In this document: positions 1-64,000 of the stretch, in pieces
Layout of the letters: every line of letters begins with the position of its first letter
Numbering within the stretch: the first letter of the stretch is position 1
Notes under the pieces: generated by a model
Told to the model about the DNA's origin: nothing
The model's database searches: none
What the model saw: the letters and a program-made list of their open reading frames with translations, nothing else
Translations under genes and position numbers: made by a program
From: Candidatus Woesearchaeota archaeon
GTDB taxonomy: Archaea > Nanobdellota > Nanobdellia > Pacearchaeales > GW2011-AR1
Assembly: GCA_964490795.1 (NCBI GenBank)
Contig: CAZBDY010000003.1
Coordinates: 2,752-66,751 of the forward strand
Direction: 5' to 3'
Length of the DNA stretch: 64,000 nt

Positions 1-537
1 AATAACAAGAGGAGATAATCTTCCTGGAACTCCTCCTATTGAATGTTTATCCACCACTTTTCCTTTAATCTTAATTTTTTCTCCAGAATCAACTATTGCC
101 CGAGTCATATCAGCAGTCTCTTTTATAGTCATTCCCTTATTATAAACTCCAGAAATAAAATAAGCCACCTCTGCTTCAGTTAAATTATTTGCTACAATAT
201 CTTTCATAATTTTTTCTAACTCTTTCTTTTCCAGTTTTTCTCCATTTAATTTTTTATAAATATATTTTAAACTTTCTGGTTTTCCTGCCATCCTAATCTC
301 AACTTTATCCCCTTTCTTTAATCTTAAGTAATCAGAAACTTCATTTGAAATAACAACTTCATCTTTATCTAAAAACCCTGTAGCAGTATCTACTATCGCT
401 GTTATCTTTCTTTTTTTTGTTATAATCTTTACTCTTTCATTAGGATGAATAGAAGATTTATCAGCAAACTTATTATGTAAAATAACTACTGGTCTTCCTG
501 CTGTTAGTTTCATTAACTTGACTTTTAGTTTTTCCAC
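1..537 (-). CDS. AMP phosphorylase (thymidine phosphorylase family), N-terminal part; gene runs off the window start
   Basis: Own minus-strand translation: (GTG)EKLKVKLMKLTAGRPVVILHNKFA...LTEAEVAYFISGVYNKGMTIKETADMTRAI...VDKHSIGGVPG. This matches the archaeal AMP phosphorylase N-domain and the HSIGGVPG motif. The GTG at 537 follows an in-frame TAA, 10 nt after the upstream gene's stop; the ATG at 513 is internal. Confidence 0.75.
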   Translation of the reverse strand, partial: MEKLKVKLMKLTAGRPVVILHNKFADKSSIHPNERVKIITKKRKITAIVDTATGFLDKDEVVISNEVSDYLRLKKGDKVEIRMAGKPESLKYIYKKLNGEKLEKKELEKIMKDIVANNLTEAEVAYFISGVYNKGMTIKETADMTRAIVDSGEKIKIKGKVVDKHSIGGVPGRLSPLVI

Positions 538-547
538 TTTACAAAAA

Positions 548-1582
548 TTAACCTCTTTTATAAAACAAATCTGGAAACTTGTTATTTCTATAAGCTTCTA
601 TAAATAACAACAAATATGAAAAGATTAATGGCCCCAAGATAAATCCTAAAATCCCGAATATTAAAAATCCTCCTATCATTCCTATTAAAACAATTCCAGA
701 AGAAATTTTAACTTTTCTTGCAACTAAATAAGGCCTTATAATATTATCCACCCAGGAAATTATCACGCTTCCATATATTATTAATCCTATTCCTAAAAGA
801 ATATTCCCGCTTAAAAGAAGATATACAGCAGCAGGAAGCCATACTAACCAACTTCCTAAAATAGGAATCATAGAAGCAATTATTGCTACAATTGTTAAAA
901 TTAAAACCTGTGGAACTCCAAAAATAAATAATCCTATTCCAGTTAAAATTCCCTGTATAATCCCAATAATAATAAAACCATAAATAACTGAGTTTGTTAT
1001 ATCTTTAAATTTTTTTGTTATCTCCTGTTCAGTTGATTTTGAAAAAGGAGATAAACTTTTAACATACTTAAACAAAACATCTGCATCTCTCATACCATAA
1101 AAAAATACAAATAAAATAATAGCTAATTTTAATAAAAATTCTGGCAAGTCAAGTAATATTGAAGAAAAACTTGAAAAAACTTTTCCAGCAAGAGTACTTA
1201 TAAAATTATTAAAAGAATTTGCAAAATCAACAGTAAATTCTGTTCTTGCTAAAGATGGAAAAATGCTTCTAAAAATTTCTAAAACATTCATGTTTTGTAA
1301 AAATAAATAAATATCAAAAACCTGTTTAACTAAAATAGGGAATAAAAACCATAATGGAATAAACACAACAATAATTAATAATAAAATTACACTCAATGCA
1401 GATATATTTTTTTCTTTAAACTTTTTTAAAATCTTTTTATAAATAGGGTAAAAAACATATGAAAGTACCAATCCAAAAACTATGGCTGACGCAATTGGCC
1501 ATATAATTAACACTGATAAAATTCCTAAAATTCCTACAATTACCAGAATAGATAATTTTTTAAAAGCCTCTTTATCTGTCAT
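548..1582 (-). CDS. AI-2E family (PerM/UPF0118) membrane transporter
   Basis: 344-aa polytopic ORF. The C-terminal segment WVDNIIRPYLVARKVKISSGIVLIGMIGGFLIFGILGFILGPLI is typical of the AI-2E family. Confidence 0.8.
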   Translation of the reverse strand: MTDKEAFKKLSILVIVGILGILSVLIIWPIASAIVFGLVLSYVFYPIYKKILKKFKEKNISALSVILLLIIVVFIPLWFLFPILVKQVFDIYLFLQNMNVLEIFRSIFPSLARTEFTVDFANSFNNFISTLAGKVFSSFSSILLDLPEFLLKLAIILFVFFYGMRDADVLFKYVKSLSPFSKSTEQEITKKFKDITNSVIYGFIIIGIIQGILTGIGLFIFGVPQVLILTIVAIIASMIPILGSWLVWLPAAVYLLLSGNILLGIGLIIYGSVIISWVDNIIRPYLVARKVKISSGIVLIGMIGGFLIFGILGFILGPLIFSYLLLFIEAYRNNKFPDLFYKRG

Positions 1583-1603
1583 AAAGAAAAAAGACTGGAC
1601 AGA

Positions 1604-1611
1604 TTTATAAA
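1604..1611. promoter_or_regulatory. Palindromic TATA box TTTATAAA shared by divergent genes
   Basis: Its first T is 29 nt from ATG 1633 on the + strand and 29 nt from ATG 1582 on the - strand. The same spacing recurs at many other genes in the window. Confidence 0.5.
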
Positions 1612-1632
1612 CCTTTACAACCTTGTCTAAAA

Positions 1633-2355
1633 ATGGCCAATTTTATTAAAAAAATATTTGAAAAAAACATAGATAAAACAGTTCATAATGAATTTATAAA
1701 ATTTGGAAAAGGAGAATTTAAAGAAAAGTACCTTATACAAGCAAAAAAACTTTCTGATAAATTCCAAATAAAAACTTCTTCAGAATTTTCAAATTATCTT
1801 GTAAAAAAATGTCTTGAAACAGCTCCAGAAAAAATTAAGGTTAAAGGCATTTTAATTTCTACATTTGATTTATCTAAAGATATTCCTTTTCAATTTGAAA
1901 TTAAAAAATATATGGGAATTCAAAAAACAATAATCAATACTGAAATTGAAAAACAATCAATTCTAAATTTAATGGAAAAATATCCTAAAATATTTTATGG
2001 GTTATCCTTTAAAACATCTGATACTGAATTAAAAATAAAAGAAAAAGCTCCAAAATCAGGAAAACCCTCTTCAAAAAATAAAGATTCAATAAAGGCTGAT
2101 TTTTGTAATTTAAAAACAACTAATCAACAAATATTTTCTGACTTATTATTTGATATTAATCAAGATTTTAAAGAAATTTCTATATTCCACAATATTATTA
2201 TAGATAAAACACTTTACCCAGATAATATTAAAGAGCTAATGAAAACTCTTTCTCCAAAACAAATTAGAGAAAAGTCAAAAAGAAAAGGGAAAATAATAAG
2301 ACATATAGATATAGATGGGCAAAAACAAGAAAAACAGGCAGAATTTACTGCTTAA
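1633..2355 (+). CDS. Hypothetical protein, 240 aa, Lys-rich, no recognised domain
   Basis: Long ORF with a TATA box at -29; I recognise no motif. Confidence 0.5.
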   Translation: MANFIKKIFEKNIDKTVHNEFIKFGKGEFKEKYLIQAKKLSDKFQIKTSSEFSNYLVKKCLETAPEKIKVKGILISTFDLSKDIPFQFEIKKYMGIQKTIINTEIEKQSILNLMEKYPKIFYGLSFKTSDTELKIKEKAPKSGKPSSKNKDSIKADFCNLKTTNQQIFSDLLFDINQDFKEISIFHNIIIDKTLYPDNIKELMKTLSPKQIREKSKRKGKIIRHIDIDGQKQEKQAEFTA

Positions 2356-2365
2356 TTTTTATATA

Positions 2366-2380
2366 AAAACATTTAAAAAC
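2366..2380 (+). promoter_or_regulatory. Candidate BRE/TATA (AAAACATTTAAAAAC) for the ribosomal-protein operon
   Basis: Same ACATTTAAAA motif as other promoters here, but it lies about 107 nt upstream of the rpl3 ATG, implying a leader of about 78 nt. Confidence 0.4.
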
Positions 2381-2478
2381 CTTAAATTTCTTGATTTTTT
2401 ATTCGGTGTAGTTAGTAGATATGAGGGCATAAAAATGATTCATCCAGTAAGGAAACTAAAACTCAGAAATAATAGAAT

Positions 2479-3429
2479 ATGCCAAAACATAGCAAACCTA
2501 GAGCTGGTTCACTGCGATACTGGCCTAGAAAAAAGGCAGGAAAGTTTTTACCTAGAGTAAACTGGAAAATAATTAATTCTGAAAAACCCTTATTAGGTTT
2601 TATTGGTTATAAAGTGGGGATGACTTCTTGCCAAGTCAAAGACAATACAGAAAATTCACTAACTAAAGGCAAAACAAAAACTATTTCTTCTACTATTATC
2701 GAATTACCTCCTATGAAAATATTTTCAGTAAGATTTTATAAAAAAAATAAGCTTGTTTCTGAAATTGTTTCTGAAAATATCAATAAAGAATTAAAATCAA
2801 AAATTAGAATACCGAAGAAGAAAAAACAATTAAATGAAGTTGCAGAAAGTTCAGATTATGATAATATCTCTATCCTTGCTTATTCTGTTGTCAAAAATAC
2901 TGGTATTAAAAAAACACCTGATATGACTGAAATTGGGTTATCTGGAAAAACACAAGAAAAATTAGAATGGATCAAAAAGAATATTAATAAAGAAATACCT
3001 TCTTCAGAAATATTAAAAGATACCAATATAATAGACATAAGAGGATTAACAAAAGGAAAAGGCACCCAAGGCCCAGTAAAAAGATTTGGGATTAAATTAA
3101 AATCTCATAAAGCTGAAAAAGGGAGAAGAAAAGTTGGTTCAATTGGTCCATGGCACCCAGCAAGAGTTACATTCAGAGTTCCAATGGCAGGACAACTCGG
3201 ATTATTCACAAGAATTCAATATAATAATAAGATTATTTCTTTAGGACAAAACCCTGAGAAAATTAATTCTGAAAATGGATGGAAAAATTATGGAAAAATC
3301 AAAACCCAGTATCTAATTTTACAAGGTTCAGTTCAAGGTCCTGCTAAGAGAGTTTTATTATTAACTCAACCAATAAGACCCTCAAAAAAACAATCAAAAA
3401 AAAATTATGAATTTATAGATATAAAATGA
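2479..3429 (+). CDS. rpl3: 50S ribosomal protein L3
   Basis: MPKHSKPRAGSLRYWPRKKA N-terminus and GKGTQGPVKRFG; first gene in the conserved archaeal operon order. Confidence 0.95.
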   Translation: MPKHSKPRAGSLRYWPRKKAGKFLPRVNWKIINSEKPLLGFIGYKVGMTSCQVKDNTENSLTKGKTKTISSTIIELPPMKIFSVRFYKKNKLVSEIVSENINKELKSKIRIPKKKKQLNEVAESSDYDNISILAYSVVKNTGIKKTPDMTEIGLSGKTQEKLEWIKKNINKEIPSSEILKDTNIIDIRGLTKGKGTQGPVKRFGIKLKSHKAEKGRRKVGSIGPWHPARVTFRVPMAGQLGLFTRIQYNNKIISLGQNPEKINSENGWKNYGKIKTQYLILQGSVQGPAKRVLLLTQPIRPSKKQSKKNYEFIDIK

Positions 3430-4253
3430 AATCAAAAATTATAACAAAACAAGGAACTGGAAAAGAAATTGAAATTCCTAAACTTTTCTCTCAAAAAATA
3501 AGAGAAGATATTGTTCAAAAGTATTATGAAACAGTAAAATCATCTCAACCATACTCTCCAAGTCCAGAAGCAGGAAAGCAATTTTCAGCTTTAGGAAAAG
3601 TAAGACATGCCAGACACAAATGGAAAGGACATTATGGAAGAGGAATTTCAAGAGTTCCTAGAAAAATATTCTGGAGAAGGGGAACTCAATTTTACTGGGA
3701 AGCCGCAGGAGTTTCAGGAACAGTAGGAGGAAGAAGAGCACATCCTCCAAAAATTGTGAAATTCCAGCAAAAAAAGAAAATAAATAAAAAAGAAATTTTA
3801 GTGGCAATAAAGTCAGCTCTATCTTCAACAATCTCCAAAGAACATGTCTTAAAAAGATATTCCTCTCTTCAAGAAATCTCGCTTCCTATACTAATCTCCT
3901 CTGAATCTTTAAAATTAAACACAAAGCAATTTTCTGAATTATTGAAAAAAATACTGAAAAAAGACTATCAAAAATTTACTAAGAAAAAAATAAAAAGACA
4001 AGGAAAAGCAAAGTTAAGAAGAGGGAGAAACAAAACAAAAAAAGGATTATTAATAATAATCGGAAATAATGAGCAGTTTTTAAGAAAGTCTTTTGATATA
4101 AAAAAAGTATCTGAATTAAGTATTGAAGATATATACCCCTTAGGAAGACTAACAATTTATACTGAATCAGCACTTTCTGATTTAGATAAACTTCTCCCTC
4201 AAAATAAAGAAGATAAAAAAAGAAAAACTAAATCAAAAGAAAAGGAAAAATGA
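3426..4253 (+). CDS. rpl4: 50S ribosomal protein L4 with a Lys-rich C-terminal extension
   Basis: GRGISRVPRK and RRAHPPK motifs; ATGA overlap with rpl3; operon position. Confidence 0.9.
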   Translation: MKSKIITKQGTGKEIEIPKLFSQKIREDIVQKYYETVKSSQPYSPSPEAGKQFSALGKVRHARHKWKGHYGRGISRVPRKIFWRRGTQFYWEAAGVSGTVGGRRAHPPKIVKFQQKKKINKKEILVAIKSALSSTISKEHVLKRYSSLQEISLPILISSESLKLNTKQFSELLKKILKKDYQKFTKKKIKRQGKAKLRRGRNKTKKGLLIIIGNNEQFLRKSFDIKKVSELSIEDIYPLGRLTIYTESALSDLDKLLPQNKEDKKRKTKSKEKEK

Positions 4254-4489
4254 TAAAACCAATTACAACAGAAAAAGCTGTAAAATTAATTGAAATAGAC
4301 AACACCTTACTTTTTGAAGTTGAGAGGAGAAAAAATAAAAATCAGATAAAAAAAGAAATTGAAGAGACATTTAATATTAAGGTTGAAAAAATAAGAACTC
4401 TTACTCAAGAAAACAAAAAAATAGCTTATGTTAAATTAGATAAAAAAAATCCAGCCATTGATTTAGCTACTAAAATGGGAATGATATAA
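4250..4489 (+). CDS. rpl23: 50S ribosomal protein L23
   Basis: 79 aa; ITTEKAVKLIE...NTLLFEV; operon position. Confidence 0.9.
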   Translation: MIKPITTEKAVKLIEIDNTLLFEVERRKNKNQIKKEIEETFNIKVEKIRTLTQENKKIAYVKLDKKNPAIDLATKMGMI

Positions 4490-4490
4490 A

Positions 4491-5201
4491 ATGGGAAAAA
4501 GAATAATTCAACAAAGGAGAGGAAGGGGCTCTTTTACTTATAGGGTTAGAAAAAAAGGATTTAGATATGAAATAAAATATCCTGAATTAAGAGGGCAAGG
4601 ACAGATAATCAAATTAATAAACTCTTCAGCCCACACATCCCCACTTGCCAAAATTAAAATTCAAGATAAAACCTTTTTAACACCTGCTTCAAAAAATTCA
4701 TATGAAGGACAGGAAATATCAATTGGAAATGGAGAAATTGAAAAAGGAAACATACTTGAATTAAAAAACATACCTGTAGGAACAAAAATATTTAATATTG
4801 AAAGAAAAATTAGAGATGGAGGGAAATTAATCAGGGCAGGAGGTACTTCAGCAACATTATCAAAAAAAGGAAAAGAAAAAGTAGCAGTATTGCTTCCTTC
4901 AAAAAAAGAAGTTTGGTTTAATGAAAAATGTCTGGCAACAATCGGAACAGCAGGAGGACATGGAAGATTGGAAAAACCAATGATTAAAGCAGGAAAAAAA
5001 TATAAAGTAATGAAAGCCAAAGGAAAATTGTGGCCAAGAACATCTCCTGTAAAAATGAATGCAATTGATCATCCATTTGGAAGTGGAAGAGGAAGAAATC
5101 CAAGTCATGGTAAAAAAGGAAAAATACCTAAAAGAAATGCTCCAGCAGGAGCAAAGGTTGGAACTTTAAGACCTAAAAGAACAGGAAGGAGAAAAAAATA
5201 A
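4491..5201 (+). CDS. rpl2: 50S ribosomal protein L2
   Basis: GGHGRLEKPMIKAGKKY and MNAIDHPFGSGRG motifs. Confidence 0.95.
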   Translation: MGKRIIQQRRGRGSFTYRVRKKGFRYEIKYPELRGQGQIIKLINSSAHTSPLAKIKIQDKTFLTPASKNSYEGQEISIGNGEIEKGNILELKNIPVGTKIFNIERKIRDGGKLIRAGGTSATLSKKGKEKVAVLLPSKKEVWFNEKCLATIGTAGGHGRLEKPMIKAGKKYKVMKAKGKLWPRTSPVKMNAIDHPFGSGRGRNPSHGKKGKIPKRNAPAGAKVGTLRPKRTGRRKK

Positions 5202-5599
5202 TGGCAGAAGATAAAAAGAAAAAATTCACATTTAGAGGAAAAACACTGGAAGAATTAGATAAAATGGATATTCGGGAATTTGCCAAATATCTAAAATCAA
5301 GACAAAAAAGAACTGTTTTAAGAAATTTTGATAAAATTGAGATGTTTATAAAACGATGCATGAAAAAAAATAAAAAAGAAAAAGTAATAAAAACCCATAA
5401 AAGAGAAATGATTATAGTTCCTCCAATGATTGGGTTGACAATTCTTGTTTATAATGGGCAAAATTTTTCTCCTGTTAGAATCTCTCCTGACATGTTAGGA
5501 CATAGATTAGGGGAATTTGCACAAACACGAAAAAATGTTACTCATGGAACTCCAGGAGTTGGAGCTACCAGAGGTTCAGCTGCACTGTCTGTAAAATAA
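5201..5599 (+). CDS. rps19: 30S ribosomal protein S19
   Basis: YNGQNFSPVRISPDMLGHRLGEFAQTRK; operon position. Confidence 0.95.
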   Translation: MAEDKKKKFTFRGKTLEELDKMDIREFAKYLKSRQKRTVLRNFDKIEMFIKRCMKKNKKEKVIKTHKREMIIVPPMIGLTILVYNGQNFSPVRISPDMLGHRLGEFAQTRKNVTHGTPGVGATRGSAALSVK

Positions 5600-5600
5600 A

Positions 5601-6191
5601 ATGATCCAAAAAAACAAAGAACAAAGTAAAGAAAACAAGAAACAAGAAACAAAGCAGGAAAACATAGAAAGAACTTCAGAAAAAGAAAAAAATAAGGCAG
5701 AAGAAAAGAGAAAACAGGAAAAAACAAAACAACAAGAACAAGTAAAAAAGAAGGAAAAGCAAGAGGAAAAAGTAAGAAAAGAAAAAGCAGTTATAAATGG
5801 AAAAAATCTTCCAATATCAACTAAACACTCAATAGCAATTTGTAAATTTATTAAAGGAAAAACAATTGAAAAAGCAGCTTTAAAACTAAATGAAGCAATT
5901 AACAAAAAAACAGCAATCCCTATGAAAGGAGAACTACCCCATAGAAAAGGAATCATGTCTGGAAGATTTCCTCAAAAAGCTTGCAAACATTTTTTAAAAT
6001 TATTAAAAACCTTGCATGCTAACTCAATAAATAGTGGAATAGAAGACCCCTATATTTTCATAGCTAAGGCAAATAAAGCCTCTCGCCCATATAGGAGGTT
6101 TGGTTCAAGAAAAATGAAAAGAAGCCATGTTTATTTAGAATCAAAATCCTCAGAAACAGAAAAAATAAATCAGCTAAAAAAGGAAAAATAA
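5601..6191 (+). CDS. rpl22: 50S ribosomal protein L22 with an N-terminal K/E/Q-rich extension of about 65 aa
   Basis: Core INGKNLPISTKHSIAICKFIKGK...LPHRKGIMSGRFPQKA; operon position. Confidence 0.85.
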   Translation: MIQKNKEQSKENKKQETKQENIERTSEKEKNKAEEKRKQEKTKQQEQVKKKEKQEEKVRKEKAVINGKNLPISTKHSIAICKFIKGKTIEKAALKLNEAINKKTAIPMKGELPHRKGIMSGRFPQKACKHFLKLLKTLHANSINSGIEDPYIFIAKANKASRPYRRFGSRKMKRSHVYLESKSSETEKINQLKKEK

Positions 6192-6192
6192 A

Positions 6193-6858
6193 ATGGAAGA
6201 AAGAAGATTCGTAAAATTGAAAAAAGAAGAATTTGGAATGAAAGAATATATAAAAAATGAGTTAGGAAAAGGAAAAATGTCCTCCATTAAAGTAGAATAT
6301 ACCCCTGTAGGAGAAAAAATAACAGTTACCACAAATAAACCTGGATTTGTAATTGGAAGAAAAGGAGAGAGAATAGAAGAATTAACTAAAATCCTAAAAA
6401 AAGATTTTGGATTGGAAAATCCCCACATTGAAATTCAGGAAATAGAAAAACCAGAATTTGACGCCCAGTATGTGGCAGACGGAATTGCATCAGCTTTAGA
6501 AAGATTTGGGAGCATCAAGTTCAAGTCTGTATCCTATAAAATGTTAGAAAGAATAATTAAATCAGGAGCACTAGGGGTGGAATTAAGACTGTCTGGAAAA
6601 CTTCCAAGTGACAGGGCAAGAACACATAGATTTGCTTATGGATATCTGAAAAAAACAGGAGAATCTTCAAAAATAGTGAATTATGCAGAATCAATTGCTA
6701 CAACTCATCAAGGAACAATAGGTATTAAAGTTTCAATCTTACCCCCAAATGTTGATCTTTATGACCAAGTTAAAATAACTGACAAAACATTAGAGAAAAT
6801 AAAGGAAAATAAAATAAAGTTAGAAGAAATCAAAGAAAATGGCAGAAAGAAAAAGTAA
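6193..6858 (+). CDS. rps3: 30S ribosomal protein S3
   Basis: KH-domain GFVIGRKGERIEELT; operon position. Confidence 0.95.
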   Translation: MEERRFVKLKKEEFGMKEYIKNELGKGKMSSIKVEYTPVGEKITVTTNKPGFVIGRKGERIEELTKILKKDFGLENPHIEIQEIEKPEFDAQYVADGIASALERFGSIKFKSVSYKMLERIIKSGALGVELRLSGKLPSDRARTHRFAYGYLKKTGESSKIVNYAESIATTHQGTIGIKVSILPPNVDLYDQVKITDKTLEKIKENKIKLEEIKENGRKKK

Positions 6859-7009
6859 AGAGATAAAAAATATGTCTGAAAAAGAAAAACAAGAGAAATT
6901 AAAACAATTAAGAATGGAATTAGTAAAGAAAAATGTAGCTGCCAATGCAGGAAAAGGAAACACCAAAGAAATTAAAAAGGCTATTGCCAGAATACTCACA
7001 TCAATATAA
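6839..7009 (+). CDS. rpl29: 50S ribosomal protein L29 (56 aa; too short for the ORF track)
   Basis: Own translation MAERKSKEIKNMSEKEKQEKLKQLRMELVKKNVAANAGKGNTKEIKKAIARILTSI; expected position between S3 and SUI1/S17. The alternative start at 6872 is not excluded. Confidence 0.7.
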   Translation: MAERKSKEIKNMSEKEKQEKLKQLRMELVKKNVAANAGKGNTKEIKKAIARILTSI

Positions 7010-7010
7010 A

Positions 7011-7307
7011 ATGGATATATGTCCAAAATGCGGTCTTCCAAAACAAGCCTGTATTTGTGAGGAAATAGCCAAACAAGAACAAAAAATCAGTGTAGAAATT
7101 GACAAAAGAAGATTTGGCAAAAAAATAACAGTGATTTCAGGATTTCAGGATGTAGATATCAGAGACATAGCAAAAAAGCTTAAAAACGGGCTTGCTTGTG
7201 GTGGAACAGTGAAAAACAAGACAATAGAATTACAAGGTGACCACACAAAAAAAATAAAACCAGCTTTGGAAAAGTTAGGCTTTAAAGAAGACCAAATAAG
7301 TTTATAA
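7011..7307 (+). CDS. Translation initiation factor SUI1 (aSUI1/eIF1)
   Basis: MDICPKCGLPKQACICEE...KRRFGKKITVISGF...ACGGTVKNKTIELQGDH. Start moved from the track's 6945 to the ATG 1 nt after the L29 stop. Confidence 0.85.
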   Translation: MDICPKCGLPKQACICEEIAKQEQKISVEIDKRRFGKKITVISGFQDVDIRDIAKKLKNGLACGGTVKNKTIELQGDHTKKIKPALEKLGFKEDQISL

Positions 7308-7319
7308 AAACTATAAAAA

Positions 7320-7700
7320 ATGGCAGAAAGAAAAACAAACATAGAAGAGAAAGGCAAAAATACTGGAAAGTGTATTGATAAAAAATGTCCTTTTCACGGA
7401 AATCTAAAAGTAAGGGGCAGGCAATTTCGGGGACATGTTATTAAGAAATTTCCAAAAAGAATAGTTATTGAATTTCAAAGAATTGTACCAGTAAAAAAGT
7501 ATGAAAGATATTTAAAGAAAAAAACAAAGATTCATGCCAGACTTCCAGATTGTCAAAAAGATAAAGTAAATGTAGGAGATTATGTTCTAGTTCAAGAAAT
7601 AAGACCTCTTTCAAAACTAATCCATCATACCTATATAATGAAAGTTAAAAAGCAAGGATTAGAAACAGAAAAAGCTAAATCAAAGGAAAAGGAAAAATGA
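7320..7700 (+). CDS. rps17: 30S ribosomal protein S17
   Basis: CPFHGNLKVRGRQFRGHVIK; operon position. Confidence 0.9.
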   Translation: MAERKTNIEEKGKNTGKCIDKKCPFHGNLKVRGRQFRGHVIKKFPKRIVIEFQRIVPVKKYERYLKKKTKIHARLPDCQKDKVNVGDYVLVQEIRPLSKLIHHTYIMKVKKQGLETEKAKSKEKEK

Positions 7701-8098
7701 AACCAGTATCATCAAAACCAACCCGTGGATTAAATATTGGAAGTATAGTAATTGTAGCTGATAATTCAGGAGGAAGAAAAGCAAAAGTAGTATCAGTAAA
7801 AAAAGGTAGCAAAAAAAAGAAAAGACAAATTCCATGTAAAGTAGGAGATTGGATAAAAGTGTCAATAAGAGCAGGAAAACCTGAAATGAAAGGAGAGGTT
7901 TTTGATGCAGTTGTAATAAGGCAAAAAAGATCCTGGAGAAGATTAACTGGAGAAAGAATTTGCTTTACAGATAATGCTGTTGCAATATTAAAAGATGAAA
8001 AAGGAAATCCAAAAGGAACACAAATTAAAGGACCTGTAGCAAGAGAAATTCAAGAAAGATGGAAAGAGGTAGCTAAAATAGCTTCAATAGTAGCATAA
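7697..8098 (+). CDS. rpl14: 50S ribosomal protein L14
   Basis: VADNSGGRKAKVVSV...DNAVAILKDEKGNPKGT. Confidence 0.95.
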   Translation: MKPVSSKPTRGLNIGSIVIVADNSGGRKAKVVSVKKGSKKKKRQIPCKVGDWIKVSIRAGKPEMKGEVFDAVVIRQKRSWRRLTGERICFTDNAVAILKDEKGNPKGTQIKGPVAREIQERWKEVAKIASIVA

Positions 8099-8099
8099 A

Positions 8100-8576
8100 A
8101 TGAAACAAGAATTTTCAAACAAGTGGAAATCAAGCAAACAACCTAGAAAACAAAGAAAATATTTAGCTAATGCTCCTCTTCACATAAAACAAAAACAATT
8201 ATCAGGAAACCTATCAAAAGAATTAAGAAAAAAATACTCAAAAAGAAGCTTCCAGATAAAAAAAGGGGACAATGTAAAAATTATGAGAGGGAAATTCAAA
8301 GGAAAATCTGGAAAAATAAATAATGTTGATTTGAAAATGTCCAGAATAAGTGTAGATGGAATCCAAAGGCAAAAAAAGGACGGAAGTAAAACAAATGTTT
8401 ATTTCAATCCTTCTAAATTACAAATTCAAGAATTAAACTTATCAGACAAAAAAAGAGAGCAAGCATTAACAAATCAAAGAAAAAAACAAGGAAAAGCAAG
8501 TAAACTAAAAAATAAAGAAGATAAAGATAAAAAATCTTTAAAAAAACAAGAAGAAAATGCACCTAAAAAGAAATAA
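8100..8576 (+). CDS. rpl24: 50S ribosomal protein L24 with a Lys-rich C-terminal extension
   Basis: KOW motif KGDNVKIMRGKFKGKSGKI; operon position. Confidence 0.85.
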   Translation: MKQEFSNKWKSSKQPRKQRKYLANAPLHIKQKQLSGNLSKELRKKYSKRSFQIKKGDNVKIMRGKFKGKSGKINNVDLKMSRISVDGIQRQKKDGSKTNVYFNPSKLQIQELNLSDKKREQALTNQRKKQGKASKLKNKEDKDKKSLKKQEENAPKKK

Positions 8577-9189
8577 ATCTCCTAAAAACTGGCCCTTAAA
8601 AAGAAAAGGGACTAAATTCTTAGTTAGAACTTCACATAATTTAGAAAATTCTGTTCCTCTTTTAATCATATTAAGAGATGTTTTAAAATTAGTTGAAAAT
8701 AAAAAAGAAGTTCAAAAACTAATTAATCAAAAAATAATAAAAATTAATAATAAACTAGTAAGAGATGTAAAATACCCTCTTAATTTATTTGATATCCTCT
8801 CATTAAGTAATAAGAATTTTAGAGTCATAATTGAAAATAAAAAATTCAATATCAAGGAGATTTCAGAATCTGAATCTAAGGAAAAAATAGAAAAAATAAC
8901 TGGTAAAAAAATAATAAAAAATAAAAAACAACAAATAAATCTCAGTAATGGAAAAAATATTCTTTCACAAGAAAAAACAAAGACAGGAGATTCAGCCTTA
9001 ATAGATTTAGAAAAAAATAAAATAAAGAAAATTCTGCCACTAAAAAAATCAGCTAAGATTTTCTTTACAACTGGAAAACATATTGGACAGGAAGGAGAAA
9101 TAGAAGATATACAGGAAAAAAAACTAATTGTCAAATTAGATAAAGAAAAAATTAACACAAAAATAAATAGCATAATAGTTATAGGTTAA
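8557..9189 (+). CDS. rps4e: 30S ribosomal protein S4e
   Basis: MHLKRNKSPKNWPLKRKGTKFLVR N-terminus; operon position. Confidence 0.9.
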   Translation: MHLKRNKSPKNWPLKRKGTKFLVRTSHNLENSVPLLIILRDVLKLVENKKEVQKLINQKIIKINNKLVRDVKYPLNLFDILSLSNKNFRVIIENKKFNIKEISESESKEKIEKITGKKIIKNKKQQINLSNGKNILSQEKTKTGDSALIDLEKNKIKKILPLKKSAKIFFTTGKHIGQEGEIEDIQEKKLIVKLDKEKINTKINSIIVIG

Positions 9190-9190
9190 A

Positions 9191-9730
9191 ATGGTAGAAC
9201 AAAAACAACAAACAGAAGTAAAAAAACAGGAAAATAAAATGAGACAGATAAGAATAGAAAAAGTAGTTTTAAGTATAGGAGCTACTGCAGAAAATCTAGA
9301 AAAAGGATTCAAATTACTTGAAAGATTATCTGGTAAAAAACCAGTTAAAAAAACAAGTCACAAAAGAATTCCTGGATTAAATGTCCGCCCTGGACTTGAA
9401 GTTGGTTGTATGGTAACCTTAAGAGGAAAACAAACAGAACAATTGTTAAAAAGACTTTTAGAATCAGAAGATAATCAAATTAAACAAAAACAAATATCAG
9501 AAAACACTTTTTCATTTGGAATTCCAGAATACATTGAAATACCAGGAATACAATACCAAAGAGACATAGGGATAATTGGATTAGATGTAACAGTAACCTT
9601 TTCAAGAAAAGGAAAAAGAATAGTTAAAAAAAGAATAAAAAAGAAAAAAAGAATACCAAAAAAACAACATGTCTCTCCTCAAGAAATTGCCTCATATTTG
9701 CAAAATAAATTTCAGACAAATATAATTTAA
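9191..9730 (+). CDS. rpl5: 50S ribosomal protein L5
   Basis: [14 protein letters not shown]...[10 protein letters not shown]; operon position. Confidence 0.9.
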
Positions 9731-9731
9731 A

Positions 9732-9962
9732 ATGACAGCAAGTGATTGGAAAAAACTATTAAGACAATTAAAAGTTCATAGAGTCAAAGCTCTGAAATTT
9801 TTAAAGCATAACAAACCAAAGCAAAGAAAATTTGGTTCAGGAAATAAAAAATGCGAAAGATGTGGCAGATTTGGAGCACATATTTCATCATACGGATTAA
9901 ATTTATGCAGGCAGTGTTTTAGGGAAATTGCCTCGCAAATAGGATTTACAAAATATAGTTAA
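9732..9962 (+). CDS. rps14: 30S ribosomal protein S14 (zinc type) with an N-terminal extension
   Basis: [25 protein letters not shown] zinc ribbon. Confidence 0.85.
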
Positions 9963-9963
9963 A

Positions 9964-10344
9964 ATGGCGATGGATGTAGTTGCAGATGCTATAAATATGA
10001 TAATGAATGCTGAGACAGCAGGAAAATCTTATTTAGAAATAAAAAGATATTCCTCTCTATTGTTAAATGTTCTAAAAATTGCCAAACAAGAAGGATATAT
10101 TGAAAATTTTGAAATAGATGATAAAGATAAGATATTAAAAGTAATTATTAAAAAAATAACAAAATGCAAATCAGTTAAACCAAGATTTAATGTAAAAACA
10201 GAAGATATAGAAAAATATATGAGAAGATATCTTCCCTCAAGAAATTTCGGAATCTTGATAATATCTACTAATAAAGGGTTAATGACCCATAACCAAGCTT
10301 TAGAAGAAAATGCCGGAGGAAAGTTAATAGCTTACTTTTACTAA
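9964..10344 (+). CDS. rps8: 30S ribosomal protein S8
   Basis: DVVADAINMIMNAE...GGKLIAYFY. Confidence 0.9.
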   Translation: MAMDVVADAINMIMNAETAGKSYLEIKRYSSLLLNVLKIAKQEGYIENFEIDDKDKILKVIIKKITKCKSVKPRFNVKTEDIEKYMRRYLPSRNFGILIISTNKGLMTHNQALEENAGGKLIAYFY

Positions 10345-10346
10345 AA

Positions 10347-10889
10347 ATGGCAAGAAAAAAAATCAATGAAATTATTGAAATACCAAAAGAAATTGATGTT
10401 CAAATATCTGGAGATTCAATCAAATTCACTAAACAAGAAAAAGAAATAAATGTGAGAATTTTTTATGACCTTCAAAAACAAGATAATAAAATTATATTAA
10501 AAAACGACAATCCCACCAAAAGGGATAAAAAGATAATTAAAACAATGGTTGCTTTGATAAGAAATGCTATCTCTGGATTGCAAGAAAACTACACTTATAC
10601 TTTAAAAATATGCTCTATTCATTTTCCTATGAATGTTGCTGTGCAGGAAAATCAAGTAATAATAAAAAATTTCTTAGGAGAAAGTATTCCAAGAAAAGCT
10701 AACATTCTACAAGATGTTGAAGTAAAAATTGATAAAGATATTATAAAAGTTTCAAGCCCTGATAAAAACAAAGCCGGGCAAACAGCTGCCAATGTTGAAG
10801 AAGCAACAAAAATAAATAATAGAGATAGAAGAGTCTTTCAAGATGGAATATTTATAACTCAAAAACAAAAAGGAGTAAAAAGACAATGA
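10347..10889 (+). CDS. rpl6: 50S ribosomal protein L6
   Basis: 180 aa; operon position between S8 and L32e; two-repeat L6-like pattern. Confidence 0.85.
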   Translation: MARKKINEIIEIPKEIDVQISGDSIKFTKQEKEINVRIFYDLQKQDNKIILKNDNPTKRDKKIIKTMVALIRNAISGLQENYTYTLKICSIHFPMNVAVQENQVIIKNFLGESIPRKANILQDVEVKIDKDIIKVSSPDKNKAGQTAANVEEATKINNRDRRVFQDGIFITQKQKGVKRQ

Positions 10890-11251
10890 AAATAAAATTT
10901 TTAAGAAGACAGGTGAAAAAATATTCAAAACTGGGAAAAGGAAGAAAGAAAAAGCAAAAATGGAGAAAACCAAAAGGAAGAGATAACAAAATGAGAGAAA
11001 AGAAAAAATCCCGGCCAAAAACTGTCTCTATTGGATATAGAACAAAAAAACAAGATAGAGGAAAAATAAAAGGGAAAACTCCTCTAAAAATAAGTAATTT
11101 AAAACAAGCTGAAAATATAACAAAAGGGCAATTAATAATTATCTCAAAAATAGGAAAAAAGAAAAGAAATCAGGTTGAAACTGAAATTTTGAAAAAACAA
11201 GGGATTATCTTAAATAAAATAAAGGAAAAGAAAAATGAACCTAAGAACTAA
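10886..11251 (+). CDS. rpl32e: 50S ribosomal protein L32e
   Basis: WRKPKGRDNKMR...VSIGYRTKK. Confidence 0.85.
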   Translation: MKIKFLRRQVKKYSKLGKGRKKKQKWRKPKGRDNKMREKKKSRPKTVSIGYRTKKQDRGKIKGKTPLKISNLKQAENITKGQLIIISKIGKKKRNQVETEILKKQGIILNKIKEKKNEPKN

Positions 11252-11630
11252 AAAACAAATGATAGCAAGAACTTTTAATATAGGGCTAGCAAGAATTGTC
11301 TTAGATTCAAACAGAAATCAGGAAATTAAAGAAGCAATAACAAGACAAGATATCAAAGATTTAAAAAAACAAGGGATTATTAAAATAAAGCCTATAAAAG
11401 GAAGAAAGAAAAATGTCAAAAGAAAAACAAAAAAAAGGGCAGGAAAAATAAAGAAAAGAATAAAAAACAGGAAACAAGAATATGTAAAATTAGTAAGAAA
11501 ATTAAGACAATATATAAAAATACTAAAACAAAAATCTCTTATTTCAAATGAAAAATATCTTAACTTAAGAAAACAAATAAGGGCAAAAAAATTCAGAGAT
11601 ATAAACCAGATAAAAGCAGAAATAAAATAA
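11235..11630 (+). CDS. rpl19e: 50S ribosomal protein L19e
   Basis: KKQMIARTFNIGLARIVLD...ITRQDIKDLKKQGII. Confidence 0.85.
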   Translation: MNLRTKKQMIARTFNIGLARIVLDSNRNQEIKEAITRQDIKDLKKQGIIKIKPIKGRKKNVKRKTKKRAGKIKKRIKNRKQEYVKLVRKLRQYIKILKQKSLISNEKYLNLRKQIRAKKFRDINQIKAEIK

Positions 11631-11631
11631 A

Positions 11632-12120
11632 ATGGAAGAACAAAGAAGAATTCAAGGAAAAACAGACTATAAAGCAAGAATAAACTTACTTAAAAGTGGA
11701 AAAAAGAGAGTTGTATTTAGAAAAACTAATAAGTATATTATCTCGCAACTAGTAAAAAGTGATGAAGCAAAAGATAAAGTCATATTAGGAATAACTTCAA
11801 AAAAATTATTAGAATATGGCTGGCCAAAAGAATCTTCTGGAAGTTTAAAATCTCTTCCTTCCTGTTATTTGACTGGATTTTTATTTGGTAAAAAAATGCT
11901 TGATAAAGGTAAAAAACAAGGAATTCTTGATTTAGGGCTAATTGTAAGTATTCCAAAATCAAAACCTTATGCTTTTGTCAAGGGTTTGATAGATTCTGGA
12001 ATCAGCATCCCACATAATGAAAAGGTATTGCCAAATCAGGAACAAATTAAAAAGAAAACCATCAAAAATAAAATTGATATTAACAAAATTAAAGAAAATA
12101 TAGAGAAAAAATTTGTATAA
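11632..12120 (+). CDS. rpl18: 50S ribosomal protein L18
   Basis: RVVFRKTNKYIISQLV; operon position. Confidence 0.85.
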   Translation: MEEQRRIQGKTDYKARINLLKSGKKRVVFRKTNKYIISQLVKSDEAKDKVILGITSKKLLEYGWPKESSGSLKSLPSCYLTGFLFGKKMLDKGKKQGILDLGLIVSIPKSKPYAFVKGLIDSGISIPHNEKVLPNQEQIKKKTIKNKIDINKIKENIEKKFV

Positions 12121-12875
12121 TGGAAGAACAAAAAACAGAAAAAATAAATTCAGAAAACAGGGAAGGAAAGTCTGAAACAGAACAAGAAACAGAAACTAGG
12201 GAGCAAAAGATAACAAGAAGAAGAAAGGAAAAAGAGCAGGAAAGAATTGAATCATGGAAACCAAAAACAAAATTAGGAAGATTAGTAAAAGAAAACAAAA
12301 TTAAAGACATAGATGTTGTCTTGGAAAAATATAAAATTTTGGAATCAGAAATAATTGATAATCTAATAAAAGTAGAATCTGAACTTCTCAACATAGGGCA
12401 ATCAAAAGGGAAATATGGGGGAGGAAAAAGAAGAATATGGAGACAAACACAGAAAAAAACAGCAGAAGGAAATGTAGCAACCTTTTCCTCACTAGCAGCA
12501 GTAGGAGATAAAAAAGGACATGTAGGAATTGGTTACGGAAGAGCAAAAGAAACCTTTCCTTCGAGAGATAAAGCATTAAGAAAGGCCAGGCTAAATATGC
12601 TAAAGATAAACAGAGGATGTGGAAGCTTTGACTGCTCATGTAATAATCCTCACTCAATACCTTTTCAAGTTGAAGGAAAATGCGGTTCATCAAGAATTAT
12701 CTTAATCCCCGCTCCAGAAGGAACCGGGTTAGTTATAGGAGATGAATGTAAAAAAATACTTTCACTTGCTGGAATAACAGATATTTATAGCAGAACTTTT
12801 GGGCAAACCAGAACAACTTTAAACCTTGCACAGGCATGTATTAATGCTCTAAAAAAAACAAATAAAGAAGAATGA
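12120..12875 (+). CDS. rps5: 30S ribosomal protein S5 with an acidic/basic N-terminal extension
   Basis: GDKKGHVGIGYGRAKE...GTGLVIGDECKKILSLAGI. Confidence 0.9.
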   Translation: MEEQKTEKINSENREGKSETEQETETREQKITRRRKEKEQERIESWKPKTKLGRLVKENKIKDIDVVLEKYKILESEIIDNLIKVESELLNIGQSKGKYGGGKRRIWRQTQKKTAEGNVATFSSLAAVGDKKGHVGIGYGRAKETFPSRDKALRKARLNMLKINRGCGSFDCSCNNPHSIPFQVEGKCGSSRIILIPAPEGTGLVIGDECKKILSLAGITDIYSRTFGQTRTTLNLAQACINALKKTNKEE

Positions 12876-13297
12876 TAGCAATAATAAGAATTAAAGGACA
12901 GGTAGAAATTCCAGGAGATATTAAGGAAACTTTAAACAGGTTTAATTTAAAAAGAAAATATTCTTGTACAATCATAAAAGAAACACCAGAAACAAGAGGG
13001 ATGTTAAAAAAAATAAGAAGTTTTGTTGCTTTTGGAAATATTGATGAAAAAACATTTAAGCAATTAATAGAAAAAAGAGGGCAACACATAGAAAAAGGGA
13101 AAAAATTAAATCCAGAAAAAATAATATCTGAATTTGTAAATTCAAAAACAAACAAAAAACTTTCTGATTTTGAAATCAAGCCTGTTTTCAGATTACATCC
13201 TCCAAGAGGAGGAATAAAATCAAAATTTCACTATCCAAAAGGAGTTTTAGGAAATAATAAACAAGATATAAACAAACTTATTACGAGGATGTTGTAA
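12872..13297 (+). CDS. rpl30: 50S ribosomal protein L30
   Basis: IAIIRIKGQVEIPGDIKETLNRFNLKRK. Confidence 0.85.
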   Translation: MIAIIRIKGQVEIPGDIKETLNRFNLKRKYSCTIIKETPETRGMLKKIRSFVAFGNIDEKTFKQLIEKRGQHIEKGKKLNPEKIISEFVNSKTNKKLSDFEIKPVFRLHPPRGGIKSKFHYPKGVLGNNKQDINKLITRML

Positions 13298-13746
13298 TGA
13301 AAATAAAAAAGAGAAAAAAATCTTCACGAGGAAAAGGGAACAATACTGTATTTGGTGGGGCAAGAAAAAAGAGAAAAAAATCAGGACATAGAGGAGGAAA
13401 AGGAAAAGCTGGAACAGGAAAACGAGCAGACCAGAAAAAAACATATATTTTAAAATATGACTATCCTTATTTTGGACATGCAGGAAAAAATAGAAAAAGA
13501 AATAAGGACAAAACTAAAAAAATTAATTTAAGAGATTTAGAAAAAAATTTCAATCAAAAAGAAATTAATTTAGAAAAATATAAAATTTTGGGAACCGGCC
13601 AGATTAACAAAAAACTAATAATCACTGCCAGAGAATTTTCAAAATCAGCTAAAGAAAAAATAGAAAAAGCTGGTGGAAAAGCCATTACCTTAAAAAAGCA
13701 AGAGAAAAAACAAGAAAAAAAAGAAGTTGAAAAAGAGGAAAAATAA
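13297..13746 (+). CDS. rpl15: 50S ribosomal protein L15
   Basis: GHRGGKGKAGTGKR; operon position before secY. Confidence 0.85.
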   Translation: MKIKKRKKSSRGKGNNTVFGGARKKRKKSGHRGGKGKAGTGKRADQKKTYILKYDYPYFGHAGKNRKRNKDKTKKINLRDLEKNFNQKEINLEKYKILGTGQINKKLIITAREFSKSAKEKIEKAGGKAITLKKQEKKQEKKEVEKEEK

Positions 13747-13752
13747 ATAAAA

Positions 13753-15138
13753 ATGTCTCTTAAAAGTTTGTTGCATAATCTTCCTGAAATAAAAGGACCT
13801 ACAGAAAAAAAAGTTAGTTTTAATGTAAAGCTTAAATGGACTCTGATAATTCTTGGGTTATTTTTTGTTTTAGCTAACATCCCTTTATTTGGTTTAGCAT
13901 CAGCTGCCTTAGAAAGATTCCAGTATTTGGCAACAATTTTAGGAACTAATTTTGGTTCTATCATATCCTTGGGAATAGGTCCAATTGTTATGGCTTCTAT
14001 TATCTTACAACTATTAGTAGGAAGTAAAATACTAAATATTGATACAAGCACAGAAGAAGGTAAAAAATATTTCCAAGGATTACAAAAACTAATGGTGTTT
14101 TTCTTTGTTATATTTGAAGCAATTGTTTATGTCTTAATGCGAGGATTAGAAGCTATGCCTGGATTTACATTTATAGTGATTCTTCAGTTAATTTTAGGAG
14201 GCCTTGCAATAGTTTTTATGAATGAAGTAATTGAAAAATGGGGTTTTGGTTCTGGAATCTCTCTATTTATCGTGGCTGGAGTGGGATGGAGACTATTTAC
14301 TGGATTGTTCCAATTCATTAACCAGCAAGGGCAAAATTGCTTATTGTCATTCTCATCAACCCCATGTTCAGGAAAATTACTTGTCTTAATTCAATCAGTA
14401 ATCAATCAGGCTCCAAGAGAGGCCTTATCTGCCCTTGCAATTATTTTAGTCACAGCTATAATTTTCTTGATAGTAGTATGGGCACAATCACTAAAAATAG
14501 AGGTTCCTCTCTCATTTAACAGACTAAGAGGATATGGAATTAAATGGCCTTTACAATTTTTTTATGCTTCAGTAATCCCAGTTATACTTACTGCTGCCCT
14601 GGTTGCTAATCTCCAGCTATTTGGAGGACTTGTACAAAACTGGCTTGGACATCCTACATTTTTAGGAACATTTAGTCAAGGACAGCCAGTTGCAGGATTA
14701 GCATTTTGGTTATCTCCTGTTAATATTCTTAACTCTCTAATAACCGGAAGTTTTAGAACAATTTATATTTTAAAAGCAATAACTCATATTTTATTTTACA
14801 TGATTTTTGCAACTATTTTTGCTGTATTCTGGGTTCAAACTTCTGGAATGGATGCTTCTTCTCAAGCCAAGAATATAATGGGAAGTGGATTGCAAATTCC
14901 AGGGTTTAGAAAAGATGAGAGAGTCCTTGAAAGTGTATTATCAAGATACATTCTTCCATTAACAATAATGGGGGGAATGGCAATAGGTTTGTTAGCAGCA
15001 ACAGCTAATCTGTTAGGAGCTATAACTTCTGGAACAGCAATCTTATTAGCAGTAATGATTATATTTAAGTTATATCAAGAAATAGCTCAACAACATTCAG
15101 TTGATATGCATCCTGCTATGAAAAAGTTTATAGGTTAA
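13753..15138 (+). CDS. secY: Preprotein translocase subunit SecY
   Basis: 461-aa, 10-TM-type ORF at the canonical end of the r-protein operon. Confidence 0.95.
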   Translation: MSLKSLLHNLPEIKGPTEKKVSFNVKLKWTLIILGLFFVLANIPLFGLASAALERFQYLATILGTNFGSIISLGIGPIVMASIILQLLVGSKILNIDTSTEEGKKYFQGLQKLMVFFFVIFEAIVYVLMRGLEAMPGFTFIVILQLILGGLAIVFMNEVIEKWGFGSGISLFIVAGVGWRLFTGLFQFINQQGQNCLLSFSSTPCSGKLLVLIQSVINQAPREALSALAIILVTAIIFLIVVWAQSLKIEVPLSFNRLRGYGIKWPLQFFYASVIPVILTAALVANLQLFGGLVQNWLGHPTFLGTFSQGQPVAGLAFWLSPVNILNSLITGSFRTIYILKAITHILFYMIFATIFAVFWVQTSGMDASSQAKNIMGSGLQIPGFRKDERVLESVLSRYILPLTIMGGMAIGLLAATANLLGAITSGTAILLAVMIIFKLYQEIAQQHSVDMHPAMKKFIG

Positions 15139-15148
15139 AATTATTGGC

Positions 15149-15154
15149 TTTTTT
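15149..15154 (+). terminator. Oligo-T tract after secY (possible archaeal terminator)
   Basis: TTTTTT 11 nt after the secY stop, followed by a new TATA box. Confidence 0.3.
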
Positions 15155-15230
15155 ATGATAATTAATTTTCTATGCCTCTTAAAATGAAAACTCTAAATCT
15201 ATCATCACTTCTCTAACTTTTGAAAAAACT

Positions 15231-15245
15231 AAACATTTAAAAATA
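15231..15245 (+). promoter_or_regulatory. BRE/TATA AAACATTTAAAAATA
   Basis: The TTTA core starts at 15236, 29 nt before ATG 15265. Confidence 0.5.
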
Positions 15246-15264
15246 AAACTTGTTTTTTTAAAAT

Positions 15265-15669
15265 ATGGTGGTAGAATTTTTACAAACCAATCCCATATTA
15301 GGAATAGCAATCATAACTATAGGCGTATCTTTATTTTTATCTCTAGTTCAAAAATATTTTGGCAATCAAGAAAGAATGAAAGAAATTAAAGACAGACAAA
15401 AAGATATTCAAAAGCAAATAAAAGAACACCAAAAAAACGGGGAGCATGATAAAATGATGGCTCTTCAAAAAGAAATGTTTTCTCATGTTGGTGAATCTTT
15501 CAAGCACTCTTTTAAACCAATGTTAATAACATTTATCCCCATGTTAATCCTAATTTACTGGTTAAGAGATATATTTAATCCTTCCCTGAGTGGATGGTGG
15601 CTTGCATATTATATCGGATTTTCTTTAGTATTTAGCATGATTTTTAGAAAAATATTAAAACTCGCATAA
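15265..15669 (+). CDS. DUF106 / EMC3-TMCO1-like membrane protein (archaeal Oxa1-superfamily insertase candidate)
   Basis: TM - charged coiled-coil (QERMKEIKDRQKDIQKQIKEHQKNG) - TM-TM layout; position after secY is typical in archaea. Confidence 0.75.
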   Translation: MVVEFLQTNPILGIAIITIGVSLFLSLVQKYFGNQERMKEIKDRQKDIQKQIKEHQKNGEHDKMMALQKEMFSHVGESFKHSFKPMLITFIPMLILIYWLRDIFNPSLSGWWLAYYIGFSLVFSMIFRKILKLA

Positions 15670-15674
15670 ATAAA

Positions 15675-16067
15675 ATGGCACAAAATCAGGAATATCTATA
15701 CAAACTTAGTATGTTGGAACAGCAGGCTTCTCAACTCCAAGAACAAATCCAACAAATTAACCAACAAGTTAGTGAATTTGAAATTTTAAAATCAAGCTTA
15801 TTCACAATTTCTAAAGAAAAAAATAACAAGGAAATTCTCTCACCTTTGGGAAGAGGCATTTTTTTTACATCCCAACTTAAAGATAAAAAATTATTAGTAA
15901 GTGTTGGAGCCAATATAGTTTTAAAAAAATCTCCTCAAGAAGCTGGAAAAATAATTAATAAACAAATCTCCAGTTTAAATGAAATAAAACAAAATCTAAT
16001 CTCTGATTTAGAAAAACTCAACCATCAATTAAGAGAAATTATTTTGCAAGCTCAACAAGAAAAATAA
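15675..16067 (+). CDS. pfdA: Prefoldin alpha subunit
   Basis: Coiled coil, then a beta-hairpin region (ILSPLGRGIFFTSQLKDKKLLVSVGANIVLKKS), then coiled coil. Confidence 0.7.
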   Translation: MAQNQEYLYKLSMLEQQASQLQEQIQQINQQVSEFEILKSSLFTISKEKNNKEILSPLGRGIFFTSQLKDKKLLVSVGANIVLKKSPQEAGKIINKQISSLNEIKQNLISDLEKLNHQLREIILQAQQEK

Positions 16068-16898
16068 CTATTTATTTTTTTTAACTTTTTTAATAAATTC
16101 ATCTAATTTTAATTTTCCAAGTTCAGAAATAACATAAGAGATATATTTTTTATCGATTTTTTCAAATGCAGGATTTCTAATTTTAATTTTTCCCCTGTTC
16201 TTCCAAATCTCTTGAAAATTTCTCTCTTCTAACTTAACTTTATCAGTATATTTCCATGAATCAGCAACAATATAAACAGGAATTTTATTATCTCTGGCAA
16301 TATTAGAAATAACCTCACTTCCTACCTTATTAATAACTCCTGAAGCCAAAATAGCATCAGCTCCTAAAAAAACTACATCTGCTTTTTTTGTTCCTTGCTC
16401 TTTTGACAAAGCTATACCTAATGCAGAATCAACAAACTGGGTAACTTTTATTTTCTTTTTCCTTAATTCTTTAGAAGTTTTTCTTCCCTGAAATAAAGGC
16501 CTTGTCTCAGTGTTATATACCTCGAATTTTTTTCCTTTTTCTTTACAATAAATTAAGGCATTAATCACATTACTTGAATGACAGTGTGTAAAAACAACAT
16601 CTGCTTTTTTTATTATCTTAAAAACTTCTTTATTTATTTTTTCCTGGCTCTTATCAAAATGCTCTAAAATCTTTTTCTTTCCTAATTTATCAGCTTTTTC
16701 TAAAGTATTTACTAACATTGGTTCAGTAGGACGGGCTTTTATTAGCTTTTTCTTAGTTCTCTCATTAGGAGATAAAAAATAGGCTTTTAGTGCTGCTTTG
16801 GCAATATTCCTTGCTCCCTGAATCTTGATTTTCTTTATTTTAGAAACTATCTTATTTATTTTTTTTTCATCCCTTTTTTTCTTTAATTTTGAAAACAT
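16068..16898 (-). CDS. Ribose-1,5-bisphosphate isomerase (eIF-2B alpha/beta/delta family)
   Basis: IQGARNIAKAALKAY...THCHSSNV...TETRPLFQGRKT...VFLGADAILASGVINKVGS...PVYIVADSWKY. Confidence 0.75.
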   Translation of the reverse strand: MFSKLKKKRDEKKINKIVSKIKKIKIQGARNIAKAALKAYFLSPNERTKKKLIKARPTEPMLVNTLEKADKLGKKKILEHFDKSQEKINKEVFKIIKKADVVFTHCHSSNVINALIYCKEKGKKFEVYNTETRPLFQGRKTSKELRKKKIKVTQFVDSALGIALSKEQGTKKADVVFLGADAILASGVINKVGSEVISNIARDNKIPVYIVADSWKYTDKVKLEERNFQEIWKNRGKIKIRNPAFEKIDKKYISYVISELGKLKLDEFIKKVKKNK

Positions 16899-16918
16899 AT
16901 CTAATTAAAAATAAAAGA

Positions 16919-16927
16919 ATATAAAAA
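16919..16927 (-). promoter_or_regulatory. TATA box (TTTTTATAT on the minus strand)
   Basis: Starts 29 nt upstream of ATG 16898. Confidence 0.45.
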
Positions 16928-16987
16928 TTTAACTAAAAACAAAACTTTAAAACCTTTAGAATTTTAATTATAAAAAAGGAAATAAAA

Positions 16988-17842
16988 ATGTTAGAAATGT
17001 TGCTATCTCCAAGAAAAGCTGAAAGACATCCATGGGAAATGCTCTTTGTAGGATTGTTTTATGCCTCTTTATCAATCTTGCTGGTTATCTGGATTTTTTC
17101 AGGAGATGCTGTTCTTTCCAAATATCAGGGGATTTTAGTAGTTACTTTTTCTGTTATGTTCTCTCTTCCATTTATGTATTATCTAATAAAAGATGAAGAA
17201 GAAAAAGATATGGAATATGAAGGAATATTCAGAATTTTAAAAGAACATTCTAAGGCTCTTTTATCACTATTATTTTTATTTATGGGGTTTATTATTGCTT
17301 TTTCTTTTTGGCATATTTTTCTTGGTTCAGGAGAGCTTTTACAAGCCCAGATAGAAACCTATTGCCTTATAAATAAACCTACTGACTTTGAGGGGTGTAC
17401 TGAAAAATATACCTCTTTTTCAGGAAAAACAACTGGATTTACAACCAAGTTTGGAAGAGTTTTTGATATCTTTGCTAACAATATTTATGTTCTTATCTTT
17501 ACTTTAATTTTTTCTCTTATCTTTGGAGCAGGAGCTATTTTTGTACTGGCTTGGAATGCTTCAGTAATAGCAGCAGCTATAGGAATATTTACAAAATATA
17601 ATATAAGTCAAATGCCTTTGGGAATTGCAAGATATATGACTCATGGTTTGCCAGAAATAGCTGCTTATTTTGTTGCAGCAATGGCAGGAGGAATTATCTC
17701 GGTTGCAATAATAAAACATGATACCTCTACAAATAAATTCTGGGAAATTTTGCAAGATTCTCTAAACTTAATAATAATAGCAATTATAATTTTAGTTATA
17801 GCTGCCCTTATAGAAGTTTATCTCACTCCTTTATTATTCTAA
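16988..17842 (+). CDS. SpoIIM-like (DUF95) integral membrane protein
   Basis: THGLPEIAAYFVAAMAGG motif and multi-TM architecture. Confidence 0.65.
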   Translation: MLEMLLSPRKAERHPWEMLFVGLFYASLSILLVIWIFSGDAVLSKYQGILVVTFSVMFSLPFMYYLIKDEEEKDMEYEGIFRILKEHSKALLSLLFLFMGFIIAFSFWHIFLGSGELLQAQIETYCLINKPTDFEGCTEKYTSFSGKTTGFTTKFGRVFDIFANNIYVLIFTLIFSLIFGAGAIFVLAWNASVIAAAIGIFTKYNISQMPLGIARYMTHGLPEIAAYFVAAMAGGIISVAIIKHDTSTNKFWEILQDSLNLIIIAIIILVIAALIEVYLTPLLF

Positions 17843-17897
17843 TCTTTTTAAACTGTAATTTAAAAAAAAACAATTATTAAGTTAAAAATTAAAAACC

Positions 17898-17906
17898 TTT
17901 AAATAA
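17898..17906 (+). promoter_or_regulatory. TATA box TTTAAATAA
   Basis: 30 nt before ATG 17928. Confidence 0.5.
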
Positions 17907-17927
17907 TCCTCTCTCTCATTTTTTAAC

Positions 17928-18065
17928 ATGGCAAATTTCAGATGTATGACCTGTGGTTATCAGTTTAAATCAGCAGAAAAAAAGAAGTGTCCTTATTGTG
18001 GAAAAGAAGATGTAGAAAAAGAAAAAAACGCTGATGAACTGATAGATAATGTCCGGGTAGAATAA
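17928..18065 (+). CDS. 45-aa zinc-ribbon protein (not in the ORF track)
   Basis: Own translation MANFRCMTCGYQFKSAEKKKCPYCGKEDVEKEKNADELIDNVRVE, with two CxxC pairs. It has its own TATA box, and its stop is 11 nt before the aglB ATG. Confidence 0.55.
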   Translation: MANFRCMTCGYQFKSAEKKKCPYCGKEDVEKEKNADELIDNVRVE

Positions 18066-18076
18066 TTAATTTTCAA

Positions 18077-20758
18077 ATGTCAGAAAAAGATATAGAAAAA
18101 AGAAAAGAGCAAGTAGTTAGTTTTTTGTTTAAAAATAAATCAATTTTAATAGTTCTTGCTTTAATTATTATCTTAAGTTTATCTTTTTATACCAGAACAG
18201 TAAATATAGAAAATCTCAAAGACATAACTACAGGAGACTATACCTTAGGTCCTGATTTAGATCCTTTCTTGTTTTTAAGATATTCAGAAAATATTATTGA
18301 AAATGGAAAATTAATGGAGTATGATAATATGAGGTTTGTTCCTCTTGGTTATGATACTTCAAGAGAATTATTAGGATTGCCTTATATGATGGCTTATTTT
18401 CATAATTTTATTAATCTTTTTTCTGATACAACAATAAACTATTCAGCTGTTATTTTTCCTGCTTTTATGTTTGTTCTAACTGCTTTGGCTTTTTTTCTCT
18501 TTATAAATAAAGTTTTTGAAGAAAATAAAAATGGAGGAACAATTGCTTTAATATCCACTGCCTTGTTAATTGTCTCAACTTCTTTAGTAGCAAGAACTGT
18601 GGCTGGAATTCCAGAAAAAGAATCAGTTGGATTTTTTTTCCTGTTTTTATCATTTTACTTTTTAATATCCTCTTGGAAATCTAAAAAAATTAAAAACACC
18701 TTTATCTTATCTTCTCTGGCAGGTATTTCTACAGCTTTAATGGCTCTTTCATGGGGTGGTTGGAGAGCTTATGTTTTAACTCCAGTTGCAGTATTTTTTA
18801 TTATATGCTTTTTTTTGAATCAAATTAATAAAAAAGAATTTTTTATTTATTCTTCATGGTTTATAATATCAATATTTTTAACACTTTCATTTACTGCAAG
18901 AAACTCTTTAATCAGCTTAATCACTTCTCCAATTTCAGGAATAGCTTTTATGGTGTTTTTTTTATTACTAACTGATTTTATAATCGCAAATACTAAAATA
19001 AAAAATATTAAATTTTTAAAAAATTTAAGAAGTAAATACCCTGAAAAACTAATCTCCTTTATTATATTTTTAATTCTCATTTTTATCTTGGCAACTTTTA
19101 TATTGGGGATCTCATTTATTCCTGACTTTATTGAAAAAATAGTTTTTTCACTAAAACAACCATATTCTGATAGATTATCTTTTACTGTAGCTGAAAACAG
19201 ACAACCCTATTACACAACCTGGAAAGGAAATTTTGGACCAATAATAAGAGGAATTCCTTTATTTTTCTGGTTATTTTTTGTCGGTTCTATCTTACTGGCT
19301 TATAATGCTATTAAAAAAATAGAACTAAAAGGAAGATTAATTTTAATTTCTTCTTATATATTATTTTTATTTGGATTAGTTTTTTCCAGATACTCTTCAT
19401 CAAGTATTTTTAATGGTGAAAATGGAATAAGTAGAATAATATATTTTGGTTCTTTATTCTTAATTTTATTTGCCTTTTCTTATTTATATTACAAATATTA
19501 TAAAGAAAAAAAACTTTCTGAGTTTAGTAAAATAAACTATCCTTATCTATTCTTGCTTGTCTACTTTTTCATTTCAATTATAGGGGCAAGATCTGCAGTA
19601 AGGCTAATTATGGCACTAGCCCCTCCTGCAACAGCTATGGCAGGATATCTTCCTGTTGCAATATTACAAAAAATAAAAAATAAAAAAGACATGGTAAGAT
19701 CTATTTTGATTATATTATCTATTATAGTTTTAATAGCAACTTCTTTCACATTTTATAAAAATTATCAATCCACAATAGGACAAGCAAAAGCAATGGTTCC
19801 CTCTTCATATACTAATCAGTGGCAGTTAGCTATGTCCTGGGTAAAAGAAAATACCTCTCAAGATGCTGTATTTTCACACTGGTGGGATTATGGTTACTGG
19901 ATTCAAACTATGGGAAAAAGGGCAACAATTTTAGATGGTGGAAACTCTATAGCTTACTGGAATCATCTATTAGGAAGACATGTTTTAACAGGACACTCTG
20001 AACAAGAAGCTTTAGAATTTTTATATCCTCATAATGCCACTCATCTCTTAATTGATTCAACAGAAATTGGGAAATATGCTGCTTACTCTTCAATTGGAAG
20101 TAATGAAAATTATGACAGATACAGCCAAATGCCAACTTTTCATTTAGATGAATCCCAAACAAGAGAGACAAAAAACAAAACAACTTATGCTTTTATAGGA
20201 AATATGTTTTTAGACCAAGATTATACCCTAAAAACAGAACAAGGACAAAAGTTTTTTCCACAAAGAAAAGCAGGAATTCCTGGAGTCCTGTTAACAATAG
20301 ATAATCAAAACAACATAGAACAACCAGAAGTAATCTTTATTTATCAAAATCAACAATATAATATCCCCTTAAAATGTGTTTATATTGATGATAAAAAATA
20401 TGATTTTGAAAATGGGTATGGGGGTTGTTTATATATAGTTCCAAAAGTTACTGTTAATGGAATCAACAAAATAGGTTCAGCTTTATTTATATCTGAAAAA
20501 TCAATGAAAGCTAACTGGATAAAATTTTATTTATTTGATGAAACTGAAAATTTTAATCTTGTTCATAAAGAACAAAATCTTTATGTTCAAAGTTTACAAC
20601 AACAAGGATATGATATTTCTGATTTGGTATACTATGGAGGCATACAAGGCCCTATCAAAATATGGGAAATTACCTATCCTCAAGATATTGAATATCATAA
20701 AGAATATTTATCAAAAGAATACCCTCCAGAATTAAGACAAGCAAAAGATGTATTCTGA
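18077..20758 (+). CDS. aglB: Archaeal oligosaccharyltransferase AglB (STT3 family)
   Basis: 893 aa; N-terminal multi-TM domain and the catalytic WWDYGYW motif (HWWDYGYWIQTMG). Confidence 0.9.
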   Translation: MSEKDIEKRKEQVVSFLFKNKSILIVLALIIILSLSFYTRTVNIENLKDITTGDYTLGPDLDPFLFLRYSENIIENGKLMEYDNMRFVPLGYDTSRELLGLPYMMAYFHNFINLFSDTTINYSAVIFPAFMFVLTALAFFLFINKVFEENKNGGTIALISTALLIVSTSLVARTVAGIPEKESVGFFFLFLSFYFLISSWKSKKIKNTFILSSLAGISTALMALSWGGWRAYVLTPVAVFFIICFFLNQINKKEFFIYSSWFIISIFLTLSFTARNSLISLITSPISGIAFMVFFLLLTDFIIANTKIKNIKFLKNLRSKYPEKLISFIIFLILIFILATFILGISFIPDFIEKIVFSLKQPYSDRLSFTVAENRQPYYTTWKGNFGPIIRGIPLFFWLFFVGSILLAYNAIKKIELKGRLILISSYILFLFGLVFSRYSSSSIFNGENGISRIIYFGSLFLILFAFSYLYYKYYKEKKLSEFSKINYPYLFLLVYFFISIIGARSAVRLIMALAPPATAMAGYLPVAILQKIKNKKDMVRSILIILSIIVLIATSFTFYKNYQSTIGQAKAMVPSSYTNQWQLAMSWVKENTSQDAVFSHWWDYGYWIQTMGKRATILDGGNSIAYWNHLLGRHVLTGHSEQEALEFLYPHNATHLLIDSTEIGKYAAYSSIGSNENYDRYSQMPTFHLDESQTRETKNKTTYAFIGNMFLDQDYTLKTEQGQKFFPQRKAGIPGVLLTIDNQNNIEQPEVIFIYQNQQYNIPLKCVYIDDKKYDFENGYGGCLYIVPKVTVNGINKIGSALFISEKSMKANWIKFYLFDETENFNLVHKEQNLYVQSLQQQGYDISDLVYYGGIQGPIKIWEITYPQDIEYHKEYLSKEYPPELRQAKDVF

Positions 20759-20761
20759 AAA

Positions 20762-20770
20762 TTTAAAAAC
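20762..20770 (+). promoter_or_regulatory. TATA box TTTAAAAAC
   Basis: 29 nt before ATG 20791. Confidence 0.5.
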
Positions 20771-20790
20771 CTCTTTTTCCTGATTATTTT

Positions 20791-21798
20791 ATGGATACTT
20801 TATTGTTAATACCCTTACTTGTAGCTTTTTTCATAACTTTTTTAATTCTTCCTATCTGGATATCAAAAGCAAAAAAGATTAAACTTGTCTGGAAAGATAT
20901 GAATAAAAAACAGGAAACAGAAATCGCTGGTTCTGGAGGTTTAATCGTTGTTCTTGGTTTTCTTCTCGCAGTATTAATCTATGTTGCTATTAAAACATTT
21001 TATTTCCATTCAACAACAAACTTAATTGAAATTTTTGCTCTTCTTACATCTGTACTAATTTTATCAGGAATAGGTATTATTGATGATTTACTTGGCTGGC
21101 ATCAAGGAGGTTTAACAAAAAAATTTAGAATGATTTTATGTTTATTTGCAGCTATTCCCTTAATGGTAATTAATGCCGGGGTAAATCAAATATCTTTTCC
21201 TATAATTGACGGAATAAGCTTAGGATTACTTTATCCTCTTTTTTTAATCCCATTAGGCATTATTGGGGCAGCAACTACTTTTAATTTTTTAGCTGGTTTT
21301 AATGGGTTAGAAGCAGGAAACGGAATTTTAGTTATCTCTGCTATATCTCTTGTTGCTTATTTGACTGGAAATGCTTGGTTGGCTTTAATTGGATTAATAA
21401 TGGTTTTTTCATTACTTGCTTTTTTAATATTTAATATGTCTCCTTCCAAAATTTTTCCAGGAGATGTCTTAACCTATCCTATTGGAGGGCTAATAGCAAT
21501 AATAGCTATATTTGGCAATTTTGAAAAAATTGCTGTCTTCTTTTTTATACCCTATATTTTAGAAACTTGTTTAAAGGTAAGAGGCAAATTAAAAAAGTAC
21601 TCTTTTGCTCAACCTCAAGAAGACAACTCTCTTGAATTAAAATACAACAAAATATACAGCTTAAATCATCTTGCTATCTTTTTATTGAAAAAAATAAAAA
21701 ATAAAGTTTATGAAAAAGATGTTGTTCTCTCAATATGGTTGTTTCAGCTAATTATCATCTTGTTAGGATTTTTAATATTTAAAAATACAATTTTCTAA
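20791..21798 (+). CDS. Glycosyltransferase family 4 (MraY/WecA-like) dolichyl-phosphate HexNAc-1-P transferase, AglH-like
   Basis: IIDDLLGW and FNFLAGFNGLEAGNG motifs; polytopic. Confidence 0.8.
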   Translation: MDTLLLIPLLVAFFITFLILPIWISKAKKIKLVWKDMNKKQETEIAGSGGLIVVLGFLLAVLIYVAIKTFYFHSTTNLIEIFALLTSVLILSGIGIIDDLLGWHQGGLTKKFRMILCLFAAIPLMVINAGVNQISFPIIDGISLGLLYPLFLIPLGIIGAATTFNFLAGFNGLEAGNGILVISAISLVAYLTGNAWLALIGLIMVFSLLAFLIFNMSPSKIFPGDVLTYPIGGLIAIIAIFGNFEKIAVFFFIPYILETCLKVRGKLKKYSFAQPQEDNSLELKYNKIYSLNHLAIFLLKKIKNKVYEKDVVLSIWLFQLIIILLGFLIFKNTIF

Positions 21799-21804
21799 AA
21801 TAAA

Positions 21805-22743
21805 ATGAAAAAAGAGAAAGTTTCAATAATAATTCCTTGCAAAGAAATAGACAAGTATACAAAAAAATGTATAAATCAGTGTTTAAAACTTAATTGTGAT
21901 AATTTTGAAATTATAGTTTTGCCAGATAAAAAACAAGAGATTAATACAAAAAATAAAAATTTAAAAATAATTTCTTGCACTGGAAAACCTTCTTTAAAAA
22001 GAAATTTAGGAATGAAAATTTCCAAAGGAGAGTATTATGCTTTTATTGATTCAGATGCTTATCCTGAAAAAAACTGGCTTAAAAATGCAATAAAACATTT
22101 CCAAAAAAAGGATGTTGGTTTGGTTGGAGGTCCAAATCTAACTCCAAAAGAATCAAATTTTTGGGAAAAAATTTCAGGAAAAGTTTTATCTAATTTTCTT
22201 GTATCTGGAATTGCCTCTATTAGATATAAAAAAACAAGAAACCAGTTTACAAAAGAGTTGCCTTCCTGTAATTATATTGTAAAAAAAGAACTTGCCACAA
22301 AATACTCGCAAGAATTTTTAACAGCAGAAGATTCTGAATTTTGTTTTAATATAACAAAAAAAGGAAAAAAGATTTTATATGCCAATGATGTTATTGTTTA
22401 TCACCATAGAAGAGATTCTTTTTTCAAACATTTAAAGCAGATTTTTATTTATTCAAGAGATATTGCTTGGTTAACAAAAAAAGAGTTTTCTTTTGACAAA
22501 TTATATTACTCAATTTTATCATTATTTACTCTTGCCTTTATATCTGGAATTATTCTCTCATTTATCTTTCCTTTAATAAAAACTCTTTTCCTTATTTTTC
22601 TAGTTTTTTATCTATTAATAATCTTTATTACTTCTTTTCACAAAAATATAAAAACAAGTTTAGCTGTTTTTGTTACCTCAATTTTAACTCATTTTTCTTA
22701 TGGTTTTGGTTGGTTATATGGTATTTTTGTTAGGCAAAGATAA
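21805..22743 (+). CDS. GT2 family glycosyltransferase with C-terminal TM segments
   Basis: VSIIIPCKE...FIDSDAYPEKNWL...AEDSEF. Confidence 0.8.
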   Translation: MKKEKVSIIIPCKEIDKYTKKCINQCLKLNCDNFEIIVLPDKKQEINTKNKNLKIISCTGKPSLKRNLGMKISKGEYYAFIDSDAYPEKNWLKNAIKHFQKKDVGLVGGPNLTPKESNFWEKISGKVLSNFLVSGIASIRYKKTRNQFTKELPSCNYIVKKELATKYSQEFLTAEDSEFCFNITKKGKKILYANDVIVYHHRRDSFFKHLKQIFIYSRDIAWLTKKEFSFDKLYYSILSLFTLAFISGIILSFIFPLIKTLFLIFLVFYLLIIFITSFHKNIKTSLAVFVTSILTHFSYGFGWLYGIFVRQR

Positions 22744-22786
22744 TCAATCTCTTTTATACCACTTTAAAATAGTTACAAAAGAAAGA

Positions 22787-22795
22787 TTTATAAAT
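22787..22795 (+). promoter_or_regulatory. TATA box TTTATAAAT
   Basis: 29 nt before ATG 22816. Confidence 0.5.
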
Positions 22796-22815
22796 AAATT
22801 TCTATATTTATTCTT

Positions 22816-23691
22816 ATGGCATTAGAGCAATATTTGTCAGAATTAGAGAAAAAAGATAAACTTAATGTAGATTTTCATAATCACGGACAGACAGGAGACA
22901 GATTTAGAAAACCAAGAAAAGAATTATGGAGTAAAATTAAAGGACTCATTTTTGATGAATCTCCTAAAGGATTATATGATATTTTAGAAAAAATCAAAAA
23001 TTCTAGATTAGATGTTATGTATCTTACAAGCAGTGTTCTTCCAAATAAAGATAATCAAAGATATCAACAATGGACTTCTCATCAAGAGCTGGAAAAAGCA
23101 AGACAAAGAGGATGGCAGTTAGAACAAGGACAATATTATTTATTTGCAAAAAAACAAGGAAAAATAGTTGTATTAGGGCATTCCAAAGAAATAGAAACTC
23201 AAAAAGGGCATATCATACTATCTGGCTGTAATTCTGAAAAAATTTCTTCTCCAGATTCAACTGAATCACTAGAAAAAGCTGTTCTTGAATCAAATGATAA
23301 TGAATTACTAATCGGAGAAAAATATAATCCAAGATTAGATGCAGTTCAAGTAGATGGAAATTTTTATCTCCCTTTTTTCTTAAATAACTGGAGAGCAAAA
23401 AAACAAGCAAGAAAACATAATGTTCCTTTAGTATATAATGAAGATGGACATCATCCAAAAGATATAGGAGATACATATAATATTTTTAACTCAGAAGATT
23501 TGAATTATAATTCAGAAATTGAATTTAGAAATTCTATAAAACAAGCTGTGTTAGGCAAAAACTTTAACACAAGATTCGACCCAATTCCTCCACATAGAAT
23601 TTTGCATCATATTATTATGACAGGACTTAACATAATTAGAGATAAATATGTAGGCTGGAAAGAAAAAGCTAGTGAACAAACTAATCAATAA
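22816..23691 (+). CDS. Hypothetical protein (291 aa); weak metal-hydrolase-like VDFHNHG motif
   Basis: ORF with its own TATA box. Only a weak HxH motif near the N-terminus, so function is not supported. Confidence 0.45.
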   Translation: MALEQYLSELEKKDKLNVDFHNHGQTGDRFRKPRKELWSKIKGLIFDESPKGLYDILEKIKNSRLDVMYLTSSVLPNKDNQRYQQWTSHQELEKARQRGWQLEQGQYYLFAKKQGKIVVLGHSKEIETQKGHIILSGCNSEKISSPDSTESLEKAVLESNDNELLIGEKYNPRLDAVQVDGNFYLPFFLNNWRAKKQARKHNVPLVYNEDGHHPKDIGDTYNIFNSEDLNYNSEIEFRNSIKQAVLGKNFNTRFDPIPPHRILHHIIMTGLNIIRDKYVGWKEKASEQTNQ

Positions 23692-23700
23692 ATAATTAGA

Positions 23701-23713
23701 AACATTTAAAATA
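23701..23713 (+). promoter_or_regulatory. BRE/TATA AACATTTAAAATA
   Basis: The TTTA core at 23705 is 29 nt before ATG 23734. Confidence 0.5.
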
Positions 23714-23733
23714 CTTATTAATTAAAAAATATT

Positions 23734-26559
23734 ATGAAAATTTTTATTGGTTATCCTCCTACTCTAAGTAAAAAAGGAACAGCAATGTTATCTCAAAACA
23801 GGCAGTTTCAGTGGTTTTCTAATCCTACTTACATGTATCCAGTTATAATGGGTTCTGCAGCCACTTACTTAAATAAAGATTATAATGTTACCTGGATTGA
23901 TTGTATAACTGAACATATTTCTGAATCAGGATTTTATTCTAAATTACAAAAAGAAAAACCAGATTTATTTATTTTTGAAACAAAAACTCCTGTAATAAAA
24001 CAACACTGGAAAACTATAAACAAATTAAAAGAAAGATTTCCAAAATTAAAAATAGCTTTATGTGGAGACCATGTTACCTCATTTCCAAAAGAATCTTTAA
24101 AAAACTCAAAAGTTGATTATGTTTTAACTGGCGGAGATTATGATTTCTTATCAAAAAACTTGGCAGACTATTTGTCTAGCAAAAGAAAAAAACTTGAAAA
24201 AGGAATTTATTATAAGGAAAAGAAAAAAATAAAAAATACAGGAAAATTTCAATTAAAACACAAGTTAGATGATTTGCCTTTTATTAATAGAGATTTAACA
24301 AAATGGAAGAATTATGAAAAAGAATATAATATGGCAAGATTTCCTTTTTTCTATATTATGTCAGGAAGAGACTGCTGGTGGGGGAAGTGTAAATTTTGTT
24401 TAACAGGTAAAACTAAAATTTTGACTAACAAGGGAAGTTTTCCTATTAAAGATATTGTAAATAAAAAAATAGATATAAAAAAAATAAAAATATTAACTCA
24501 TAAAGGAGAATTTAGATCTCTTAAACGAACTTATAAAAGGGAATATAATGGAAATATTCTTGAAATTGAAGCCAATGCTTTAAAAAACAAATTATCTTTG
24601 ACTTCCAACCATAAATTATTTGGAATTAAAAAAGAGAATTTAAACAAAAAAACCCCTTATTTTATTAGAGCAGATAATATGAAAAAAGGGGATTATATTG
24701 CTGTTCCAAAAATAATGAAAACAAAAGATCTCAAAAATATTGATGTTAAAAAAATCCTAGAAAAAGAACCAATAAAAATAAAAACCACTAAAATAATTCC
24801 AAGAAATATAATAAATAAGATTATAGAAAAATATCAGAAAAAAGAATCTCAAAGAAAAATATCCCGGGATTTAAAAATAGACAGAGAAACAGTCAAAAGA
24901 TATATCTCGCTTATTGCTTCCGATGAATTAAAATACAAAAGTAACCCCTTAATATTTGAAAAAAATCTCATTAGATTTGAAAAGGCCAAAAACTATATTT
25001 TAGGAAAAATACCCTTAAATAAAAAGTTCTTAAGATTGATAGGCTACTATTTAGCAGAGGGACATTCATTTAAATCCAAAAATAGGCCCAATTCCTATAC
25101 TCTTGGTTTTACTTTTTCAGAAAAAGAAAAAAAATATGTCGAGGATGTAGTCAATATTTTTAAGCAAATCTTTAAACAAACAAATATTTCCATTCATCAC
25201 AATAGCATTAACCATACTATTCAGATAACAATTTATAATTCTATTCTTGGAATATTATTTAAAAACCTCTTTGGAGAAAATTGCTATAATAAAAAAATCC
25301 CTCACAACTACCTTTTTCTCCCTAAAGATAAACAAAAAGAATTGCTTAGAGGATTATTTAGGGGAGATGGCCATCTTAGAATAAGGAAAGCAGGACAGGG
25401 AGGAAGCGAGTATATTCTAGAGGGTGTTTCAGACACTCTTACTCAACAAATAATTATTATACTTCAAAGAAACAATACTATTCCTAGATTAAGAACTATC
25501 CAACCAACAAAAAATAATGAATCTGTCAAATATTCTATTTCATTATGCCAACAGGATATTAACCAAATTTTTCCTGAAATAAAACTTCCAAAAAGGAAAC
25601 ATCACATAAGAAAAGGAAAGGTATTAAAAAAATTTATATTGGTTCCTATTAAAAATATAAAAAAAAGAAAGCATAAGGGGGAAGTGTATAATCTGGAAGT
25701 GGACAAACACCATAGCTATATAGCAAATAATTTAACAGTGAGCAATTGTTCCTGGCCAAGATTATTTCCTTGTTTCAGAACAAGAAGTGTGGAAAATGTT
25801 TTAGATGAAATTGGAATGTTAATTAAAAAATATAATGCAAAAGAAATTTTTGATGATTCTGGAACCTTAATGGTTGGAAAATGGCTAACTGATTTATGTA
25901 ATGGTTTGATTAGAAGAGGATATAATAAGAAAATTAGATACTCCTGTAATATGAGGTTTAATGCTTTAAAATTAAAAGATTATAAATTAATGAAAAAAGC
26001 TGGATTCAGACTATTAAAATTTGGTTTAGAATCAGCAAGCCAGACAACATTAGATAAACTAAACAAAGGAATTAAAGTAAATCATATTATTAAGGGTTGT
26101 AAAATGGCAAAAAAAGCAGGTTTAACTGTCCACTTAACAATGATAGTTGGTTATCCCTGGGAAACAAGACAAGATGCCTTAAAAACATTTGAACTTGCTA
26201 AATATCTTATGCAGACAGGAAAAGCAGATATCTTACAAGCAACTGTCTTAATTCCTTACCCAGGAACACCATTATGGAAAGATGCTAAAAAAAATAACTG
26301 GTTTTTGTTTTCTCCTTTAGAATATGAGAGATATGATATGAGAGAGCCAGTTTTAAAAGTAAAATCTTTAAATAAACAAGAAAGTGAAAAAGAAAAATCC
26401 AAACAAGTAGCATCAGTTTGTGGAAAAATTTATACTATTTTTCTTACCCCTAGTTATATTTTAGCAAGATTAAAAAATATAAAAAATATTGATGATATTA
26501 AATGGCATTTAAGAGGAATTAGGGCTGTTATAGGTCACTTAACTGATTTTTCTAAATAA
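23734..26559 (+). CDS. B12-binding-domain radical SAM enzyme interrupted by an intein (extein about 491 aa)
   Basis: The N-terminal B12-binding-like region resembles the paralog at 33116. The cysteine triad CWWGKCKF|C is split by a 450-aa insertion, and the radical SAM core continues after it (FGLESASQTTLDKLNKG...). Confidence 0.85.
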   Translation: MKIFIGYPPTLSKKGTAMLSQNRQFQWFSNPTYMYPVIMGSAATYLNKDYNVTWIDCITEHISESGFYSKLQKEKPDLFIFETKTPVIKQHWKTINKLKERFPKLKIALCGDHVTSFPKESLKNSKVDYVLTGGDYDFLSKNLADYLSSKRKKLEKGIYYKEKKKIKNTGKFQLKHKLDDLPFINRDLTKWKNYEKEYNMARFPFFYIMSGRDCWWGKCKFCLTGKTKILTNKGSFPIKDIVNKKIDIKKIKILTHKGEFRSLKRTYKREYNGNILEIEANALKNKLSLTSNHKLFGIKKENLNKKTPYFIRADNMKKGDYIAVPKIMKTKDLKNIDVKKILEKEPIKIKTTKIIPRNIINKIIEKYQKKESQRKISRDLKIDRETVKRYISLIASDELKYKSNPLIFEKNLIRFEKAKNYILGKIPLNKKFLRLIGYYLAEGHSFKSKNRPNSYTLGFTFSEKEKKYVEDVVNIFKQIFKQTNISIHHNSINHTIQITIYNSILGILFKNLFGENCYNKKIPHNYLFLPKDKQKELLRGLFRGDGHLRIRKAGQGGSEYILEGVSDTLTQQIIIILQRNNTIPRLRTIQPTKNNESVKYSISLCQQDINQIFPEIKLPKRKHHIRKGKVLKKFILVPIKNIKKRKHKGEVYNLEVDKHHSYIANNLTVSNCSWPRLFPCFRTRSVENVLDEIGMLIKKYNAKEIFDDSGTLMVGKWLTDLCNGLIRRGYNKKIRYSCNMRFNALKLKDYKLMKKAGFRLLKFGLESASQTTLDKLNKGIKVNHIIKGCKMAKKAGLTVHLTMIVGYPWETRQDALKTFELAKYLMQTGKADILQATVLIPYPGTPLWKDAKKNNWFLFSPLEYERYDMREPVLKVKSLNKQESEKEKSKQVASVCGKIYTIFLTPSYILARLKNIKNIDDIKWHLRGIRAVIGHLTDFSK
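24397..25746 (+). mobile_element. Intein with LAGLIDADG homing endonuclease domain (450 aa)
   Basis: CLTGKTKILT... start; LTSNH block B; LIGYYLAEGH and LFRGDGHL dodecapeptide motifs; ends ...YIANNLTVSN, followed by Cys+1. Confidence 0.85.
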
Positions 26560-27305
26560 TCATTTATAGTTGAAAATTCATACCCTCTATTTTTACAAAA
26601 AACAATATAATTTTCTAACATTTTTAATAACTCTTTACCTGATTTTGTCTTCATAATTTTCATCATTTTGATTTTTCTTAAATCAGAAAACTCCCATGGA
26701 TGAAACACCAACATAGTATAATCTGAAAATAAGAAATTAATTCTAGTGAAAATTTTTGCATAGGTTTTTCCAAAATTTTTAAAAGCCAACCAAAATATAG
26801 GCAATCTTATTAAAGGAAGAACAGAAGGCGGAATCTCTAAAATATTCCCTTTTTTATGAATTTTTCTTGATTTAAAAATATTAAAATATCTTCCTGGAAT
26901 ACAAGTAGGATGTAAAGAAGAGTCATATTTAAACCCAAATTTCTCTAAATCAGAAATTCCTTTAATCTCATATCTGGGTGCTCTAAACCCTTTAACATCT
27001 AATCCTAATTTTTTCACCTTTTTTATTACTTTTTCCAGTTTTTCCATACTTTCTAAATAGCTATCAGAATGAATATAACCATGGCTGGCAATTTCATGTC
27101 CTTTTTTTTCTAATTCTTTAATAAATTTAGGATATTTTTCAGCAAATTTAAGTGTAGTAAAAAAAGTTACCTTAATATTATACTTATCTAACAAGATTTC
27201 TATTTCTTGTAACCCTTTTTTAGAAATTTCAAATTTATCTTTTCCATTAACAAAATCAAACTCTTCTACATCAAAAGTTAATAAAATTTTTTTTTCTTGT
27301 TTCAT
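26535..27305 (-). CDS. Polysaccharide deacetylase (NodB/CE4 family)
   Basis: LLTFDVEEFD...FFTTLKFAEKYP...GHEIASHGYIH. Confidence 0.8.
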   Translation of the reverse strand: MKQEKKILLTFDVEEFDFVNGKDKFEISKKGLQEIEILLDKYNIKVTFFTTLKFAEKYPKFIKELEKKGHEIASHGYIHSDSYLESMEKLEKVIKKVKKLGLDVKGFRAPRYEIKGISDLEKFGFKYDSSLHPTCIPGRYFNIFKSRKIHKKGNILEIPPSVLPLIRLPIFWLAFKNFGKTYAKIFTRINFLFSDYTMLVFHPWEFSDLRKIKMMKIMKTKSGKELLKMLENYIVFCKNRGYEFSTINDYLEKSVK

Positions 27306-27398
27306 TTCACGAAGCTTGTCCTCTACAAGCGAGTTTTTGAAAAAATCTCATTTTTTCATTTCACGAAGATTTACCTCTTAAAGTGAGTTTTTGAAAAC
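27301..27398. repeat. Two tandem copies (period 54 nt) of a 44-nt leader unit containing a hairpin
   Basis: 27301-27344 is TTCATTTCACGAAGCTTGTCCTCTACAAGCGAGTTTTTGAAAAA; 27355-27398 is TTCATTTCACGAAGATTTACCTCTTAAAGTGAGTTTTTGAAAAC. Confidence 0.7.
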
Positions 27399-27419
27399 CC
27401 TCGAAAACTTTTATGGTTT

Positions 27420-28112
27420 TCATTTTAGTAATCTTACTTTAATTAATCTATAAATCATTCCTGGAATATACTTCAATCTTAAGGTACTAAATCCATTTCC
27501 AGGATTTAAAGGAGCATAAACTTCTGCAACTTTAAAATTATTTTTTCTAACTTTATATAAAAACTCAATATCAAAATCAAATGTTGTAGATATAAAATTA
27601 TTATCAATTTTATCCCACACTTGTTTTCTCATAAATTTAGCTCCTGCCTGTGTATCTCTAAAATTCATTCCAAAAACAATTTTTGAAAATAAACTTCCTG
27701 CTAAAGAAACAACTCTTCTTAACTGATTTTCCTGTTTTTTTGCTTTTCCTCTTAAATATTTTGTTGCAATAGAAACCTCATGGTCTTTTAATTTTTCTAT
27801 AATCCTTAAAATCTGCTTAAAATAAAAAGGATCATCAGCATCAATAAATCCAATATAATCATATTTGGCACTATTAAGCCCTTTAACTATTGCTTTTGAT
27901 TTTCCTTTTTCTTCCATATTTATTGCTTTTACAGGCAATTTTTTCTCTGAATTTTTACAAATATCATAAGTAGAGTCAGTACAAGCATTGCAAACCACAA
28001 TTATCTCAAATTTATCAAATATTTTTCCAAATTTTTCATTATACTGTTTTAAAGATTTCTCTATAAATTTTTCCCCATTATGAACAGGAACAATAATTGA
28101 TAATCCTTCCAT
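27420..28112 (-). CDS. GT2 glycosyltransferase, dolichyl-phosphate hexose synthase-like
   Basis: LSIIVPVHNGEKFI...GFIDADDPF... and the 230-aa size of the DPM1/GtrB class. Confidence 0.8.
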   Translation of the reverse strand: MEGLSIIVPVHNGEKFIEKSLKQYNEKFGKIFDKFEIIVVCNACTDSTYDICKNSEKKLPVKAINMEEKGKSKAIVKGLNSAKYDYIGFIDADDPFYFKQILRIIEKLKDHEVSIATKYLRGKAKKQENQLRRVVSLAGSLFSKIVFGMNFRDTQAGAKFMRKQVWDKIDNNFISTTFDFDIEFLYKVRKNNFKVAEVYAPLNPGNGFSTLRLKYIPGMIYRLIKVRLLK

Positions 28113-28132
28113 AATAGTCTTTTTATTTTGGC

Positions 28133-28141
28133 ATATTTAAA
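28133..28141 (-). promoter_or_regulatory. TATA box (TTTAAATAT on the minus strand)
   Basis: Starts 29 nt upstream of ATG 28112. Confidence 0.5.
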
Positions 28142-28185
28142 CCTAACTTAGAAAGCTTTTTATTACTCCTTATTTTAAAATATCT

Positions 28186-29118
28186 ATGAAATGGAAAAAT
28201 ATAAGGAAATTTCTACCATTCATAGGTATCCTTATTTTCATTTATATAGCAATTAAATTAGATTTAATCAGCATAATAAAAGAAATTTCTCAAGTAAATC
28301 TTTTTTATATCTTGCTGGCTTTTTTAGCTTTAATAATCTTTCTTACATCTCAAACTTTAAAATGGTACTCTATAGCAAGATTTCAAAAAATCAAATTTCC
28401 TTTTCTCAAGGCTTGGAAAATAGATTTAATGAGCTCTTTTTACGGATTTATTACTCCTTCTAAAATAGGGAACATAATGAGGGCTGATTATATAAAAAAA
28501 TATTCAGGAAGTTTAGGAAAAGGGGCTGGCAATTTTGTTTTGGAAAAAACTCTTGATTTAGTTGCTTTATTTGTAATTGCTATATTTTTTGGTTTTGTAT
28601 TTAGAAAACAATTTTCTCTAATCTCTTTACAATATTACCTGATTTTCTTAACTCTGTTATTAATTGGATTTTTTATTTTTATTAATAAAACCAGAGCAAA
28701 AAAATTATTAAAAATATTTTACAAACTGCTTCCAAAATCACTACAAGAAAAAGCAAAAATAACTTTTAATAATTTTTATCAGGACATGCCTAAAAAAAGA
28801 TATCTTTTTTTAGCTTTATTAATTAATATATCTAGCTGGATTTTTATGTATTTTGTAACTTATTTAGTCGGTCTCTCTTTAGGAATCAATATCCCTTTTA
28901 TTTATTTTTTAGCTATCTTGCCTATCTCCACTCTTGTAGCTTTAATACCTATCACTGTTTCAGGTTTTGGAACAAGAGAAGCCACTTTAATAGGATTATT
29001 TAGCTTATTTAATGTTTCTGCAGTTAAGGTTTTTTCAATGTCTTTAATAAATGTTTTTATAACTGGATTTATTCCTGCTTTAATTGGTTTTATCTTAATT
29101 TTAAAATATAAAAAATGA
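28186..29118 (+). CDS. UPF0104 / lysyl-PG-synthase-TM-like flippase-type membrane protein
   Basis: 8-TM-type ORF with PITVSGFGTREATLIGLF. Confidence 0.7.
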   Translation: MKWKNIRKFLPFIGILIFIYIAIKLDLISIIKEISQVNLFYILLAFLALIIFLTSQTLKWYSIARFQKIKFPFLKAWKIDLMSSFYGFITPSKIGNIMRADYIKKYSGSLGKGAGNFVLEKTLDLVALFVIAIFFGFVFRKQFSLISLQYYLIFLTLLLIGFFIFINKTRAKKLLKIFYKLLPKSLQEKAKITFNNFYQDMPKKRYLFLALLINISSWIFMYFVTYLVGLSLGINIPFIYFLAILPISTLVALIPITVSGFGTREATLIGLFSLFNVSAVKVFSMSLINVFITGFIPALIGFILILKYKK

Positions 29119-30263
29119 CACAAAAACTAAAATATACAGTTTCACAAAAAGCAGATAAGAAAATTCAAGAAGATATTAAAATAATAAATAAAATTATTTT
29201 AAAACATTTTTCCCCTATATCAATAGTCATGTTTGGAGGATTTGGACATCAAGGTGGAAGTTTTAAAAAACAAAAAAACAAGATTATTCCCTTAAATGAT
29301 TATGACATGTATTTAATAACTAAAAAACTAATATCTGGAGAAAAATTAGAAAAAGTAGGAGAAATCTGTTCTAAAGCATTAGGAAAAGGAGGATTAGAAA
29401 TTGTGGAAAATTATAACAAAAAATGGGATGAAAATGAATTTTTTCATGTTGACTTGCACAATATTACTTTATCTAAATTAAAAAAAAGCTATCCAACTCA
29501 AAGAACCGCTGATTTAAAAACAAGCATTGTAGTTTACGGAAATAAAAATATTTTAAACGAAATTCCTCATATTAAAATCTCAAAATCAGATTCAATAAGA
29601 ATGTTATTTAATAAACTGGACCATTTTCAACTCGCAGAAAATAACTCTAAGATGTTAAAAAATATTTATGCTGTAAAAGGATTCACTGACTTAACTTCTT
29701 CTCTTCTTATATTTTATAATAACTACACATCAAAATATCAGGACAGATTAAAAAAATTTAAAAAAATGCCCTTTCCTAAAGAATTAAAAAAATTAGTTGA
29801 AAAAGCAACTAAAGCTAAACTTTATTATGGATATGAAATAAAAAATACAGAAGAATTTTTCAACCAGTCAAGAAAATGGGTTTTATGGACATTAAAAAAA
29901 ATTCTAAAACAACATCTTAATATAAAATCAGATAATTGGAAAACAATATGCAAAAAAACATATCAAAAACTTCCTTATGTTTATTTTAATGATTATCTTC
30001 ACTCTGACTTTTTATTTTTTGGGCAATATTACCTTAATATAAAATTCTTTTTTGAAGCAAAAAGAAAAAATGAATTTTTACCTCGTTCTTTAACAAGATG
30101 GAGAGATGCTGGATTAATCATAGCTATTTCCTTAATTTTATTTTCAGTTAATGAAAAAAAAGAAGCAGAAAAATATTTGAAAAAATTAACTAACAAAACC
30201 TCCCCATTAAGAGACAGAATTCTAAAATTATACTCAATTTATTATCTTCAAAAATTAGTTTAA
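29115..30263 (+). CDS. Hypothetical protein, possible pol-beta-superfamily nucleotidyltransferase
   Basis: MFGGFGHQGGS...NDYDMYL...HVDLH resembles the G[GS]-x(n)-DxD plus third-carboxylate pattern. Weak. ATGA overlap with the upstream gene. Confidence 0.4.
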   Translation: MTQKLKYTVSQKADKKIQEDIKIINKIILKHFSPISIVMFGGFGHQGGSFKKQKNKIIPLNDYDMYLITKKLISGEKLEKVGEICSKALGKGGLEIVENYNKKWDENEFFHVDLHNITLSKLKKSYPTQRTADLKTSIVVYGNKNILNEIPHIKISKSDSIRMLFNKLDHFQLAENNSKMLKNIYAVKGFTDLTSSLLIFYNNYTSKYQDRLKKFKKMPFPKELKKLVEKATKAKLYYGYEIKNTEEFFNQSRKWVLWTLKKILKQHLNIKSDNWKTICKKTYQKLPYVYFNDYLHSDFLFFGQYYLNIKFFFEAKRKNEFLPRSLTRWRDAGLIIAISLILFSVNEKKEAEKYLKKLTNKTSPLRDRILKLYSIYYLQKLV

Positions 30264-30307
30264 ATTTATAAATATATAAAACTTAAAAACAAAAGAGAGA
30301 TAAAAAA

Positions 30308-30829
30308 ATACCTCAAGCAGTAACTCATTTTTTAATACCAGCAATTTTAGTTTCTTTATTCAGGGATTTTTATCTTAGCAAGAAAAAAAGAAATTTTCCT
30401 CTTCATTATATTCTAATCGCAGGATTATCAGGATTATTGCTTGATATAGACTATTTTTTACAATATTTAACTCTCTCTCCCTCACATAGAATATTTTTTC
30501 ATAATTTATTTGTTCCTCTAACTTTTCTCATTTTAGGATTTGTTTTTATTAAATTTAAAAATAAAGAATTAGGAAAACATAAACTAAAATTATCAACTAT
30601 CTTATTTGTTATTTCTTTTGGAATTTTTACACATCTTTCCCTTGATTTTCTAATACAGGGAAATATATATTCTTTATCTCCTTTTATTACCACAGGATTT
30701 GGTTTAAATTTAATTAAAAAACTTCCTGAATTTTTACAAAATGATATTATTCCTATATTTGATGCTGTTCTTCTTGCTTTTTGGATGATTTGGATTGAAT
30801 TAAGACATAAACTCTCTGATTTTATATAA
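30308..30829 (+). CDS. DUF457/YdjM-like membrane-bound metal-dependent hydrolase; start codon unresolved
   Basis: The frame is open from 30287 and encodes (ATA)PQAVTHFLIPAILVSLF...LLDIDYF...FTHLSLDFL. No ATG/GTG/TTG occurs before the TTG at 30437, which would remove the conserved N-terminal His helix. Confidence 0.5.
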   Translation: MPQAVTHFLIPAILVSLFRDFYLSKKKRNFPLHYILIAGLSGLLLDIDYFLQYLTLSPSHRIFFHNLFVPLTFLILGFVFIKFKNKELGKHKLKLSTILFVISFGIFTHLSLDFLIQGNIYSLSPFITTGFGLNLIKKLPEFLQNDIIPIFDAVLLAFWMIWIELRHKLSDFI

Positions 30830-30844
30830 TCAAGATAAATTAAA

Positions 30845-30853
30845 TTTAAATAT
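30845..30853 (+). promoter_or_regulatory. TATA box TTTAAATAT
   Basis: 29 nt before ATG 30874. Confidence 0.5.
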
Positions 30854-30873
30854 CCTAATTTTGTCTCATTAAA

Positions 30874-31890
30874 ATGATACTAGTAACAGGAGCAACAGGT
30901 TTTATAGGAAGTCATTTAGTTGAACAACTTATAAAAGAAAACAAGAAAAAGTTAGGTAAAAAAGAAAAAATCAGATGTCTTGTTTTGAAAGAAGACCCCA
31001 TATTAAAACAAGTAAATAAAAAAAGAATAAACTTATTAAAAAAACTTAAAGTAGAAATTGTTTATGGAGATTTATTAAAACCAGAAACTTTGGATAATGC
31101 ATTAAAAAATGTTGATAAAGTTTTTCATTTAGCAGCAATCTCAAAACCAATGAATATCCCTACACAAAAATATTATGATATAAATGTCACCGGTGTAAAA
31201 AACTTATTACAAGCTGCTGAAAAAAATAAAGTAAAAAAAATAATTCATATCTCTACTATGTCTGTATTTGGATATTCAAGAGACAAAAAACCTTTAACTG
31301 AAAATTCTCCTAAACTTCCTGTTTCTGATTATGGAAAAAGCAAAAAACAAGGAGAACAACTTGTTTTAAATTTTTGTAAGAAAAACAAAATTAAGTTAAA
31401 TATTATTCGTCCCCCAATGGTTTTTGGAGAAAGAGATTTTCAGTTTCTTAAATTATTTAAAGGAATTAATACTGGTTTTTTCCCATTATTAAAAAATGGA
31501 AAGGCAAAATTTGAGTTTTGTTATGTTAAAAATCTTGTTTATGGCATTCTTCTTATAGACAAAAAAGCAAAAAATCTTGAAAATTATAATATAACCGGTG
31601 GAAAAAAATATACAATAAAAGAAGTATTTGAAAAAATAGCAGAATTAGAAGGGAAAAAACTAATTTACTTTCCTGCCTGGTTATTTAAACTAACTGGGTA
31701 TGTCTTAGAAATAATTTATCCAATATTTGGAAAACAACCTCCTTTTAATTCAGGAACATCTGACTGGATGACAAAAGATAATATTATAAATATCTCAAAA
31801 ATAAAAAAATTAGGATATAAACAAAAAATTCCTTTAGAAAAAAGCTTGAAAAACACAATTAAATATTATAAAAAAAACAACTTACTATGA
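30874..31890 (+). CDS. NAD-dependent sugar-nucleotide epimerase/dehydratase (extended SDR)
   Basis: ILVTGATGFIGSHLVEQL Rossmann motif; YGKSK catalytic YxxxK. Confidence 0.85.
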   Translation: MILVTGATGFIGSHLVEQLIKENKKKLGKKEKIRCLVLKEDPILKQVNKKRINLLKKLKVEIVYGDLLKPETLDNALKNVDKVFHLAAISKPMNIPTQKYYDINVTGVKNLLQAAEKNKVKKIIHISTMSVFGYSRDKKPLTENSPKLPVSDYGKSKKQGEQLVLNFCKKNKIKLNIIRPPMVFGERDFQFLKLFKGINTGFFPLLKNGKAKFEFCYVKNLVYGILLIDKKAKNLENYNITGGKKYTIKEVFEKIAELEGKKLIYFPAWLFKLTGYVLEIIYPIFGKQPPFNSGTSDWMTKDNIINISKIKKLGYKQKIPLEKSLKNTIKYYKKNNLL

Positions 31891-33098
31891 AAACACTAAT
31901 ATTATTTTTAGATGCATTTTCATTTACTGACTTAAATGAAAAAAATACCCCCTACATTTACTCTTTAGCAAAAAAAGGAAATTATGGTTCTTTAAAAACA
32001 ATTCCAGCTGGCTATCATATTGAGTACAGTATGTTATCTGGATGTCTTCCTTTAAAGCATAATGTGTGGGCATGGTATTATATGAAACCAGAAGGAAGTT
32101 TTTCTAAAATAAAATACATCTCTCCTTTAATTAAAATAATGGAAAAACTTAATTTAAAAAATCAGGCAAGAACTTTTGTTGATGTTTATATAAATTTAAT
32201 AAGATTATTTCAAGGAAAAACTCGTTTTTTAAAAACAAATAAGATTCCCTACTCTTTATTAAAAAAATTTGAAATCTCGGTAGATAAAATGCATTTTGAA
32301 CATAATCCTCTTCCAGTACCAACTTTATTTGATATATTTAGAAAAAACAATATTAAATATATTGCAAGGGAATTTCCTGTTTTTTCAGATAATCAAAAAA
32401 CAGGTTTTTATTTTACTAAAGGAGACAAAAAACAACTTAAACTTGCGATAAACTCATTAAAAAAATATGATGTCTCTTATCTTCATATATGGCAACTAGA
32501 TGCGCTTGAACATAAATACGGATTACATAGTAACCAAGCAAAAGAATATCTAAAAGAGATAGATACAGAATTAAAAAAACTAACCCAAAACAAAAAAATG
32601 AATATAATTATTTTTTCAGATCACGGAGGAGTTAATGTAACTAAAACCAAAAATCCTCTTCCTATAATAAAAAAATATGATTGCGATTATTTTATTGGTT
32701 CAACAACATTACAAATTTGGCTAAAAAACAAAGATAAATCAAAATTAGATGAACTAAAAAAAGAATTAAAACAAAAAGATTTTTTAGTTTATGATAAAAA
32801 TAATATAGAGAAACAACTTTTTATACCTTATAAAAGAGAATTTGTAGGAGATGTTCTTGCTTTTGTGAAACCAGGACATCAAATCTATCCTGATTTTTTC
32901 AGAGATACAGCAAGAGTCAAATCAATGCATGGATATAGTGAAAAAACACCAGAATTAAACGGGTTATTTATTATATCTGGTTTTAATTTAAAAAACAATA
33001 AGCTTAAAAATATGAAACTTTATGATATAGCACCCACAATTTTAAAGGCATTCAACATTCCTCTCCCTAAAATCTGGGATGGAAAATCTAAAATTTAA
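31887..33098 (+). CDS. Alkaline-phosphatase superfamily protein (type I phosphodiesterase/nucleotide pyrophosphatase-like)
   Basis: LILFLDAFS...IIIFSDHGG...MHGY metal-ligand pattern. Confidence 0.65.
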   Translation: MKTLILFLDAFSFTDLNEKNTPYIYSLAKKGNYGSLKTIPAGYHIEYSMLSGCLPLKHNVWAWYYMKPEGSFSKIKYISPLIKIMEKLNLKNQARTFVDVYINLIRLFQGKTRFLKTNKIPYSLLKKFEISVDKMHFEHNPLPVPTLFDIFRKNNIKYIAREFPVFSDNQKTGFYFTKGDKKQLKLAINSLKKYDVSYLHIWQLDALEHKYGLHSNQAKEYLKEIDTELKKLTQNKKMNIIIFSDHGGVNVTKTKNPLPIIKKYDCDYFIGSTTLQIWLKNKDKSKLDELKKELKQKDFLVYDKNNIEKQLFIPYKREFVGDVLAFVKPGHQIYPDFFRDTARVKSMHGYSEKTPELNGLFIISGFNLKNNKLKNMKLYDIAPTILKAFNIPLPKIWDGKSKI

Positions 33099-33115
33099 CA
33101 AATTACCAATAAAAA

Positions 33116-34543
33116 ATGAAAATAGCATTTTTAAATCCCCCATTTATAAGAACAGTAGATAGAAGGCAGAGATGTACTGGAAATGTTCCCCAGGGATGGG
33201 CTCACCCTCCTATTGGATTTGCTTATATTGCATCATATATCTATCAACAAAACAATATAAAAAGAAATCAAGTAAAAATCTTTGATTCATCTGGATTAAG
33301 CATTTCTGAAAAACAAACTTTTAATCAGTTAAAAAAGTTTTCTCCAGATATTATCCTTACAAATATAGGAATTTATACTTATAAATCTGATTTAAAATTT
33401 TTAAAAAAAATAAAATCAGAATTAACATCTAAAATAATTGTTTTTGGTGAGTTTATTACCTCATTTCCAAAAAAATTTTTACAAGAAAATAAATTTATTG
33501 ATATTATCATCTCTGGAGAACCAGAAATTCCTTTTTCAAAATATTTATCTTACTTAAATAAAAAAATAAAAATCCAAAAAGTCCCTTCCATATTTTACAG
33601 AAAATCAGGAAAAATAAAAGCAAATAAACAGGAAAAAATAAAAAAGCTAGATGACTTGCCTCTTCCAGACAGGACTTTAATTAATAATAAAATCTACAAA
33701 TGTATGCCTTTTTTTGCTTCTCCTTATACTGACTTAGTTACTTCTCGTGGATGTCCTTACAATTGTTTATTCTGCACATCAAAAGGATTTTGGGGAAATT
33801 ATCGTTCTCGTTCAGCTGAAAACATATTAAAAGAAGTTAAACAAGTTATAAAAAAATATAATATTAAAAACTTCTTTATGACAGATGAGATTTTTGGAAA
33901 AAATAAAGATGTTTATAAATTATTAAGAGGATTTAAAAAATTAGGGATAAAATTTGCTATGGAAACAAGAGTTGATACTGTTAATGAAAAATTATTAAAA
34001 GAAATGGGGAAAAGTGGTTGCATATACATTCATTATGGGGCTGAATCAGGAAGCCAAAAAATATTAAACTATTATAGAAAAGGAATTACAGTTAAGCAAA
34101 TTAAACAAGCAGTAAAATGGTCAAAAAAAGCAGGAATTGAAACATGTGCTACTTTTATTATCGGAAATCCAATTGAAACAAGACAAGATGTAGAAAAAAC
34201 AATAAATCTTGCTAAAAATTTAAAACTAGACTATGTTCATTTTGGACCTATGATTCCTTTTCCCTTAAGTGATTCATTTAAACAATATAAAAAACAAGGA
34301 ATATTAAAACATGAAAATTGGGAAAAATATACCAAACCTAATGTAGTATATCAAACCAAATACATTAAAGAAAAAGAAATTAAACAACTAATAAAAAAAG
34401 CATATAGAAAAACAAATTTTACTCCTGGATATGTTTTAAGAAGATTAAAAAACATCATAAAAACAGGAAATCCAAAAATGATTAAAGAACATTTAGTAGC
34501 AGCTACCTGGCTTTTAAAGACATTTGTTTCCAAAAAAAACTAA
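33116..34543 (+). CDS. B12-binding-domain radical SAM enzyme (intein-free paralog of 23734)
   Basis: SRGCPYNCLFCTS CxxxCxxC motif after a B12-binding-like N-domain. Confidence 0.85.
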   Translation: MKIAFLNPPFIRTVDRRQRCTGNVPQGWAHPPIGFAYIASYIYQQNNIKRNQVKIFDSSGLSISEKQTFNQLKKFSPDIILTNIGIYTYKSDLKFLKKIKSELTSKIIVFGEFITSFPKKFLQENKFIDIIISGEPEIPFSKYLSYLNKKIKIQKVPSIFYRKSGKIKANKQEKIKKLDDLPLPDRTLINNKIYKCMPFFASPYTDLVTSRGCPYNCLFCTSKGFWGNYRSRSAENILKEVKQVIKKYNIKNFFMTDEIFGKNKDVYKLLRGFKKLGIKFAMETRVDTVNEKLLKEMGKSGCIYIHYGAESGSQKILNYYRKGITVKQIKQAVKWSKKAGIETCATFIIGNPIETRQDVEKTINLAKNLKLDYVHFGPMIPFPLSDSFKQYKKQGILKHENWEKYTKPNVVYQTKYIKEKEIKQLIKKAYRKTNFTPGYVLRRLKNIIKTGNPKMIKEHLVAATWLLKTFVSKKN

Positions 34544-35619
34544 CCAAAACTTTTTCTTAAATAAGGCCCAATAATTCTTGTTACAAATAAAGGAACATAT
34601 TTTCTCCATATCTCTGATTTTTTACTATAACCTTCATCTCTTGGGTCTCTTATTTCTTTTTTATTAAAAAAATAATAATATTTTAAATTTTCTTCAAATC
34701 TATCTGTCCATTTTTTCTTAAATCTAAAATTACTTGAATCTTGTCTTGAAGTTCCTAAATCTAAACTCTCTAAATTATTTTTCTTGCAAAACTTAACACT
34801 TTCCCATAATAACAATGAAATAGGATTTAATGACTTATATTCTTGCAAATAAACACCATCACTCCACATTCCAAAATTATTGTAAATAATTATAGAAATA
34901 GAACCAATAACTTTTCCATCTAATTTAGCATTAAAAATATGAAAATTATCAGGAAACATCTTAATTAAATTCAATGAAAATTTTTTTGACTGAGGAGGAC
35001 TTCCCAACTCTTTCATTGTCTTTAAATGAACTTCATAAAACTCATTTATCCCTCTCTGACTTTCAACTTTTTCAATTTTAACATTTTCTTTAATTGCTTT
35101 TCTTATAATATTCCTTGTTTTTTTATTTAAATTTTTCCAAATTTCTTCTTCTGTACTTTTTAAATTTAATTGAAAAGAATAATCCTTTAAAGGACACTCA
35201 TATTTTTCTCCTTCTATAATTTCTTTATTTTTTAATAAAATTCCTTTTAACTGGACTGCTTTAACTTTTTCTTTTTTACTTATCTTAATTACTTCTAAAT
35301 TTATTTTTTTAAATATCTCTTTTTTTTTCTTATTGCCTACTTTTCCAAATATTGGTCCTCCAGCTTTATTATTAGAAATTGGAAGAGAAATTAACATATT
35401 GCCAAAAATAAAACTTTTAACTAGCATCAAGGGCAAAACAGCAAGAATTTTTTCTTTTAATATAAAAGCAAGATAATAGGGTTTATAATTAAATGTTTTT
35501 ATTAAAAAATCTCTCCAAGAAAATAATCTATAAAATCTCTCCTCATTTTCCAGGTTATTTTTAATAAAATTATCCCATTTCTCTTTATCTTCCTTATTAA
35601 TAATTTTTATTCCTGCCAT
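34540..35619 (-). CDS. FemAB-like / GNAT-fold acyl- or aminoacyl-transferase
   Basis: Two-lobed 359-aa protein; FNAKLDGKVIGSISIIIYNNFGMWSDGVYLQEYKSLNPISLLLWESVKFCKKNNLESLDLG resembles the FemAB/Acetyltransf_6 family. Confidence 0.5.
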   Translation of the reverse strand: MAGIKIINKEDKEKWDNFIKNNLENEERFYRLFSWRDFLIKTFNYKPYYLAFILKEKILAVLPLMLVKSFIFGNMLISLPISNNKAGGPIFGKVGNKKKKEIFKKINLEVIKISKKEKVKAVQLKGILLKNKEIIEGEKYECPLKDYSFQLNLKSTEEEIWKNLNKKTRNIIRKAIKENVKIEKVESQRGINEFYEVHLKTMKELGSPPQSKKFSLNLIKMFPDNFHIFNAKLDGKVIGSISIIIYNNFGMWSDGVYLQEYKSLNPISLLLWESVKFCKKNNLESLDLGTSRQDSSNFRFKKKWTDRFEENLKYYYFFNKKEIRDPRDEGYSKKSEIWRKYVPLFVTRIIGPYLRKSFG

Positions 35620-37139
35620 TTGAACTTATAAAGAACAGCTACAATATTCTTATCTTGAGGTGTCTGCCCATATGCCTGAACTGCCTCTAATTTTCCAGGA
35701 TTTTCCTCAAGCCAGCTGTTAATCCAAGAAGGATGATATTCAAAAGCAGAAACAAACATATAATCTGCCTCTTTTTCTATCATTATATTAAATTCTGACT
35801 TGTTTTCAGGAAATTGGACTGCCTCTCTCTCAGAATAATAAACAAGCTGAGGAACTGATGTTCCAAAAACAACAGCATCTTTTTCAGAATTTTCTCTAAT
35901 ATACTCTCCTGCTTGTTTTACCTGCCAGTAACTATCCACTTTCGAGATAATTAAAGCATCTGCTTTTTGTAAATTTGGAACAGCTATAAATCCTAAAACA
36001 ATCAAGACAAAAATCCATCCAAACATCTTGTTTTTACTCTCCTTGCTTATATTTATTCTTCCCCAATCAATAAAATTCCCAGATAAAAAAAACAAAATAG
36101 GATAGGTCATAGTAATATACCTTTCATCAAAAATTCTTGTAACAATATCAAAAAATATGAAATTAACAAACAATATGCAAAAAAACAGATAATAATTCTT
36201 CAGTTTTTCATTTTTGTTTTTCCAAATCAAATCCAGCCCAAAAAGAATATTAAACAACATTATTCCTATTCCTCCTAAAACAAATATCAGTAAAGGCAAT
36301 ATAACAGGATGAGTAATTCTTTTCATATAAATAAACAATCCAACAGGGTCTCTTTCTCCTCCTTCTGGAGTTATAGGACCAGAAACAGATAATTTTTCAA
36401 ATCTCCACTTTAAATTAGCAAGAGGGTCTCCAAACTCTACATAATTAAATGAAAAATAAGGTATAGAAAAAATTAATAACATAAGAACAGCCATCCAAAA
36501 TTTTTTCTGTTTAAAAAATTTTAATTTTTCTGTAGTTAAAAAATATAATCCAAATATAGGTAACAATAAAACATTCTGCTCTCTTGCCATATAAGCAAAA
36601 ATAAAGATAGGCCCCAGCCATTTAAACCATTTTTCATTTTCTTTTGATTTATAAAAAACAGCTAAAAACAACATAAAAAATAACAATCCTAACAAATCAG
36701 GTAAAAATCTCGGCAAATAAAACAAATCAACCCAAAATACAGCAAAAATAAAACTTGCAATTAACCCTACTTTTTTATTAAAAACCTTATTTCCTACATA
36801 ATAAATTAAAGGAATTACTGCAAGAGAAAATAAAACCCTTAAAAATCTGAAAAAAACCTCTCCCAACCCTATTTTTAATAAAGGAATCTGAATCAAAGTT
36901 TCTAGAATAGGCCTTCCTGCATGAAAACCAGTTGAAGGAGTATCAAAAGCAAAATGTTTTGCTTCTAAACCATAAGCTGCCTCATCCCACCATAATGGCT
37001 GGTCAAAATTATAAGCAAAATAATAAAACCTTATTATTACAGCTAAAATAAAAATAGCAATAAATATTTTATTATGATTATCTTTCCAAAATTTTGAGAT
37101 TTTATTATTAAACCTGCTTTTTCTTTGTTCTAATTCCAT
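35607..37139 (-). CDS. GT-C fold glycosyltransferase (ArnT/PMT-like)
   Basis: 510 aa, multi-TM, with a first-loop WWDEAAYG acidic motif and a C-terminal soluble domain. Confidence 0.7.
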   Translation of the reverse strand: MELEQRKSRFNNKISKFWKDNHNKIFIAIFILAVIIRFYYFAYNFDQPLWWDEAAYGLEAKHFAFDTPSTGFHAGRPILETLIQIPLLKIGLGEVFFRFLRVLFSLAVIPLIYYVGNKVFNKKVGLIASFIFAVFWVDLFYLPRFLPDLLGLLFFMLFLAVFYKSKENEKWFKWLGPIFIFAYMAREQNVLLLPIFGLYFLTTEKLKFFKQKKFWMAVLMLLIFSIPYFSFNYVEFGDPLANLKWRFEKLSVSGPITPEGGERDPVGLFIYMKRITHPVILPLLIFVLGGIGIMLFNILFGLDLIWKNKNEKLKNYYLFFCILFVNFIFFDIVTRIFDERYITMTYPILFFLSGNFIDWGRINISKESKNKMFGWIFVLIVLGFIAVPNLQKADALIISKVDSYWQVKQAGEYIRENSEKDAVVFGTSVPQLVYYSEREAVQFPENKSEFNIMIEKEADYMFVSAFEYHPSWINSWLEENPGKLEAVQAYGQTPQDKNIVAVLYKFKWQE

Positions 37140-37172
37140 ATTATTCTATATTTTTTTAGTTTTTATTTGTTT

Positions 37173-38042
37173 TTATTTTGTTGACTCTGGAACTTTCCAA
37201 ATTTTTTTTAAACTCTTATTTGTTTTAGCCATATACCATCCCTTAAGCCAGGCATAAGCATAAATTATTCCAGATAAAAAAAATAAAGGCCACTTTAAAA
37301 CAGGTATCTTAAACATCTCTTTTGGAAAAAAGAAAATTTCTCTTTCTATTCTTGGTTTAGGAACTTCAGGCAATAAATAATATCCTGCTCTTACTCTTGC
37401 TTTTTGATTTACAAAATCTCTTATTGTTAAAGGTGCTTTAACAAAAACTTTAGCCTTTTCTTCATATTTCATTTTAAACCCTCTTTCTTTAATTATTTTT
37501 GACATCCAGGCATCTACAGCTCCTTTTGCAAACGGAACTTTTGGAAGAGCTTTTTTTCTAAAAGCCAACAAATATCCTGACAAATGAACAAAGTTTTCTT
37601 TCTTGTTTTGTTTTTTTCTTAATTCTCCTATTTTTCTATAACTCATTTTTATCCAATAATAAAAAATATTATTTTTTGGTATAATAGGAATAGGATTTCC
37701 AGAAACTCCCCCTATCCCTGGATTAGAAAAATGTTTTACTATTTTTTCGATAGAATTTTCTCCAATAATAACATCTCCATCTGTCTGAACTATAATATCT
37801 GATTTAGAATTTTTAATAATCAAATTAAGAGCAGAAGACTTCCCTTTTCTTTCTTTTTCAATAATTAATTTAATCCTTTTGTCTTTTTTTTGTATTTTTT
37901 TTATCTCTGGAATTGTATTATCAGTACATCCAGAAGCAACAACTATAATTTCATCATTTTTATCTAACTGATTTAAAGCTGATAAAACACATTTTCCAAT
38001 TGTTTTTTCTTCATTATATGTGGGAATTCCTACTGTTATCAT
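37173..38042 (-). CDS. GT2 family glycosyltransferase
   Basis: ITVGIPTYNEEKTI...QTDGDVII. Confidence 0.8.
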   Translation of the reverse strand: MITVGIPTYNEEKTIGKCVLSALNQLDKNDEIIVVASGCTDNTIPEIKKIQKKDKRIKLIIEKERKGKSSALNLIIKNSKSDIIVQTDGDVIIGENSIEKIVKHFSNPGIGGVSGNPIPIIPKNNIFYYWIKMSYRKIGELRKKQNKKENFVHLSGYLLAFRKKALPKVPFAKGAVDAWMSKIIKERGFKMKYEEKAKVFVKAPLTIRDFVNQKARVRAGYYLLPEVPKPRIEREIFFFPKEMFKIPVLKWPLFFLSGIIYAYAWLKGWYMAKTNKSLKKIWKVPESTK

Positions 38043-38064
38043 ATCAACTTCTCAAAAATAAAAT

Positions 38065-39396
38065 TTATAAACTCTCGTATTTCCCTGAGGTATCTTTTTT
38101 ATCAAATATATTCTGCAAGTCAATTAAAATCTGGTTTTTTTCCAAATTTTTAGCATACTTTCTTAAATTTTCATCTCTATTAGAAATAACAATCACATCT
38201 TGTTTTAAAACATCATTTAAATCTGAAAATAATTTAGAAATATTATTTACTTTTTCTTTTAGATTTTCTCTATTAATTAAATCATAAACTTCTTTTCTAT
38301 AACTTTTTGATATTAAATCTAAATTTGATTTATCAATAAGGTTGTCAAATATTTTTATGTCATATCCTTTATTAAGTAATCTATTTATTACATATAGTAC
38401 AGGATTTCCTCTTATATCATCTGTATCTGCTTTAAAAGTTAATCCTAAAATTCCTATTTTTTTCTTTTTCTTAGATTCTATTAATTTTACAGCTCTCTTC
38501 ATATGTATCATGTTGCTTTTTGAAATTGAATCTATCAAAGGTACTTTTATATCTAATCTTCTTGCTTTATTTTTTAATGCAGCTAAATCTTTTGGAAGAC
38601 AACTCCCTCCATAAGCAAATCCTGGCTTAAAATAATAAGAAGAAATATTTGAATGGTTATCTTCACAAAACAATCCCATTAGCTTTTTTGAATCAACACC
38701 AATTTTTTTACAAACAGAAGATATCTCATTAGCAAATGTTACTTTTAAAGCATGAAAAGAATTGCTTGTATATTTAATCATCTGTGCTACATCTGTATTT
38801 ACAATAAACTTTTTTGCATCAATCCCTTCATAAGCTTCAATCACTTTTTTACATGTTTTTTTATTGTCAGAACCAACAACTATAAAAGGAGGATTAAAAA
38901 AATCTTTAATCGCTGAACCCTCTCTTAAAAATTCAGGATTAACAGCAAGATTAAAATCCTTTCCTGATTTTTTTCCAGAATTTTCTTGTAAAATTTTTTT
39001 CAAAACATTTAAAGAACCAGGAAACATAGTACTTCTAATAACAATTATGTGGTTTTGTTTTTCTTTTAATGCCTTGCCTATCTGTTTGCAAACTCCTTTT
39101 AATGCTCTTAAATCTAGTTCACCATTTTTCTTAGGCGGTGTTCCTACACAGATAAAAGAAACATCTGTATTTAATACAGCGTCTTTAGTATTTTTAGTTG
39201 CCTCTAATATCTTCAACCCAACCTGTTCTCTCACTATCTCATCCAACCCTTTTTCCTTTATAGGAGATTTTCCAGAATTTATTGAATTAACTTTATAATC
39301 AATTATATCTACCCCTATAACTCGGTTTCCTAATTTAGCAAAACAAGCACAAGAAACTGCTCCCACATATCCTAATCCAAATATTGAAATTTTCAT
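38065..39396 (-). CDS. UDP-glucose/GDP-mannose 6-dehydrogenase family
   Basis: MKISIFGLGYVGAVS Rossmann start and GGSCLPKD catalytic Cys motif. Start moved from the track's TTG 39405 to ATG 39396, which is 29 nt from a TATA box. Confidence 0.85.
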   Translation of the reverse strand: MKISIFGLGYVGAVSCACFAKLGNRVIGVDIIDYKVNSINSGKSPIKEKGLDEIVREQVGLKILEATKNTKDAVLNTDVSFICVGTPPKKNGELDLRALKGVCKQIGKALKEKQNHIIVIRSTMFPGSLNVLKKILQENSGKKSGKDFNLAVNPEFLREGSAIKDFFNPPFIVVGSDNKKTCKKVIEAYEGIDAKKFIVNTDVAQMIKYTSNSFHALKVTFANEISSVCKKIGVDSKKLMGLFCEDNHSNISSYYFKPGFAYGGSCLPKDLAALKNKARRLDIKVPLIDSISKSNMIHMKRAVKLIESKKKKKIGILGLTFKADTDDIRGNPVLYVINRLLNKGYDIKIFDNLIDKSNLDLISKSYRKEVYDLINRENLKEKVNNISKLFSDLNDVLKQDVIVISNRDENLRKYAKNLEKNQILIDLQNIFDKKDTSGKYESL

Positions 39397-39416
39397 ATAA
39401 CTCAACTAAAAAAGAT

Positions 39417-39425
39417 TTATTTAAA
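39417..39425 (-). promoter_or_regulatory. TATA box (TTTAAATAA on the minus strand)
   Basis: Starts 29 nt upstream of ATG 39396. Confidence 0.5.
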
Positions 39426-39473
39426 CCTTATTATTCTCAAATATAACCTTTTCTAAATTATGAATTAAATTTT

Positions 39474-40073
39474 TCATTTTTCACATAATGCAAACATAAA
39501 TCTCCCTCCAATTCCCAACTTAAAAAATGGCTTATCTAACCACCTTAAAATTTTTCCTACAATAGGTATTCTTCTCCCCTCTCTATTTTCACTTATCTTA
39601 AATTTAATAATTTTAAATCTCTGTTTTTTCAACACTTTTTTAAATTTTCTTGCTGTAAAGGATTTTTCATAACCCCTCTTCCATAATTCTGTTTTAAATA
39701 TTTTATCAATAATTTTTTGGAGTATTTTTAAAGGAACAAAAAAACTCAGTTTACAGGGAACAGAATACATTGCTTTTCCTTTATTTTTTAAAACTCTATA
39801 ACCCTCTTTAACTGCTTTTTCAGAATCTGGAAAATGCTCAATAACTCCATGGCAAAAAACATAATCAAATTCTTCATCAGAAAAAGGCATTTTTCTTATA
39901 TCTCCTTCTACAAGTTTTACCTTAAAATTTTTTAATTCTTTTTTAGCAATTCCTAATCTTCTTTTATCTATCTCTATTCCAGTAACATCCTTATTTTGTT
40001 TTTTAAATAAATAAACATATAATCCGGTTCCACACCCCATTTCTAAAACTTTCTTTCCTTTAACACTTTTCAT
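39474..40073 (-). CDS. Class I SAM-dependent methyltransferase (as annotated, motif I lies only 10 aa from the start)
   Basis: KKVLEMGCGTGLY motif I; DYVFCHGVIEHF. Confidence 0.8.
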   Translation of the reverse strand: MKSVKGKKVLEMGCGTGLYVYLFKKQNKDVTGIEIDKRRLGIAKKELKNFKVKLVEGDIRKMPFSDEEFDYVFCHGVIEHFPDSEKAVKEGYRVLKNKGKAMYSVPCKLSFFVPLKILQKIIDKIFKTELWKRGYEKSFTARKFKKVLKKQRFKIIKFKISENREGRRIPIVGKILRWLDKPFFKLGIGGRFMFALCEK

Positions 40074-40157
40074 TCATTTAAAGGGTAGTAACTTTTCTTC
40101 TTCATCTATCCCATCTAATTTTCTGTACTCATCTCCAAAAACTATTTTTTTCTTCAT
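40074..40157 (-). other. 27-codon ORF plus in-frame TGA directly abutting the methyltransferase ATG
   Basis: Own translation MKKKIVFGDEYRKLDGIDEEEKLLPFK-TGA-ATG(MKSVKGKK...). Its ATG overlaps the stop of the upstream deacetylase gene as ATGA. Confidence 0.5.
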
Positions 40158-40831
40158 TTCTTTAAAAATTTCTCTAATTTTTTTATTATTTTTTTATTTC
40201 CAAATTCATAAGAGTGAGATAAAAAAACCTTTCTATTAATTGAAAAAAAACTAATAATTTTAAAAAACCACAAAGGAAATAATCTTAAAGAAAACATACT
40301 TAATGGAAATATAAATGAAGAAACAGGAATTTCTTTAATTTTCATCTTTCTTTTCCTAATTTTTCTTTTAAAATTAAACTGCTTTAAATATAAAAAAAAC
40401 CTTTTTGGAAAAAATATTGTCTGAGAAATAGGAAATTGGACAATAGAAGAATCATATTTAAAATTATATTTTTCTAAAATCTCTATTAACTGAAAATCAG
40501 CAGAAAATTGAGGGGCTCTAAACCAGTTTGGATTTTTATTAAATATTTTTTTATAAATATCAACACTTTCCCTTATCCTTTTTTCTTTTTCTTTTTTATC
40601 TAACTTGAAAAAAACTTCATGTTCAAAACCATGTAAGCCTATTTCATATTTTTTCCCTAACTTTTTTATCTCCTGTCTATATTTTAACAATAAATCAGCT
40701 GGAATAAAAAAAACAATATTAAGATTAAACTTTTTATCTAAATTTTTAATTTTAGATAAATCTTTTTTTAATTCTTTTTCTCCTTCTCCAGAATTTAACT
40801 CTACATCTATACTAAAAATATTTTCTCTCAT
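40154..40831 (-). CDS. Polysaccharide deacetylase (NodB/CE4 family)
   Basis: FSIDVE...VFFIPADLL...GLHGFEHE. Start moved to MRENIF (40831), 29 nt from a TATA box. Confidence 0.7.
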   Translation of the reverse strand: MRENIFSIDVELNSGEGEKELKKDLSKIKNLDKKFNLNIVFFIPADLLLKYRQEIKKLGKKYEIGLHGFEHEVFFKLDKKEKEKRIRESVDIYKKIFNKNPNWFRAPQFSADFQLIEILEKYNFKYDSSIVQFPISQTIFFPKRFFLYLKQFNFKRKIRKRKMKIKEIPVSSFIFPLSMFSLRLFPLWFFKIISFFSINRKVFLSHSYEFGNKKIIKKLEKFLKK

Positions 40832-40851
40832 TAATATAAAAATTATCAATA

Positions 40852-40860
40852 AGCTTTAAA
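40852..40860 (-). promoter_or_regulatory. TATA box (TTTAAAGCT on the minus strand)
   Basis: Starts 29 nt upstream of ATG 40831. Confidence 0.45.
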
Positions 40861-40893
40861 TATTCTTCTTTTTTCTAATATAATCCGTAAAAT

Positions 40894-42048
40894 TCAGTGC
40901 TCAGCAATCGCCTTCTTATACTCTTTTTCCACATTTTCCGATATATTTTTCCACTGAAAATTCTCAGATAGATTTCCTGCCTTTTTTTCTATTTTGCTCG
41001 TATCTTTTGAAAAGCAAAAATTTATTTTTTCGGCAAGCTCTTTATCATCTCCTATTTCAAATAAAAATCCTGTTTTTCCATCTTCTATAGTTTCCTTATT
41101 GCCATCACAATTTGAACCTATAACACAGTTTCCTAAACTCATTGCTTCAATTAAAGATTGAGGAAAACCCTCCCATTTACTTGGAAGAATATAAACTTGA
41201 GAATTTTGTATTATTTCTATTTTCTTTTTTAAATCATAAACAGGTCCTAAAAAAGAAACTCTATTTTTCAAATTATATTTATTAATTAAATCTTTTAATT
41301 TTTCTTTATATCCTGAGATATTTTCTATTGGCCCAACTATTTTTAATTCAGCTTTTGGATATTTCTTTAGAACTTCAACAAAAGATTTAATTAATGTATG
41401 CACTTCTTTCCTTGGTTCTATTCTTCCTAAAAATAAAATAGTTTTATTTCTTATTTTTTTATTTTTTGTTTTAAAAAATATTTTTGGAACACCATTTGGA
41501 GAAAAAACAATTTTTTTAGGATTTACACCCAAATTTATTAAATATTTCTCTTCCCATTTAGAAATTCTGAATATTTTGCTATATTTTTTTAAAATTCTCT
41601 TGCCAATTAAAAAATCATAACCTTTAGCCAGAATAGAAAGAAATCTTCCTCTCACTTCAACTGGTAAAAAGGGGGCATGAGTAGTTAAAATAACAGGAAC
41701 ATTATTCTTTATCCCCCATTCTAAAGCTTTTTTTCCTTCAGGATGTCTATATGTCTGAGTATCTATAATATCGGGATTAATTTTTTCTAAAGTTTTGTTA
41801 AACTTCTTTCCAGTAAAAAGTAGCTGATATTTAGTTAACTTCTTTTTAACAGGAAATCTATGAATATGTATTCCTTCATACCTTTCATATGGCTTCACAG
41901 TTTTATCAGTTCCTGCTATAATATTAGAAGTTAAAACATGTATTTCATGTCCTTGTTTAATCAATTCTTTTGCTAAATTCTCAACTCTTGTCCAAACCCC
42001 CGAAATAGAGGGATATGCATAAGAGCAAGTATAAACAATTTTCATCAT
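40894..42048 (-). CDS. GT4 family (GT-B fold) glycosyltransferase
   Basis: EGFPQSLIEAMSLGNCVIGS C-terminal signature. Confidence 0.85.
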   Translation of the reverse strand: MMKIVYTCSYAYPSISGVWTRVENLAKELIKQGHEIHVLTSNIIAGTDKTVKPYERYEGIHIHRFPVKKKLTKYQLLFTGKKFNKTLEKINPDIIDTQTYRHPEGKKALEWGIKNNVPVILTTHAPFLPVEVRGRFLSILAKGYDFLIGKRILKKYSKIFRISKWEEKYLINLGVNPKKIVFSPNGVPKIFFKTKNKKIRNKTILFLGRIEPRKEVHTLIKSFVEVLKKYPKAELKIVGPIENISGYKEKLKDLINKYNLKNRVSFLGPVYDLKKKIEIIQNSQVYILPSKWEGFPQSLIEAMSLGNCVIGSNCDGNKETIEDGKTGFLFEIGDDKELAEKINFCFSKDTSKIEKKAGNLSENFQWKNISENVEKEYKKAIAEH

Positions 42049-42066
42049 TTATAAATAATCAAGATA

Positions 42067-42075
42067 ATTTATAAA
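42067..42075 (-). promoter_or_regulatory. TATA box (TTTATAAAT on the minus strand)
   Basis: Starts 27 nt upstream of ATG 42048. Confidence 0.4.
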
Positions 42076-42105
42076 ACTTATCTTTAAAGAAATTATAAAG
42101 AAAAA

Positions 42106-42114
42106 TTTAAATAA
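42106..42114 (+). promoter_or_regulatory. TATA box TTTAAATAA
   Basis: 28 nt before ATG 42134. Confidence 0.45.
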
Positions 42115-42133
42115 TCTTAAAAGAAGAATAACT

Positions 42134-43525
42134 ATGCCAAAAATGGAAAAAAAATTAGTCATAATAGGAATGGATGGAGCTTCTTGGTATGTATTAAACA
42201 AATTAATGAAAAAAGGCAAATTAAAAAATTTAAGAAAACTGAAAAATAAGAAAATTTTGAAAAGTTGTATTCCTCCTGTAACTGCTCCTGCCTGGAGCTG
42301 TTTTCAAACAGGAAAATGGCCTGGAAAAACAGGACTTTACAAATTTGTAAATATAAAACCTAACTGGAAAATGAAAATGTCTTCTTCCAAAGATGTAAAA
42401 CCTTTTTGGGATAAACTTTCAAAAAATAAAATAAAAAGTTGTATAATCAATGTTCCTCTAACTTATCCAGTTAAAAAAATTAATGGCTATCTAATTTCAG
42501 GAATGTTAACTCCCTCTGAAAATCATGAATATACTTACCCTTCTCAATTAAAACAACAATTAAATAAAATAGGTTATAAAATAGAACCCACAACATATCA
42601 AAAATCTGATATAGAAATAAAACAAGAGGTTATGGAAGCTTTAGAAAAAAGAATAAAAACCGGAAAATTGATGTTAAAAAAACAATGGGACTTTTTCTTA
42701 TTATTTTTCAGAGCAACTGATTTATTACAACATTATTTTTGGGATGAAAAAATAATTCAAGATTGTTATGAAAAAATTGACTCTTTTATAGGATATGTTA
42801 TGAAAAAATATCCTAACTTAATTATAATGTCAGACCATGGATTTGAAAAAGTTGATAAAGCTTTTAATGCAAATGCTTGGCTAAAAAAAGAAAATTATCT
42901 TTTTTTAAATAAAACAAAATCAAAGGGAATAATAAGCAAAAAACTAATTTATAAAATTTTCAGAAAACTTAATCTTGAATGGTTAAGAAGGAGAGTTCCT
43001 AGAAAATTTAAAAAATTATTAAAACAAGATGAAAAAGAAATTGGATTAGAAGAAGCAATTTTACAAAAAAGAATTAATATGAAGAAAACAAAAGCAATGG
43101 CTATTAGGGCTGTAAAATGTGCCAACATTTATATCAATAATACAAAAATGGGTGGAACTATTTCAGAAGAAGAATCTGAAAAATTAAAAAAAGAGATTTC
43201 AGAAAAATTAAAAACTTTTTTTAAGAAAAATAATTTTCAAGCAAAAATTTATTTGCAAGAACAATTATATGGAAAAAACCCTATAAATGCTCCAGATATT
43301 GTTATCTATATGCCTAAAGGATATGATACTAATTGTAATTTTTCATCTGGCATCTGGACAAATATCAAAGAAAGATTAAAAGCAGAGCACAATACAGAAG
43401 CTGTTTTTCTTACAAATAAAGAAATCAAGGGAAATCCAGAAATGGTTGATTTTGCTCCCTCAATATTAAACTTTTTTAATATCAAACCAGACAAAGATAT
43501 GGATGGAAAGATAATCTTCAATTAA
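42134..43525 (+). CDS. Alkaline-phosphatase superfamily protein (type I phosphodiesterase/nucleotide pyrophosphatase-like)
   Basis: VIIGMDGASW...TAPAWSCFQTG...IIMSDHGF. Confidence 0.65.
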   Translation: MPKMEKKLVIIGMDGASWYVLNKLMKKGKLKNLRKLKNKKILKSCIPPVTAPAWSCFQTGKWPGKTGLYKFVNIKPNWKMKMSSSKDVKPFWDKLSKNKIKSCIINVPLTYPVKKINGYLISGMLTPSENHEYTYPSQLKQQLNKIGYKIEPTTYQKSDIEIKQEVMEALEKRIKTGKLMLKKQWDFFLLFFRATDLLQHYFWDEKIIQDCYEKIDSFIGYVMKKYPNLIIMSDHGFEKVDKAFNANAWLKKENYLFLNKTKSKGIISKKLIYKIFRKLNLEWLRRRVPRKFKKLLKQDEKEIGLEEAILQKRINMKKTKAMAIRAVKCANIYINNTKMGGTISEEESEKLKKEISEKLKTFFKKNNFQAKIYLQEQLYGKNPINAPDIVIYMPKGYDTNCNFSSGIWTNIKERLKAEHNTEAVFLTNKEIKGNPEMVDFAPSILNFFNIKPDKDMDGKIIFN

Positions 43526-43560
43526 GTTCTTAATTTACTAAAGTATATATTAAACAACAA

Positions 43561-43575
43561 AAACATTTAAAAACC
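43561..43575 (+). promoter_or_regulatory. BRE/TATA AAACATTTAAAAACC
   Basis: The TTTA core at 43566 is 30 nt before ATG 43596. Confidence 0.5.
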
Positions 43576-43595
43576 ATAATTATATATAATTATAA

Positions 43596-43862
43596 ATGAA
43601 AATTAAAAGGAAAAATGAAAATAAGTATAGCACTGTTTCTTTACCAAAACCTCTTGTAGATAAAATCAAATTAACAATAAACGGAAGTGGTTATATTTCA
43701 GTAAGTGATTTTGTTACAGATGTATTAAGAACAACACTAATGCAAAAAAACAAAATCAACAAAAAAAGAAGTTCAAAAGATAAAAAATCAAATTCAAAAG
43801 TGTTTTCAAAACAAGATGAATTAAGGATAAAACAAAGATTAAAAGGACTTGGATATATATAA
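43596..43862 (+). CDS. Ribbon-helix-helix (CopG/Arc-like) DNA-binding protein with a CysD-like C-terminal tail
   Basis: STVSLPKPLVDKIKLTINGSGYISVSDFVTDVLRTTL fits the RHH pattern; C-terminus ...KQRLKGLGYI. Confidence 0.6.
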   Translation: MKIKRKNENKYSTVSLPKPLVDKIKLTINGSGYISVSDFVTDVLRTTLMQKNKINKKRSSKDKKSNSKVFSKQDELRIKQRLKGLGYI

Positions 43863-43863
43863 T

Positions 43864-44691
43864 ATGGAAAAAGAACTATCTCACTTAGACAAATTAGAAT
43901 CAAATAGCATATACATAATTAGAGAAGCATATAAAAAATATAAAAAATTAGGAATGTTGTGGAGTATAGGAAAAGATTCCACAACTTTATTACATTTAGT
44001 AAGAAAAGCTTTTTTTGGAAAAGTTCCTTTTCCTGTTATTTATATTGATACTGGAAAACATTTTCAGGAAATGTATGATTTTAGAGATAAACTTGTAAAA
44101 CAATTAAATCTAAACCTAATTATTTCTTCTAATACTGAAAAAGCAGATAAATTAAAAATAGATGAAAATTCTAAAATAAAATGTTGTGGAATAAGAAAAA
44201 CAGATGCTTTAAAAAACACCTTAGAAAAACACAAGTTTGATGCTTTATTGTTAGGAATAAGAAGAGATGAACACGGAATTAGAGCTAAAGAAAGGGTTTT
44301 TTCTCCAAGAAATAAAGAATTTAAGTGGGATTATAAAAACCAAGCCCCAGAATTATGGAATCAGTATAAAAGCAAAAAACAAGATGAACAACATCTAAGA
44401 ATTCATCCTTTACTAGCCTGGACCGAGCTTGACATATGGGAATATATAAAAAGAGAAAATCTACCTATTAATCCCTTATATTTTGCTAAACAAGGAGAAG
44501 ACGGAAAATTTTATAGATACAGAAGTTTAGGTTGTTCCCCTTGCACTCTTCCTGTAAAATCAAAAGCAGATAATGTTGATAAAATTATTCAGGAAATAAA
44601 AACAAGTAAACAAGAAGAAAGAGGTGGAAGAGCACAAGATAAAGAGACAGCTACTGCCATGCAACAGTTAAGGGCATTAGGATACATGTAA
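43864..44691 (+). CDS. cysD: Sulfate adenylyltransferase subunit 2 (CysD, PAPS-reductase/ATP-PPase fold)
   Basis: HLDKLESNSIYIIREAY...WSIGKDSTTLLHL...RAQDKE...LRALGYM. Start set at the ATG 2 nt after the upstream stop. Confidence 0.9.
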   Translation: MEKELSHLDKLESNSIYIIREAYKKYKKLGMLWSIGKDSTTLLHLVRKAFFGKVPFPVIYIDTGKHFQEMYDFRDKLVKQLNLNLIISSNTEKADKLKIDENSKIKCCGIRKTDALKNTLEKHKFDALLLGIRRDEHGIRAKERVFSPRNKEFKWDYKNQAPELWNQYKSKKQDEQHLRIHPLLAWTELDIWEYIKRENLPINPLYFAKQGEDGKFYRYRSLGCSPCTLPVKSKADNVDKIIQEIKTSKQEERGGRAQDKETATAMQQLRALGYM

Positions 44692-44717
44692 AAAATTTTC
44701 AAATAAAAAATTCTAAA

Positions 44718-44831
44718 ATGAAAGAAAAAAATAAAAAAACAGAAGATGAAGAAGAAGATGAAGAAGAAGTCTTTGATGAAAAAGATAAAGAAGAAATCAA
44801 AAAAAGACTTCAAGCTTTAGGATATATGTAA
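44718..44831 (+). CDS. 37-aa acidic protein ending in a CysD-like tail (not in the ORF track)
   Basis: Own translation [37 protein letters not shown]; lies between cysD and cysN. Confidence 0.5.
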
Positions 44832-44842
44832 AATACTTTAAA

Positions 44843-46069
44843 ATGAAAACAAAAGATAAAGAATATATGGATATAGTTATAGTGGGGCATGTTGATCACG
44901 GAAAATCAACTCTAATTGGAAGATTATTTTATGATACTAACTCTCTACCCCCAGGAAAATTAAAAGAATTAAAACAAGCTTCAGACGCATTAGGAAAAGA
45001 ACTTGAATTTGGATTTATTCTTGATCACTTAGAAGAAGAGAGAGAACAAGGAATAACTATTGACACAACTCAAAAATTCTTTAATACTGAAAAAAGAAAT
45101 TACACAATAATAGATGCTCCAGGACATGTAGAGTTTATTAAAAATATGATTACAGGAGCAAGTCAAGCACAAGCAGCAATACTAATAGTAGATGCAAGCG
45201 AGGGAGTACAAGAACAAACAAAAAGGCATGCTTATATCTTATCAATGTTAGGATTAAAACAAGTTATAGTGGTAATTAATAAAATGGATTTAATTAACTA
45301 TAATAAAGAGAAATATGAAAAAGTCCAACAAGAAACTCAGGAATTTTTGAAAAAAATTAATATCTCTCCAATATACTTTATCCCAATATCAGCTCAAAAA
45401 GGAGATAATATAGCTAAAAAATCAGAACACCTGGATTGGTATTCTGGATTAACAACACTTGAAGCTTTAGATTCTTTTAAAAAAGAAAAAGAAAAAGAAA
45501 AATCATTAAGATTTTCTGTTCAAGATGTTTATAATTTTGATAAAAGAATAATTGCAGGAAAAATTATTTCAGGAACATTAGAAAAAAACCAGGAAATAAC
45601 AATTCTTCCTTCTAACTATAAAACAAAAATAAAAACAATTGAAGATTTTACTAATCAAGTTGATAAGGCAATAGCTGGAAAAAATATAGGACTAACTACT
45701 TTAGATAAACTTTTCATAGAAAGAGGAAATATAATAATAAATTCTGATTCAGAAATCCCAAAAATAACAGATAAAATAAAAGCAAATATTTTTTGGCTTT
45801 CACAAAAACCTTACAAAATAGGTGAAAAGTTAACTTTCAAATGTTCAACTCAAAATATTGATTGTGAAATTATTAAAATTAAGAAAAAAATAAATTCTTC
45901 AACTTTAGAAAAAATTACCAATAATAATAAAATTGAAAACAGAGAGGCAGCTGATGTCATAATTAAAACAGAAAAACCAGTTATAATTGAAAATTTTAAT
46001 AAAATTCCAGAATTAGGGAGATTTGTATTAGAAACAAATGATACTGTAGCTGGAGGAATTATCACTTGA
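44843..46069 (+). CDS. cysN: Sulfate adenylyltransferase subunit 1 (CysN GTPase), without a fused APS kinase domain
   Basis: [20 protein letters not shown] and NKMD GTPase motifs; 408 aa. Confidence 0.9.
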
Positions 46070-46073
46070 AAAA

Positions 46074-46784
46074 ATGGTGAAAAAAATAATTTTAGCTATA
46101 GATGCTTTAGAATATAATCTTGTTGAAAAATTTGATTGTGAAAATCTTAAACAAAAATTTTATGGAAAAACAGATATCTCAGAATTTTCTCAGCCAAGAA
46201 CAATTGTTTTATGGAGTTCTTTTTTATCTGGAAAAAACAAAGAAAAAGAAATTTTAAAATTAGGAGATGAAAAAATGTGGGAATTTAAAGTTCCAGAACA
46301 AGAATCTTTTTTAAAAAGAAACTATAAAGTTATTGACTTGCCAGCATTTTCTTATGAAAAACAGCAACATAAAAAAGAGAGGCAACTTTTAAAACAATTT
46401 TTTTTAGAAAAAAATCCTGAAAAATCTGAACAAATAAAAGAACAATATAATTCTCTATCTTTAGAACATCATAAAAAAATAAAACAGCAGTTTCTTTCTT
46501 CTTTAAACGAGGATTATGACTTGCTTATTTGCTATTTTTCTGTAATAGATGTGATAGGACATGTGAATTTTGGAAATCAATTTTTAATGAAAATGCTATA
46601 TAAAGATTTAGATGATTTAGCCTCAATAGCAGGAAACAAGACAGAATTATTAATTTTATCTGACCATGGAATGAAATCAATAGGAAAATATGGAGACCAC
46701 TCTAATTATGGTTTTTGGAGTTTTAAAAAAGATTTAAAAAATCCAAAAATAACTGATTTTTTTAATATAATAAAAAAATGGTAA
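46074..46784 (+). CDS. Small (236 aa) alkaline-phosphatase-core protein
   Basis: ILAIDALEY...PRTIVLWSSFLSG...IDVIGH...LILSDHGM...GDHS: a complete AlkP-type metal/nucleophile pattern in a minimal protein, starting 4 nt after the cysN stop. Confidence 0.55.
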   Translation: MVKKIILAIDALEYNLVEKFDCENLKQKFYGKTDISEFSQPRTIVLWSSFLSGKNKEKEILKLGDEKMWEFKVPEQESFLKRNYKVIDLPAFSYEKQQHKKERQLLKQFFLEKNPEKSEQIKEQYNSLSLEHHKKIKQQFLSSLNEDYDLLICYFSVIDVIGHVNFGNQFLMKMLYKDLDDLASIAGNKTELLILSDHGMKSIGKYGDHSNYGFWSFKKDLKNPKITDFFNIIKKW

Positions 46785-47851
46785 AAATAGCTGTAATCTG
46801 CAGAAGTTTAGAAGTTTTCGGAGGTGTTCCAAAAACAGCAGTTTCTTGTATTGAAGCACTAAATTCTAAATCCATCATCCCAGATTTATATTCTCTATCA
46901 GCAGATAAAAGAATAGTTAAGAAAAAATTTAACAAAAACTTAAAATATAATTTTAAAAAAATGTTTGCTTTGAAAAGAACAGCATTATATTCTATGTTGT
47001 TCAAGGAACTATATAGGATTGGAAAAAAATATGATTATATTTATGACTTTACCAACACTCTTCCCTTAAAAACAAATAAAGGAAATTATTTTTCTTATAT
47101 TTATTTTCCAGAAATATTATTAGAAAAAAGAGGAAAATATAAAGGATTATGGAAATTTTATCTTTTGCCTAAAAAAATCATAAGTAGAATTGGATTAAAA
47201 ATAGCAAAAAAATCAAAAATAGATATTGCCTGTCTTGACTATTTTGTTGAAAAAGAATTTAGAAAAGTTTATGGTAAAAAAACAAAAATAATTTATCCTC
47301 CTGTAGAACTTAAAAATTTTAAATCAAGAAAAAAGAAAAAACAAGTGACAAGTGTGGCTTCTTTTACAATAGAAAAAAATCAACTTCTACAAGTTGATAT
47401 TTCAAAAAATTTCCCTCAAATTAAATTTAATATATGTGGAAAGGCAACAAGAATGCCTTCTTATTTTAAAAAAGTAAAAAATATTTCAGGAAAAATGAAA
47501 AATGTGTTTCTTTACCCAGATACAGATTTTAAAAAAATAAAATCTCTTTTATCTGAATCTTTAATATTTATTCATACAAGTAAAAATGAACCATTTGGAA
47601 TTTCTCCAGTGGAAGCAATGGCATCTGGTTGCATACCTTTAGTTCATAATTCTGGGGGAAATAAAGAAACAGTTCCTTTTCTAGAACTAAGATTTAATAA
47701 TGAAAAACAAGCTATTGAAAAATTAAAATACCTCTTATCCTTAAATAAATCTCATCTAGAAAAATACAGAAAAAAACTACAAAATCACATAAAAAAGTTT
47801 GATGAAGAAATTTATAAATCAAAACTACTTAAATATATTCAAGAAAAATGA
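46778..47851 (+). CDS. GT4 family (GT-B fold) glycosyltransferase
   Basis: NEPFGISPVEAMASGCIPLVHNSGG. Confidence 0.75.
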   Translation: MVKIAVICRSLEVFGGVPKTAVSCIEALNSKSIIPDLYSLSADKRIVKKKFNKNLKYNFKKMFALKRTALYSMLFKELYRIGKKYDYIYDFTNTLPLKTNKGNYFSYIYFPEILLEKRGKYKGLWKFYLLPKKIISRIGLKIAKKSKIDIACLDYFVEKEFRKVYGKKTKIIYPPVELKNFKSRKKKKQVTSVASFTIEKNQLLQVDISKNFPQIKFNICGKATRMPSYFKKVKNISGKMKNVFLYPDTDFKKIKSLLSESLIFIHTSKNEPFGISPVEAMASGCIPLVHNSGGNKETVPFLELRFNNEKQAIEKLKYLLSLNKSHLEKYRKKLQNHIKKFDEEIYKSKLLKYIQEK

Positions 47852-48816
47852 AACTAATGAAAAAAATATCCCGTTTTAAAAACAAACCTCTAGAAAATCT
47901 TATTTTCTTTGTTACAAGCAAATGTCCCTTGAATTGTAAACATTGTTTTTATAGAGCTGAATTAAACAAAAAGATTAATGAACTTTCCTTAAATGAAATA
48001 GAAAAAATAGCAAAAAACCTTCCTCACTTAAAACATGTCCAGTTATCAGGAGGAGAACCATTTGTAAGAAAAGATTTAACACAAGTAATAAAAATATTTC
48101 AAAAATATGGTGTGAAAAAAATTGGAATTCCTACTAATGGATTTTTTACTTCGCTTGTTGTTAAAAAATGTAAGGAAATAAAAAAATTAGGAATTGATTT
48201 TTCTATAAATGTCTCTATAGACGGATTTAAACCACTACATAATAAAATTCGTGGAAAACCTTGTTTTGATAAGGCAATTGAAACTTTTAAACAATTAAAA
48301 AAATTAGGAATTGAAACCGGCTTTAATGTATCTTTAAGCAAATTAAATTATTCTTCATATCTTGATTTATTAAAATATCTAAAAAGTTTAAATCCTGATT
48401 ATATAAATGTGATAATAGTTAGAGCTAAACCAGATATTCAAATAACTGCTGAACAATTTAAAAAAATAAAACCAGAAATAGAATCACTAACTTTAAAATA
48501 TAAAAATAAATTTTATAAAACAAGGCAAAAAATGTTGAATAATATCTATTTAGATATATTAAAAGGAAAAACTCTCCCTTTTCAGTGTTTGGCAGGAAAA
48601 ATAATAGCTGTATTAGAACCAGATGGACAGGTAAGAAGTTGTGAAATGAGAAAAAAGTTAGGAAATGCAAGAGATTATAATTATAATATAAATAAAATTT
48701 TACAAAAAGATAATATTCCAAAAAATTGCACCTGTATCCACTCTTGTTTTATCTCTCCTTCAATGAGTTATAATTTAAAATGGCTAACCAAAAACATCTT
48801 ATATCAGTATGTATAA
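47848..48816 (+). CDS. Radical SAM enzyme with a Cys-rich C-terminal (SPASM-like) region
   Basis: FVTSKCPLNCKHCFY CxxxCxxC motif; C-terminal cysteines (CLAGK...RSCE...CTCIHSCF). Confidence 0.75.
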   Translation: MKLMKKISRFKNKPLENLIFFVTSKCPLNCKHCFYRAELNKKINELSLNEIEKIAKNLPHLKHVQLSGGEPFVRKDLTQVIKIFQKYGVKKIGIPTNGFFTSLVVKKCKEIKKLGIDFSINVSIDGFKPLHNKIRGKPCFDKAIETFKQLKKLGIETGFNVSLSKLNYSSYLDLLKYLKSLNPDYINVIIVRAKPDIQITAEQFKKIKPEIESLTLKYKNKFYKTRQKMLNNIYLDILKGKTLPFQCLAGKIIAVLEPDGQVRSCEMRKKLGNARDYNYNINKILQKDNIPKNCTCIHSCFISPSMSYNLKWLTKNILYQYV

Positions 48817-49562
48817 TTTCACATCCAGATGAAAATTTAGATGCCTGTTTAGAATCTTTAAAGCAACAAAGTTATAATAAAAAACAGATAATTGTTCAAA
48901 AAAGAATAGGTAGATTTTCTGAGCTAAGAAACCAGATTATTGAAAAAGCAAAAGGAGATATAATAGCCTTCATAGATGCAGATTGTAAAGCAGAAAAACA
49001 CTGGTTAGAAGAAATTAATAATATTTTTCAAGATTCATCAATTATAGGAGTTTTTGGAAAAGTTCCTTATGAATTAAAAGGAAAAGTTCCTTCTATATCT
49101 ACAAGAATAATCAATAATGAAGGGCAGGGAGTATTAACTGCTAATGCGGCATTTAAAGCTGATATCTTAAAAAAAGTAAAATTTGATGAATCAATTAATT
49201 CTGGAGAAGATAAAGCCATACATAAAAGATTAGAAAACCATGGCAAAGTTATTTATTCTGACACCCCAATTGTTTTCCACACTTACCAAACCTGGAATTT
49301 TAAATCAATAATCAATCATTCAAAAAAATATATTGATTTATTAAAATTAAATGAAATTTACTCTGTTCCTATATCAAAAAAAGGTATTTTTGTATGGCCA
49401 GAACACTATCTAATAATTATTTTTCCACCACTAGTTCTTTTACTAAACTCTGTCAGAAGTTTTTATGATTTGAAAATAGCTTTAGGAAACTATATTGAAA
49501 AATTATACGCTCGTCTTCTTATCTGGAAGTATGCTATAAAAAACAAAAAACTTATTTTCTAA
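48780..49562 (+). CDS. GT2 family glycosyltransferase
   Basis: ISVCIISHPDENLDACLESLKQQ...FIDADCKAEKHWL. Confidence 0.75.
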   Translation: MANQKHLISVCIISHPDENLDACLESLKQQSYNKKQIIVQKRIGRFSELRNQIIEKAKGDIIAFIDADCKAEKHWLEEINNIFQDSSIIGVFGKVPYELKGKVPSISTRIINNEGQGVLTANAAFKADILKKVKFDESINSGEDKAIHKRLENHGKVIYSDTPIVFHTYQTWNFKSIINHSKKYIDLLKLNEIYSVPISKKGIFVWPEHYLIIIFPPLVLLLNSVRSFYDLKIALGNYIEKLYARLLIWKYAIKNKKLIF

Positions 49563-51042
49563 TTAAAGATTTCACTAATTCTATATCCTCTCTCTTTACA
49601 CCCTTAATTAAAAACAAAACAGAAAAATAAGTTAAAATCCCTATAAAAATTAGTCCTATTCCTAACAATAATGTCATATCATTAATTAAACTTAATAGAT
49701 AAAACAAAATACAAGCCATAATTATTCCTGAAAATAAAGGTTTTAAAAAATTTAATCTTAACTTGATTTTTAACTTCTCTCTTAATTTTCTTGATAAAAT
49801 CAAAACAAAAACTAAATTACTAATTCCAGTAGCAATTCCTGCTCCAACAGTTGAGGCATTTTGTGAGATTTTCAAAAACTGGCTTATTAAAACAAGGTTT
49901 AAAATAACATTTAGTATAGAAACAAAAATAACTGGCTTAATATAATACTCTGGTTTTCCTCTAGCATCAAACAAAGATACAAAAATCTGAATTACAGGGA
50001 CAATCATAACTATAAAAGACAACACCATTAAAGAATAAAAAGCTTGCAAATACTGAATTCCAAATAAAATCTTGATAAAATACCTAGATAAAACTAAAAC
50101 CCCAAAAAAAGAGGGTATTGTAATAATCATTAAATAATGAATAACTTTGTTAAGAGAAGGTTCTAATGATTTTTTCTTAAACTGAGTAAAATAAGGCAAT
50201 AAAACCTGTGCAAATGCAAAAAAAGCAACAACACCAGTCATTAAAGAAAATGAAACCTTATAAAACCCGACAAATTCAGGCTTAACAAAAATTCCTAACA
50301 TTAAAATATCAATATATGAAAAAAATACAAAAGAGATTCCTCCTAAAACTAAAAAACTAAAAAATTTAATAACATTTTTCTTATTTATTTTTTCTTTAGA
50401 TTTTTCAAATATCTCTGGTTTTATTTTTTTAAGATAATATAAAGAAAATAATAAAGCAAAAGAAGAAGCAAAAATTGATGCAAAAATTGCTCCTACAACT
50501 TTATAACTTTCTGAAATTAAATAAAAAATTGCAATAACTAATCCAATTTTAATAATCCCTGAAAACAATTCTTTAAATGTAACATAATTAACTTTTTTTA
50601 ATGAAAAAAATATAGCATTAAAAAATCTCTCAAATGAAAAAATAAAAATATAAAATCCAGCAATAATTAATGCAGGAAATAATTCTATATGCCTAAATAC
50701 ATAAACTGAAAAAGGATAAGACAATATAAAGAAGATAATAGTAACAAAAATAACTACTAAAACTTTTATTTTAAAAATATATCTAAAGTAACTTGATAAT
50801 TTTGTTTTTTTATTTTTAAGATAAAAAGAAAGATATCTATTCAGAGTTTTATCAATTCCTATGGTTGTAAATGTTATAAAAAAACTTGCCAAAGTCATTG
50901 CCAAAGTGTAAATTCCATATCCCTCTGGCATTAACAATCTTGCTACAATTATAGTAAAAACAAGGGCTCCTCCCTTGCCTGCTATTTTTGAAAAAAAATT
51001 CCACATACTATTTTCAGCAACTTCTTTTCTTAATTTTGTCAT
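49552..51042 (-). CDS. Polysaccharide/oligosaccharide flippase (MOP superfamily, Wzx-like)
   Basis: 496 aa, about 14 TM segments, with a typical N-terminal segment FSKIAGKGGALVFTIIVARLLMPEGYGIY. Confidence 0.8.
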   Translation of the reverse strand: MTKLRKEVAENSMWNFFSKIAGKGGALVFTIIVARLLMPEGYGIYTLAMTLASFFITFTTIGIDKTLNRYLSFYLKNKKTKLSSYFRYIFKIKVLVVIFVTIIFFILSYPFSVYVFRHIELFPALIIAGFYIFIFSFERFFNAIFFSLKKVNYVTFKELFSGIIKIGLVIAIFYLISESYKVVGAIFASIFASSFALLFSLYYLKKIKPEIFEKSKEKINKKNVIKFFSFLVLGGISFVFFSYIDILMLGIFVKPEFVGFYKVSFSLMTGVVAFFAFAQVLLPYFTQFKKKSLEPSLNKVIHYLMIITIPSFFGVLVLSRYFIKILFGIQYLQAFYSLMVLSFIVMIVPVIQIFVSLFDARGKPEYYIKPVIFVSILNVILNLVLISQFLKISQNASTVGAGIATGISNLVFVLILSRKLREKLKIKLRLNFLKPLFSGIIMACILFYLLSLINDMTLLLGIGLIFIGILTYFSVLFLIKGVKREDIELVKSLIRK

Positions 51043-51054
51043 TTTCTCTATTTT

Positions 51055-51513
51055 TTACTCTACCTTAAGGATTTTCTTGTTTTTATTTCTTATTAAAGTA
51101 TAAATTAAAGACATTTTAATAACTGGGTTATCTTTATGATAAATCATATGAATATAATCTAAACATAAATGAAATAAAAATCCTAGAGCAATAAATAAAA
51201 ATATCTTATAAAAGTAAGATAAAATTAATAAGCTAAAAATAATTTCAAAATAATGGAAGATAACTATATCTGCCTTATATTTTTTTCTTTTATCTGGACT
51301 TAAGCTAACCCATTTTTTGCCTTTTTTATAAAAATACTGGTAAGCCTTTTTTAAACTTAAATCTTTTTTCTTGAAAACTCTATTAATATAATGGTCTGCA
51401 TCAATTAAAAAACTGGAAAAAAAGAAAACTAAAATAAATAAATAATTTATTCCAAAAAAATATAAAATTAAAGAAGCAACTAATCCTAATAAGATATGAT
51501 ATTTAGGCAACAT
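51055..51513 (-). CDS. Small membrane protein, possible DUF457-like metal-dependent hydrolase
   Basis: MLPKYHILLG...FLIDADHYI...HLCLDYIH His/Asp pattern in TM helices. Confidence 0.45.
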   Translation of the reverse strand: MLPKYHILLGLVASLILYFFGINYLFILVFFFSSFLIDADHYINRVFKKKDLSLKKAYQYFYKKGKKWVSLSPDKRKKYKADIVIFHYFEIIFSLLILSYFYKIFLFIALGFLFHLCLDYIHMIYHKDNPVIKMSLIYTLIRNKNKKILKVE

Positions 51514-51589
51514 TTTTCTTCTTGTTTTTCTGATTTATTTTTTATTTTTCTTGCTATAACAAAGATTATTTGTTTTTTATTCTTATTGA

Positions 51590-51868
51590 TTAACTAACTA
51601 AACTCAATACTCCTTTTTGAATTAAAAATAGGGACACTAATCCTACTGCAAAAAAAGGAAGAGAAAATTCAAATGAAATGAAAATGATTATAGCAGAAGT
51701 TACATCTAATATGCTTGCTATATCTCCTGATGACAAAAATATCGCACCTTTTCCCAATAAATAAAAACAAATAACAAGCAACAATTCCTGTCCAGGAATA
51801 TTAAACAAAGATAGCCAAAAAATAAAACCAGATAAGAAATCAAAAATTCCAAAAATTTTGATAATCAT
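51590..51868 (-). CDS. 92-aa hydrophobic protein, unknown function
   Basis: ORF starts immediately after the secD stop; three predicted TM helices. Confidence 0.4.
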   Translation of the reverse strand: MIIKIFGIFDFLSGFIFWLSLFNIPGQELLLVICFYLLGKGAIFLSSGDIASILDVTSAIIIFISFEFSLPFFAVGLVSLFLIQKGVLSLVS

Positions 51869-53386
51869 TTATCCCTCAATTTTCTTTAACAAGTCAGCAA
51901 ACGCAGGTCTTGTAATTAGTACACCTGCAGTAATACCAATTATAGTTGTAACAGCAAATCCTCTTAACAATCCTGCTCCTGCCCAGTAAATAGGAATTAA
52001 AGCAGCTAAACTTGTAAAATAAGCTCCTATTATAATAGATAAAGCTCTTTTAATTTTTTGAACAATTCCTTTTTCTTTTCCTTTTGATTCATCAATCAAA
52101 ATAATCTGTTGGTCCACTCCTGTACCAATAACTGTTAATATTCCGGCTATACTTGCTAAATCTAAATTCCATCCAATTAAGGCAGCAACTCCTAAGATAA
52201 TAATAATCTCAGAAAAAGCAGTAAACAATAAAGCAAGAGAAGATTTTAATCTCCTATATCTAATCATAACAATTAAAGAAACAGCTAATAAAGAAGCCAC
52301 TCCTGCTAATAATAAATAATTTATAAATTGTTTTCCCAAAACAGGAGAAATAGTATCTAACTTAACTATCTCTAATTTATAAGGCAAACTTCCTGTAATC
52401 AAAACTGTCTGCAATTTATTCATATCTGCTACTGCCTGATTATAAGCCTGTTCCTGATTTGTTCCTTGTCCTGAACCAGAAATAGAAATCTGGGTTGTTA
52501 CTCTCCCTTTTAAATTTTCAGAAATTAACAATGAATCCACTTTCTCATCATCTAAATATAAATCTAATTTTTTTTCTAAATATCTCCCCTGCCCTGTTGT
52601 TGTATTAACTGATAGATTTTCAGTTATTTTGGCATGTTTTTCAGCTGCCTGTTCAGATAAATAAATAGTAAAACTAAATTGGCATACATATCCTTCCTCT
52701 GTCTGAGAACACCTCTCAATTCTGGCACAAGTAGCATCATTTCTACATACTGAAGTAATATCTTTTTCTCCCCCTCTAAAAACTGTCTCATCTCCTATTT
52801 TTGCCTCAAATTTTCCTTGCTCTCCTACTAATTCTTCCAGCTCATCTGGAGTTGCTCCTGCAATTTCAACTAACATAAAATTATTTCCTTCTAAATCTGT
52901 TATCGGCCTTATATTAACATCACTCAATCCATAAATATTAAATCTTTGTTCTGTAACAGAAATTAAATCTGAAATTTGGGAAGAAGATAAAGACACATTT
53001 TCAGGCTTAACTAAGGCTCTTGCTCCTCCAGATAAATCCAACCCTGTTTTTATTCTTGTTTTAGGGATTTCACCTACAACTATCTCTGGACTTTTATCTG
53101 TAAAAGCAATTATCTCTTGTTCTTTTGTCTGAAAAATAATCTTAGTAAAATTATCTTGTTGAAAATATATTTCCGAAATTATTTTAGTATAGTCTTCTAC
53201 ACTTTTTACCTCCTGATTATTAATCCCTTTAATTATCATTTCTTGCCTTAATCCCTCATTAAATAATGTTGAATTTTTCTCAACACTTTTCACAACAACT
53301 CCTGATTCAAAACTAGGAGATATTGCCAATAAAGATAAAGCCAAAGCTATAATTAAAATCCACAGTCTTAATCCTATTTTTTTCAT
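51869..53386 (-). CDS. secD: Protein-export membrane protein SecD
   Basis: GLDLSGGARALV motif, large periplasmic-type loop, C-terminal 5 TM. Confidence 0.85.
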   Translation of the reverse strand: MKKIGLRLWILIIALALSLLAISPSFESGVVVKSVEKNSTLFNEGLRQEMIIKGINNQEVKSVEDYTKIISEIYFQQDNFTKIIFQTKEQEIIAFTDKSPEIVVGEIPKTRIKTGLDLSGGARALVKPENVSLSSSQISDLISVTEQRFNIYGLSDVNIRPITDLEGNNFMLVEIAGATPDELEELVGEQGKFEAKIGDETVFRGGEKDITSVCRNDATCARIERCSQTEEGYVCQFSFTIYLSEQAAEKHAKITENLSVNTTTGQGRYLEKKLDLYLDDEKVDSLLISENLKGRVTTQISISGSGQGTNQEQAYNQAVADMNKLQTVLITGSLPYKLEIVKLDTISPVLGKQFINYLLLAGVASLLAVSLIVMIRYRRLKSSLALLFTAFSEIIIILGVAALIGWNLDLASIAGILTVIGTGVDQQIILIDESKGKEKGIVQKIKRALSIIIGAYFTSLAALIPIYWAGAGLLRGFAVTTIIGITAGVLITRPAFADLLKKIEG

Positions 53387-53397
53387 TTTCTTAAATT

Positions 53398-54273
53398 TTA
53401 ATTTATTCCTTTTTTCTCAGCATACCATTTTAATATTCCTAAATTCACAAACCAAGTATTCATTAAATCAAAACTTAATCCTATTGCCAAGATAGTAAAT
53501 AACTGGGCAAGAGCATTAGAAAGTGAACTTATTATCAACAAAGAGATTATAACTGCTGTCAATGATGTTAAAGTCATTGTTATTCCTGTTTTAAATGCTG
53601 AAAATATTCTCTCATTCAAACTTCCTTCTCTTCTTTTCAAAATTTTAGTAGTCAGTAAAATGTCTGAATCAACAGAATACCCGATTAACATTAAAAAAGC
53701 CACAATTCCGGCCGAAGAAACTTTTATTTCAAGAAAATTAACTAAAGCAAGAGCCATAACAATATCAGAAAATGCTGATAAAACTACTGCTAAACTTGGT
53801 ATAAATGTTCTGAAAATAATGAAAACCACTATTGACATCAAAATAAAAGCAATAATTATTGCTATTCTTAACTGTCTATAAAATCCCTCTCCAATTGAAC
53901 TTCCTGTAAATTCTACAGAAGAATTTTCTTGAGTTAACCCATATCCTAAATAATTTTCTAAATTTCCTTTAATTATCTCTGGCTCTTCTGCAACCTCTAC
54001 AATAAATGCCTGTTGCTGTCTTGTCCTTAAATCACTTATCTCTCTAACACTAAAATCTTCAAAATGATTTGAAAGAAAGTCTTTTAATTCTTGCAGATTA
54101 GTTTGATTAAATACAGTTATTGTAGTTCCTCCTCTTAAACTAATATCTCTTTTTATTAACTCTCCTGTATCTCGATAAAAACTAAAAACATAAGTTAAAG
54201 ATAAAATTAATAGCAGGGCTGGAACTATCATTAATATTTTGTAACTTTTATCATGCCAATTTTTTTCTGTCAT
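53398..54273 (-). CDS. secF: Protein-export membrane protein SecF
   Basis: Typical SecF TM core (LIGYSVDSDILL). Start moved to MTEKNWHDK because the track's upstream extension overlaps tRNA-Gly. Confidence 0.85.
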   Translation of the reverse strand: MTEKNWHDKSYKILMIVPALLLILSLTYVFSFYRDTGELIKRDISLRGGTTITVFNQTNLQELKDFLSNHFEDFSVREISDLRTRQQQAFIVEVAEEPEIIKGNLENYLGYGLTQENSSVEFTGSSIGEGFYRQLRIAIIIAFILMSIVVFIIFRTFIPSLAVVLSAFSDIVMALALVNFLEIKVSSAGIVAFLMLIGYSVDSDILLTTKILKRREGSLNERIFSAFKTGITMTLTSLTAVIISLLIISSLSNALAQLFTILAIGLSFDLMNTWFVNLGILKWYAEKKGIN

Positions 54274-54284
54274 TTTATTTAAAA

Positions 54285-54355
54285 TGCGCCGAATGGGATT
54301 CGAACCCATGTCAACAGCTTGGAAGGCTGTGATCCTGCCACTAGACTACCGGCGC
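54285..54355 (-). tRNA. tRNA-Gly (anticodon UCC)
   Basis: Minus strand GCGCCGGTAGTCTAGTGGCAGGATCACAGCCTTCCAAGCTGTTGACATGGGTTCGAATCCCATTCGGCGCA. Cloverleaf with acceptor GCGCCGG/TCGGCGC, anticodon loop CTTCCAA and T-loop TTCGAAT; no encoded CCA. Confidence 0.9.
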
Positions 54356-54438
54356 CAAGCTTATTGATCAGAAAATTTTCTTACTAATTATAACTGATCA
54401 ATGAGCGAGTTATATATTTATATAGAAAAAAATGTGTT

Positions 54439-54729
54439 TTAAAGGTTTTCTTTTTCCAGTTTTTTATTCTTATCCTCAATTTTCAATAACTCTTTTGTTT
54501 TAACAGCTATCCATTCTCTATGTAATATTAAATGAAGTAAAACAAACAATATTAAAATTATCCCGCTCCAATCATGAATTTTAGAAAAAACCTGAATTAA
54601 AGAAGATTGCCACTCTAATCCTAAATAATTCATAACTTCCCTTAATTTAATTATCCCAGTTACAGACACAACTAAAAAACTAATTCCAAGAATAACATCA
54701 ATCCAGTAATTTACATCATCTTTTTCCAT
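54439..54729 (-). CDS. Small membrane protein, DUF4405-like
   Basis: MEKDDVNYWIDVILGISF...HDWSGIILILFVLLHLILH. Start moved downstream of tRNA-Arg; TATA box at -29. Confidence 0.5.
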   Translation of the reverse strand: MEKDDVNYWIDVILGISFLVVSVTGIIKLREVMNYLGLEWQSSLIQVFSKIHDWSGIILILFVLLHLILHREWIAVKTKELLKIEDKNKKLEKENL

Positions 54730-54749
54730 GTCTATATTAACTATTCTCA

Positions 54750-54758
54750 ATATTAAAA
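54750..54758 (-). promoter_or_regulatory. TATA box (TTTTAATAT on the minus strand)
   Basis: Starts 29 nt upstream of ATG 54729, immediately downstream of tRNA-Arg. Confidence 0.45.
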
Positions 54759-54768
54759 CCTTTTGAAA

Positions 54769-54842
54769 CGCGCCTGGAAGGACTTGAACCTTCGACACCA
54801 AGCTTAGGAAGCTTGTGCTCTATCCAACTGAGCTACAGGCGC
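54769..54842 (-). tRNA. tRNA-Arg (anticodon CCU)
   Basis: Minus strand GCGCCTGTAGCTCAGTTGGATAGAGCACAAGCTTCCTAAGCTTGGTGTCGAAGGTTCAAGTCCTTCCAGGCGCG, with anticodon loop TTCCTAA. Confidence 0.9.
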
Positions 54843-54890
54843 TTACTATAAAAATTTACAAAAACTTCAAGAACTAACAAGTTAAAAAAC

Positions 54891-55448
54891 CTATCTTTTT
54901 AAAAAATGAAATATTTTCTTCTTTTGTTTTTTTTCTGGTTTTTTTCTTGTTTTAAAGAAAATAACTCCTATATTATATGCTTGGCAAGATTTTGCCTGAA
55001 CTAAATCAGCTGTTATCAATATAGCCTTCTTTTTGCTTGTTGTCTCTCTAATCATTGAATCGATTTCTCCTGATTTTGCAAACCTAATTTCATGCAATCC
55101 TGGCCTTTTTCCTGAAAATTCAACCTTAATATCCTTATAATTATGTAATCTTGCTACCTGTTCTAATCCAATAAATCCCTCTTGTTTTCCTTTATTTGCC
55201 AGGTTTTCTAATTCAGCCATAACTGCATTAGGAACAATTATTTTTCCCTTTAATCCTTTTCTTTTCAATTTTGGAACAACTTTATTTATCACAGCAGAAG
55301 TATCAATCACATAATTTTTTCTTATCTTACTAATCTTATATGTATTTAAACTCCTCCTTGCCCTTTTCTTAATCTCTCCTGTATTAATATAATCTTTTTT
55401 TGTTCTGGTTTTTTTTCTGCTTGATTTTTTATATGCCTTTCTTAACAT
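54891..55448 (-). CDS. PIN-domain protein with a basic N-terminal extension
   Basis: NYVIDTSAVIN...IIVPNAVMAELENLA...GEIDSMIRE...ILITADLVQAKSCQAYNIGVIFF (acidic residues of the PilT N-terminus type). Confidence 0.6.
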   Translation of the reverse strand: MLRKAYKKSSRKKTRTKKDYINTGEIKKRARRSLNTYKISKIRKNYVIDTSAVINKVVPKLKRKGLKGKIIVPNAVMAELENLANKGKQEGFIGLEQVARLHNYKDIKVEFSGKRPGLHEIRFAKSGEIDSMIRETTSKKKAILITADLVQAKSCQAYNIGVIFFKTRKKPEKKQKKKIFHFLKR

Positions 55449-55455
55449 ATTGATA

Positions 55456-56490
55456 TTAAGAAAACTTATGTTTTAAATGTTTCAATTCTTCTGAATTTAA
55501 TGGATTTTTATATAACTCATTAACTAACCATAATCCGGATTTTCTGATTTTCTGTTTAGAAGAAAATCTTCCCAGCCATTTCTTACTAGGAAAACATTCC
55601 TTACATAATGAAATTGTAGATATTAATTTTTTCTCTATATCTAATCTTCTCTCTTTATTATTTTCAGGAATAATTATAAAAGAAAAATTATTCTGAATAT
55701 AACTTGAAACCTGGTTTTCTATCTTTTCTTGTTTTTCTTTATCAACTAAATGAGAAAAATTTTCTCTTGCTTTTTTTGTAGTTAAATCTATCTCCCAAAT
55801 ATCTAAATAAGGGTTTTTACTTTTATTTAATAATGCTCTTCCAATGTTTTTTCTAAATATACTCCTATCTTTATTTTTATTAATAAAATGTTGTCTTAAT
55901 CTTGATTTTAACTGATTTTGCCCTGTATGTGTTCCTACTCTTACTATCCTATCTTTATTATGGGCTTTTTCATTTTTTTCAAACAAAACATATATGCCAT
56001 TTTCAGGAATTTCTTTATAATTAAATGGGAAATAAAACCTCTTTAAATTATTAAAAAAATTATGAACCTCTTTACAAATATTTTTTGTATTTTGTTTTAA
56101 AAATTTAAGTTGCTTTCCTATCCCTAAGCCTTTTAATGGAATTTTATAATCTTTAATGTATGAAATTAAAAACTCTCTGTATTTTTCACCACATAAAAAA
56201 ATAAATTCATCATTTTCTAAATCTGTTTTTTCTTGTAATTGTAATAAAACCTTTTTACCCCATTTTTCCCTCTCTTGTTTACTCATATTATTTAAACTTA
56301 AGTTATATGGCCCTATCTCCTCATCTAATTCTAATAACCCATATTTTGCAGAAACCACAAATATTTTATCTGGATTTAATTTTTCAGCATAGTTTAAATT
56401 TGATTTAAAATAATCAGAAATATAAAGATTTTGAGCTTTTTGTTTTTTATCTGATTTTTTACTTGCACAAGATAATAATACTATCTTCAT
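55456..56490 (-). CDS. Two-domain protein: DUF6884-like N-domain plus GIY-YIG nuclease-like C-domain
   Basis: N-domain: MKIVLLSCASKKS...LYISDYF...IFVVSAKYGLLELDEEIGPYN. C-domain: NGIYVLFEKNE...IVRVGTHTGQNQLKSRLRQHF...CKECFPSKKWLGRFS...SGLWLV. Family names are recalled from memory. Confidence 0.55.
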   Translation of the reverse strand: MKIVLLSCASKKSDKKQKAQNLYISDYFKSNLNYAEKLNPDKIFVVSAKYGLLELDEEIGPYNLSLNNMSKQEREKWGKKVLLQLQEKTDLENDEFIFLCGEKYREFLISYIKDYKIPLKGLGIGKQLKFLKQNTKNICKEVHNFFNNLKRFYFPFNYKEIPENGIYVLFEKNEKAHNKDRIVRVGTHTGQNQLKSRLRQHFINKNKDRSIFRKNIGRALLNKSKNPYLDIWEIDLTTKKARENFSHLVDKEKQEKIENQVSSYIQNNFSFIIIPENNKERRLDIEKKLISTISLCKECFPSKKWLGRFSSKQKIRKSGLWLVNELYKNPLNSEELKHLKHKFS

Positions 56491-56510
56491 AAAATCTCTA
56501 AAAGATAGAA

Positions 56511-56519
56511 TGTTTTAAA
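56511..56519 (-). promoter_or_regulatory. TATA box (TTTAAAACA on the minus strand)
   Basis: Starts 29 nt upstream of ATG 56490. Confidence 0.5.
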
Positions 56520-56536
56520 TCTAACTCTTAATAACC

Positions 56537-56545
56537 TTTTTATAC
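56537..56545 (+). promoter_or_regulatory. TATA box TTTTATACT for tRNA-Leu
   Basis: 30 nt before the mature 5' G of tRNA-Leu at 56567. Confidence 0.45.
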
Positions 56546-56566
56546 TCTTTACTTTTATTAAATTTA

Positions 56567-56704
56567 GCAGGAGTGCCGGAGTGGACAAACGGGATAGGTT
56601 TAGGTGAGATGTTATGAAAGCAAAATAAAAATAAACAAACTTTCATGCTCTCGAAAACACCTATTGGCTTAGTGCCTACCAAGGTTCGAATCCTTGCTCC
56701 TGCA
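56567..56704 (+). tRNA. tRNA-Leu (anticodon UAG) with a 54-nt intron at the canonical 37/38 position
   Basis: GCAGGAG acceptor pairs with CTCCTGC; anticodon stem ATAGG/CCTAT; loop TTTAGG|intron|A; long variable arm TGGCTTAGTGCCTAC; T-arm CAAGGTTCGAATCCTTG. Confidence 0.85.
56605..56658 (+). other. tRNA-Leu intron
   Basis: Sequence between anticodon-loop position 37 and the A preceding CCTAT. Internal 7-bp stem ATGAAAG/CTTTCAT, plus GAGA/TCTC pairing near the junctions. Confidence 0.7.
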
Positions 56705-56855
56705 TACCTTACTTAAACAAGGATGAGAACTTTAGTGAGAATCACTTAAACTTGGAAAAGTTTAAGTTCCCAAGAATCTATGATTGTTGAGGACTTGCTC
56801 CTGCATACCTTACTTAAACAAGGATGAGAACTTTAGTGAGAATCACTTAAACTTG
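56693..56855 (+). repeat. Two identical 62-nt direct repeats (56693-56754 and 56794-56855, period 101 nt); the first starts with the last 12 nt of tRNA-Leu
   Basis: CTTGCTCCTGCATACCTTACTTAAACAAGGATGAGAACTTTAGTGAGAATCACTTAAACTTG occurs twice, exactly. Confidence 0.85.
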
Positions 56856-56863
56856 AATTTAAA

Positions 56864-56986
56864 ATGAAAAAACTAAAAAAATGTAAGAAATGTGGAAAAT
56901 ATACCTTAAAACAAAAACATTGTAAAGAAAAAACTTCTGAAATTTCTTATAAATATTTAGAAATTAACAAAACAAGAAAAAATTAA
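56864..56986 (+). CDS. Nop10-like H/ACA RNP protein, short (40 aa; not in the ORF track)
   Basis: Own translation MKKLKKCKKCGKYTLKQKHCKEKTSEISYKYLEINKTRKN. Resembles the archaeal Nop10 N-terminus (KKCxKCGxYTLK), but the second Cys pair is reduced to one Cys. Confidence 0.45.
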   Translation: MKKLKKCKKCGKYTLKQKHCKEKTSEISYKYLEINKTRKN

Positions 56987-59442
56987 AATAATCTTTCCTG
57001 TTTTTCACCTATATCTAATTCCCCATACTCCCCATCATAACCCGGCTTAATTTTTATCTTATTATTCCTATTTTTAATAATCAAATCAGCTAACAAATTA
57101 TCATTAGGAACAACTTTTAAAATTTCTTCTTTACTCGCATTTAATAAAATATTAAACTCATTTCCAAAATTATCAATTAACTGATTATAGGTATTCCAGG
57201 TTTTTTTAGTAGATAGTGAAGAAGCTTTTGATACTGCAATTAACTCATGTAAGGGGATTAGTTCATAAACTTTTTTCTTAACTTCTGATTTTTGATCTGC
57301 TAACTCTTCAACTCTATAATCAACTCCAACTGTTAATGGCTTTCCACATTTAGGACACATTCCCTTTAATTTCTTGGTTTCAGAAGGAGAACAAGAAAAA
57401 TTGCATTTTCTATGCCCATCAAAATGATATCTCCCATAACTAGGATAAGTTTCTATAGTGCCTAAAAAAGAATTTTCTCTTATCTGTTTGATAATATCTT
57501 TATAATTTAATTTATTTTTATTTTCTAGATTAAATATTGTAGACTCTCTTCCTATACGCCAAGGCCAAAAACTATGCAAATCAGAAGATGAAATAATTGA
57601 TTTAGAATTTAAAAAACTAAATTTCCTTAACATCTCAATATCTGCTGATATTCCAGATTCAACTGCATTTATCTCTTTTGTTTTTTCCTGAAAACACTCT
57701 TTCAAAGAATTAAAGCCCCCTTTACTCCCAAATATGCCAAACCAAGGAGTCATACAATTATGTACTGCTAAATTTTCTGTTAAATAAGAACTATCTTGTT
57801 TTACTTCTAAATTATAAACTTCCCCCTTATAATTTTTTTTGTTTATTTCAATAATTGGTAAATAAATAAATTTCTCATCTATCCACCCTCTCCTTCTGCT
57901 TATTTTAGTTTTAAATTTCTTAAACTCTGAATACTTAAATAAATCCTCCCATCCTTCAAAAGAACACAAAAATCTAAAATAATAACAATTTTTATTTGCT
58001 TTAATATATCTCCCTTTAATAAATGAAGGTTTCTTTTTTCTAATTTTTTTTATATTTTTAGTGCTCATCATATCAATTGAAGGAATAATCCCTAATTTAA
58101 TAAAAAGATTCTTGAATTGATTCATTAAATAAACAGAAGTAGTTACACCCTTATCCCCTCTCCACCACCCAAGTATTAATTGTTCTATCTTACTCTTTGG
58201 AAGATTTATCATCCAGGCAGGTATTTTTTTAGTATGTGATCTATATGTATCTCCTTTATAAAAATATTTAAAAAATTCATATAGGATCTTGGAATAAATT
58301 AATAAAGAAATCCCTTTGGAATCTTCTTTAACTTCTTTTATTCTTAAATATTTTCCAAAAATCTCAAATAGAGTCTTTTTTAAATCATCCAGATATTTTT
58401 TTTCATTTTCATTAAAACTAAACCCAACATGATTTTTAGATATATCCCCCTCTGCAAGATAATACCCAATTAGTCTGCAAAAATTTTGTGAAATAAAAAT
58501 TTTCTTTTTAATAGGTATATTTTTTAAAAATATCTTTGCATTCCTAGGTTTAATAAATTCTTTTTCTGCATAAAAATTTTTTAAAAACTTGGATAAATCT
58601 AATTTATCAAGATTTTTAGTATATCTCTTTCTTGGATATAATACAATATCTCCTTTTTCTAAGTCTTTAACCTGTATCCAATCAGGAGAATAATTTTCAA
58701 ATGCTCTTATCTTGCAATTTCTTCTTATATACCTACAAGAGGGCTTACATATTGTATGAGGAACATTTTTACAATTTTTATAGCTTTTAATTGCATATAT
58801 AGGGTGCTCCGGAGTAAACCATGCTCCAATTTTGAGGCATGAGGGCACAATTTCAAGAATTTTCCCAAAATATTTTCTCTTATAAACCTCTTCTACCTTT
58901 CTACATCTCCCCTTATGTGTTAATACTTTATCTCCTTTTTTAATTTCTCTTATTTCCTTTACAGAATTTTGTGTATTGATTTTAGAATCCGGGAGTAAAC
59001 AATGAGCTGGAATAATCTCTATATCTTTACTTATTTTTTTCAGTTCATCAACTAATTCAACAGAAGAAAATCCAAAAATAGGCCTTCCATCATAATCAAT
59101 TCTCCCTTTTGATTTTAAAAAATCAGTTACTTTATCTCCTTCTTCTTTTCCAGGACATAAAATCACATGATGAATTCTTCTTCCTTTTCCATCTTGGGTG
59201 TATATTAATGATATCTCTGTCTGAAGAATAAAAGGAAATCCTGTTTTAGAATATAAAATCCCTTTTCTTTCCTCTAACTCATTAACTTCTTTACTCCACT
59301 CTGGATGTTGAAAGTCCCCTGTTCCCAATAATTCCACACCTTTAATTTTAGCATATTTTTCCAGATTTTCTAAATCTAATTTATTTGAAGTTGCTCTTGA
59401 AAACCTAGAATGAACATGCAAATCAGCAATAATACTCTCCAT
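56983..59442 (-). CDS. Endonuclease Q-like PHP-domain nuclease (TIGR00375-type) interrupted by an intein (extein 404 aa)
   Basis: ADLHVHSRFSRATS...LLGTGDFQHPEW N-terminus; ...IIPAH|intein|CMTPWFGIFGS; C-terminal zinc finger CPKCGKPLTVGVDYRVEEL. Confidence 0.75.
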   Translation of the reverse strand: MESIIADLHVHSRFSRATSNKLDLENLEKYAKIKGVELLGTGDFQHPEWSKEVNELEERKGILYSKTGFPFILQTEISLIYTQDGKGRRIHHVILCPGKEEGDKVTDFLKSKGRIDYDGRPIFGFSSVELVDELKKISKDIEIIPAHCLLPDSKINTQNSVKEIREIKKGDKVLTHKGRCRKVEEVYKRKYFGKILEIVPSCLKIGAWFTPEHPIYAIKSYKNCKNVPHTICKPSCRYIRRNCKIRAFENYSPDWIQVKDLEKGDIVLYPRKRYTKNLDKLDLSKFLKNFYAEKEFIKPRNAKIFLKNIPIKKKIFISQNFCRLIGYYLAEGDISKNHVGFSFNENEKKYLDDLKKTLFEIFGKYLRIKEVKEDSKGISLLIYSKILYEFFKYFYKGDTYRSHTKKIPAWMINLPKSKIEQLILGWWRGDKGVTTSVYLMNQFKNLFIKLGIIPSIDMMSTKNIKKIRKKKPSFIKGRYIKANKNCYYFRFLCSFEGWEDLFKYSEFKKFKTKISRRRGWIDEKFIYLPIIEINKKNYKGEVYNLEVKQDSSYLTENLAVHNCMTPWFGIFGSKGGFNSLKECFQEKTKEINAVESGISADIEMLRKFSFLNSKSIISSSDLHSFWPWRIGRESTIFNLENKNKLNYKDIIKQIRENSFLGTIETYPSYGRYHFDGHRKCNFSCSPSETKKLKGMCPKCGKPLTVGVDYRVEELADQKSEVKKKVYELIPLHELIAVSKASSLSTKKTWNTYNQLIDNFGNEFNILLNASKEEILKVVPNDNLLADLIIKNRNNKIKIKPGYDGEYGELDIGEKQERLF
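57757..59001 (-). mobile_element. Intein with LAGLIDADG homing endonuclease domain (415 aa) in EndoQ
   Basis: CLLPDSKI... start; FTPEHP block B; LIGYYLAEGD; ends GEVYNLEVKQDSSYLTENLAVHN, followed by Cys+1. Confidence 0.85.
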
Positions 59443-59498
59443 ACCTTACAAAAAATAACAACATTTAAATATCTATTTATAAAATTAAAAATATTAAA

Positions 59499-60008
59499 AT
59501 GACACAACAATCATTAGTTATAATAAAACCAGACGGATTAATTAAAAGCTTAACTGGAAATATAATCTCTGTCTTATCAGAAACTAAACTAAAAATAGTT
59601 GCAGCTAAAGTTTTAAAAGTTCCAAGAGAACTAGCAGAAGAACACTATAAACATCTAGAAAAAGAAAAAGGTGAAAAAATATTTCAAAATGTTATTGACT
59701 ATATTATGGGGAAATATCATACTGACAGAGTTCTTGCTTTAGTTTATCATGGAGAAGATTGTATTGAAAAAATTAGAAACATAGTTGGATTAACAAACCC
59801 AGAAGATGCACATCCAGTCTCAATAAGAGGAAAATACGGAAGAATAAACTCCAAAACAGATGTTTTTGAAAATGTTATCCATGCCTCAGATTCAGAACAA
59901 ACAGCTGAAAAAGAAATTAAGTTATGGTTTTCTCCTTCAGAACTATCTGAAATAATTTATCCTGCTAAAACAAAAAAACAAGAACAAGAAAAATTAGTTT
60001 GGAAATAA
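59499..60008 (+). CDS. ndk: Nucleoside diphosphate kinase
   Basis: SLVIIKPDG...IRGKYG...NVIHASDS. Confidence 0.9.
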   Translation: MTQQSLVIIKPDGLIKSLTGNIISVLSETKLKIVAAKVLKVPRELAEEHYKHLEKEKGEKIFQNVIDYIMGKYHTDRVLALVYHGEDCIEKIRNIVGLTNPEDAHPVSIRGKYGRINSKTDVFENVIHASDSEQTAEKEIKLWFSPSELSEIIYPAKTKKQEQEKLVWK

Positions 60009-63000
60009 TTATTCCTTTATCTCCTCATCTCTTATTCCTGCCTTAGTTAAAAAGAATGCACACTCATTATCAGGCAAATTTGGACTATCAATTAATTTAG
60101 CAACTCTTGAACCTTTTTTACCTCTTCTTAAATACATTCTATAAGTAGAATTATGAACCACAAAACCATTGGCTATATAATTCTCATTTTCAGGAACAGA
60201 AAAATCATAAAATCTTTCCTTTTTATTCTCTTCAATTTTTATTTCTCTTATTTTCTCAAAACTCAAATCAGAATTCAATAATTTTGAAATAAAATTAATT
60301 TTCTGCTTTACTTGCCTATCTTTAATTTCCCTATTCATTAAAAATTTAAATGCTTTTTGTAATTCTCTCTTATTAACCCAAACATATTTTTCTGGCCTGT
60401 GTTTAATTACTGAATAAGGTTTTAATCCCACTCTTTTTAACAAATCTACTAATTCTTTTCTTTTAACAGGCATCATCTCCTTAATATAAGTTTCATCATA
60501 ATATCTTACCCATCTTAATAACTGATTTTGTTTATCTCTGGCTGTAAAACCTATTTTTAAATAACCTAAAACTTCTCTTGAATTTAATCTCAATATACTC
60601 ATATTTTTTCTGCCTATATCAAATTTAATTGTAGATTTAATTCCAACCCTTAATAAAAACAACTGTAAATATCTTAATATTTTTTTATCTTTATTAGATA
60701 TTGTTATCATCGCCCTATCTTTATTAATATGTCCCTCAGCATCAACAAAACCCCTGATAAATCCTGCTATAACTTCTTTTTTTGATTTACCAATATAATC
60801 ATAAATATTTTTAAAAATTAATTTAACAAAATTCTTTATTTCTTTTGAATTTATGTTCAAAGTATAACAATTTTTATTTTTCATCTTGGATATTTTTCCT
60901 TTCCTTCCAAACTCTTTTTCAAACAAAAAATTATAGTTTTCTAAAATTTCTTTTCTTTCATCTCTAAATCTCAAACTTCTATTTTCAAAATTTCCATCAC
61001 CCACAAAATATCCACAAATCTGAGCCAAACCAGGAGTCATCATTTGTGGTAAAACTAAATTCTGATGTTTATATGTATAACAAGGCATTTGTGTTATCAA
61101 TCCAAAATTTTTTTGTAAATTATTTATTACATTAACATAAGTTGGATAATTCTGATTTAAAACTCTCCTAAACTGTCTAGGAGTTATTCCTATATTTTGA
61201 CATATTTGTTCTCTTGTAATCCCTTTTTGTTTCAATTTTTCTTTAATTTCTAAAGCCGATTCTTGGGAAATCTTTCCTAATTTCTTTACCCTTGTAAATG
61301 GCAATTTCTGCTCTTCTCCTTTTATCTCCACTTTCCCTGCCTGCACAACAAAATCACCTTTTTTTAAATCTTTAGCTTCCTTTTCTGTTATGGAAAAATT
61401 TTCTATTGTAAAAAATCTATGTAAAGGAGAACATTTAATCTGGTTATTTGTCTTAATTTTGTATTTTTTCTTCACATCAGGATTAATAAAAACTGTTTCT
61501 GAATCTGCCTTTTCTAATTTCATCTCTTTAAAACTACTTGAAATTACTTTCTCCTGTTTCATGTCTTTAATTGTTTTTATGCTTCCATCTCCCAACTGAA
61601 TTAAAGAATCTCCTGTTAAACAAGCATGCCCAACTATATTCCCTCCTATTGCTGTTGTTGGATCTCCGAACATAACAGCTGGATTAGACATAACCTGATT
61701 AGTAACATATATAGCAATATTATACTGTTCAGCTAACATAACTAAATCATGAATATACCTATTTAATGTCTGCTGTCTTTCTGCCAAGGTTCCTCTTCCA
61801 GAATATTCTGCCCTAAAATGTGCTGTTAAAGAATCAACTACAACTAATTTTATTGGTTCTCCTTCCTTAATCATATCTTTAATTTTATCAACTAGCAACA
61901 TCTGATGACTTGAATTAAAGGCACGAGCAACAAAAATGTTTTTCAAAACTTTTTCAGAATTTGCTCCTAATTCTTCTGCAATTTCCTTAATCCTTGCTGG
62001 TCTAAATGTCCCTTCAGTATCAATTAAAACTGCCTTTCCATTAGCTCCTCCTTTTTCTATCGGTAATTGAACATTAACTGCAAGAGTAAATCCTAACTGT
62101 GAATTATGCATTAAAGTGGGCATATTCCCTCCAATAAAACTATGTCCTTCTGGAACAACGAAATCATAAACATAGTCATTATAATCTACCTCCTTTATAC
62201 TCTCAATAATATCCCAATTAAACATCCTTATCTCAGAAATTATTTCAAGTGCGAGATAAATTGCATCTATTCTAGTCCTTAATTCATTAATAATTAGGTT
62301 TTTTAATAATTCTGATTTGTTTTGAGGGAGTTTTCTTAAATAATAATTTCTTATACTGTTCTTTTTCAATCCAAGTTTATCTGACAAAGAATTAAAGGCA
62401 AAAGGAAGTTTAGGATAAACCTTTTTCAATAATTCAGTATCTAATTTATTTTTAAGTGAGTTTAAAATTTCTAAAAAGCAGTTTTTTTGTTCTTCAAATA
62501 CTTTTTCTATTTTATCAAGTGTTTTGCTATTTATTGCTTTTCCTCTATATTGATTAATTAAATTTGCATAAATTGTTTCTTCCATATTCCTTTTTCCTAC
62601 TTGTTTTCTGATTTGCCCCCTATTCCCTCCCAAACTCTCCCTATATAATTCAGAAATAAAAGATATTATTTTTTGAGGGTATCCGTAACTGCTATTTAAG
62701 GGGTTACAACTAAAGTTTTTTGCCTTAAATAAAATATTTTTTATCCTTGTCCTATCCTCTCCAGAAATTCTCACCACATAGAATAATTTATTATCAACAA
62801 TTTTATTTTTAATACTAGATGCAATCCCAAGTCTTAACAACAAATAACTAATTTGGGTTGCTAACTTTTTACTTTTAGTAGTTGCTGAAACATCTGTTTT
62901 TGCAACCTCACCATCCCCATCAAGATATCCTCCTAAAAAAGAGCCAATAACTTTTTTATTTGAAAGAAAAATTGCTTCAGGAATAAACTTATTTGCGGCA

Positions 63001-63977
63001 ATGCATTTATCTAAATCCTTCATCATATTTCTTGTATCCTTTCTTAACAAAATACAATAACAGATATTTTCTTTTTTTATTGCTCTGACTGTAGGGCAAT
63101 ATCCGAACTTATTTTTTATATAATCACAAACCCAATCTTTAATTTTTCTATTTCCTGTTGTTAATGAAAAAGGGTTACTGGTTCCTTCTGCTACAAATAA
63201 TCCCAAAAAATAAGCATCATCTTCACTATATCCCTTTTCTGTTTCTAATTCAATTTTTTTTGGACATGCTATTAAATCTCCTTTTTCCAAATCCCCTGTT
63301 TTTTTCCAATTCAAACCATCATCAAAACTCATCAATTTATGCTTTCCAGTTACTTTTAAAACTCTGCCTCTTTTTGTTTTAACAACAAAAAGTTTCTTCA
63401 CCTTTTCTTTATATAAATTTTCAGCCCTTACTACCTGAAATTTTCCATCTACCCAACTCAAAACTTTGATAGTATTAACAGGCACAACATATCCCTCTTC
63501 AAACTTAAATTCAGAATTGTTCTTCTTGTATTTTTCATAAGTTTTTTCTATTTGTTCAACATGCATTCTTGTATCATTAAAATAACAAACATTTGTGTCC
63601 TTACTAACACATTTTCCTGAACCATAAGCTCCAAATGCCTCTGTTATTGCCCTTGTCTCTACCCCTTTTCCTCCTAATAATTCATCCATATTTTTGCTTC
63701 CTGTTGCAATAAATCTTGTCTCTTTTCTTTTTCTTGCATATTCAATACCATCTTGAAATCCTAACTCTAACATATTTCTGGCTGCCTGTATTGCTTTTCT
63801 TGCAACTCCCTCACTTACCCCAGCTATATCAGAAAGCTTAGCAGGAGAAGAAACAGCCAGCCCCATTAAATCATAAATTCCTGCATTTTCAAGTTTAGAA
63901 GCTACTGCTGGTCCAATTCCAGGCAAGTCAGTTAATCCCTGTTCTTTTTCCTCTGCTTCTTGTTCTTTTTTTGCCAT
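60009..63977 (-). CDS. radA: DNA repair and recombination protein RadA interrupted by two inteins (extein 328 aa)
   Basis: HhH N-domain [20 protein letters not shown]; Walker A GAYGSGK|intein|[14 protein letters not shown]; [13 protein letters not shown]; GGNIVGHA|intein|[26 protein letters not shown]. Confidence 0.95.
60150..61622 (-). mobile_element. RadA intein 2 (491 aa, LAGLIDADG) between GHA and STYR
   Basis: [14 protein letters not shown] start; CSPLH block B; [11 protein letters not shown] and [11 protein letters not shown]; ends ...[10 protein letters not shown], followed by Ser+1. Confidence 0.9.
62103..63611 (-). mobile_element. RadA intein 1 (503 aa, LAGLIDADG) in the P-loop
   Basis: CVSKDTNV... 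start; VTGKH block B; [11 protein letters not shown] and [11 protein letters not shown]; ends ...[10 protein letters not shown], followed by Ser+1. Confidence 0.9.
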
Positions 63978-64000
63978 TTTTCCTCTTAAAATAAGACTCT

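What the first reader, a model, noticed from the sequence alone, without database searches (positions are those of the whole stretch)
24397..25746. Homing-endonuclease intein inserted inside the Fe-S cysteine triad of a B12-binding radical SAM enzyme
- **What the sequence shows:** the ORF 23734..26559 reads ...SGRDCWWGKCKF | CLTGKTKILTNKGSFPIKDIV...(450 aa)...GEVYNLEVDKHHSYIANNLTVSN | CSWPRLFPCFRTRSVENV.
- **Intein hallmarks in the insert:** Cys1, an LTSNH block B, two LAGLIDADG motifs, and a terminal Asn followed by Cys+1.
- **Effect of removing it:** excision recreates CWWGKCKFC. This aligns with CPYNCLFC of the intein-free paralog at 33116..34543.
- **Consequence (inference):** the third cluster-ligand cysteine would be the +1 splice nucleophile. 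The unspliced precursor then cannot assemble its 4Fe-4S site, and both splicing cysteines are thiol-redox sensitive. That would fit a redox-gated maturation switch.
- **Unusual details:** the penultimate intein residue is Ser instead of the usual His.
- **Precedent:** inteins in radical SAM proteins are known (the Pyrococcus MoaA intein). I do not know of one in this position or in a glycan-cluster B12-rSAM enzyme.
Basis: partly seen in the sequence, partly recalled or inferred. Interest (0 to 1): 0.7.

Follow-up and report, generated by a model that had tools for sequence, protein, structure and literature searches.

The report
Intein splitting a radical-SAM iron-sulfur motif
A self-splicing, mobile protein element (an intein with its own homing endonuclease) really does sit just before the third iron-sulfur cysteine of a B12-type radical SAM enzyme in this DPANN archaeon, but it is one more member of a recurrent lineage of inteins at this site rather than a new kind of switch.

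Summary
ORF 23734..26559 (941 aa) holds a 450-aa intein at 24397..25746. Removing it gives a 491-aa protein that matches more than 100 intein-free orthologues (480-536 aa, about 70% identity, full length) across ...SGRDCWWGKCKF|C[AS]WP.

The insert has all intein hallmarks. Its model (pLDDT 88) matches the intein endonucleases PI-PkoII, TliVMA and PI-SceI.

The site is not new:
- A search seeded with this intein found 36 inteins at C-x(3-5)-C-x2|C in many radical SAM families. These include this host family, other B12-rSAMs, AmmeMemoRadiSam enzymes, the Rv2578c family and small activases.
- They are each other's nearest relatives and usually lack the penultimate His (3/36 against 235/270 elsewhere).
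- NCBIfam already curates intein-containing Tes and Rv2578c radical SAM models. Their coordinates map to this same point.
- The Pyrococcus abyssi MoaA intein has a published Cys-3/Cys1 redox disulfide, the arrangement seen here (C219-K-F-C222).

The likeliest reading is a selfish homing intein that must splice before the enzyme can work. The redox gate is an untested analogy. Verdict: new member of a known kind, moderate interest.

The parts
23734..24396 (+). N-extein, 221 aa. It holds the B12-binding (Rossmann-like) domain and the first two cluster cysteines: C214 (24373..24375) and C219 (24388..24390, position -3 relative to the intein). It ends ...SGRDCWWGKCKF.
   Evidence: Pfam B12-binding at residues 42-133 (E 6e-4, below its cut-off). 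The junction alignment with 14 intein-free orthologues is exact. Coordinates.
24397..25746 (+). Intein, 450 aa, class 1 by its termini: Cys1 (TGT 24397..24399), penultimate Ser, terminal Asn450 (AAT 25744..25746).
   Evidence: Pfam and NCBIfam intein models. AF2 model pLDDT 88.3, pTM 0.85. Foldseek top hits PI-PkoII 2cw7 (E 8e-22), TliVMA 7qsu/7qss, PI-SceI, PI-PfuI. PDB sequence hits 2cw7 and the KlbA intein 2jmz.
24598..24612 (+). Intein block B, LTSNH (the TxxH motif: Thr69 and His72).
   Evidence: Thr and His are invariant in the alignments of inteins at the rSAM site (A1, A3).
24793..24915 (+). Helix-turn-helix module (intein residues about 133-173) between the N-terminal splicing lobe and the endonuclease. 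It is probably an extra DNA-recognition domain.
   Evidence: NCBIfam HTH_Cbp1 and IS21-transposase HTH hits at intein residues 103-181. Three helices in the AF2 model. Pfam HTH_23, HTH_28 and HTH_38 are recorded on the allelic inteins P0121, P0384 and P0386. The role is inferred.
25027..25065 (+). LAGLIDADG motif 1 (FLRLIGYYLAEGH), with the catalytic Glu.
   Evidence: Pfam LAGLIDADG_3. G..EG is invariant in 23 rSAM-site inteins.
25339..25374 (+). LAGLIDADG motif 2 (ELLRGLFRGDGH), with the catalytic Asp.
   Evidence: GDG is conserved in at least 90% of A3. The fold matches I-DmoI and I-SceI.
25678..25746 (+). C-terminal splicing blocks F and G (GEVYNLEVDKHHSYIANNLTVSN). Block F position 4 is Asn; the penultimate residue is Ser; the last residue is Asn.
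   Evidence: V-Y-N, H, Y and the terminal N are invariant in A1/A3. NCBIfam intein_Cterm.
25747..26559 (+). C-extein, 270 aa plus stop. It begins with Cys+1 (TGT 25747..25749), the third Cys of the cluster motif, and carries the rest of the radical SAM core.
   Evidence: Pfam Radical_SAM at residues 678-822, E 2e-15. Alignments to MgmA 9ccb, AprD4 6fd2 and RimO 4jc0.
33116..34543 (+). Intein-free B12-binding radical SAM paralog (475 aa, CPYNCLFC). It is a comparison sequence, not part of the element.
   Evidence: 31% identity to the spliced extein, E 1e-48. The DNA at the equivalent site is only 38% identical to the homing-site 60-mer.

Best explanation
**What it is.** A full-length class-1-type intein. 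It has a Hint splicing domain, an HTH module and a two-motif LAGLIDADG homing endonuclease. It lies in the [4Fe-4S] cluster motif (C-x4-C-x2|C) of a B12-binding radical SAM enzyme of unknown substrate. The organism is a DPANN (Pacearchaeota/Woesearchaeota-like) archaeon.

**Lineage.** It belongs to a group of inteins that occupy this one position, just before the third cluster cysteine, in many radical SAM families.

**How it works (inferred from established intein chemistry).**
1. The gene is translated as a 941-aa precursor.
2. Cys222 (Cys1) makes the N-S acyl shift.
3. Cys672 (+1) takes over the N-extein by trans-thioesterification.
4. Asn671 cyclises and releases the intein.
5. An S-N shift leaves a 491-aa enzyme with CWWGKCKFC restored.

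The freed 450-aa protein is a site-specific endonuclease. It would cut intein-free alleles at the highly conserved DNA that encodes DCWWGKCKF|C[AS]WP and so copy the element in (homing).

**Why this site.** That DNA cannot drift, and the Cys needed as the +1 nucleophile is immovable. Splicing is obligatory for enzyme activity. On present evidence it is not a designed regulator.
For: **Shown here.**
- The insertion is exact, and intein-free orthologues are the rule. All of the best 80 genome loci are uninterrupted.
- All splicing residues are present and conserved across 23-36 related inteins: Cys1, Thr/His of block B, terminal Asn, Cys+1. So are both LAGLIDADG acidic residues.
- The 450 codons stay open at 26% G+C, close to the exteins at 27-28%.
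- The structure model is confident and matches intein endonucleases. In the precursor model the extein part matches the B12-rSAM enzymes AprD4, MgmA, TsrM and OxsB.
- Intein-free alleles are nearly invariant at first and second codon positions of TGC TGG TGG GGN AAR TGY AAR TTY|TGY.
- The distribution is sporadic. Only a handful of clusters of the same host family carry the intein (P0121, P0241, P0384/P0419, P0386/P0420, P0245). A sister group holds a full-length copy (P0242) and a 170-aa mini-intein without endonuclease (P0235). These are the stages expected of a homing cycle.
- There are 36 inteins at C-x(3-5)-C-x2|C among 306 intein junctions. Their top BLASTP neighbours are almost all other rSAM-site inteins, even across host families.
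- The same genome window carries at least three more inteins: two in RadA and one in an EndoQ-like protein.

**From the literature.** Inteins that lack the penultimate His can splice (PMC4031507).
Against: - No experiment shows splicing or endonuclease activity for this copy.
- Block F position 4 is Asn and the penultimate residue is Ser. Both depart from the commonest catalytic helpers, so the kinetics may be unusual.
- Allelic inteins are only 40-50% identical while their exteins are 49-53% identical. The element is therefore old in this gene family, and recent homing is not demonstrated.
- The census was seeded with rSAM-site inteins, so the clustering of that group is partly a retrieval effect.
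- The frequency among orthologues could not be measured without bias. The 'best 80' ranking disfavours split matches.
Confidence: 0.78

Rival explanations
1. **Conditional (redox- or Fe-S-gated) protein splicing.** Under oxidising conditions Cys219 (-3) and Cys222 (Cys1) form a CxxC disulfide, or Cys1 pairs with Cys+1. Either would block the first splicing step. The oxygen-labile radical SAM enzyme would then be made only when the cell is reduced. A variant: metal or cluster binding to the pseudo-motif C214-x4-C219-x2-C222 of the precursor holds Cys1 and delays splicing.
For: - The sequence shows the Cys-3/x/x/Cys1 arrangement directly.
- The same arrangement is reported to control splicing of the P. 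abyssi MoaA intein through a reversible disulfide. That intein is also in an oxygen-sensitive enzyme (PMC3922620; PMC10663303).
- Cys1-Cys+1 disulfide control is reported for the Pab PolII intein.
- Any Cys1 intein at this site automatically has the arrangement, and 36 such inteins exist.
- The non-His penultimate residue is strongly enriched at this site: His in 3/36 against 235/270, Fisher p 6e-22, not corrected for phylogeny. This could reflect adaptation to the site.
- Relatives of this intein sit before the cluster or redox cysteines of IscU, HgdC/BcrA-type activases, ferredoxin motifs and thioredoxin reductase.
Against: - Nothing was tested for this intein.
- The CxxC geometry is a by-product of inserting a Cys1 intein before the third Cys of CxxC. 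It needs no selection for regulation.
- Inteins that require Cys+1 will land on conserved cysteines, and most of those are metal or redox ligands. The enrichment is therefore expected from selfish homing alone.
- DPANN organisms of this type are mostly anaerobes, where the trap would seldom engage.
- The penultimate-residue pattern can be simple shared ancestry.
Confidence: 0.17
2. **Decayed, non-splicing insertion.** The gene would be inactive or would serve only as an endonuclease carrier, and other radical SAM genes such as the paralog at 33116..34543 would cover the function.
For: - The penultimate His and the block F Asp are absent.
- A second B12-rSAM gene lies 6.5 kb downstream.
Against: - Every essential splicing residue is intact, and the whole 941-codon frame is open in a 27% G+C genome.
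- The same substitutions are shared by dozens of inteins in conserved genes.
- Extein residues that are invariant in orthologues are all kept.
- The paralog is only 31% identical and belongs to another subfamily.
Confidence: 0.04
3. **Assembly chimera or native extra domain** rather than an intein.
For: None beyond the general risk with metagenome assemblies.
Against: - Independent assemblies from other samples carry homologous inteins at the identical junction (P0121, P0241, P0419, P0420, P0245).
- The frame is continuous and the composition uniform.
- Orthologues lack the segment precisely.
Confidence: 0.01

Closest known systems
Pyrococcus abyssi MoaA intein (Callahan et al. 2011, Nat Struct Mol Biol; read here only through reviews PMC3922620 and PMC10663303)
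   Same: - It is an intein in an oxygen-sensitive enzyme that the reviews call the oxidoreductase MoaA.
- It has Cys1 with a Cys at extein position -3. The published reversible Cys-3/Cys1 disulfide blocks splicing.
- The window intein has the same C-x-x-C1 arrangement (C219-K-F-C222).
   Different: - The host enzyme family differs: a B12-binding rSAM with a C-x4-C-x2-C motif.
- The organism is a mesophilic-type DPANN archaeon rather than a hyperthermophile.
- I could not retrieve the Pab MoaA sequence or the original paper. That its site is the same CX3CX2|C point is inferred from the -3 position, not verified.
- No redox data exist for the window intein.
NCBIfam NF045703 'tetraether lipid synthase Tes, intein-containing' and NF038136 'intein-containing Rv2578c family radical SAM protein'
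   Same: - Both are curated models of radical SAM proteins interrupted by an intein.
- *NF045703.* Model position 611 aligns with Cys+1 of six independent rSAM-site inteins. In P0283 the first triad Cys maps to position 149 and Cys1 to 156. In P0270 the C-extein continues 61 residues for 61 positions.
- *NF038136.* The model (574 positions) divides into 76 + 258 + 240, with the break at the point where P0254 reads CLHGCVY|C.
- The window intein itself matches NF045703 (E 2.8e-18).
   Different: - The host families differ.
- The window protein is far below both whole-protein cut-offs, so it is not a member of either family.
- The Rv2578c intein is a mini-intein of about 258 aa without endonuclease.
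- The site identity is deduced from alignment coordinates, not read from the model consensus.
Archaeal LAGLIDADG intein endonucleases PI-PkoII (2cw7), TliVMA/PhoVMA (7qss, 7qsu, 7qst), PI-PfuI (1dq3), PI-SceI (1vde)
   Same: - The architecture is the same: a Hint splicing domain split by a two-motif LAGLIDADG endonuclease plus an accessory DNA-binding region.
- Foldseek E values run from 8e-22 to 3.5e-13 and TM-scores from 0.45 to 0.73. The sequence hit to 2cw7 has E 8.6e-14.
   Different: - Sequence identity is 10-16%.
- The host proteins differ (DNA polymerase, V-ATPase, RNR).
- The accessory module here is a three-helix HTH.
- Penultimate Ser and block F Asn replace the usual His and Asp.
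Mycobacterium tuberculosis SufB intein and other inteins in Fe-S or redox proteins
   Same: - This is an intein in Fe-S metabolism. The title of PMC8891592 (listed) concerns SufB intein splicing in M. tuberculosis. The proposal that this intein senses oxidative stress is my recollection of the literature, not something read here.
- Many SufB, IscU and ferredoxin inteins of the same sequence family turned up here.
   Different: The SufB intein is not inside a cluster-ligand motif of a radical SAM enzyme.

Membership tests
Intein (class 1 protein-splicing element) | Nucleophile (Cys/Ser) at intein position 1 | tested here: met
   Cys222 of the ORF, TGT 24397..24399. Invariant in A1/A3.
Intein (class 1 protein-splicing element) | Block B TxxH motif | tested here: met
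   T69-S-N-H72. Thr and His are invariant in 23 related inteins.
Intein (class 1 protein-splicing element) | C-terminal Asn followed by Cys/Ser/Thr at +1 | tested here: met
   Asn450 then Cys. N and C are invariant in A3.
Intein (class 1 protein-splicing element) | Penultimate His (block G:6), common but not obligatory | tested here: not met
   Ser449. Among rSAM-site inteins His occurs in 3 of 36. Functional inteins without this His are documented (PMC4031507).
Intein (class 1 protein-splicing element) | Precise in-frame insertion: removal restores a contiguous, conserved host protein | tested here: met
   The spliced product matches 120 or more orthologues end to end, and the junction is exact.
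Intein (class 1 protein-splicing element) | Hint fold | tested here: met
   Predicted only: AF2 pLDDT 88.3, with Foldseek matches to solved inteins. Pfam Intein_splicing is above its cut-off.
Intein (class 1 protein-splicing element) | Actual protein splicing | not testable with these tools
   Needs expression with SDS-PAGE or MS.
LAGLIDADG homing endonuclease (two-motif, monomeric) | Two LAGLIDADG helices, each ending in a catalytic acidic residue | tested here: met
   LIGYYLAEGH and LFRGDGH. Pfam LAGLIDADG_3. The fold matches I-DmoI and I-SceI.
LAGLIDADG homing endonuclease (two-motif, monomeric) | Cleavage of the intein-free allele | not testable with these tools
   The target DNA is highly conserved. 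Cleavage itself was not tested.
Radical SAM superfamily, B12-binding subclass (host protein) | Three-Cys cluster motif near the start of the rSAM core | tested here: met
   After splicing the motif reads CWWGKCKFC (a C-x4-C-x2-C variant). It aligns to the motif of 9ccb (MgmA) and 4jc0 (RimO). C214, C219 and C672 are invariant in A4.
Radical SAM superfamily, B12-binding subclass (host protein) | Radical_SAM core and N-terminal B12-binding domain | tested here: met
   Pfam Radical_SAM E 2e-15. The B12-binding hit in the window protein is weak (20 bits against 32.1), but the domain is recorded on nearly all orthologues. Structural matches to AprD4, MgmA, TsrM and OxsB.
HpnJ / BchE (best NCBIfam names for the host) | Score above the curated equivalog cut-off | tested here: not met
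   HpnJ 157.7 bits against 577.6; BchE 110.9 bits against 481. The host is an unnamed B12-rSAM family, and its function is unknown.
Redox-trap intein (Pab MoaA type) | Cys at extein -3 and Cys1, forming a CxxC | tested here: met
   C219-K-F-C222.
Redox-trap intein (Pab MoaA type) | Reversible disulfide that blocks splicing under oxidising conditions | not testable with these tools
   Known only for Pab MoaA, from the literature.

The most novel reading that the evidence does not exclude
**Claim.** The inteins at the radical SAM C-x(n)-C-x2|C site form a specialised lineage that has spread among paralogous radical SAM families by recognising the shared cluster-motif DNA.

**Proposed adaptation.** The lineage would be adapted to that site in three ways:
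- Intein Cys1 completes a pseudo cluster motif (C214-x4-C219-x2-C222) in the precursor.
- The penultimate His has been replaced by Ser, Lys, Ala or Gly.
- Splicing is coupled to the thiol-redox or Fe-S loading state.

**Consequence.** Maturation of oxygen-labile radical SAM enzymes would then be gated after translation in DPANN, CPR and other anaerobes.
Probability: 0.15. Interest if true: 0.7.

Novelty: new member of a known kind. Interest (0 to 1): 0.36.

Why it matters
For this locus alone the consequences are modest:
- Annotation should split the 941-aa ORF into a 491-aa B12-radical SAM enzyme and a 450-aa intein endonuclease.
- Any functional or structural work on this widespread but unnamed 'DCWWGKC' enzyme family should use the spliced sequence. 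The family occurs in at least 584 species-level genomes.

The wider pattern found while checking is of more use:
- One intein lineage recurs at exactly the third cluster cysteine of many radical SAM families.
- Public annotation largely does not recognise it. Names given include 'LAGLIDADG family homing endonuclease' and 'cobalamin B12-binding domain-containing protein'.
- It carries a consistent loss of the penultimate His.

This gives intein biochemists a natural series of Cys-3/Cys1 'redox-trap' geometries. With it they can test whether the Pab MoaA behaviour is general or incidental.

Tried and rejected
**Searches that led nowhere.**
- *Pab MoaA site.* I tried to verify the exact insertion site of the Pab MoaA intein. 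The original paper (PMC3087850, PMID 21460844) and two related reviews are not held. The third protein search, with a profile of 23 rSAM-site inteins, returned no Pyrococcus or Thermococcus protein. The site identity stays inferred.
- *Literature.* Searches for intein with radical SAM, CxxxCxxC, tetraether, Rv2578c or DPANN/CPR found nothing that describes this site. Hits that looked promising were irrelevant: a Campylobacter phage, a Nanoarchaeota genome and RNRdb.
- *Intein frequency among orthologues.* The genome-contig scan gave 80 uninterrupted loci. Ranking by tblastn score disfavours split genes, so no frequency can be claimed.
- *Viral contigs.* There are 231 relatives of the intein family, but none of the best 80 lies at an rSAM triad. 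No evidence for a viral vector.
- *Precursor model.* I hoped to measure Cys-Cys distances, but the coordinates are not exposed. The only usable result is that the sole low-confidence stretches flanking the junction are 216-219 and 674-680.
- *Tree of the intein family.* In an NJ bootstrap, monophyly of the four first-found rSAM-site inteins had only 44% support. The later nearest-neighbour analysis on 36 sequences is clearer but is not a formal phylogeny.

**Readings rejected.**
- A native domain.
- HpnJ or BchE identity of the host.
- The paralog as a second homing target: its site DNA is 38% identical.


Full report
**1.

ORF 23734..26559 on the + strand encodes 941 aa. The stretch 24397..25746 translates to 450 aa. 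It begins CLTGKTKILT and ends NNLTVSN, and the next codon is Cys.

Pfam and NCBIfam call an intein splicing domain, a LAGLIDADG endonuclease and both intein termini, each above its cut-off. They also find Radical_SAM in the C-terminal part and a weak B12-binding match in the N-terminal part.

G+C is uniform: 27.1% in the N-extein, 26.2% in the intein and 28.2% in the C-extein.

**2. It is an insertion, and the junction is exact**

I removed the 450 aa and searched with the 491-aa product. The search gave 6638 hits. The best 120 are 480-536 aa, about 70% identical and cover 100% of the query. Where named, they come from Pacearchaeota, Nanoarchaeota or Woesearchaeota MAGs.

In an alignment of 14 of them every sequence reads ...FYIMSGRDCWWGKCKF|C[AS]WP... 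with no gap at the junction.

The motif is C-x4-C-x2-C. The paralog at 33116..34543 (31% identity) has the canonical CPYNCLFC and needs a one-residue gap.

Sequence alignment to solved radical SAM enzymes puts the three cysteines on their cluster motifs: MgmA 9ccb, hrgCP-GnCtFC, and RimO 4jc0. The +1 residue is therefore, by homology, the third ligand of the SAM-binding [4Fe-4S] cluster.

**3. Anatomy of the intein**

- *Splicing residues.* Block B is LTSNH. The two LAGLIDADG motifs are LIGYYLAEGH and LFRGDGH, each with its acidic residue. Blocks F and G are VYNLEVDKHHSYIANNLTVSN.
- *Accessory module.* A three-helix HTH lies between the N-terminal splicing lobe and the endonuclease. It gives NCBIfam HTH hits, Pfam HTH domains are recorded on allelic copies, and the helices appear in the model.
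- *Intein model.* The AlphaFold model of the intein with 10-residue flanks has pLDDT 88.3 and pTM 0.85. Its best PDB matches are PI-PkoII (E 8e-22), the TliVMA and PhoVMA inteins, PI-SceI and PI-PfuI. The free-standing LAGLIDADG enzymes I-DmoI and I-SceI follow.
- *Precursor model.* The whole precursor has pLDDT 84.8 and pTM 0.60. It matches intein endonucleases and the B12-radical SAM enzymes AprD4, MgmA, TsrM and OxsB. The low-confidence stretches next to the junction are residues 216-219 and 674-680, the two halves of the cluster loop.

**4. The site is recurrent**

*Relatives of the intein.* A search with the intein alone found 119 relatives. Nearly all sit immediately before a conserved cysteine of very different proteins:
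- the same radical SAM family (P0121), and a sister group with a 170-aa mini-intein (P0235);
- small NrdG/PflA-like activases (CNFRCPW|C...N|CYSRELV);
- IscU, HgdC/BcrA-type activases, NuoI-like ferredoxins, thioredoxin reductase, uS19, polyprenyl synthase and UDP-glucose dehydrogenase.

*Wider search.* A profile of five rSAM-site inteins, run against 1.84 billion representative proteins, gave 12063 hits at E ≤ 1e-3.

*Junction mapping.* I mapped junctions in all retrieved proteins. This gave 306 inteins, of which 36 lie at C-x(3-5)-C-x2|C1...N|C+1 of radical SAM proteins. NCBIfam assigns the hosts to several families: HpnJ/BchE-like B12 enzymes, AmmeMemoRadiSam radical SAM enzymes (above cut-off) and the Rv2578c/PA0069 family. 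None of the 306 lies before the first or second Cys of a triad.

*Clustering.* The top BLASTP neighbours of each rSAM-site intein are almost always other rSAM-site inteins, also across host families. The penultimate residue is His in 3 of 36 rSAM-site inteins and in 235 of 270 others (Fisher p 6e-22, not corrected for shared ancestry).

Two cautions apply. The retrieval was seeded with rSAM-site inteins. An early NJ bootstrap on four of them gave only 44% support for monophyly.

**5. Precedent**

*Curated models.* NCBIfam holds two 'exception' models for radical SAM proteins that contain inteins.
- NF045703 (Tes, 1040 positions). Six independent rSAM-site inteins place their Cys+1 at model position 611. 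The C-extein of P0270 continues for 61 residues against 61 positions. P0283 begins its match at the first triad Cys (position 149), with Cys1 at 156.
- NF038136 (Rv2578c family, 574 positions). It divides into 76 + 258 + 240 positions, with the break where P0254 reads CLHGCVY|C.

Both curated inteins therefore sit at the same point. This is a deduction from coordinates.

*Literature.* Two reviews report that the P. abyssi MoaA intein has a native Cys-3/Cys1 disulfide that reversibly blocks splicing. They read this as protection of an oxygen-labile enzyme. The window intein has the same C-x-x-C1 arrangement.

I could not obtain the Pab sequence or the original paper. No open-access paper in the library links inteins to the CxxxCxxC motif.

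*Public annotation.* It does not recognise the rSAM-site inteins I looked up.

**6. Why here, and how it works**

The DNA of intein-free alleles around the insertion point is almost invariant at first and second codon positions (TGC TGG TGG GGN AAR TGY AAR TTY|TGY). The spliced 60-mer of the window is on average 72% identical to them and at most 83%. The paralog's site is 38% identical. Such a site suits a homing endonuclease, and its Cys cannot be lost by the host.

The family with this motif occurs in at least 584 species-level genomes of DPANN archaea and many anaerobic bacteria. The best 80 loci are uninterrupted.

Intein-bearing alleles are few and old: intein identity is 40-50% against extein identity of 49-53%. 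A mini-intein exists in the sister group. These are the hallmarks of a selfish homing cycle.

The same 64 kb holds two RadA inteins and an EndoQ-like intein of the same family as this one.

The splicing chemistry I describe is the established class 1 pathway, applied by inference.

**7. The redox-switch idea**

It is plausible by analogy, and the geometry is there. But that geometry follows automatically from placing a Cys1 intein before the third Cys of a CxxC. An intein that depends on Cys+1 will also tend to land on metal or redox cysteines.

The claim that the precursor cannot bind a cluster is not shown. The precursor still reads C214-x4-C219-x2-C222 in primary sequence, and Cys672 is also present.

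I give regulation about 0.17, and 0.15 for the stronger lineage-wide version.

**8. Verdict**

- The intein is real and the position is as described.
- The host is an unnamed B12-radical SAM family in a glycan and cell-surface gene cluster. Neighbouring genes include STT3, GT2 and GT4 glycosyltransferases, a deacetylase, an epimerase and a flippase.
- The kind is known, so this is a new member of it.
- The lineage-level pattern is the more interesting by-product.

Noticed in passing
window 60009..63977 (-): RadA/Rad51 ORF of 1321 aa with two inteins. One lies in the P-loop (GAYGSGK|CVSKDTNV...TLMHN|SQLGF). The other lies at ...NIVGHA|CLTGDSLIQ...FVVHN|STYRMY. Both have Ser at +1. Neither matches the rSAM-site intein profile at E <= 1e-3.
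   Followed up: partly
window 56983..59442 (-): EndoQ-like PHP-domain protein (N-terminus ADLHVHSRFSRA; relatives are labelled 'TIGR00375 family', PF27218). It carries an intein of the same sequence family as the rSAM intein (profile E 3e-49). Junctions...DIEIIPAH|CLLPDSKINT...NLAVHN|CMTPWFGIFG. Together with the two RadA inteins and the rSAM intein, this makes at least four inteins in 64 kb.
   Followed up: partly
P0163 (metagenome protein, 742 aa, cut at the contig end), P0219: A NuoI-like ferredoxin with two inteins only six residues apart inside one CxxCxxCxxxCP motif (...DYGR|intein|CVFCGL|intein...). The first is before the first Cys and the second before the third.
   Followed up: no
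proteins P0122-P0239 and P0388-P0418: The intein family is widespread in DPANN and CPR metagenomes. It sits almost always just before a functional Cys:
- IscU GNPV|CGD;
- HgdC/BcrA activase NxI|CAAGTG;
- thioredoxin reductase CxT|CD;
- PFOR-beta-like CPG|CGD;
- UDP-glucose dehydrogenase GG|CFPKD;
- a deaminase, HEL|CRALHAEQ.

It also occurs in SufB (junction not read), uS19 and polyprenyl synthase. Of the 306 mapped inteins, 269 have Cys at +1.
   Followed up: partly
window 23734..26559 host family; loci L001-L080: The host enzyme belongs to an unnamed B12-radical SAM family with the invariant signatures QNRQFQWF and DCWWGKC (a C-x4-C-x2-C motif). The family occurs in at least 584 species-level genomes, from DPANN archaea to Omnitrophota, Kiritimatiellia, Planctomycetota and Dehalococcoidia. 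It scores far below the HpnJ and BchE cut-offs, and its function is unknown.
   Followed up: partly
P0245 (890 aa): An allele of the host family has a widened motif, CWWRQNNGCTF|C (C-x7-C-x2-C), and still carries the intein at the same point.
   Followed up: no
loci L091, L095, L105, L108, L116-L120, L131, L140 etc. (IMG/VR contigs): Many viral-contig relatives of the intein share one site...SMG|C...HN|C-x4-5-C-x2-C[HG], in a large protein of 900-1260 aa that I did not identify.
   Followed up: no
window 18077..23691, 26535..31890 and 34540..51042: The rSAM gene lies in a glycan and cell-envelope cluster: STT3/AglB, GT4, three GT2 genes, a polysaccharide deacetylase, LPG_synthase_TM, an NAD-epimerase, two phosphodiesterase-family genes, a FemAB/GNAT-like gene, PMT_2, UDP-glucose dehydrogenase and a Polysacc_synt flippase. 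ORFs 22816..23691 and 29115..30263 have no Pfam match.
   Followed up: partly

Follow-up and report, generated by a model that had tools for sequence, protein, structure and literature searches.

The sulfate-activation operon and its three tailed proteins

The 64-kb stretch of DNA (the window) holds a sulfate-activation operon of a low-GC, Woesearchaeota-like archaeon, in which the genes follow each other in the order RHH regulator, CysD, micro-protein, CysN and short phosphodiesterase-like protein (PDshort; Table 1). CysD was recognised both by profile (NCBIfam NF003587 with 361.6 bits at a cut-off of 195) and by the PP-loop SIGKDS in its translation, and it matches PDB entry 1ZUN chain A with an E-value of 3e-69. 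For CysN the profile (TIGR02034 with 363.2 bits at a cut-off of 336.1), the G1 motif GHVDHGKST and the adjacency to cysD were all found, the start of cysN lying 152 nt past the end of cysD. PDshort had no match in NCBIfam, and it is a recurring companion of archaeal cysDN: homologues are located between cysD and cysN in loci L126, L133 and L140, after cysN in L089 and L145, and directly after cysD in L147, where the contig ends. The type I phosphodiesterase-family gene located upstream of the regulator gene in the window is found at the corresponding place, before the RHH gene, in L001, L004 and L174.

Table 1. Features of the operon and its promoter region in the window
Feature	Coordinates	Strand	Remarks
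Type I phosphodiesterase-family protein, without tail	42134..43525	+	directly upstream of regulator; Pfam Phosphodiest E 1.4e-35
TATA-like box ATTTAAAAA	43565..43573	+	~27 nt before RHH start codon
Putative operator ATAATTAT-AT-ATAATTAT	43576..43593	.	contains TAATTA-N4-TAATTA
RHH-tail regulator, 88 aa	43596..43862	+	RHH domain (~residues 11-50), basic linker, capped C-terminal helix; C-terminus ...RLKGLGYI
Regulator tail module, residues 69-88, VFSKQDELRIKQRLKGLGYI	43800..43859	+	invariant columns, AF2 (predicted) helix
CysD, catalytic subunit of sulfate adenylyltransferase (ATP sulfurylase)	43864..44691	+	Pfam PAPS_reduct E 1.7e-49; C-terminus ...LRALGYM
CysD tail QQLRALGYM	44662..44688	+	
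Acidic micro-ORF, 37 aa	44718..44831	+	linker and tail of the RHH-tail family, without RHH domain; C-terminus ...LQALGYM
CysN, GTPase subunit, EF-1alpha-related	44843..46069	+	Pfam GTP_EFTU E 2.6e-53
PDshort, short phosphodiesterase-like protein, 236 aa	46074..46784	+	Pfam Phosphodiest E 1.2e-4 (weak, below cut-off)

The first-pass annotation of this DNA had reported that three consecutive proteins of the operon end in the same tail, and its coordinates, sequences and quoted 3′ DNA strings were all found to be correct. Of all ORFs in the six reading frames of the window, just three have LGY[IM]-stop as their end, and they lie side by side. A scan of the 64 kb in which LGY had to stand within the last six residues, and ORFs had to be no shorter than 30 aa, returned exactly these three neighbours, so that the likeness is not a chance one. 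That the three 3′ ends are alike also at the DNA level held for the regulator and the micro-ORF, which are 65% identical over the last 66 nt and have about 20 residues in common (VF-x-x-x-D-x-x-x-IK-x-RL-x-x-LGY). It held less well for CysD, which shares only the last 7-8 residues with them at a DNA identity of 45-52%. The three tails are thus two different things, the tail of one family in the regulator and the micro-ORF and the family end of CysD.

The CysD tail is a separate feature of the whole CysD family, and its likeness to the regulator tail is confined to the helix-end motif [KR]-hydrophobic-[KR]-x-L-G-Y-hydrophobic. The conservation of a G-Y-[FM] terminus in CysD, which the first-pass annotation had stated, was confirmed in the fetched loci, where nearly all CysD ORFs that were read end in G-Y-[MF], the exceptions being one G-Y-P end and two loci without a detected tail. 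The CysD of Pseudomonas syringae (PDB 1ZUN chain A) could be aligned through ...RQGY to residue 324 of 325, so that its G-Y stands one residue before the end, while the CysD of the window ends in G-Y-M. A leucine before G-Y (LR[AS]LGYM) is confined to the archaeal-type short CysD clade, and it is due to this leucine that the CysD end of the window resembles the regulator tail. A literature search on the role of the CysD C-terminus returned nothing.

The regulator family, its gene context and its putative operator

The 88-aa protein is a member of a very large, uncurated RHH family of archaea and some bacteria; sixteen homologues are close, and a profile search gave at least 3491 matches. The layout of the family comprises an RHH domain, a flexible linker and a capped amphipathic helix of about 20 residues that ends in R-L-x-x-L-G-Y-hydrophobic. 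When the tail profile was searched, the best 120 of the at least 3491 matches were all RHH proteins of 60-97 aa or fragments of such proteins at contig ends. When 21 and 69 family members were aligned, the only invariant columns were R81, L82, L85, G86 and Y87, all of them in the tail, and the RHH domain is variable; no other part of the protein is as conserved as the tail, the DNA-binding domain included. Members are named 'CopG family' in the source databases.

The assignment to the RHH class is based on fold, that is on helices and structural similarity, and no curated profile matched the regulator of the window above its cut-off. In the AF2 model of the monomer, helices are predicted at residues 18-28, 36-64 and 72-85, the first two following the conserved YSTVSLP segment, and no N-terminal beta-strand is formed. 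The pLDDT of the tail helix is about 87-91, although for a free helix this measure proved uninformative. The top Foldseek matches are ParD antitoxins and the RHH domain of NikR, with probabilities of 0.87-0.97 and target-normalised TM-scores of up to 0.79, but with a weak E-value of 0.4. The Pfam RHH profile does not match the regulator of the window, and the best NCBIfam match, to the N-terminal region of NikR (residues 12-64, E 2.4e-5), reaches 24.5 bits at a cut-off of 119. Neither Pfam nor NCBIfam has a model for a typical member of the RHH-tail family; a relative at positions 5203-5550 of L006 matches RHH_1 with an E-value of 1.5e-4.

Among 78 metagenome loci, the regulator gene is followed by a gene for a Sat-type ATP sulfurylase in 43, for CysD in 14, for a sulfotransferase in 7 and for a phosphodiesterase-family protein in 3. 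A sulfate-activation or sulfotransfer gene is located within 6 kb in 67 of these loci, and a CysN gene was detected within about 6 kb in 9. The RHH-tail gene is the first gene of APS/PAPS-making operons, whichever sulfurylase is used. In L125, L135 and L158 it is followed by the genes for ATP sulfurylase, DHH pApase, phosphodiesterase and APS kinase, and elsewhere the RHH tail adjoins CysD proteins with the ...KKEGYF end of the Escherichia coli type. Paired RHH-tail genes are present in L089 and L006. An enrichment of the tail among cysD neighbours, which the first-pass annotation had named as a check of its proposal, was indeed observed: tail-bearing neighbours occur at 8 of 21 loci with an LGY-type cysD and at 1 of 59 other cysD loci (p = 5e-5, a value uncorrected for phylogeny). 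This co-occurrence of LGY-type CysD tails with additional tail-bearing neighbours could be a functional link.

The TATA-like box upstream of the regulator gene has counterparts in relatives (TTTATAAA or TTTTTAAAG) at an equal distance from the RHH start codon and, judged from the archaeal consensus, is probably a promoter element; its position about 27 nt before the start codon would imply a leaderless or near-leaderless transcript. The putative operator between this box and the regulator gene ends 2 nt before the ATG. Its TAATTA-N4-TAATTA is the sole copy within the 64-kb window, in which the 18-mer has no other match even when up to two mismatches are allowed. The same 16-18 bp precede the RHH ATG in L001, L004, L174 and L175, and a variant does so in L005. 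Across the family, the 7.8 kb upstream of the genes contain 53 copies of TAATTA-N4-TAATTA and the 1.53 Mb elsewhere contain 17 (6.8 versus 0.011 per kb), which is an enrichment of about 600-fold. It is present in 36 of the 78 distinct upstream regions, and in all loci only two occurrences lie away from RHH-tail genes. Family promoters carry 2-5 TAATTA boxes at a spacing of 10 bp, with arrays that reach 4-5 boxes, and the window has a single site. Repeated, palindromic subsites near the own promoter, as typical for RHH-type regulators, are thus present in the putative operator. The earlier view that the 88-aa protein is of the RHH type and is positioned as the regulator of the operon is supported by this family-wide putative operator 2 nt before the start codon.

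The micro-ORF and further proteins with the motif

The 37-aa micro-ORF is a paralogue of the RHH-tail family that keeps the linker and the tail alone, and a 22-residue segment of it fits the family consensus EEVFSKEDEEKVKERLRALGYLD, with a match over about 20 residues. A counterpart is located at positions 5294-5404 of L004. The comparison of both over the last 24 codons, to which the estimate is confined (the L004 copy has an assembly gap just upstream), gave a pN of 0.17 and a pS of 0.75 (pN/pS of about 0.23). Judged by these substitutions, the micro-ORF looks like a real gene under purifying selection, which speaks in favour of the micro-protein that the earlier proposal had assumed. Its exact sequence is absent from a collection of 15 billion proteins and therefore has never been called as a gene. 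A phmmer search with the 37-aa ORF alone against 1.8 billion representatives yielded no matches, because the query is short and acidic. Tail-only ORFs are rare, being present in the window, in L004 and perhaps in L008 among about 170 loci. A tail-only micro-protein that is under selection and missed by gene callers could exemplify a domain-less decoy which tunes a repressor.

Alternatively, the micro-ORF might be the decaying remnant of a second RHH-tail gene, with no functional link between the tails and a merely coincidental likeness of CysD. The absence of gene calls and of phmmer matches would agree with this, as would the lack of a preceding Shine-Dalgarno sequence, and the paired RHH-tail genes make a truncated copy a plausible by-product. 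However, the frame is intact from the ATG to the full tail, and by our estimate a stop-free stretch of 62 codons is unlikely in DNA with 27% GC. Moreover, the relative with the counterpart has an RHH protein that is only about 62% identical to that of the window, and the synonymous sites are saturated while the residues are conserved. This reading is considered very unlikely.

The same eight-residue motif ends other proteins as well. It was found at the C-terminus of about 16 of 26 APS kinases, about a third of the APS kinases being without G-Y, and of 102 of 120 members of a clade of the sulfatase family. Many tail-bearing sulfatase-family proteins have N-terminal signal or lipobox sequences, and many are encoded outside sulfate-activation loci; three loci that were examined have unrelated contexts. 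The AF2 models of their tail helix and linker are of high confidence and would be consistent with packing on the domain. When 3220 long ORFs were scored with a matrix of the tail, the high scorers were only RHH proteins, CysD, APS kinases, sulfatase-family and phosphodiesterase-family proteins and one HsdM methylase. The 8-mer looks like a generic capped helix. Since it arises on unrelated and in many cases apparently exported proteins, tail similarity alone does not show mimicry. The signal and lipobox sequences of the sulfatase-family proteins and their unrelated loci also weaken the idea of one cytoplasmic receptor for all tail-bearing families. Several known types of signal were considered and, from the sequence pattern alone, rejected: in a PIP box the hydrophobic position would fall on a variable residue, the HbYX motif of the proteasome is contradicted by the glycine before the tyrosine and by the varying offset of the tyrosine from the C-terminus, and the last residues are too variable for a PDZ ligand. 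A sorting signal or cargo-loading peptide disagrees with the presence of the same tail on a DNA-binding regulator, and five invariant residues are too many for a membrane-targeting helix.

Possible roles of the tail and relation to known systems

The first-pass annotation had suggested that the CysD tail docks on CysN and that the regulator and the micro-protein mimic it, so that the amount of free CysN would set transcription or enzyme assembly in the manner of a partner switch. All three tails do follow the pattern [KR]-L-[KRQ]-x-L-G-Y-[IM], and they flank cysN; the LGY-type cysD loci are enriched for additional tail-bearing neighbours. In the archaeal ribosomal stalk, a tail with an acidic linker and a hydrophobic end binds EF-1alpha, a relative of CysN, and the acidic linker and hydrophobic end seen here are reminiscent of it. 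The layout of an RHH domain with a C-terminal helix is additionally similar to that of ParD antitoxins, in which the tail binds to another protein. Nevertheless, docking on CysN is very improbable, because the gene next to the regulator encodes the unrelated sulfurylase Sat in most loci (43 of 78) and CysD or a sulfotransferase in 14 and 7. The invariant tail heads Sat-type operons as well, with CysN nearby in only 9 of the 78 loci, and it adjoins CysD proteins that end in ...KKEGYF. Furthermore, the 20 or so residues common to the regulator and the micro-ORF shrink to 7-8 with CysD, and the 8-mer recurs on APS kinases and apparently exported sulfatase-family proteins.

Docking on a pathway enzyme, or pairing with the tails of CysD or APS kinase, would allow enzyme levels to sequester the regulator, for which the conditional cooperativity of toxin-antitoxin systems may serve as a model by analogy. 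Each operon type usually has one LGY-ended enzyme (CysD in cysDN, APS kinase in many Sat operons), the high scorers of the tail matrix are almost all pathway or sulfatase/phosphodiesterase-family proteins, and the fold resembles ParD. Still, no single enzyme is common to all operons, a third or so of the APS kinases are without G-Y, an APS kinase gene was not detected in the 64-kb window, and a generic helix cap explains the recurrence without contact, which makes this reading unlikely. Equally unlikely is a role as metabolite sensor, in which the tail and the RHH body together would bind APS, PAPS, pAp or sulfate and change DNA binding. A model for this is MetJ, whose DNA binding is altered by SAM. 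The invariance of the tail across archaea and bacteria, regardless of the enzymes of the operon, fits a universal small ligand, and the conserved Arg/Lys and Tyr could bind phosphosulfate and adenine. Moreover, the study of the Pyrococcus cluster (PMC8268124) discusses that pAp and PAPS may serve as messengers in some organisms. However, a flexibly linked helix of 14-20 residues makes a poor pocket, a selected tail-only protein makes little sense if the tail requires the RHH body, and the same 8-mer is present on apparently exported sulfatase-family proteins.

The explanation favoured here, whose chance of being right as a whole is put at about even, takes the tail for the assembly or signal helix of the regulator and the micro-protein for a decoy. 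The operon would be repressed by RHH dimers bound to the palindromic TAATTA boxes that lie downstream of the TATA box and ahead of the start codon, and the tail helix would be the protein-binding module of the regulator. It would most likely join adjacent dimers on boxes spaced by 10 bp and may also receive a regulatory signal, and the tail-only micro-protein from the same operon would act in trans as a decoy that caps tails and tunes repression. Cooperativity and decoy roles are proposed because of the operator layout and the existence of a selected tail-only ORF. The likeness of CysD would most simply be a common solution for a stable short helix with an acidic start, a basic end, a glycine cap and an aromatic anchor. 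It has to be considered that the RHH domains of Arc and MetJ bind cooperatively without a tail, and therefore the tail is not needed in order to explain tandem boxes. Additionally, five residues that are invariant across archaea and bacteria represent a stronger constraint than usual for a simple self-association helix, and this invariance would likewise be compatible with a ligand or receptor that is conserved.

A decidedly unlikely variant regards the [KR]-hydrophobic-[KR]-x-L-G-Y-hydrophobic tail as a functional tag shared by the regulator, CysD and APS kinase as cytoplasmic sulfate-activation proteins, either a docking helix or a modified-tyrosine site, and the 37-aa protein as a decoy or buffer. 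The tagged proteins would pair with each other or with one common receptor, or the invariant tyrosine would be modified, e.g. sulfated by the small sulfotransferases of the operon itself. If true, pathway flux would feed back directly on the enzymes and on the repressor of the operon.

Comparable known regulators are MetJ, Arc, Mnt and CopG. They are small dimers of the RHH type, which repress their own operon by binding to short palindromic boxes in tandem; in Mnt a C-terminal helix makes tetramers. By analogy, the RHH-tail regulator would share the small dimers, the tandem palindromic boxes and the repression of its own operon with them, and with Mnt the C-terminal helix, which is predicted at residues 72-85. 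Its tail motif, its putative TAATTA-N4-TAATTA operator and its sulfate-activation regulon set it apart from all of them. Antitoxins of the ParD type are the best structural matches (8c24_E and 7r5a, probability 0.87-0.96 with the weak E-value of 0.4) and have in common the first position in the operon, the RHH domain and the C-terminal helix, which in ParD binds a protein partner. In contrast to ParD, no ParE/RelE-like toxin gene follows downstream; metabolic enzymes of several unrelated families do, in the window CysD. In bacterial sulfate assimilation, cysDN and related genes are regulated by the LysR-type proteins CysB and Cbl, which are functional analogues; their fold is unrelated, their ligand-binding domain is large, and they act in a different way.

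How archaea and many uncultured bacteria control PAPS synthesis is essentially uncharacterised, and a candidate set is presented here that consists of a family of regulators whose members number in the thousands, a precise putative operator of TAATTA boxes at a spacing of 10 bp, and a defined regulon. In the literature on an RHH/CopG regulator of ATP sulfurylase, one passing mention was found. It concerns PYCH_17520 of Pyrococcus yayanosii, a 'putative copG transcription factor' that was not characterised and heads an archaeal sulfate-assimilation cluster of copG, ATP sulfurylase, DHH pApase, type I phosphodiesterase and APS kinase (PMC8268124). That study only names the copG gene as a possible regulator and describes no tail, operator or micro-protein; it also cites markerless gene disruption for P. 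yayanosii (PMC8268124). Compared with this cluster, the window has CysDN where the cluster has Sat, and neither an APS kinase nor a DHH gene was detected within its 64 kb. The gene order of the cluster is the same as that following the RHH-tail genes in L125, L135 and L158, and due to this common order the copG gene leading the cluster in Thermococcales is suggested to be a member of the RHH-tail family.

Three similar C-termini in the cysDN operon

The first-pass annotation had placed one C-terminal tail on the ribbon-helix-helix (RHH) protein, CysD and a 37-aa acidic ORF between cysD and cysN, and its coordinates and sequences were matched exactly on re-reading. In a six-frame scan of the 64-kb window (27% GC) only these three ORFs carried LGY within the last six residues, so a chance origin of the three ends is excluded. 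The identities of CysD (PAPS_reduct, E 1.7e-49; NF003587, 361.6 bits, cut-off 195; PDB 1ZUN chain A, E 3e-69) and CysN (TIGR02034, 363.2 bits, cut-off 336.1) are firm by these database matches. The likeness among the tails is uneven: the RHH protein and the 37-aa ORF have about 20 residues in common and their final 66 nt are 65% identical, while the CysD tail shares only the last 7-8 residues with the other two, at 45-52% DNA identity. Comparison sets the tail of CysD apart, as a trait of the CysD family itself.

The 37-aa ORF fitted the linker-plus-tail consensus of the RHH family much better than it fitted CysD and is a paralogue of the tail-bearing RHH proteins that is without the RHH domain. 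Its counterpart in locus L004, MEKGIEEKSKEEDEEVFSKEDKEKIKERLRALGYMD, lies just downstream of an assembly gap in a relative with ~62% identity at the RHH protein; across the final 24 codons the two copies gave a pS of 0.75 and a pN of 0.17, which, for these few sites, indicates purifying selection. The exact sequence was absent from a collection of 15 billion proteins, so the ORF has not been called as a gene before. Second tail-bearing small proteins occurred as paired RHH-tail genes (L089, L006, L098) and as a 48-aa ORF (L008); clean tail-only ORFs were rare among the loci. In L001-L003 a TauE/SafE-family membrane protein occupies the position between cysD and cysN that the ORF holds in the window.

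Features of the window and of loci fetched from other genomes and metagenomes, each in its own coordinates
Source	Feature	Position	Remark
Window	RHH protein	43596-43862	ends ...RLKGLGYI
Window	CysD	43864-44691	ends ...LRALGYM
Window	37-aa ORF	44718-44831	ends ...LQALGYM
Window	CysN	44843-46069	without tail
Window	Putative operator	43576-43593	2 nt upstream of the RHH start codon
Window	Glycan-biosynthesis island	28186-51042	
Window	Phosphodiesterase-family paralogue	31887-33098	
Window	Phosphodiesterase-family paralogue	42134-43525	
Window	Short phosphodiesterase-like paralogue (PDshort)	46074-46784	
Window	344-aa protein	55456-56490	DUF6884, E 1.6e-44
L001	TauE/SafE-family protein	3399-4175	
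L006	Double-RHH protein	5203-5553	
L006	Ordinary RHH-tail gene	10641-10877	~4 kb downstream of cysD
L007	Sulfatase-family query	10127-11401	
L016	RHH-tail gene	5057-5323	
L018	RHH-tail gene	5382-5648	
L085	Off-family TAATTA site	5154	
L086	EF-Tu/EF-G domain 2 protein	340-588	82 aa
L086	Tail-bearing APS kinase	8862-9386	
L088	Tail-bearing APS kinase	8843-9385	
L136	Off-family TAATTA site	11385	

The RHH-tail family, its operons and its putative operator

By sequence, the RHH protein is a member of a large family defined by the tail. Among sixteen close homologues (51-65% identity) R81, L82, L85, G86 and Y87 were invariant and the linker varied in length; when 21 or 69 members were aligned, no columns but those of the five tail residues were invariant. 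A tail-only profile, applied to no more than 8000 candidates, matched at least 3491 proteins. Each of the best 120 was an RHH protein of 60-97 aa or a fragment of one at a contig end, some named 'CopG family' or 'Arc/MetJ-type' at source. The family consensus consists of (Y/F)TTVSIPxxLxxKIKxRIxGTGFxSxSSYVTYVLREV, an acidic linker and EVFSKEDEEKVKERL[RK]ALGY[LI]D. No Pfam RHH model matched the window protein, and no NCBIfam family matched P0036, a typical member. AF2 predicted helices at residues 18-28 and 36-64 and a tail helix at 72-85 (pLDDT ~87-91); the best Foldseek matches were ParD antitoxins and the NikR RHH domain, with probability up to 0.97 and E only 0.4.

Of the species-representative genomes the closest is L006 (Woesearchaeota), where CysD is 73% identical; it encodes two RHH-like repeats followed by the tail in one chain, in addition to an ordinary RHH-tail gene. 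The RHH-tail genes of L016 and L018 and their flanking promoter DNA are nearly identical even though the bins are labelled Micrarchaeota (archaeon) and Acidiferrales (bacterium), which suggests a binning error or recent transfer.

A metagenome scan with the family alignment yielded 80 loci, of which 78 were parsed and their neighbours annotated by local BLASTP. The RHH-tail gene was followed by Sat in 43 of the 78, CysD in 14, a sulfotransferase in seven, a phosphodiesterase-family gene in three and other genes in five; in six the contig ended. A sulfate-activation or sulfotransfer gene lay within 6 kb in 67/78. The family provides the first gene of sulfate-activation operons, most of them not cysDN. 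Close relatives show the order phosphodiesterase-family gene, RHH, CysD, (TauE), CysN; in L174 a sulfatase-family gene follows RHH instead. Distant members precede Sat-type ATP sulfurylase, DHH phosphoesterase, sulfotransferase and APS kinase (L086), or Sat, phosphodiesterase and APS kinase (L088); in L089 a second RHH-tail gene, CysD, CysN and PDshort follow. Some RHH-tail genes adjoin a CysD with the E. coli-like end ...KKEGYF. A single paper (PMC8268124) mentions, but does not study further, a 'putative copG transcription factor' as the first gene of a sulfate cluster of Pyrococcus yayanosii and other archaea, in the order copG, ATP sulfurylase, DHH pApase, phosphodiesterase, APS kinase; the order is identical in L125, L135 and L158. 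In L086 the gene immediately before a phosphodiesterase-family gene encodes a free-standing protein that matches EF-Tu/EF-G domain 2; it lies a few kb from the Sat-type operon, which is without CysN.

The putative operator of the window, ATAATTATATATAATTAT, follows just downstream of a TATA-like ATTTAAAAA. At the equivalent place the same 16-18 bp were kept in L001, L004, L174 and L175 and, as a variant, in L005, amid flanking DNA that differed. Promoters of the wider family carry two to five TAATTA boxes at 10-bp spacing (for example TAATTAcataTAATTAaataTAATTAtataTAATTA). Among 78 distinct upstream regions of 100 nt, 36 contained TAATTA-N4-TAATTA; it occurred 53 times in 7.8 kb of upstream DNA versus 17 times in the remaining 1.53 Mb, a ~600-fold enrichment; the window holds exactly one copy. 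Since the operator is conserved and enriched at family promoters, there is strong comparative evidence that the RHH protein is the operon's DNA-binding regulator, and the operator's position suggests repression by promoter block. Only two occurrences in all loci were not adjacent to an RHH-tail gene: one in L136, after APS kinase and before a 274-aa gene of an RHH-led cluster, may be a second regulated promoter, and the other, in L085, precedes a cysD-like ORF of a Lentisphaerae genome.

The tail on other proteins and its possible role

A matrix from the RHH tails, applied to the ends of 3220 long ORFs across all loci, gave high scores only to RHH, CysD, APS kinase, sulfatase-family and phosphodiesterase-family proteins and one HsdM methylase. 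Of 26 APS kinases encoded in RHH-led operons, about 16 have the end ...[KE]LGY[IL], with 0-12 further residues. Tail-bearing APS kinases of L086, L088 and others in L092-L169 show the 8-mer pattern of the regulator and CysD.

The tail (...[RK]L[RK]xLGY[VIL]x) was present in 102 of 120 sulfatase-family homologues (P0138-P0257). This PF00884 clade is large, many members carry a signal, lipobox or membrane segment at the N-terminus, and the three tail-bearing genes examined lie in unrelated housekeeping loci. For the member P0145, AF2 modelled tail helix and linker with high confidence (pTM 0.91, linker pLDDT ~90), consistent with a helix packed on the domain. By general helix-capping rules the 8-mer would be a textbook self-stabilised helix, starting with a Ser/Thr-x-x-Asp/Glu cap and acidic residues and ending with basic residues, a Gly (Schellman-type) cap and an aromatic plus hydrophobic anchor. 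This reading and the sulfatase-clade tails make convergence onto an identical 8-mer plausible and one cytoplasmic receptor common to every carrier unlikely. By eye, T-x-P-S-x-R replaces the usual C/S-x-P-x-R formylglycine motif in this clade, which suggests that the nucleophile is a Thr, as it is in phosphoethanolamine transferases, and that these are not true sulfatases.

Comparison shows a family of RHH regulators whose operator is defined and whose regulon is sulfate activation; its C-terminal helix is invariant, and it has a tail-only paralogue under selection. The 10-bp box spacing would set adjacent dimers on one DNA face, the tail would then be best placed for joining dimers or receiving regulatory input, and a tail-only protein from the same operon would cap the regulator tails; we give this combined reading about even chances. 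The first-pass annotation had instead proposed that the RHH and 37-aa tails mimic that of CysD and dock on CysN. The tail enrichment it anticipated among cysD neighbours was found in species-representative loci (8/21 with LGY-type CysD against 1/59 others; Fisher p = 5e-5, uncorrected for phylogeny). However, competition with CysD for CysN cannot account for the family distribution, with the tail at Sat-led operons and beside ...KKEGYF CysD; we consider the model improbable. That the three tails have no functional link seems equally improbable. Somewhat less doubtful, though still unlikely, are metabolite sensing by the tail and, to the same degree, a tail that docks on some other enzyme of the pathway or pairs with the similar tails of CysD or APS kinase.

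Earlier work already mentions the gene cluster and its putative copG regulator; in the literature searched, neither the tail that is invariant across the family nor the TAATTA-N4-TAATTA operator, a tail-only micro-protein or a link to both Sat and CysDN operons was described. We rate the RHH-tail protein as a regulator of RHH type that leads its operon and bears an effector helix at the C-terminus; the constraint on its tail is testable and unexplained.

Surroundings of the operon

The cysDN operon lies inside a glycan-biosynthesis island with several glycosyltransferases, an epimerase, UDP-glucose dehydrogenase, a flippase, a deacetylase, two radical SAM enzymes and three phosphodiesterase-family paralogues; APS kinase, PAPS reductase and sulfotransferase were not detected in the window. 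PDshort (230-245 aa; no Pfam or NCBIfam match above cut-off) travels with archaeal cysDN: it separates cysD from cysN in L126, L133 and L140, comes straight after cysD in L147, where the contig ends, and follows cysN in the window and in L089 and L145. The DUF6884 protein, encoded downstream of the SecD/SecF genes, is unrelated to the tail.
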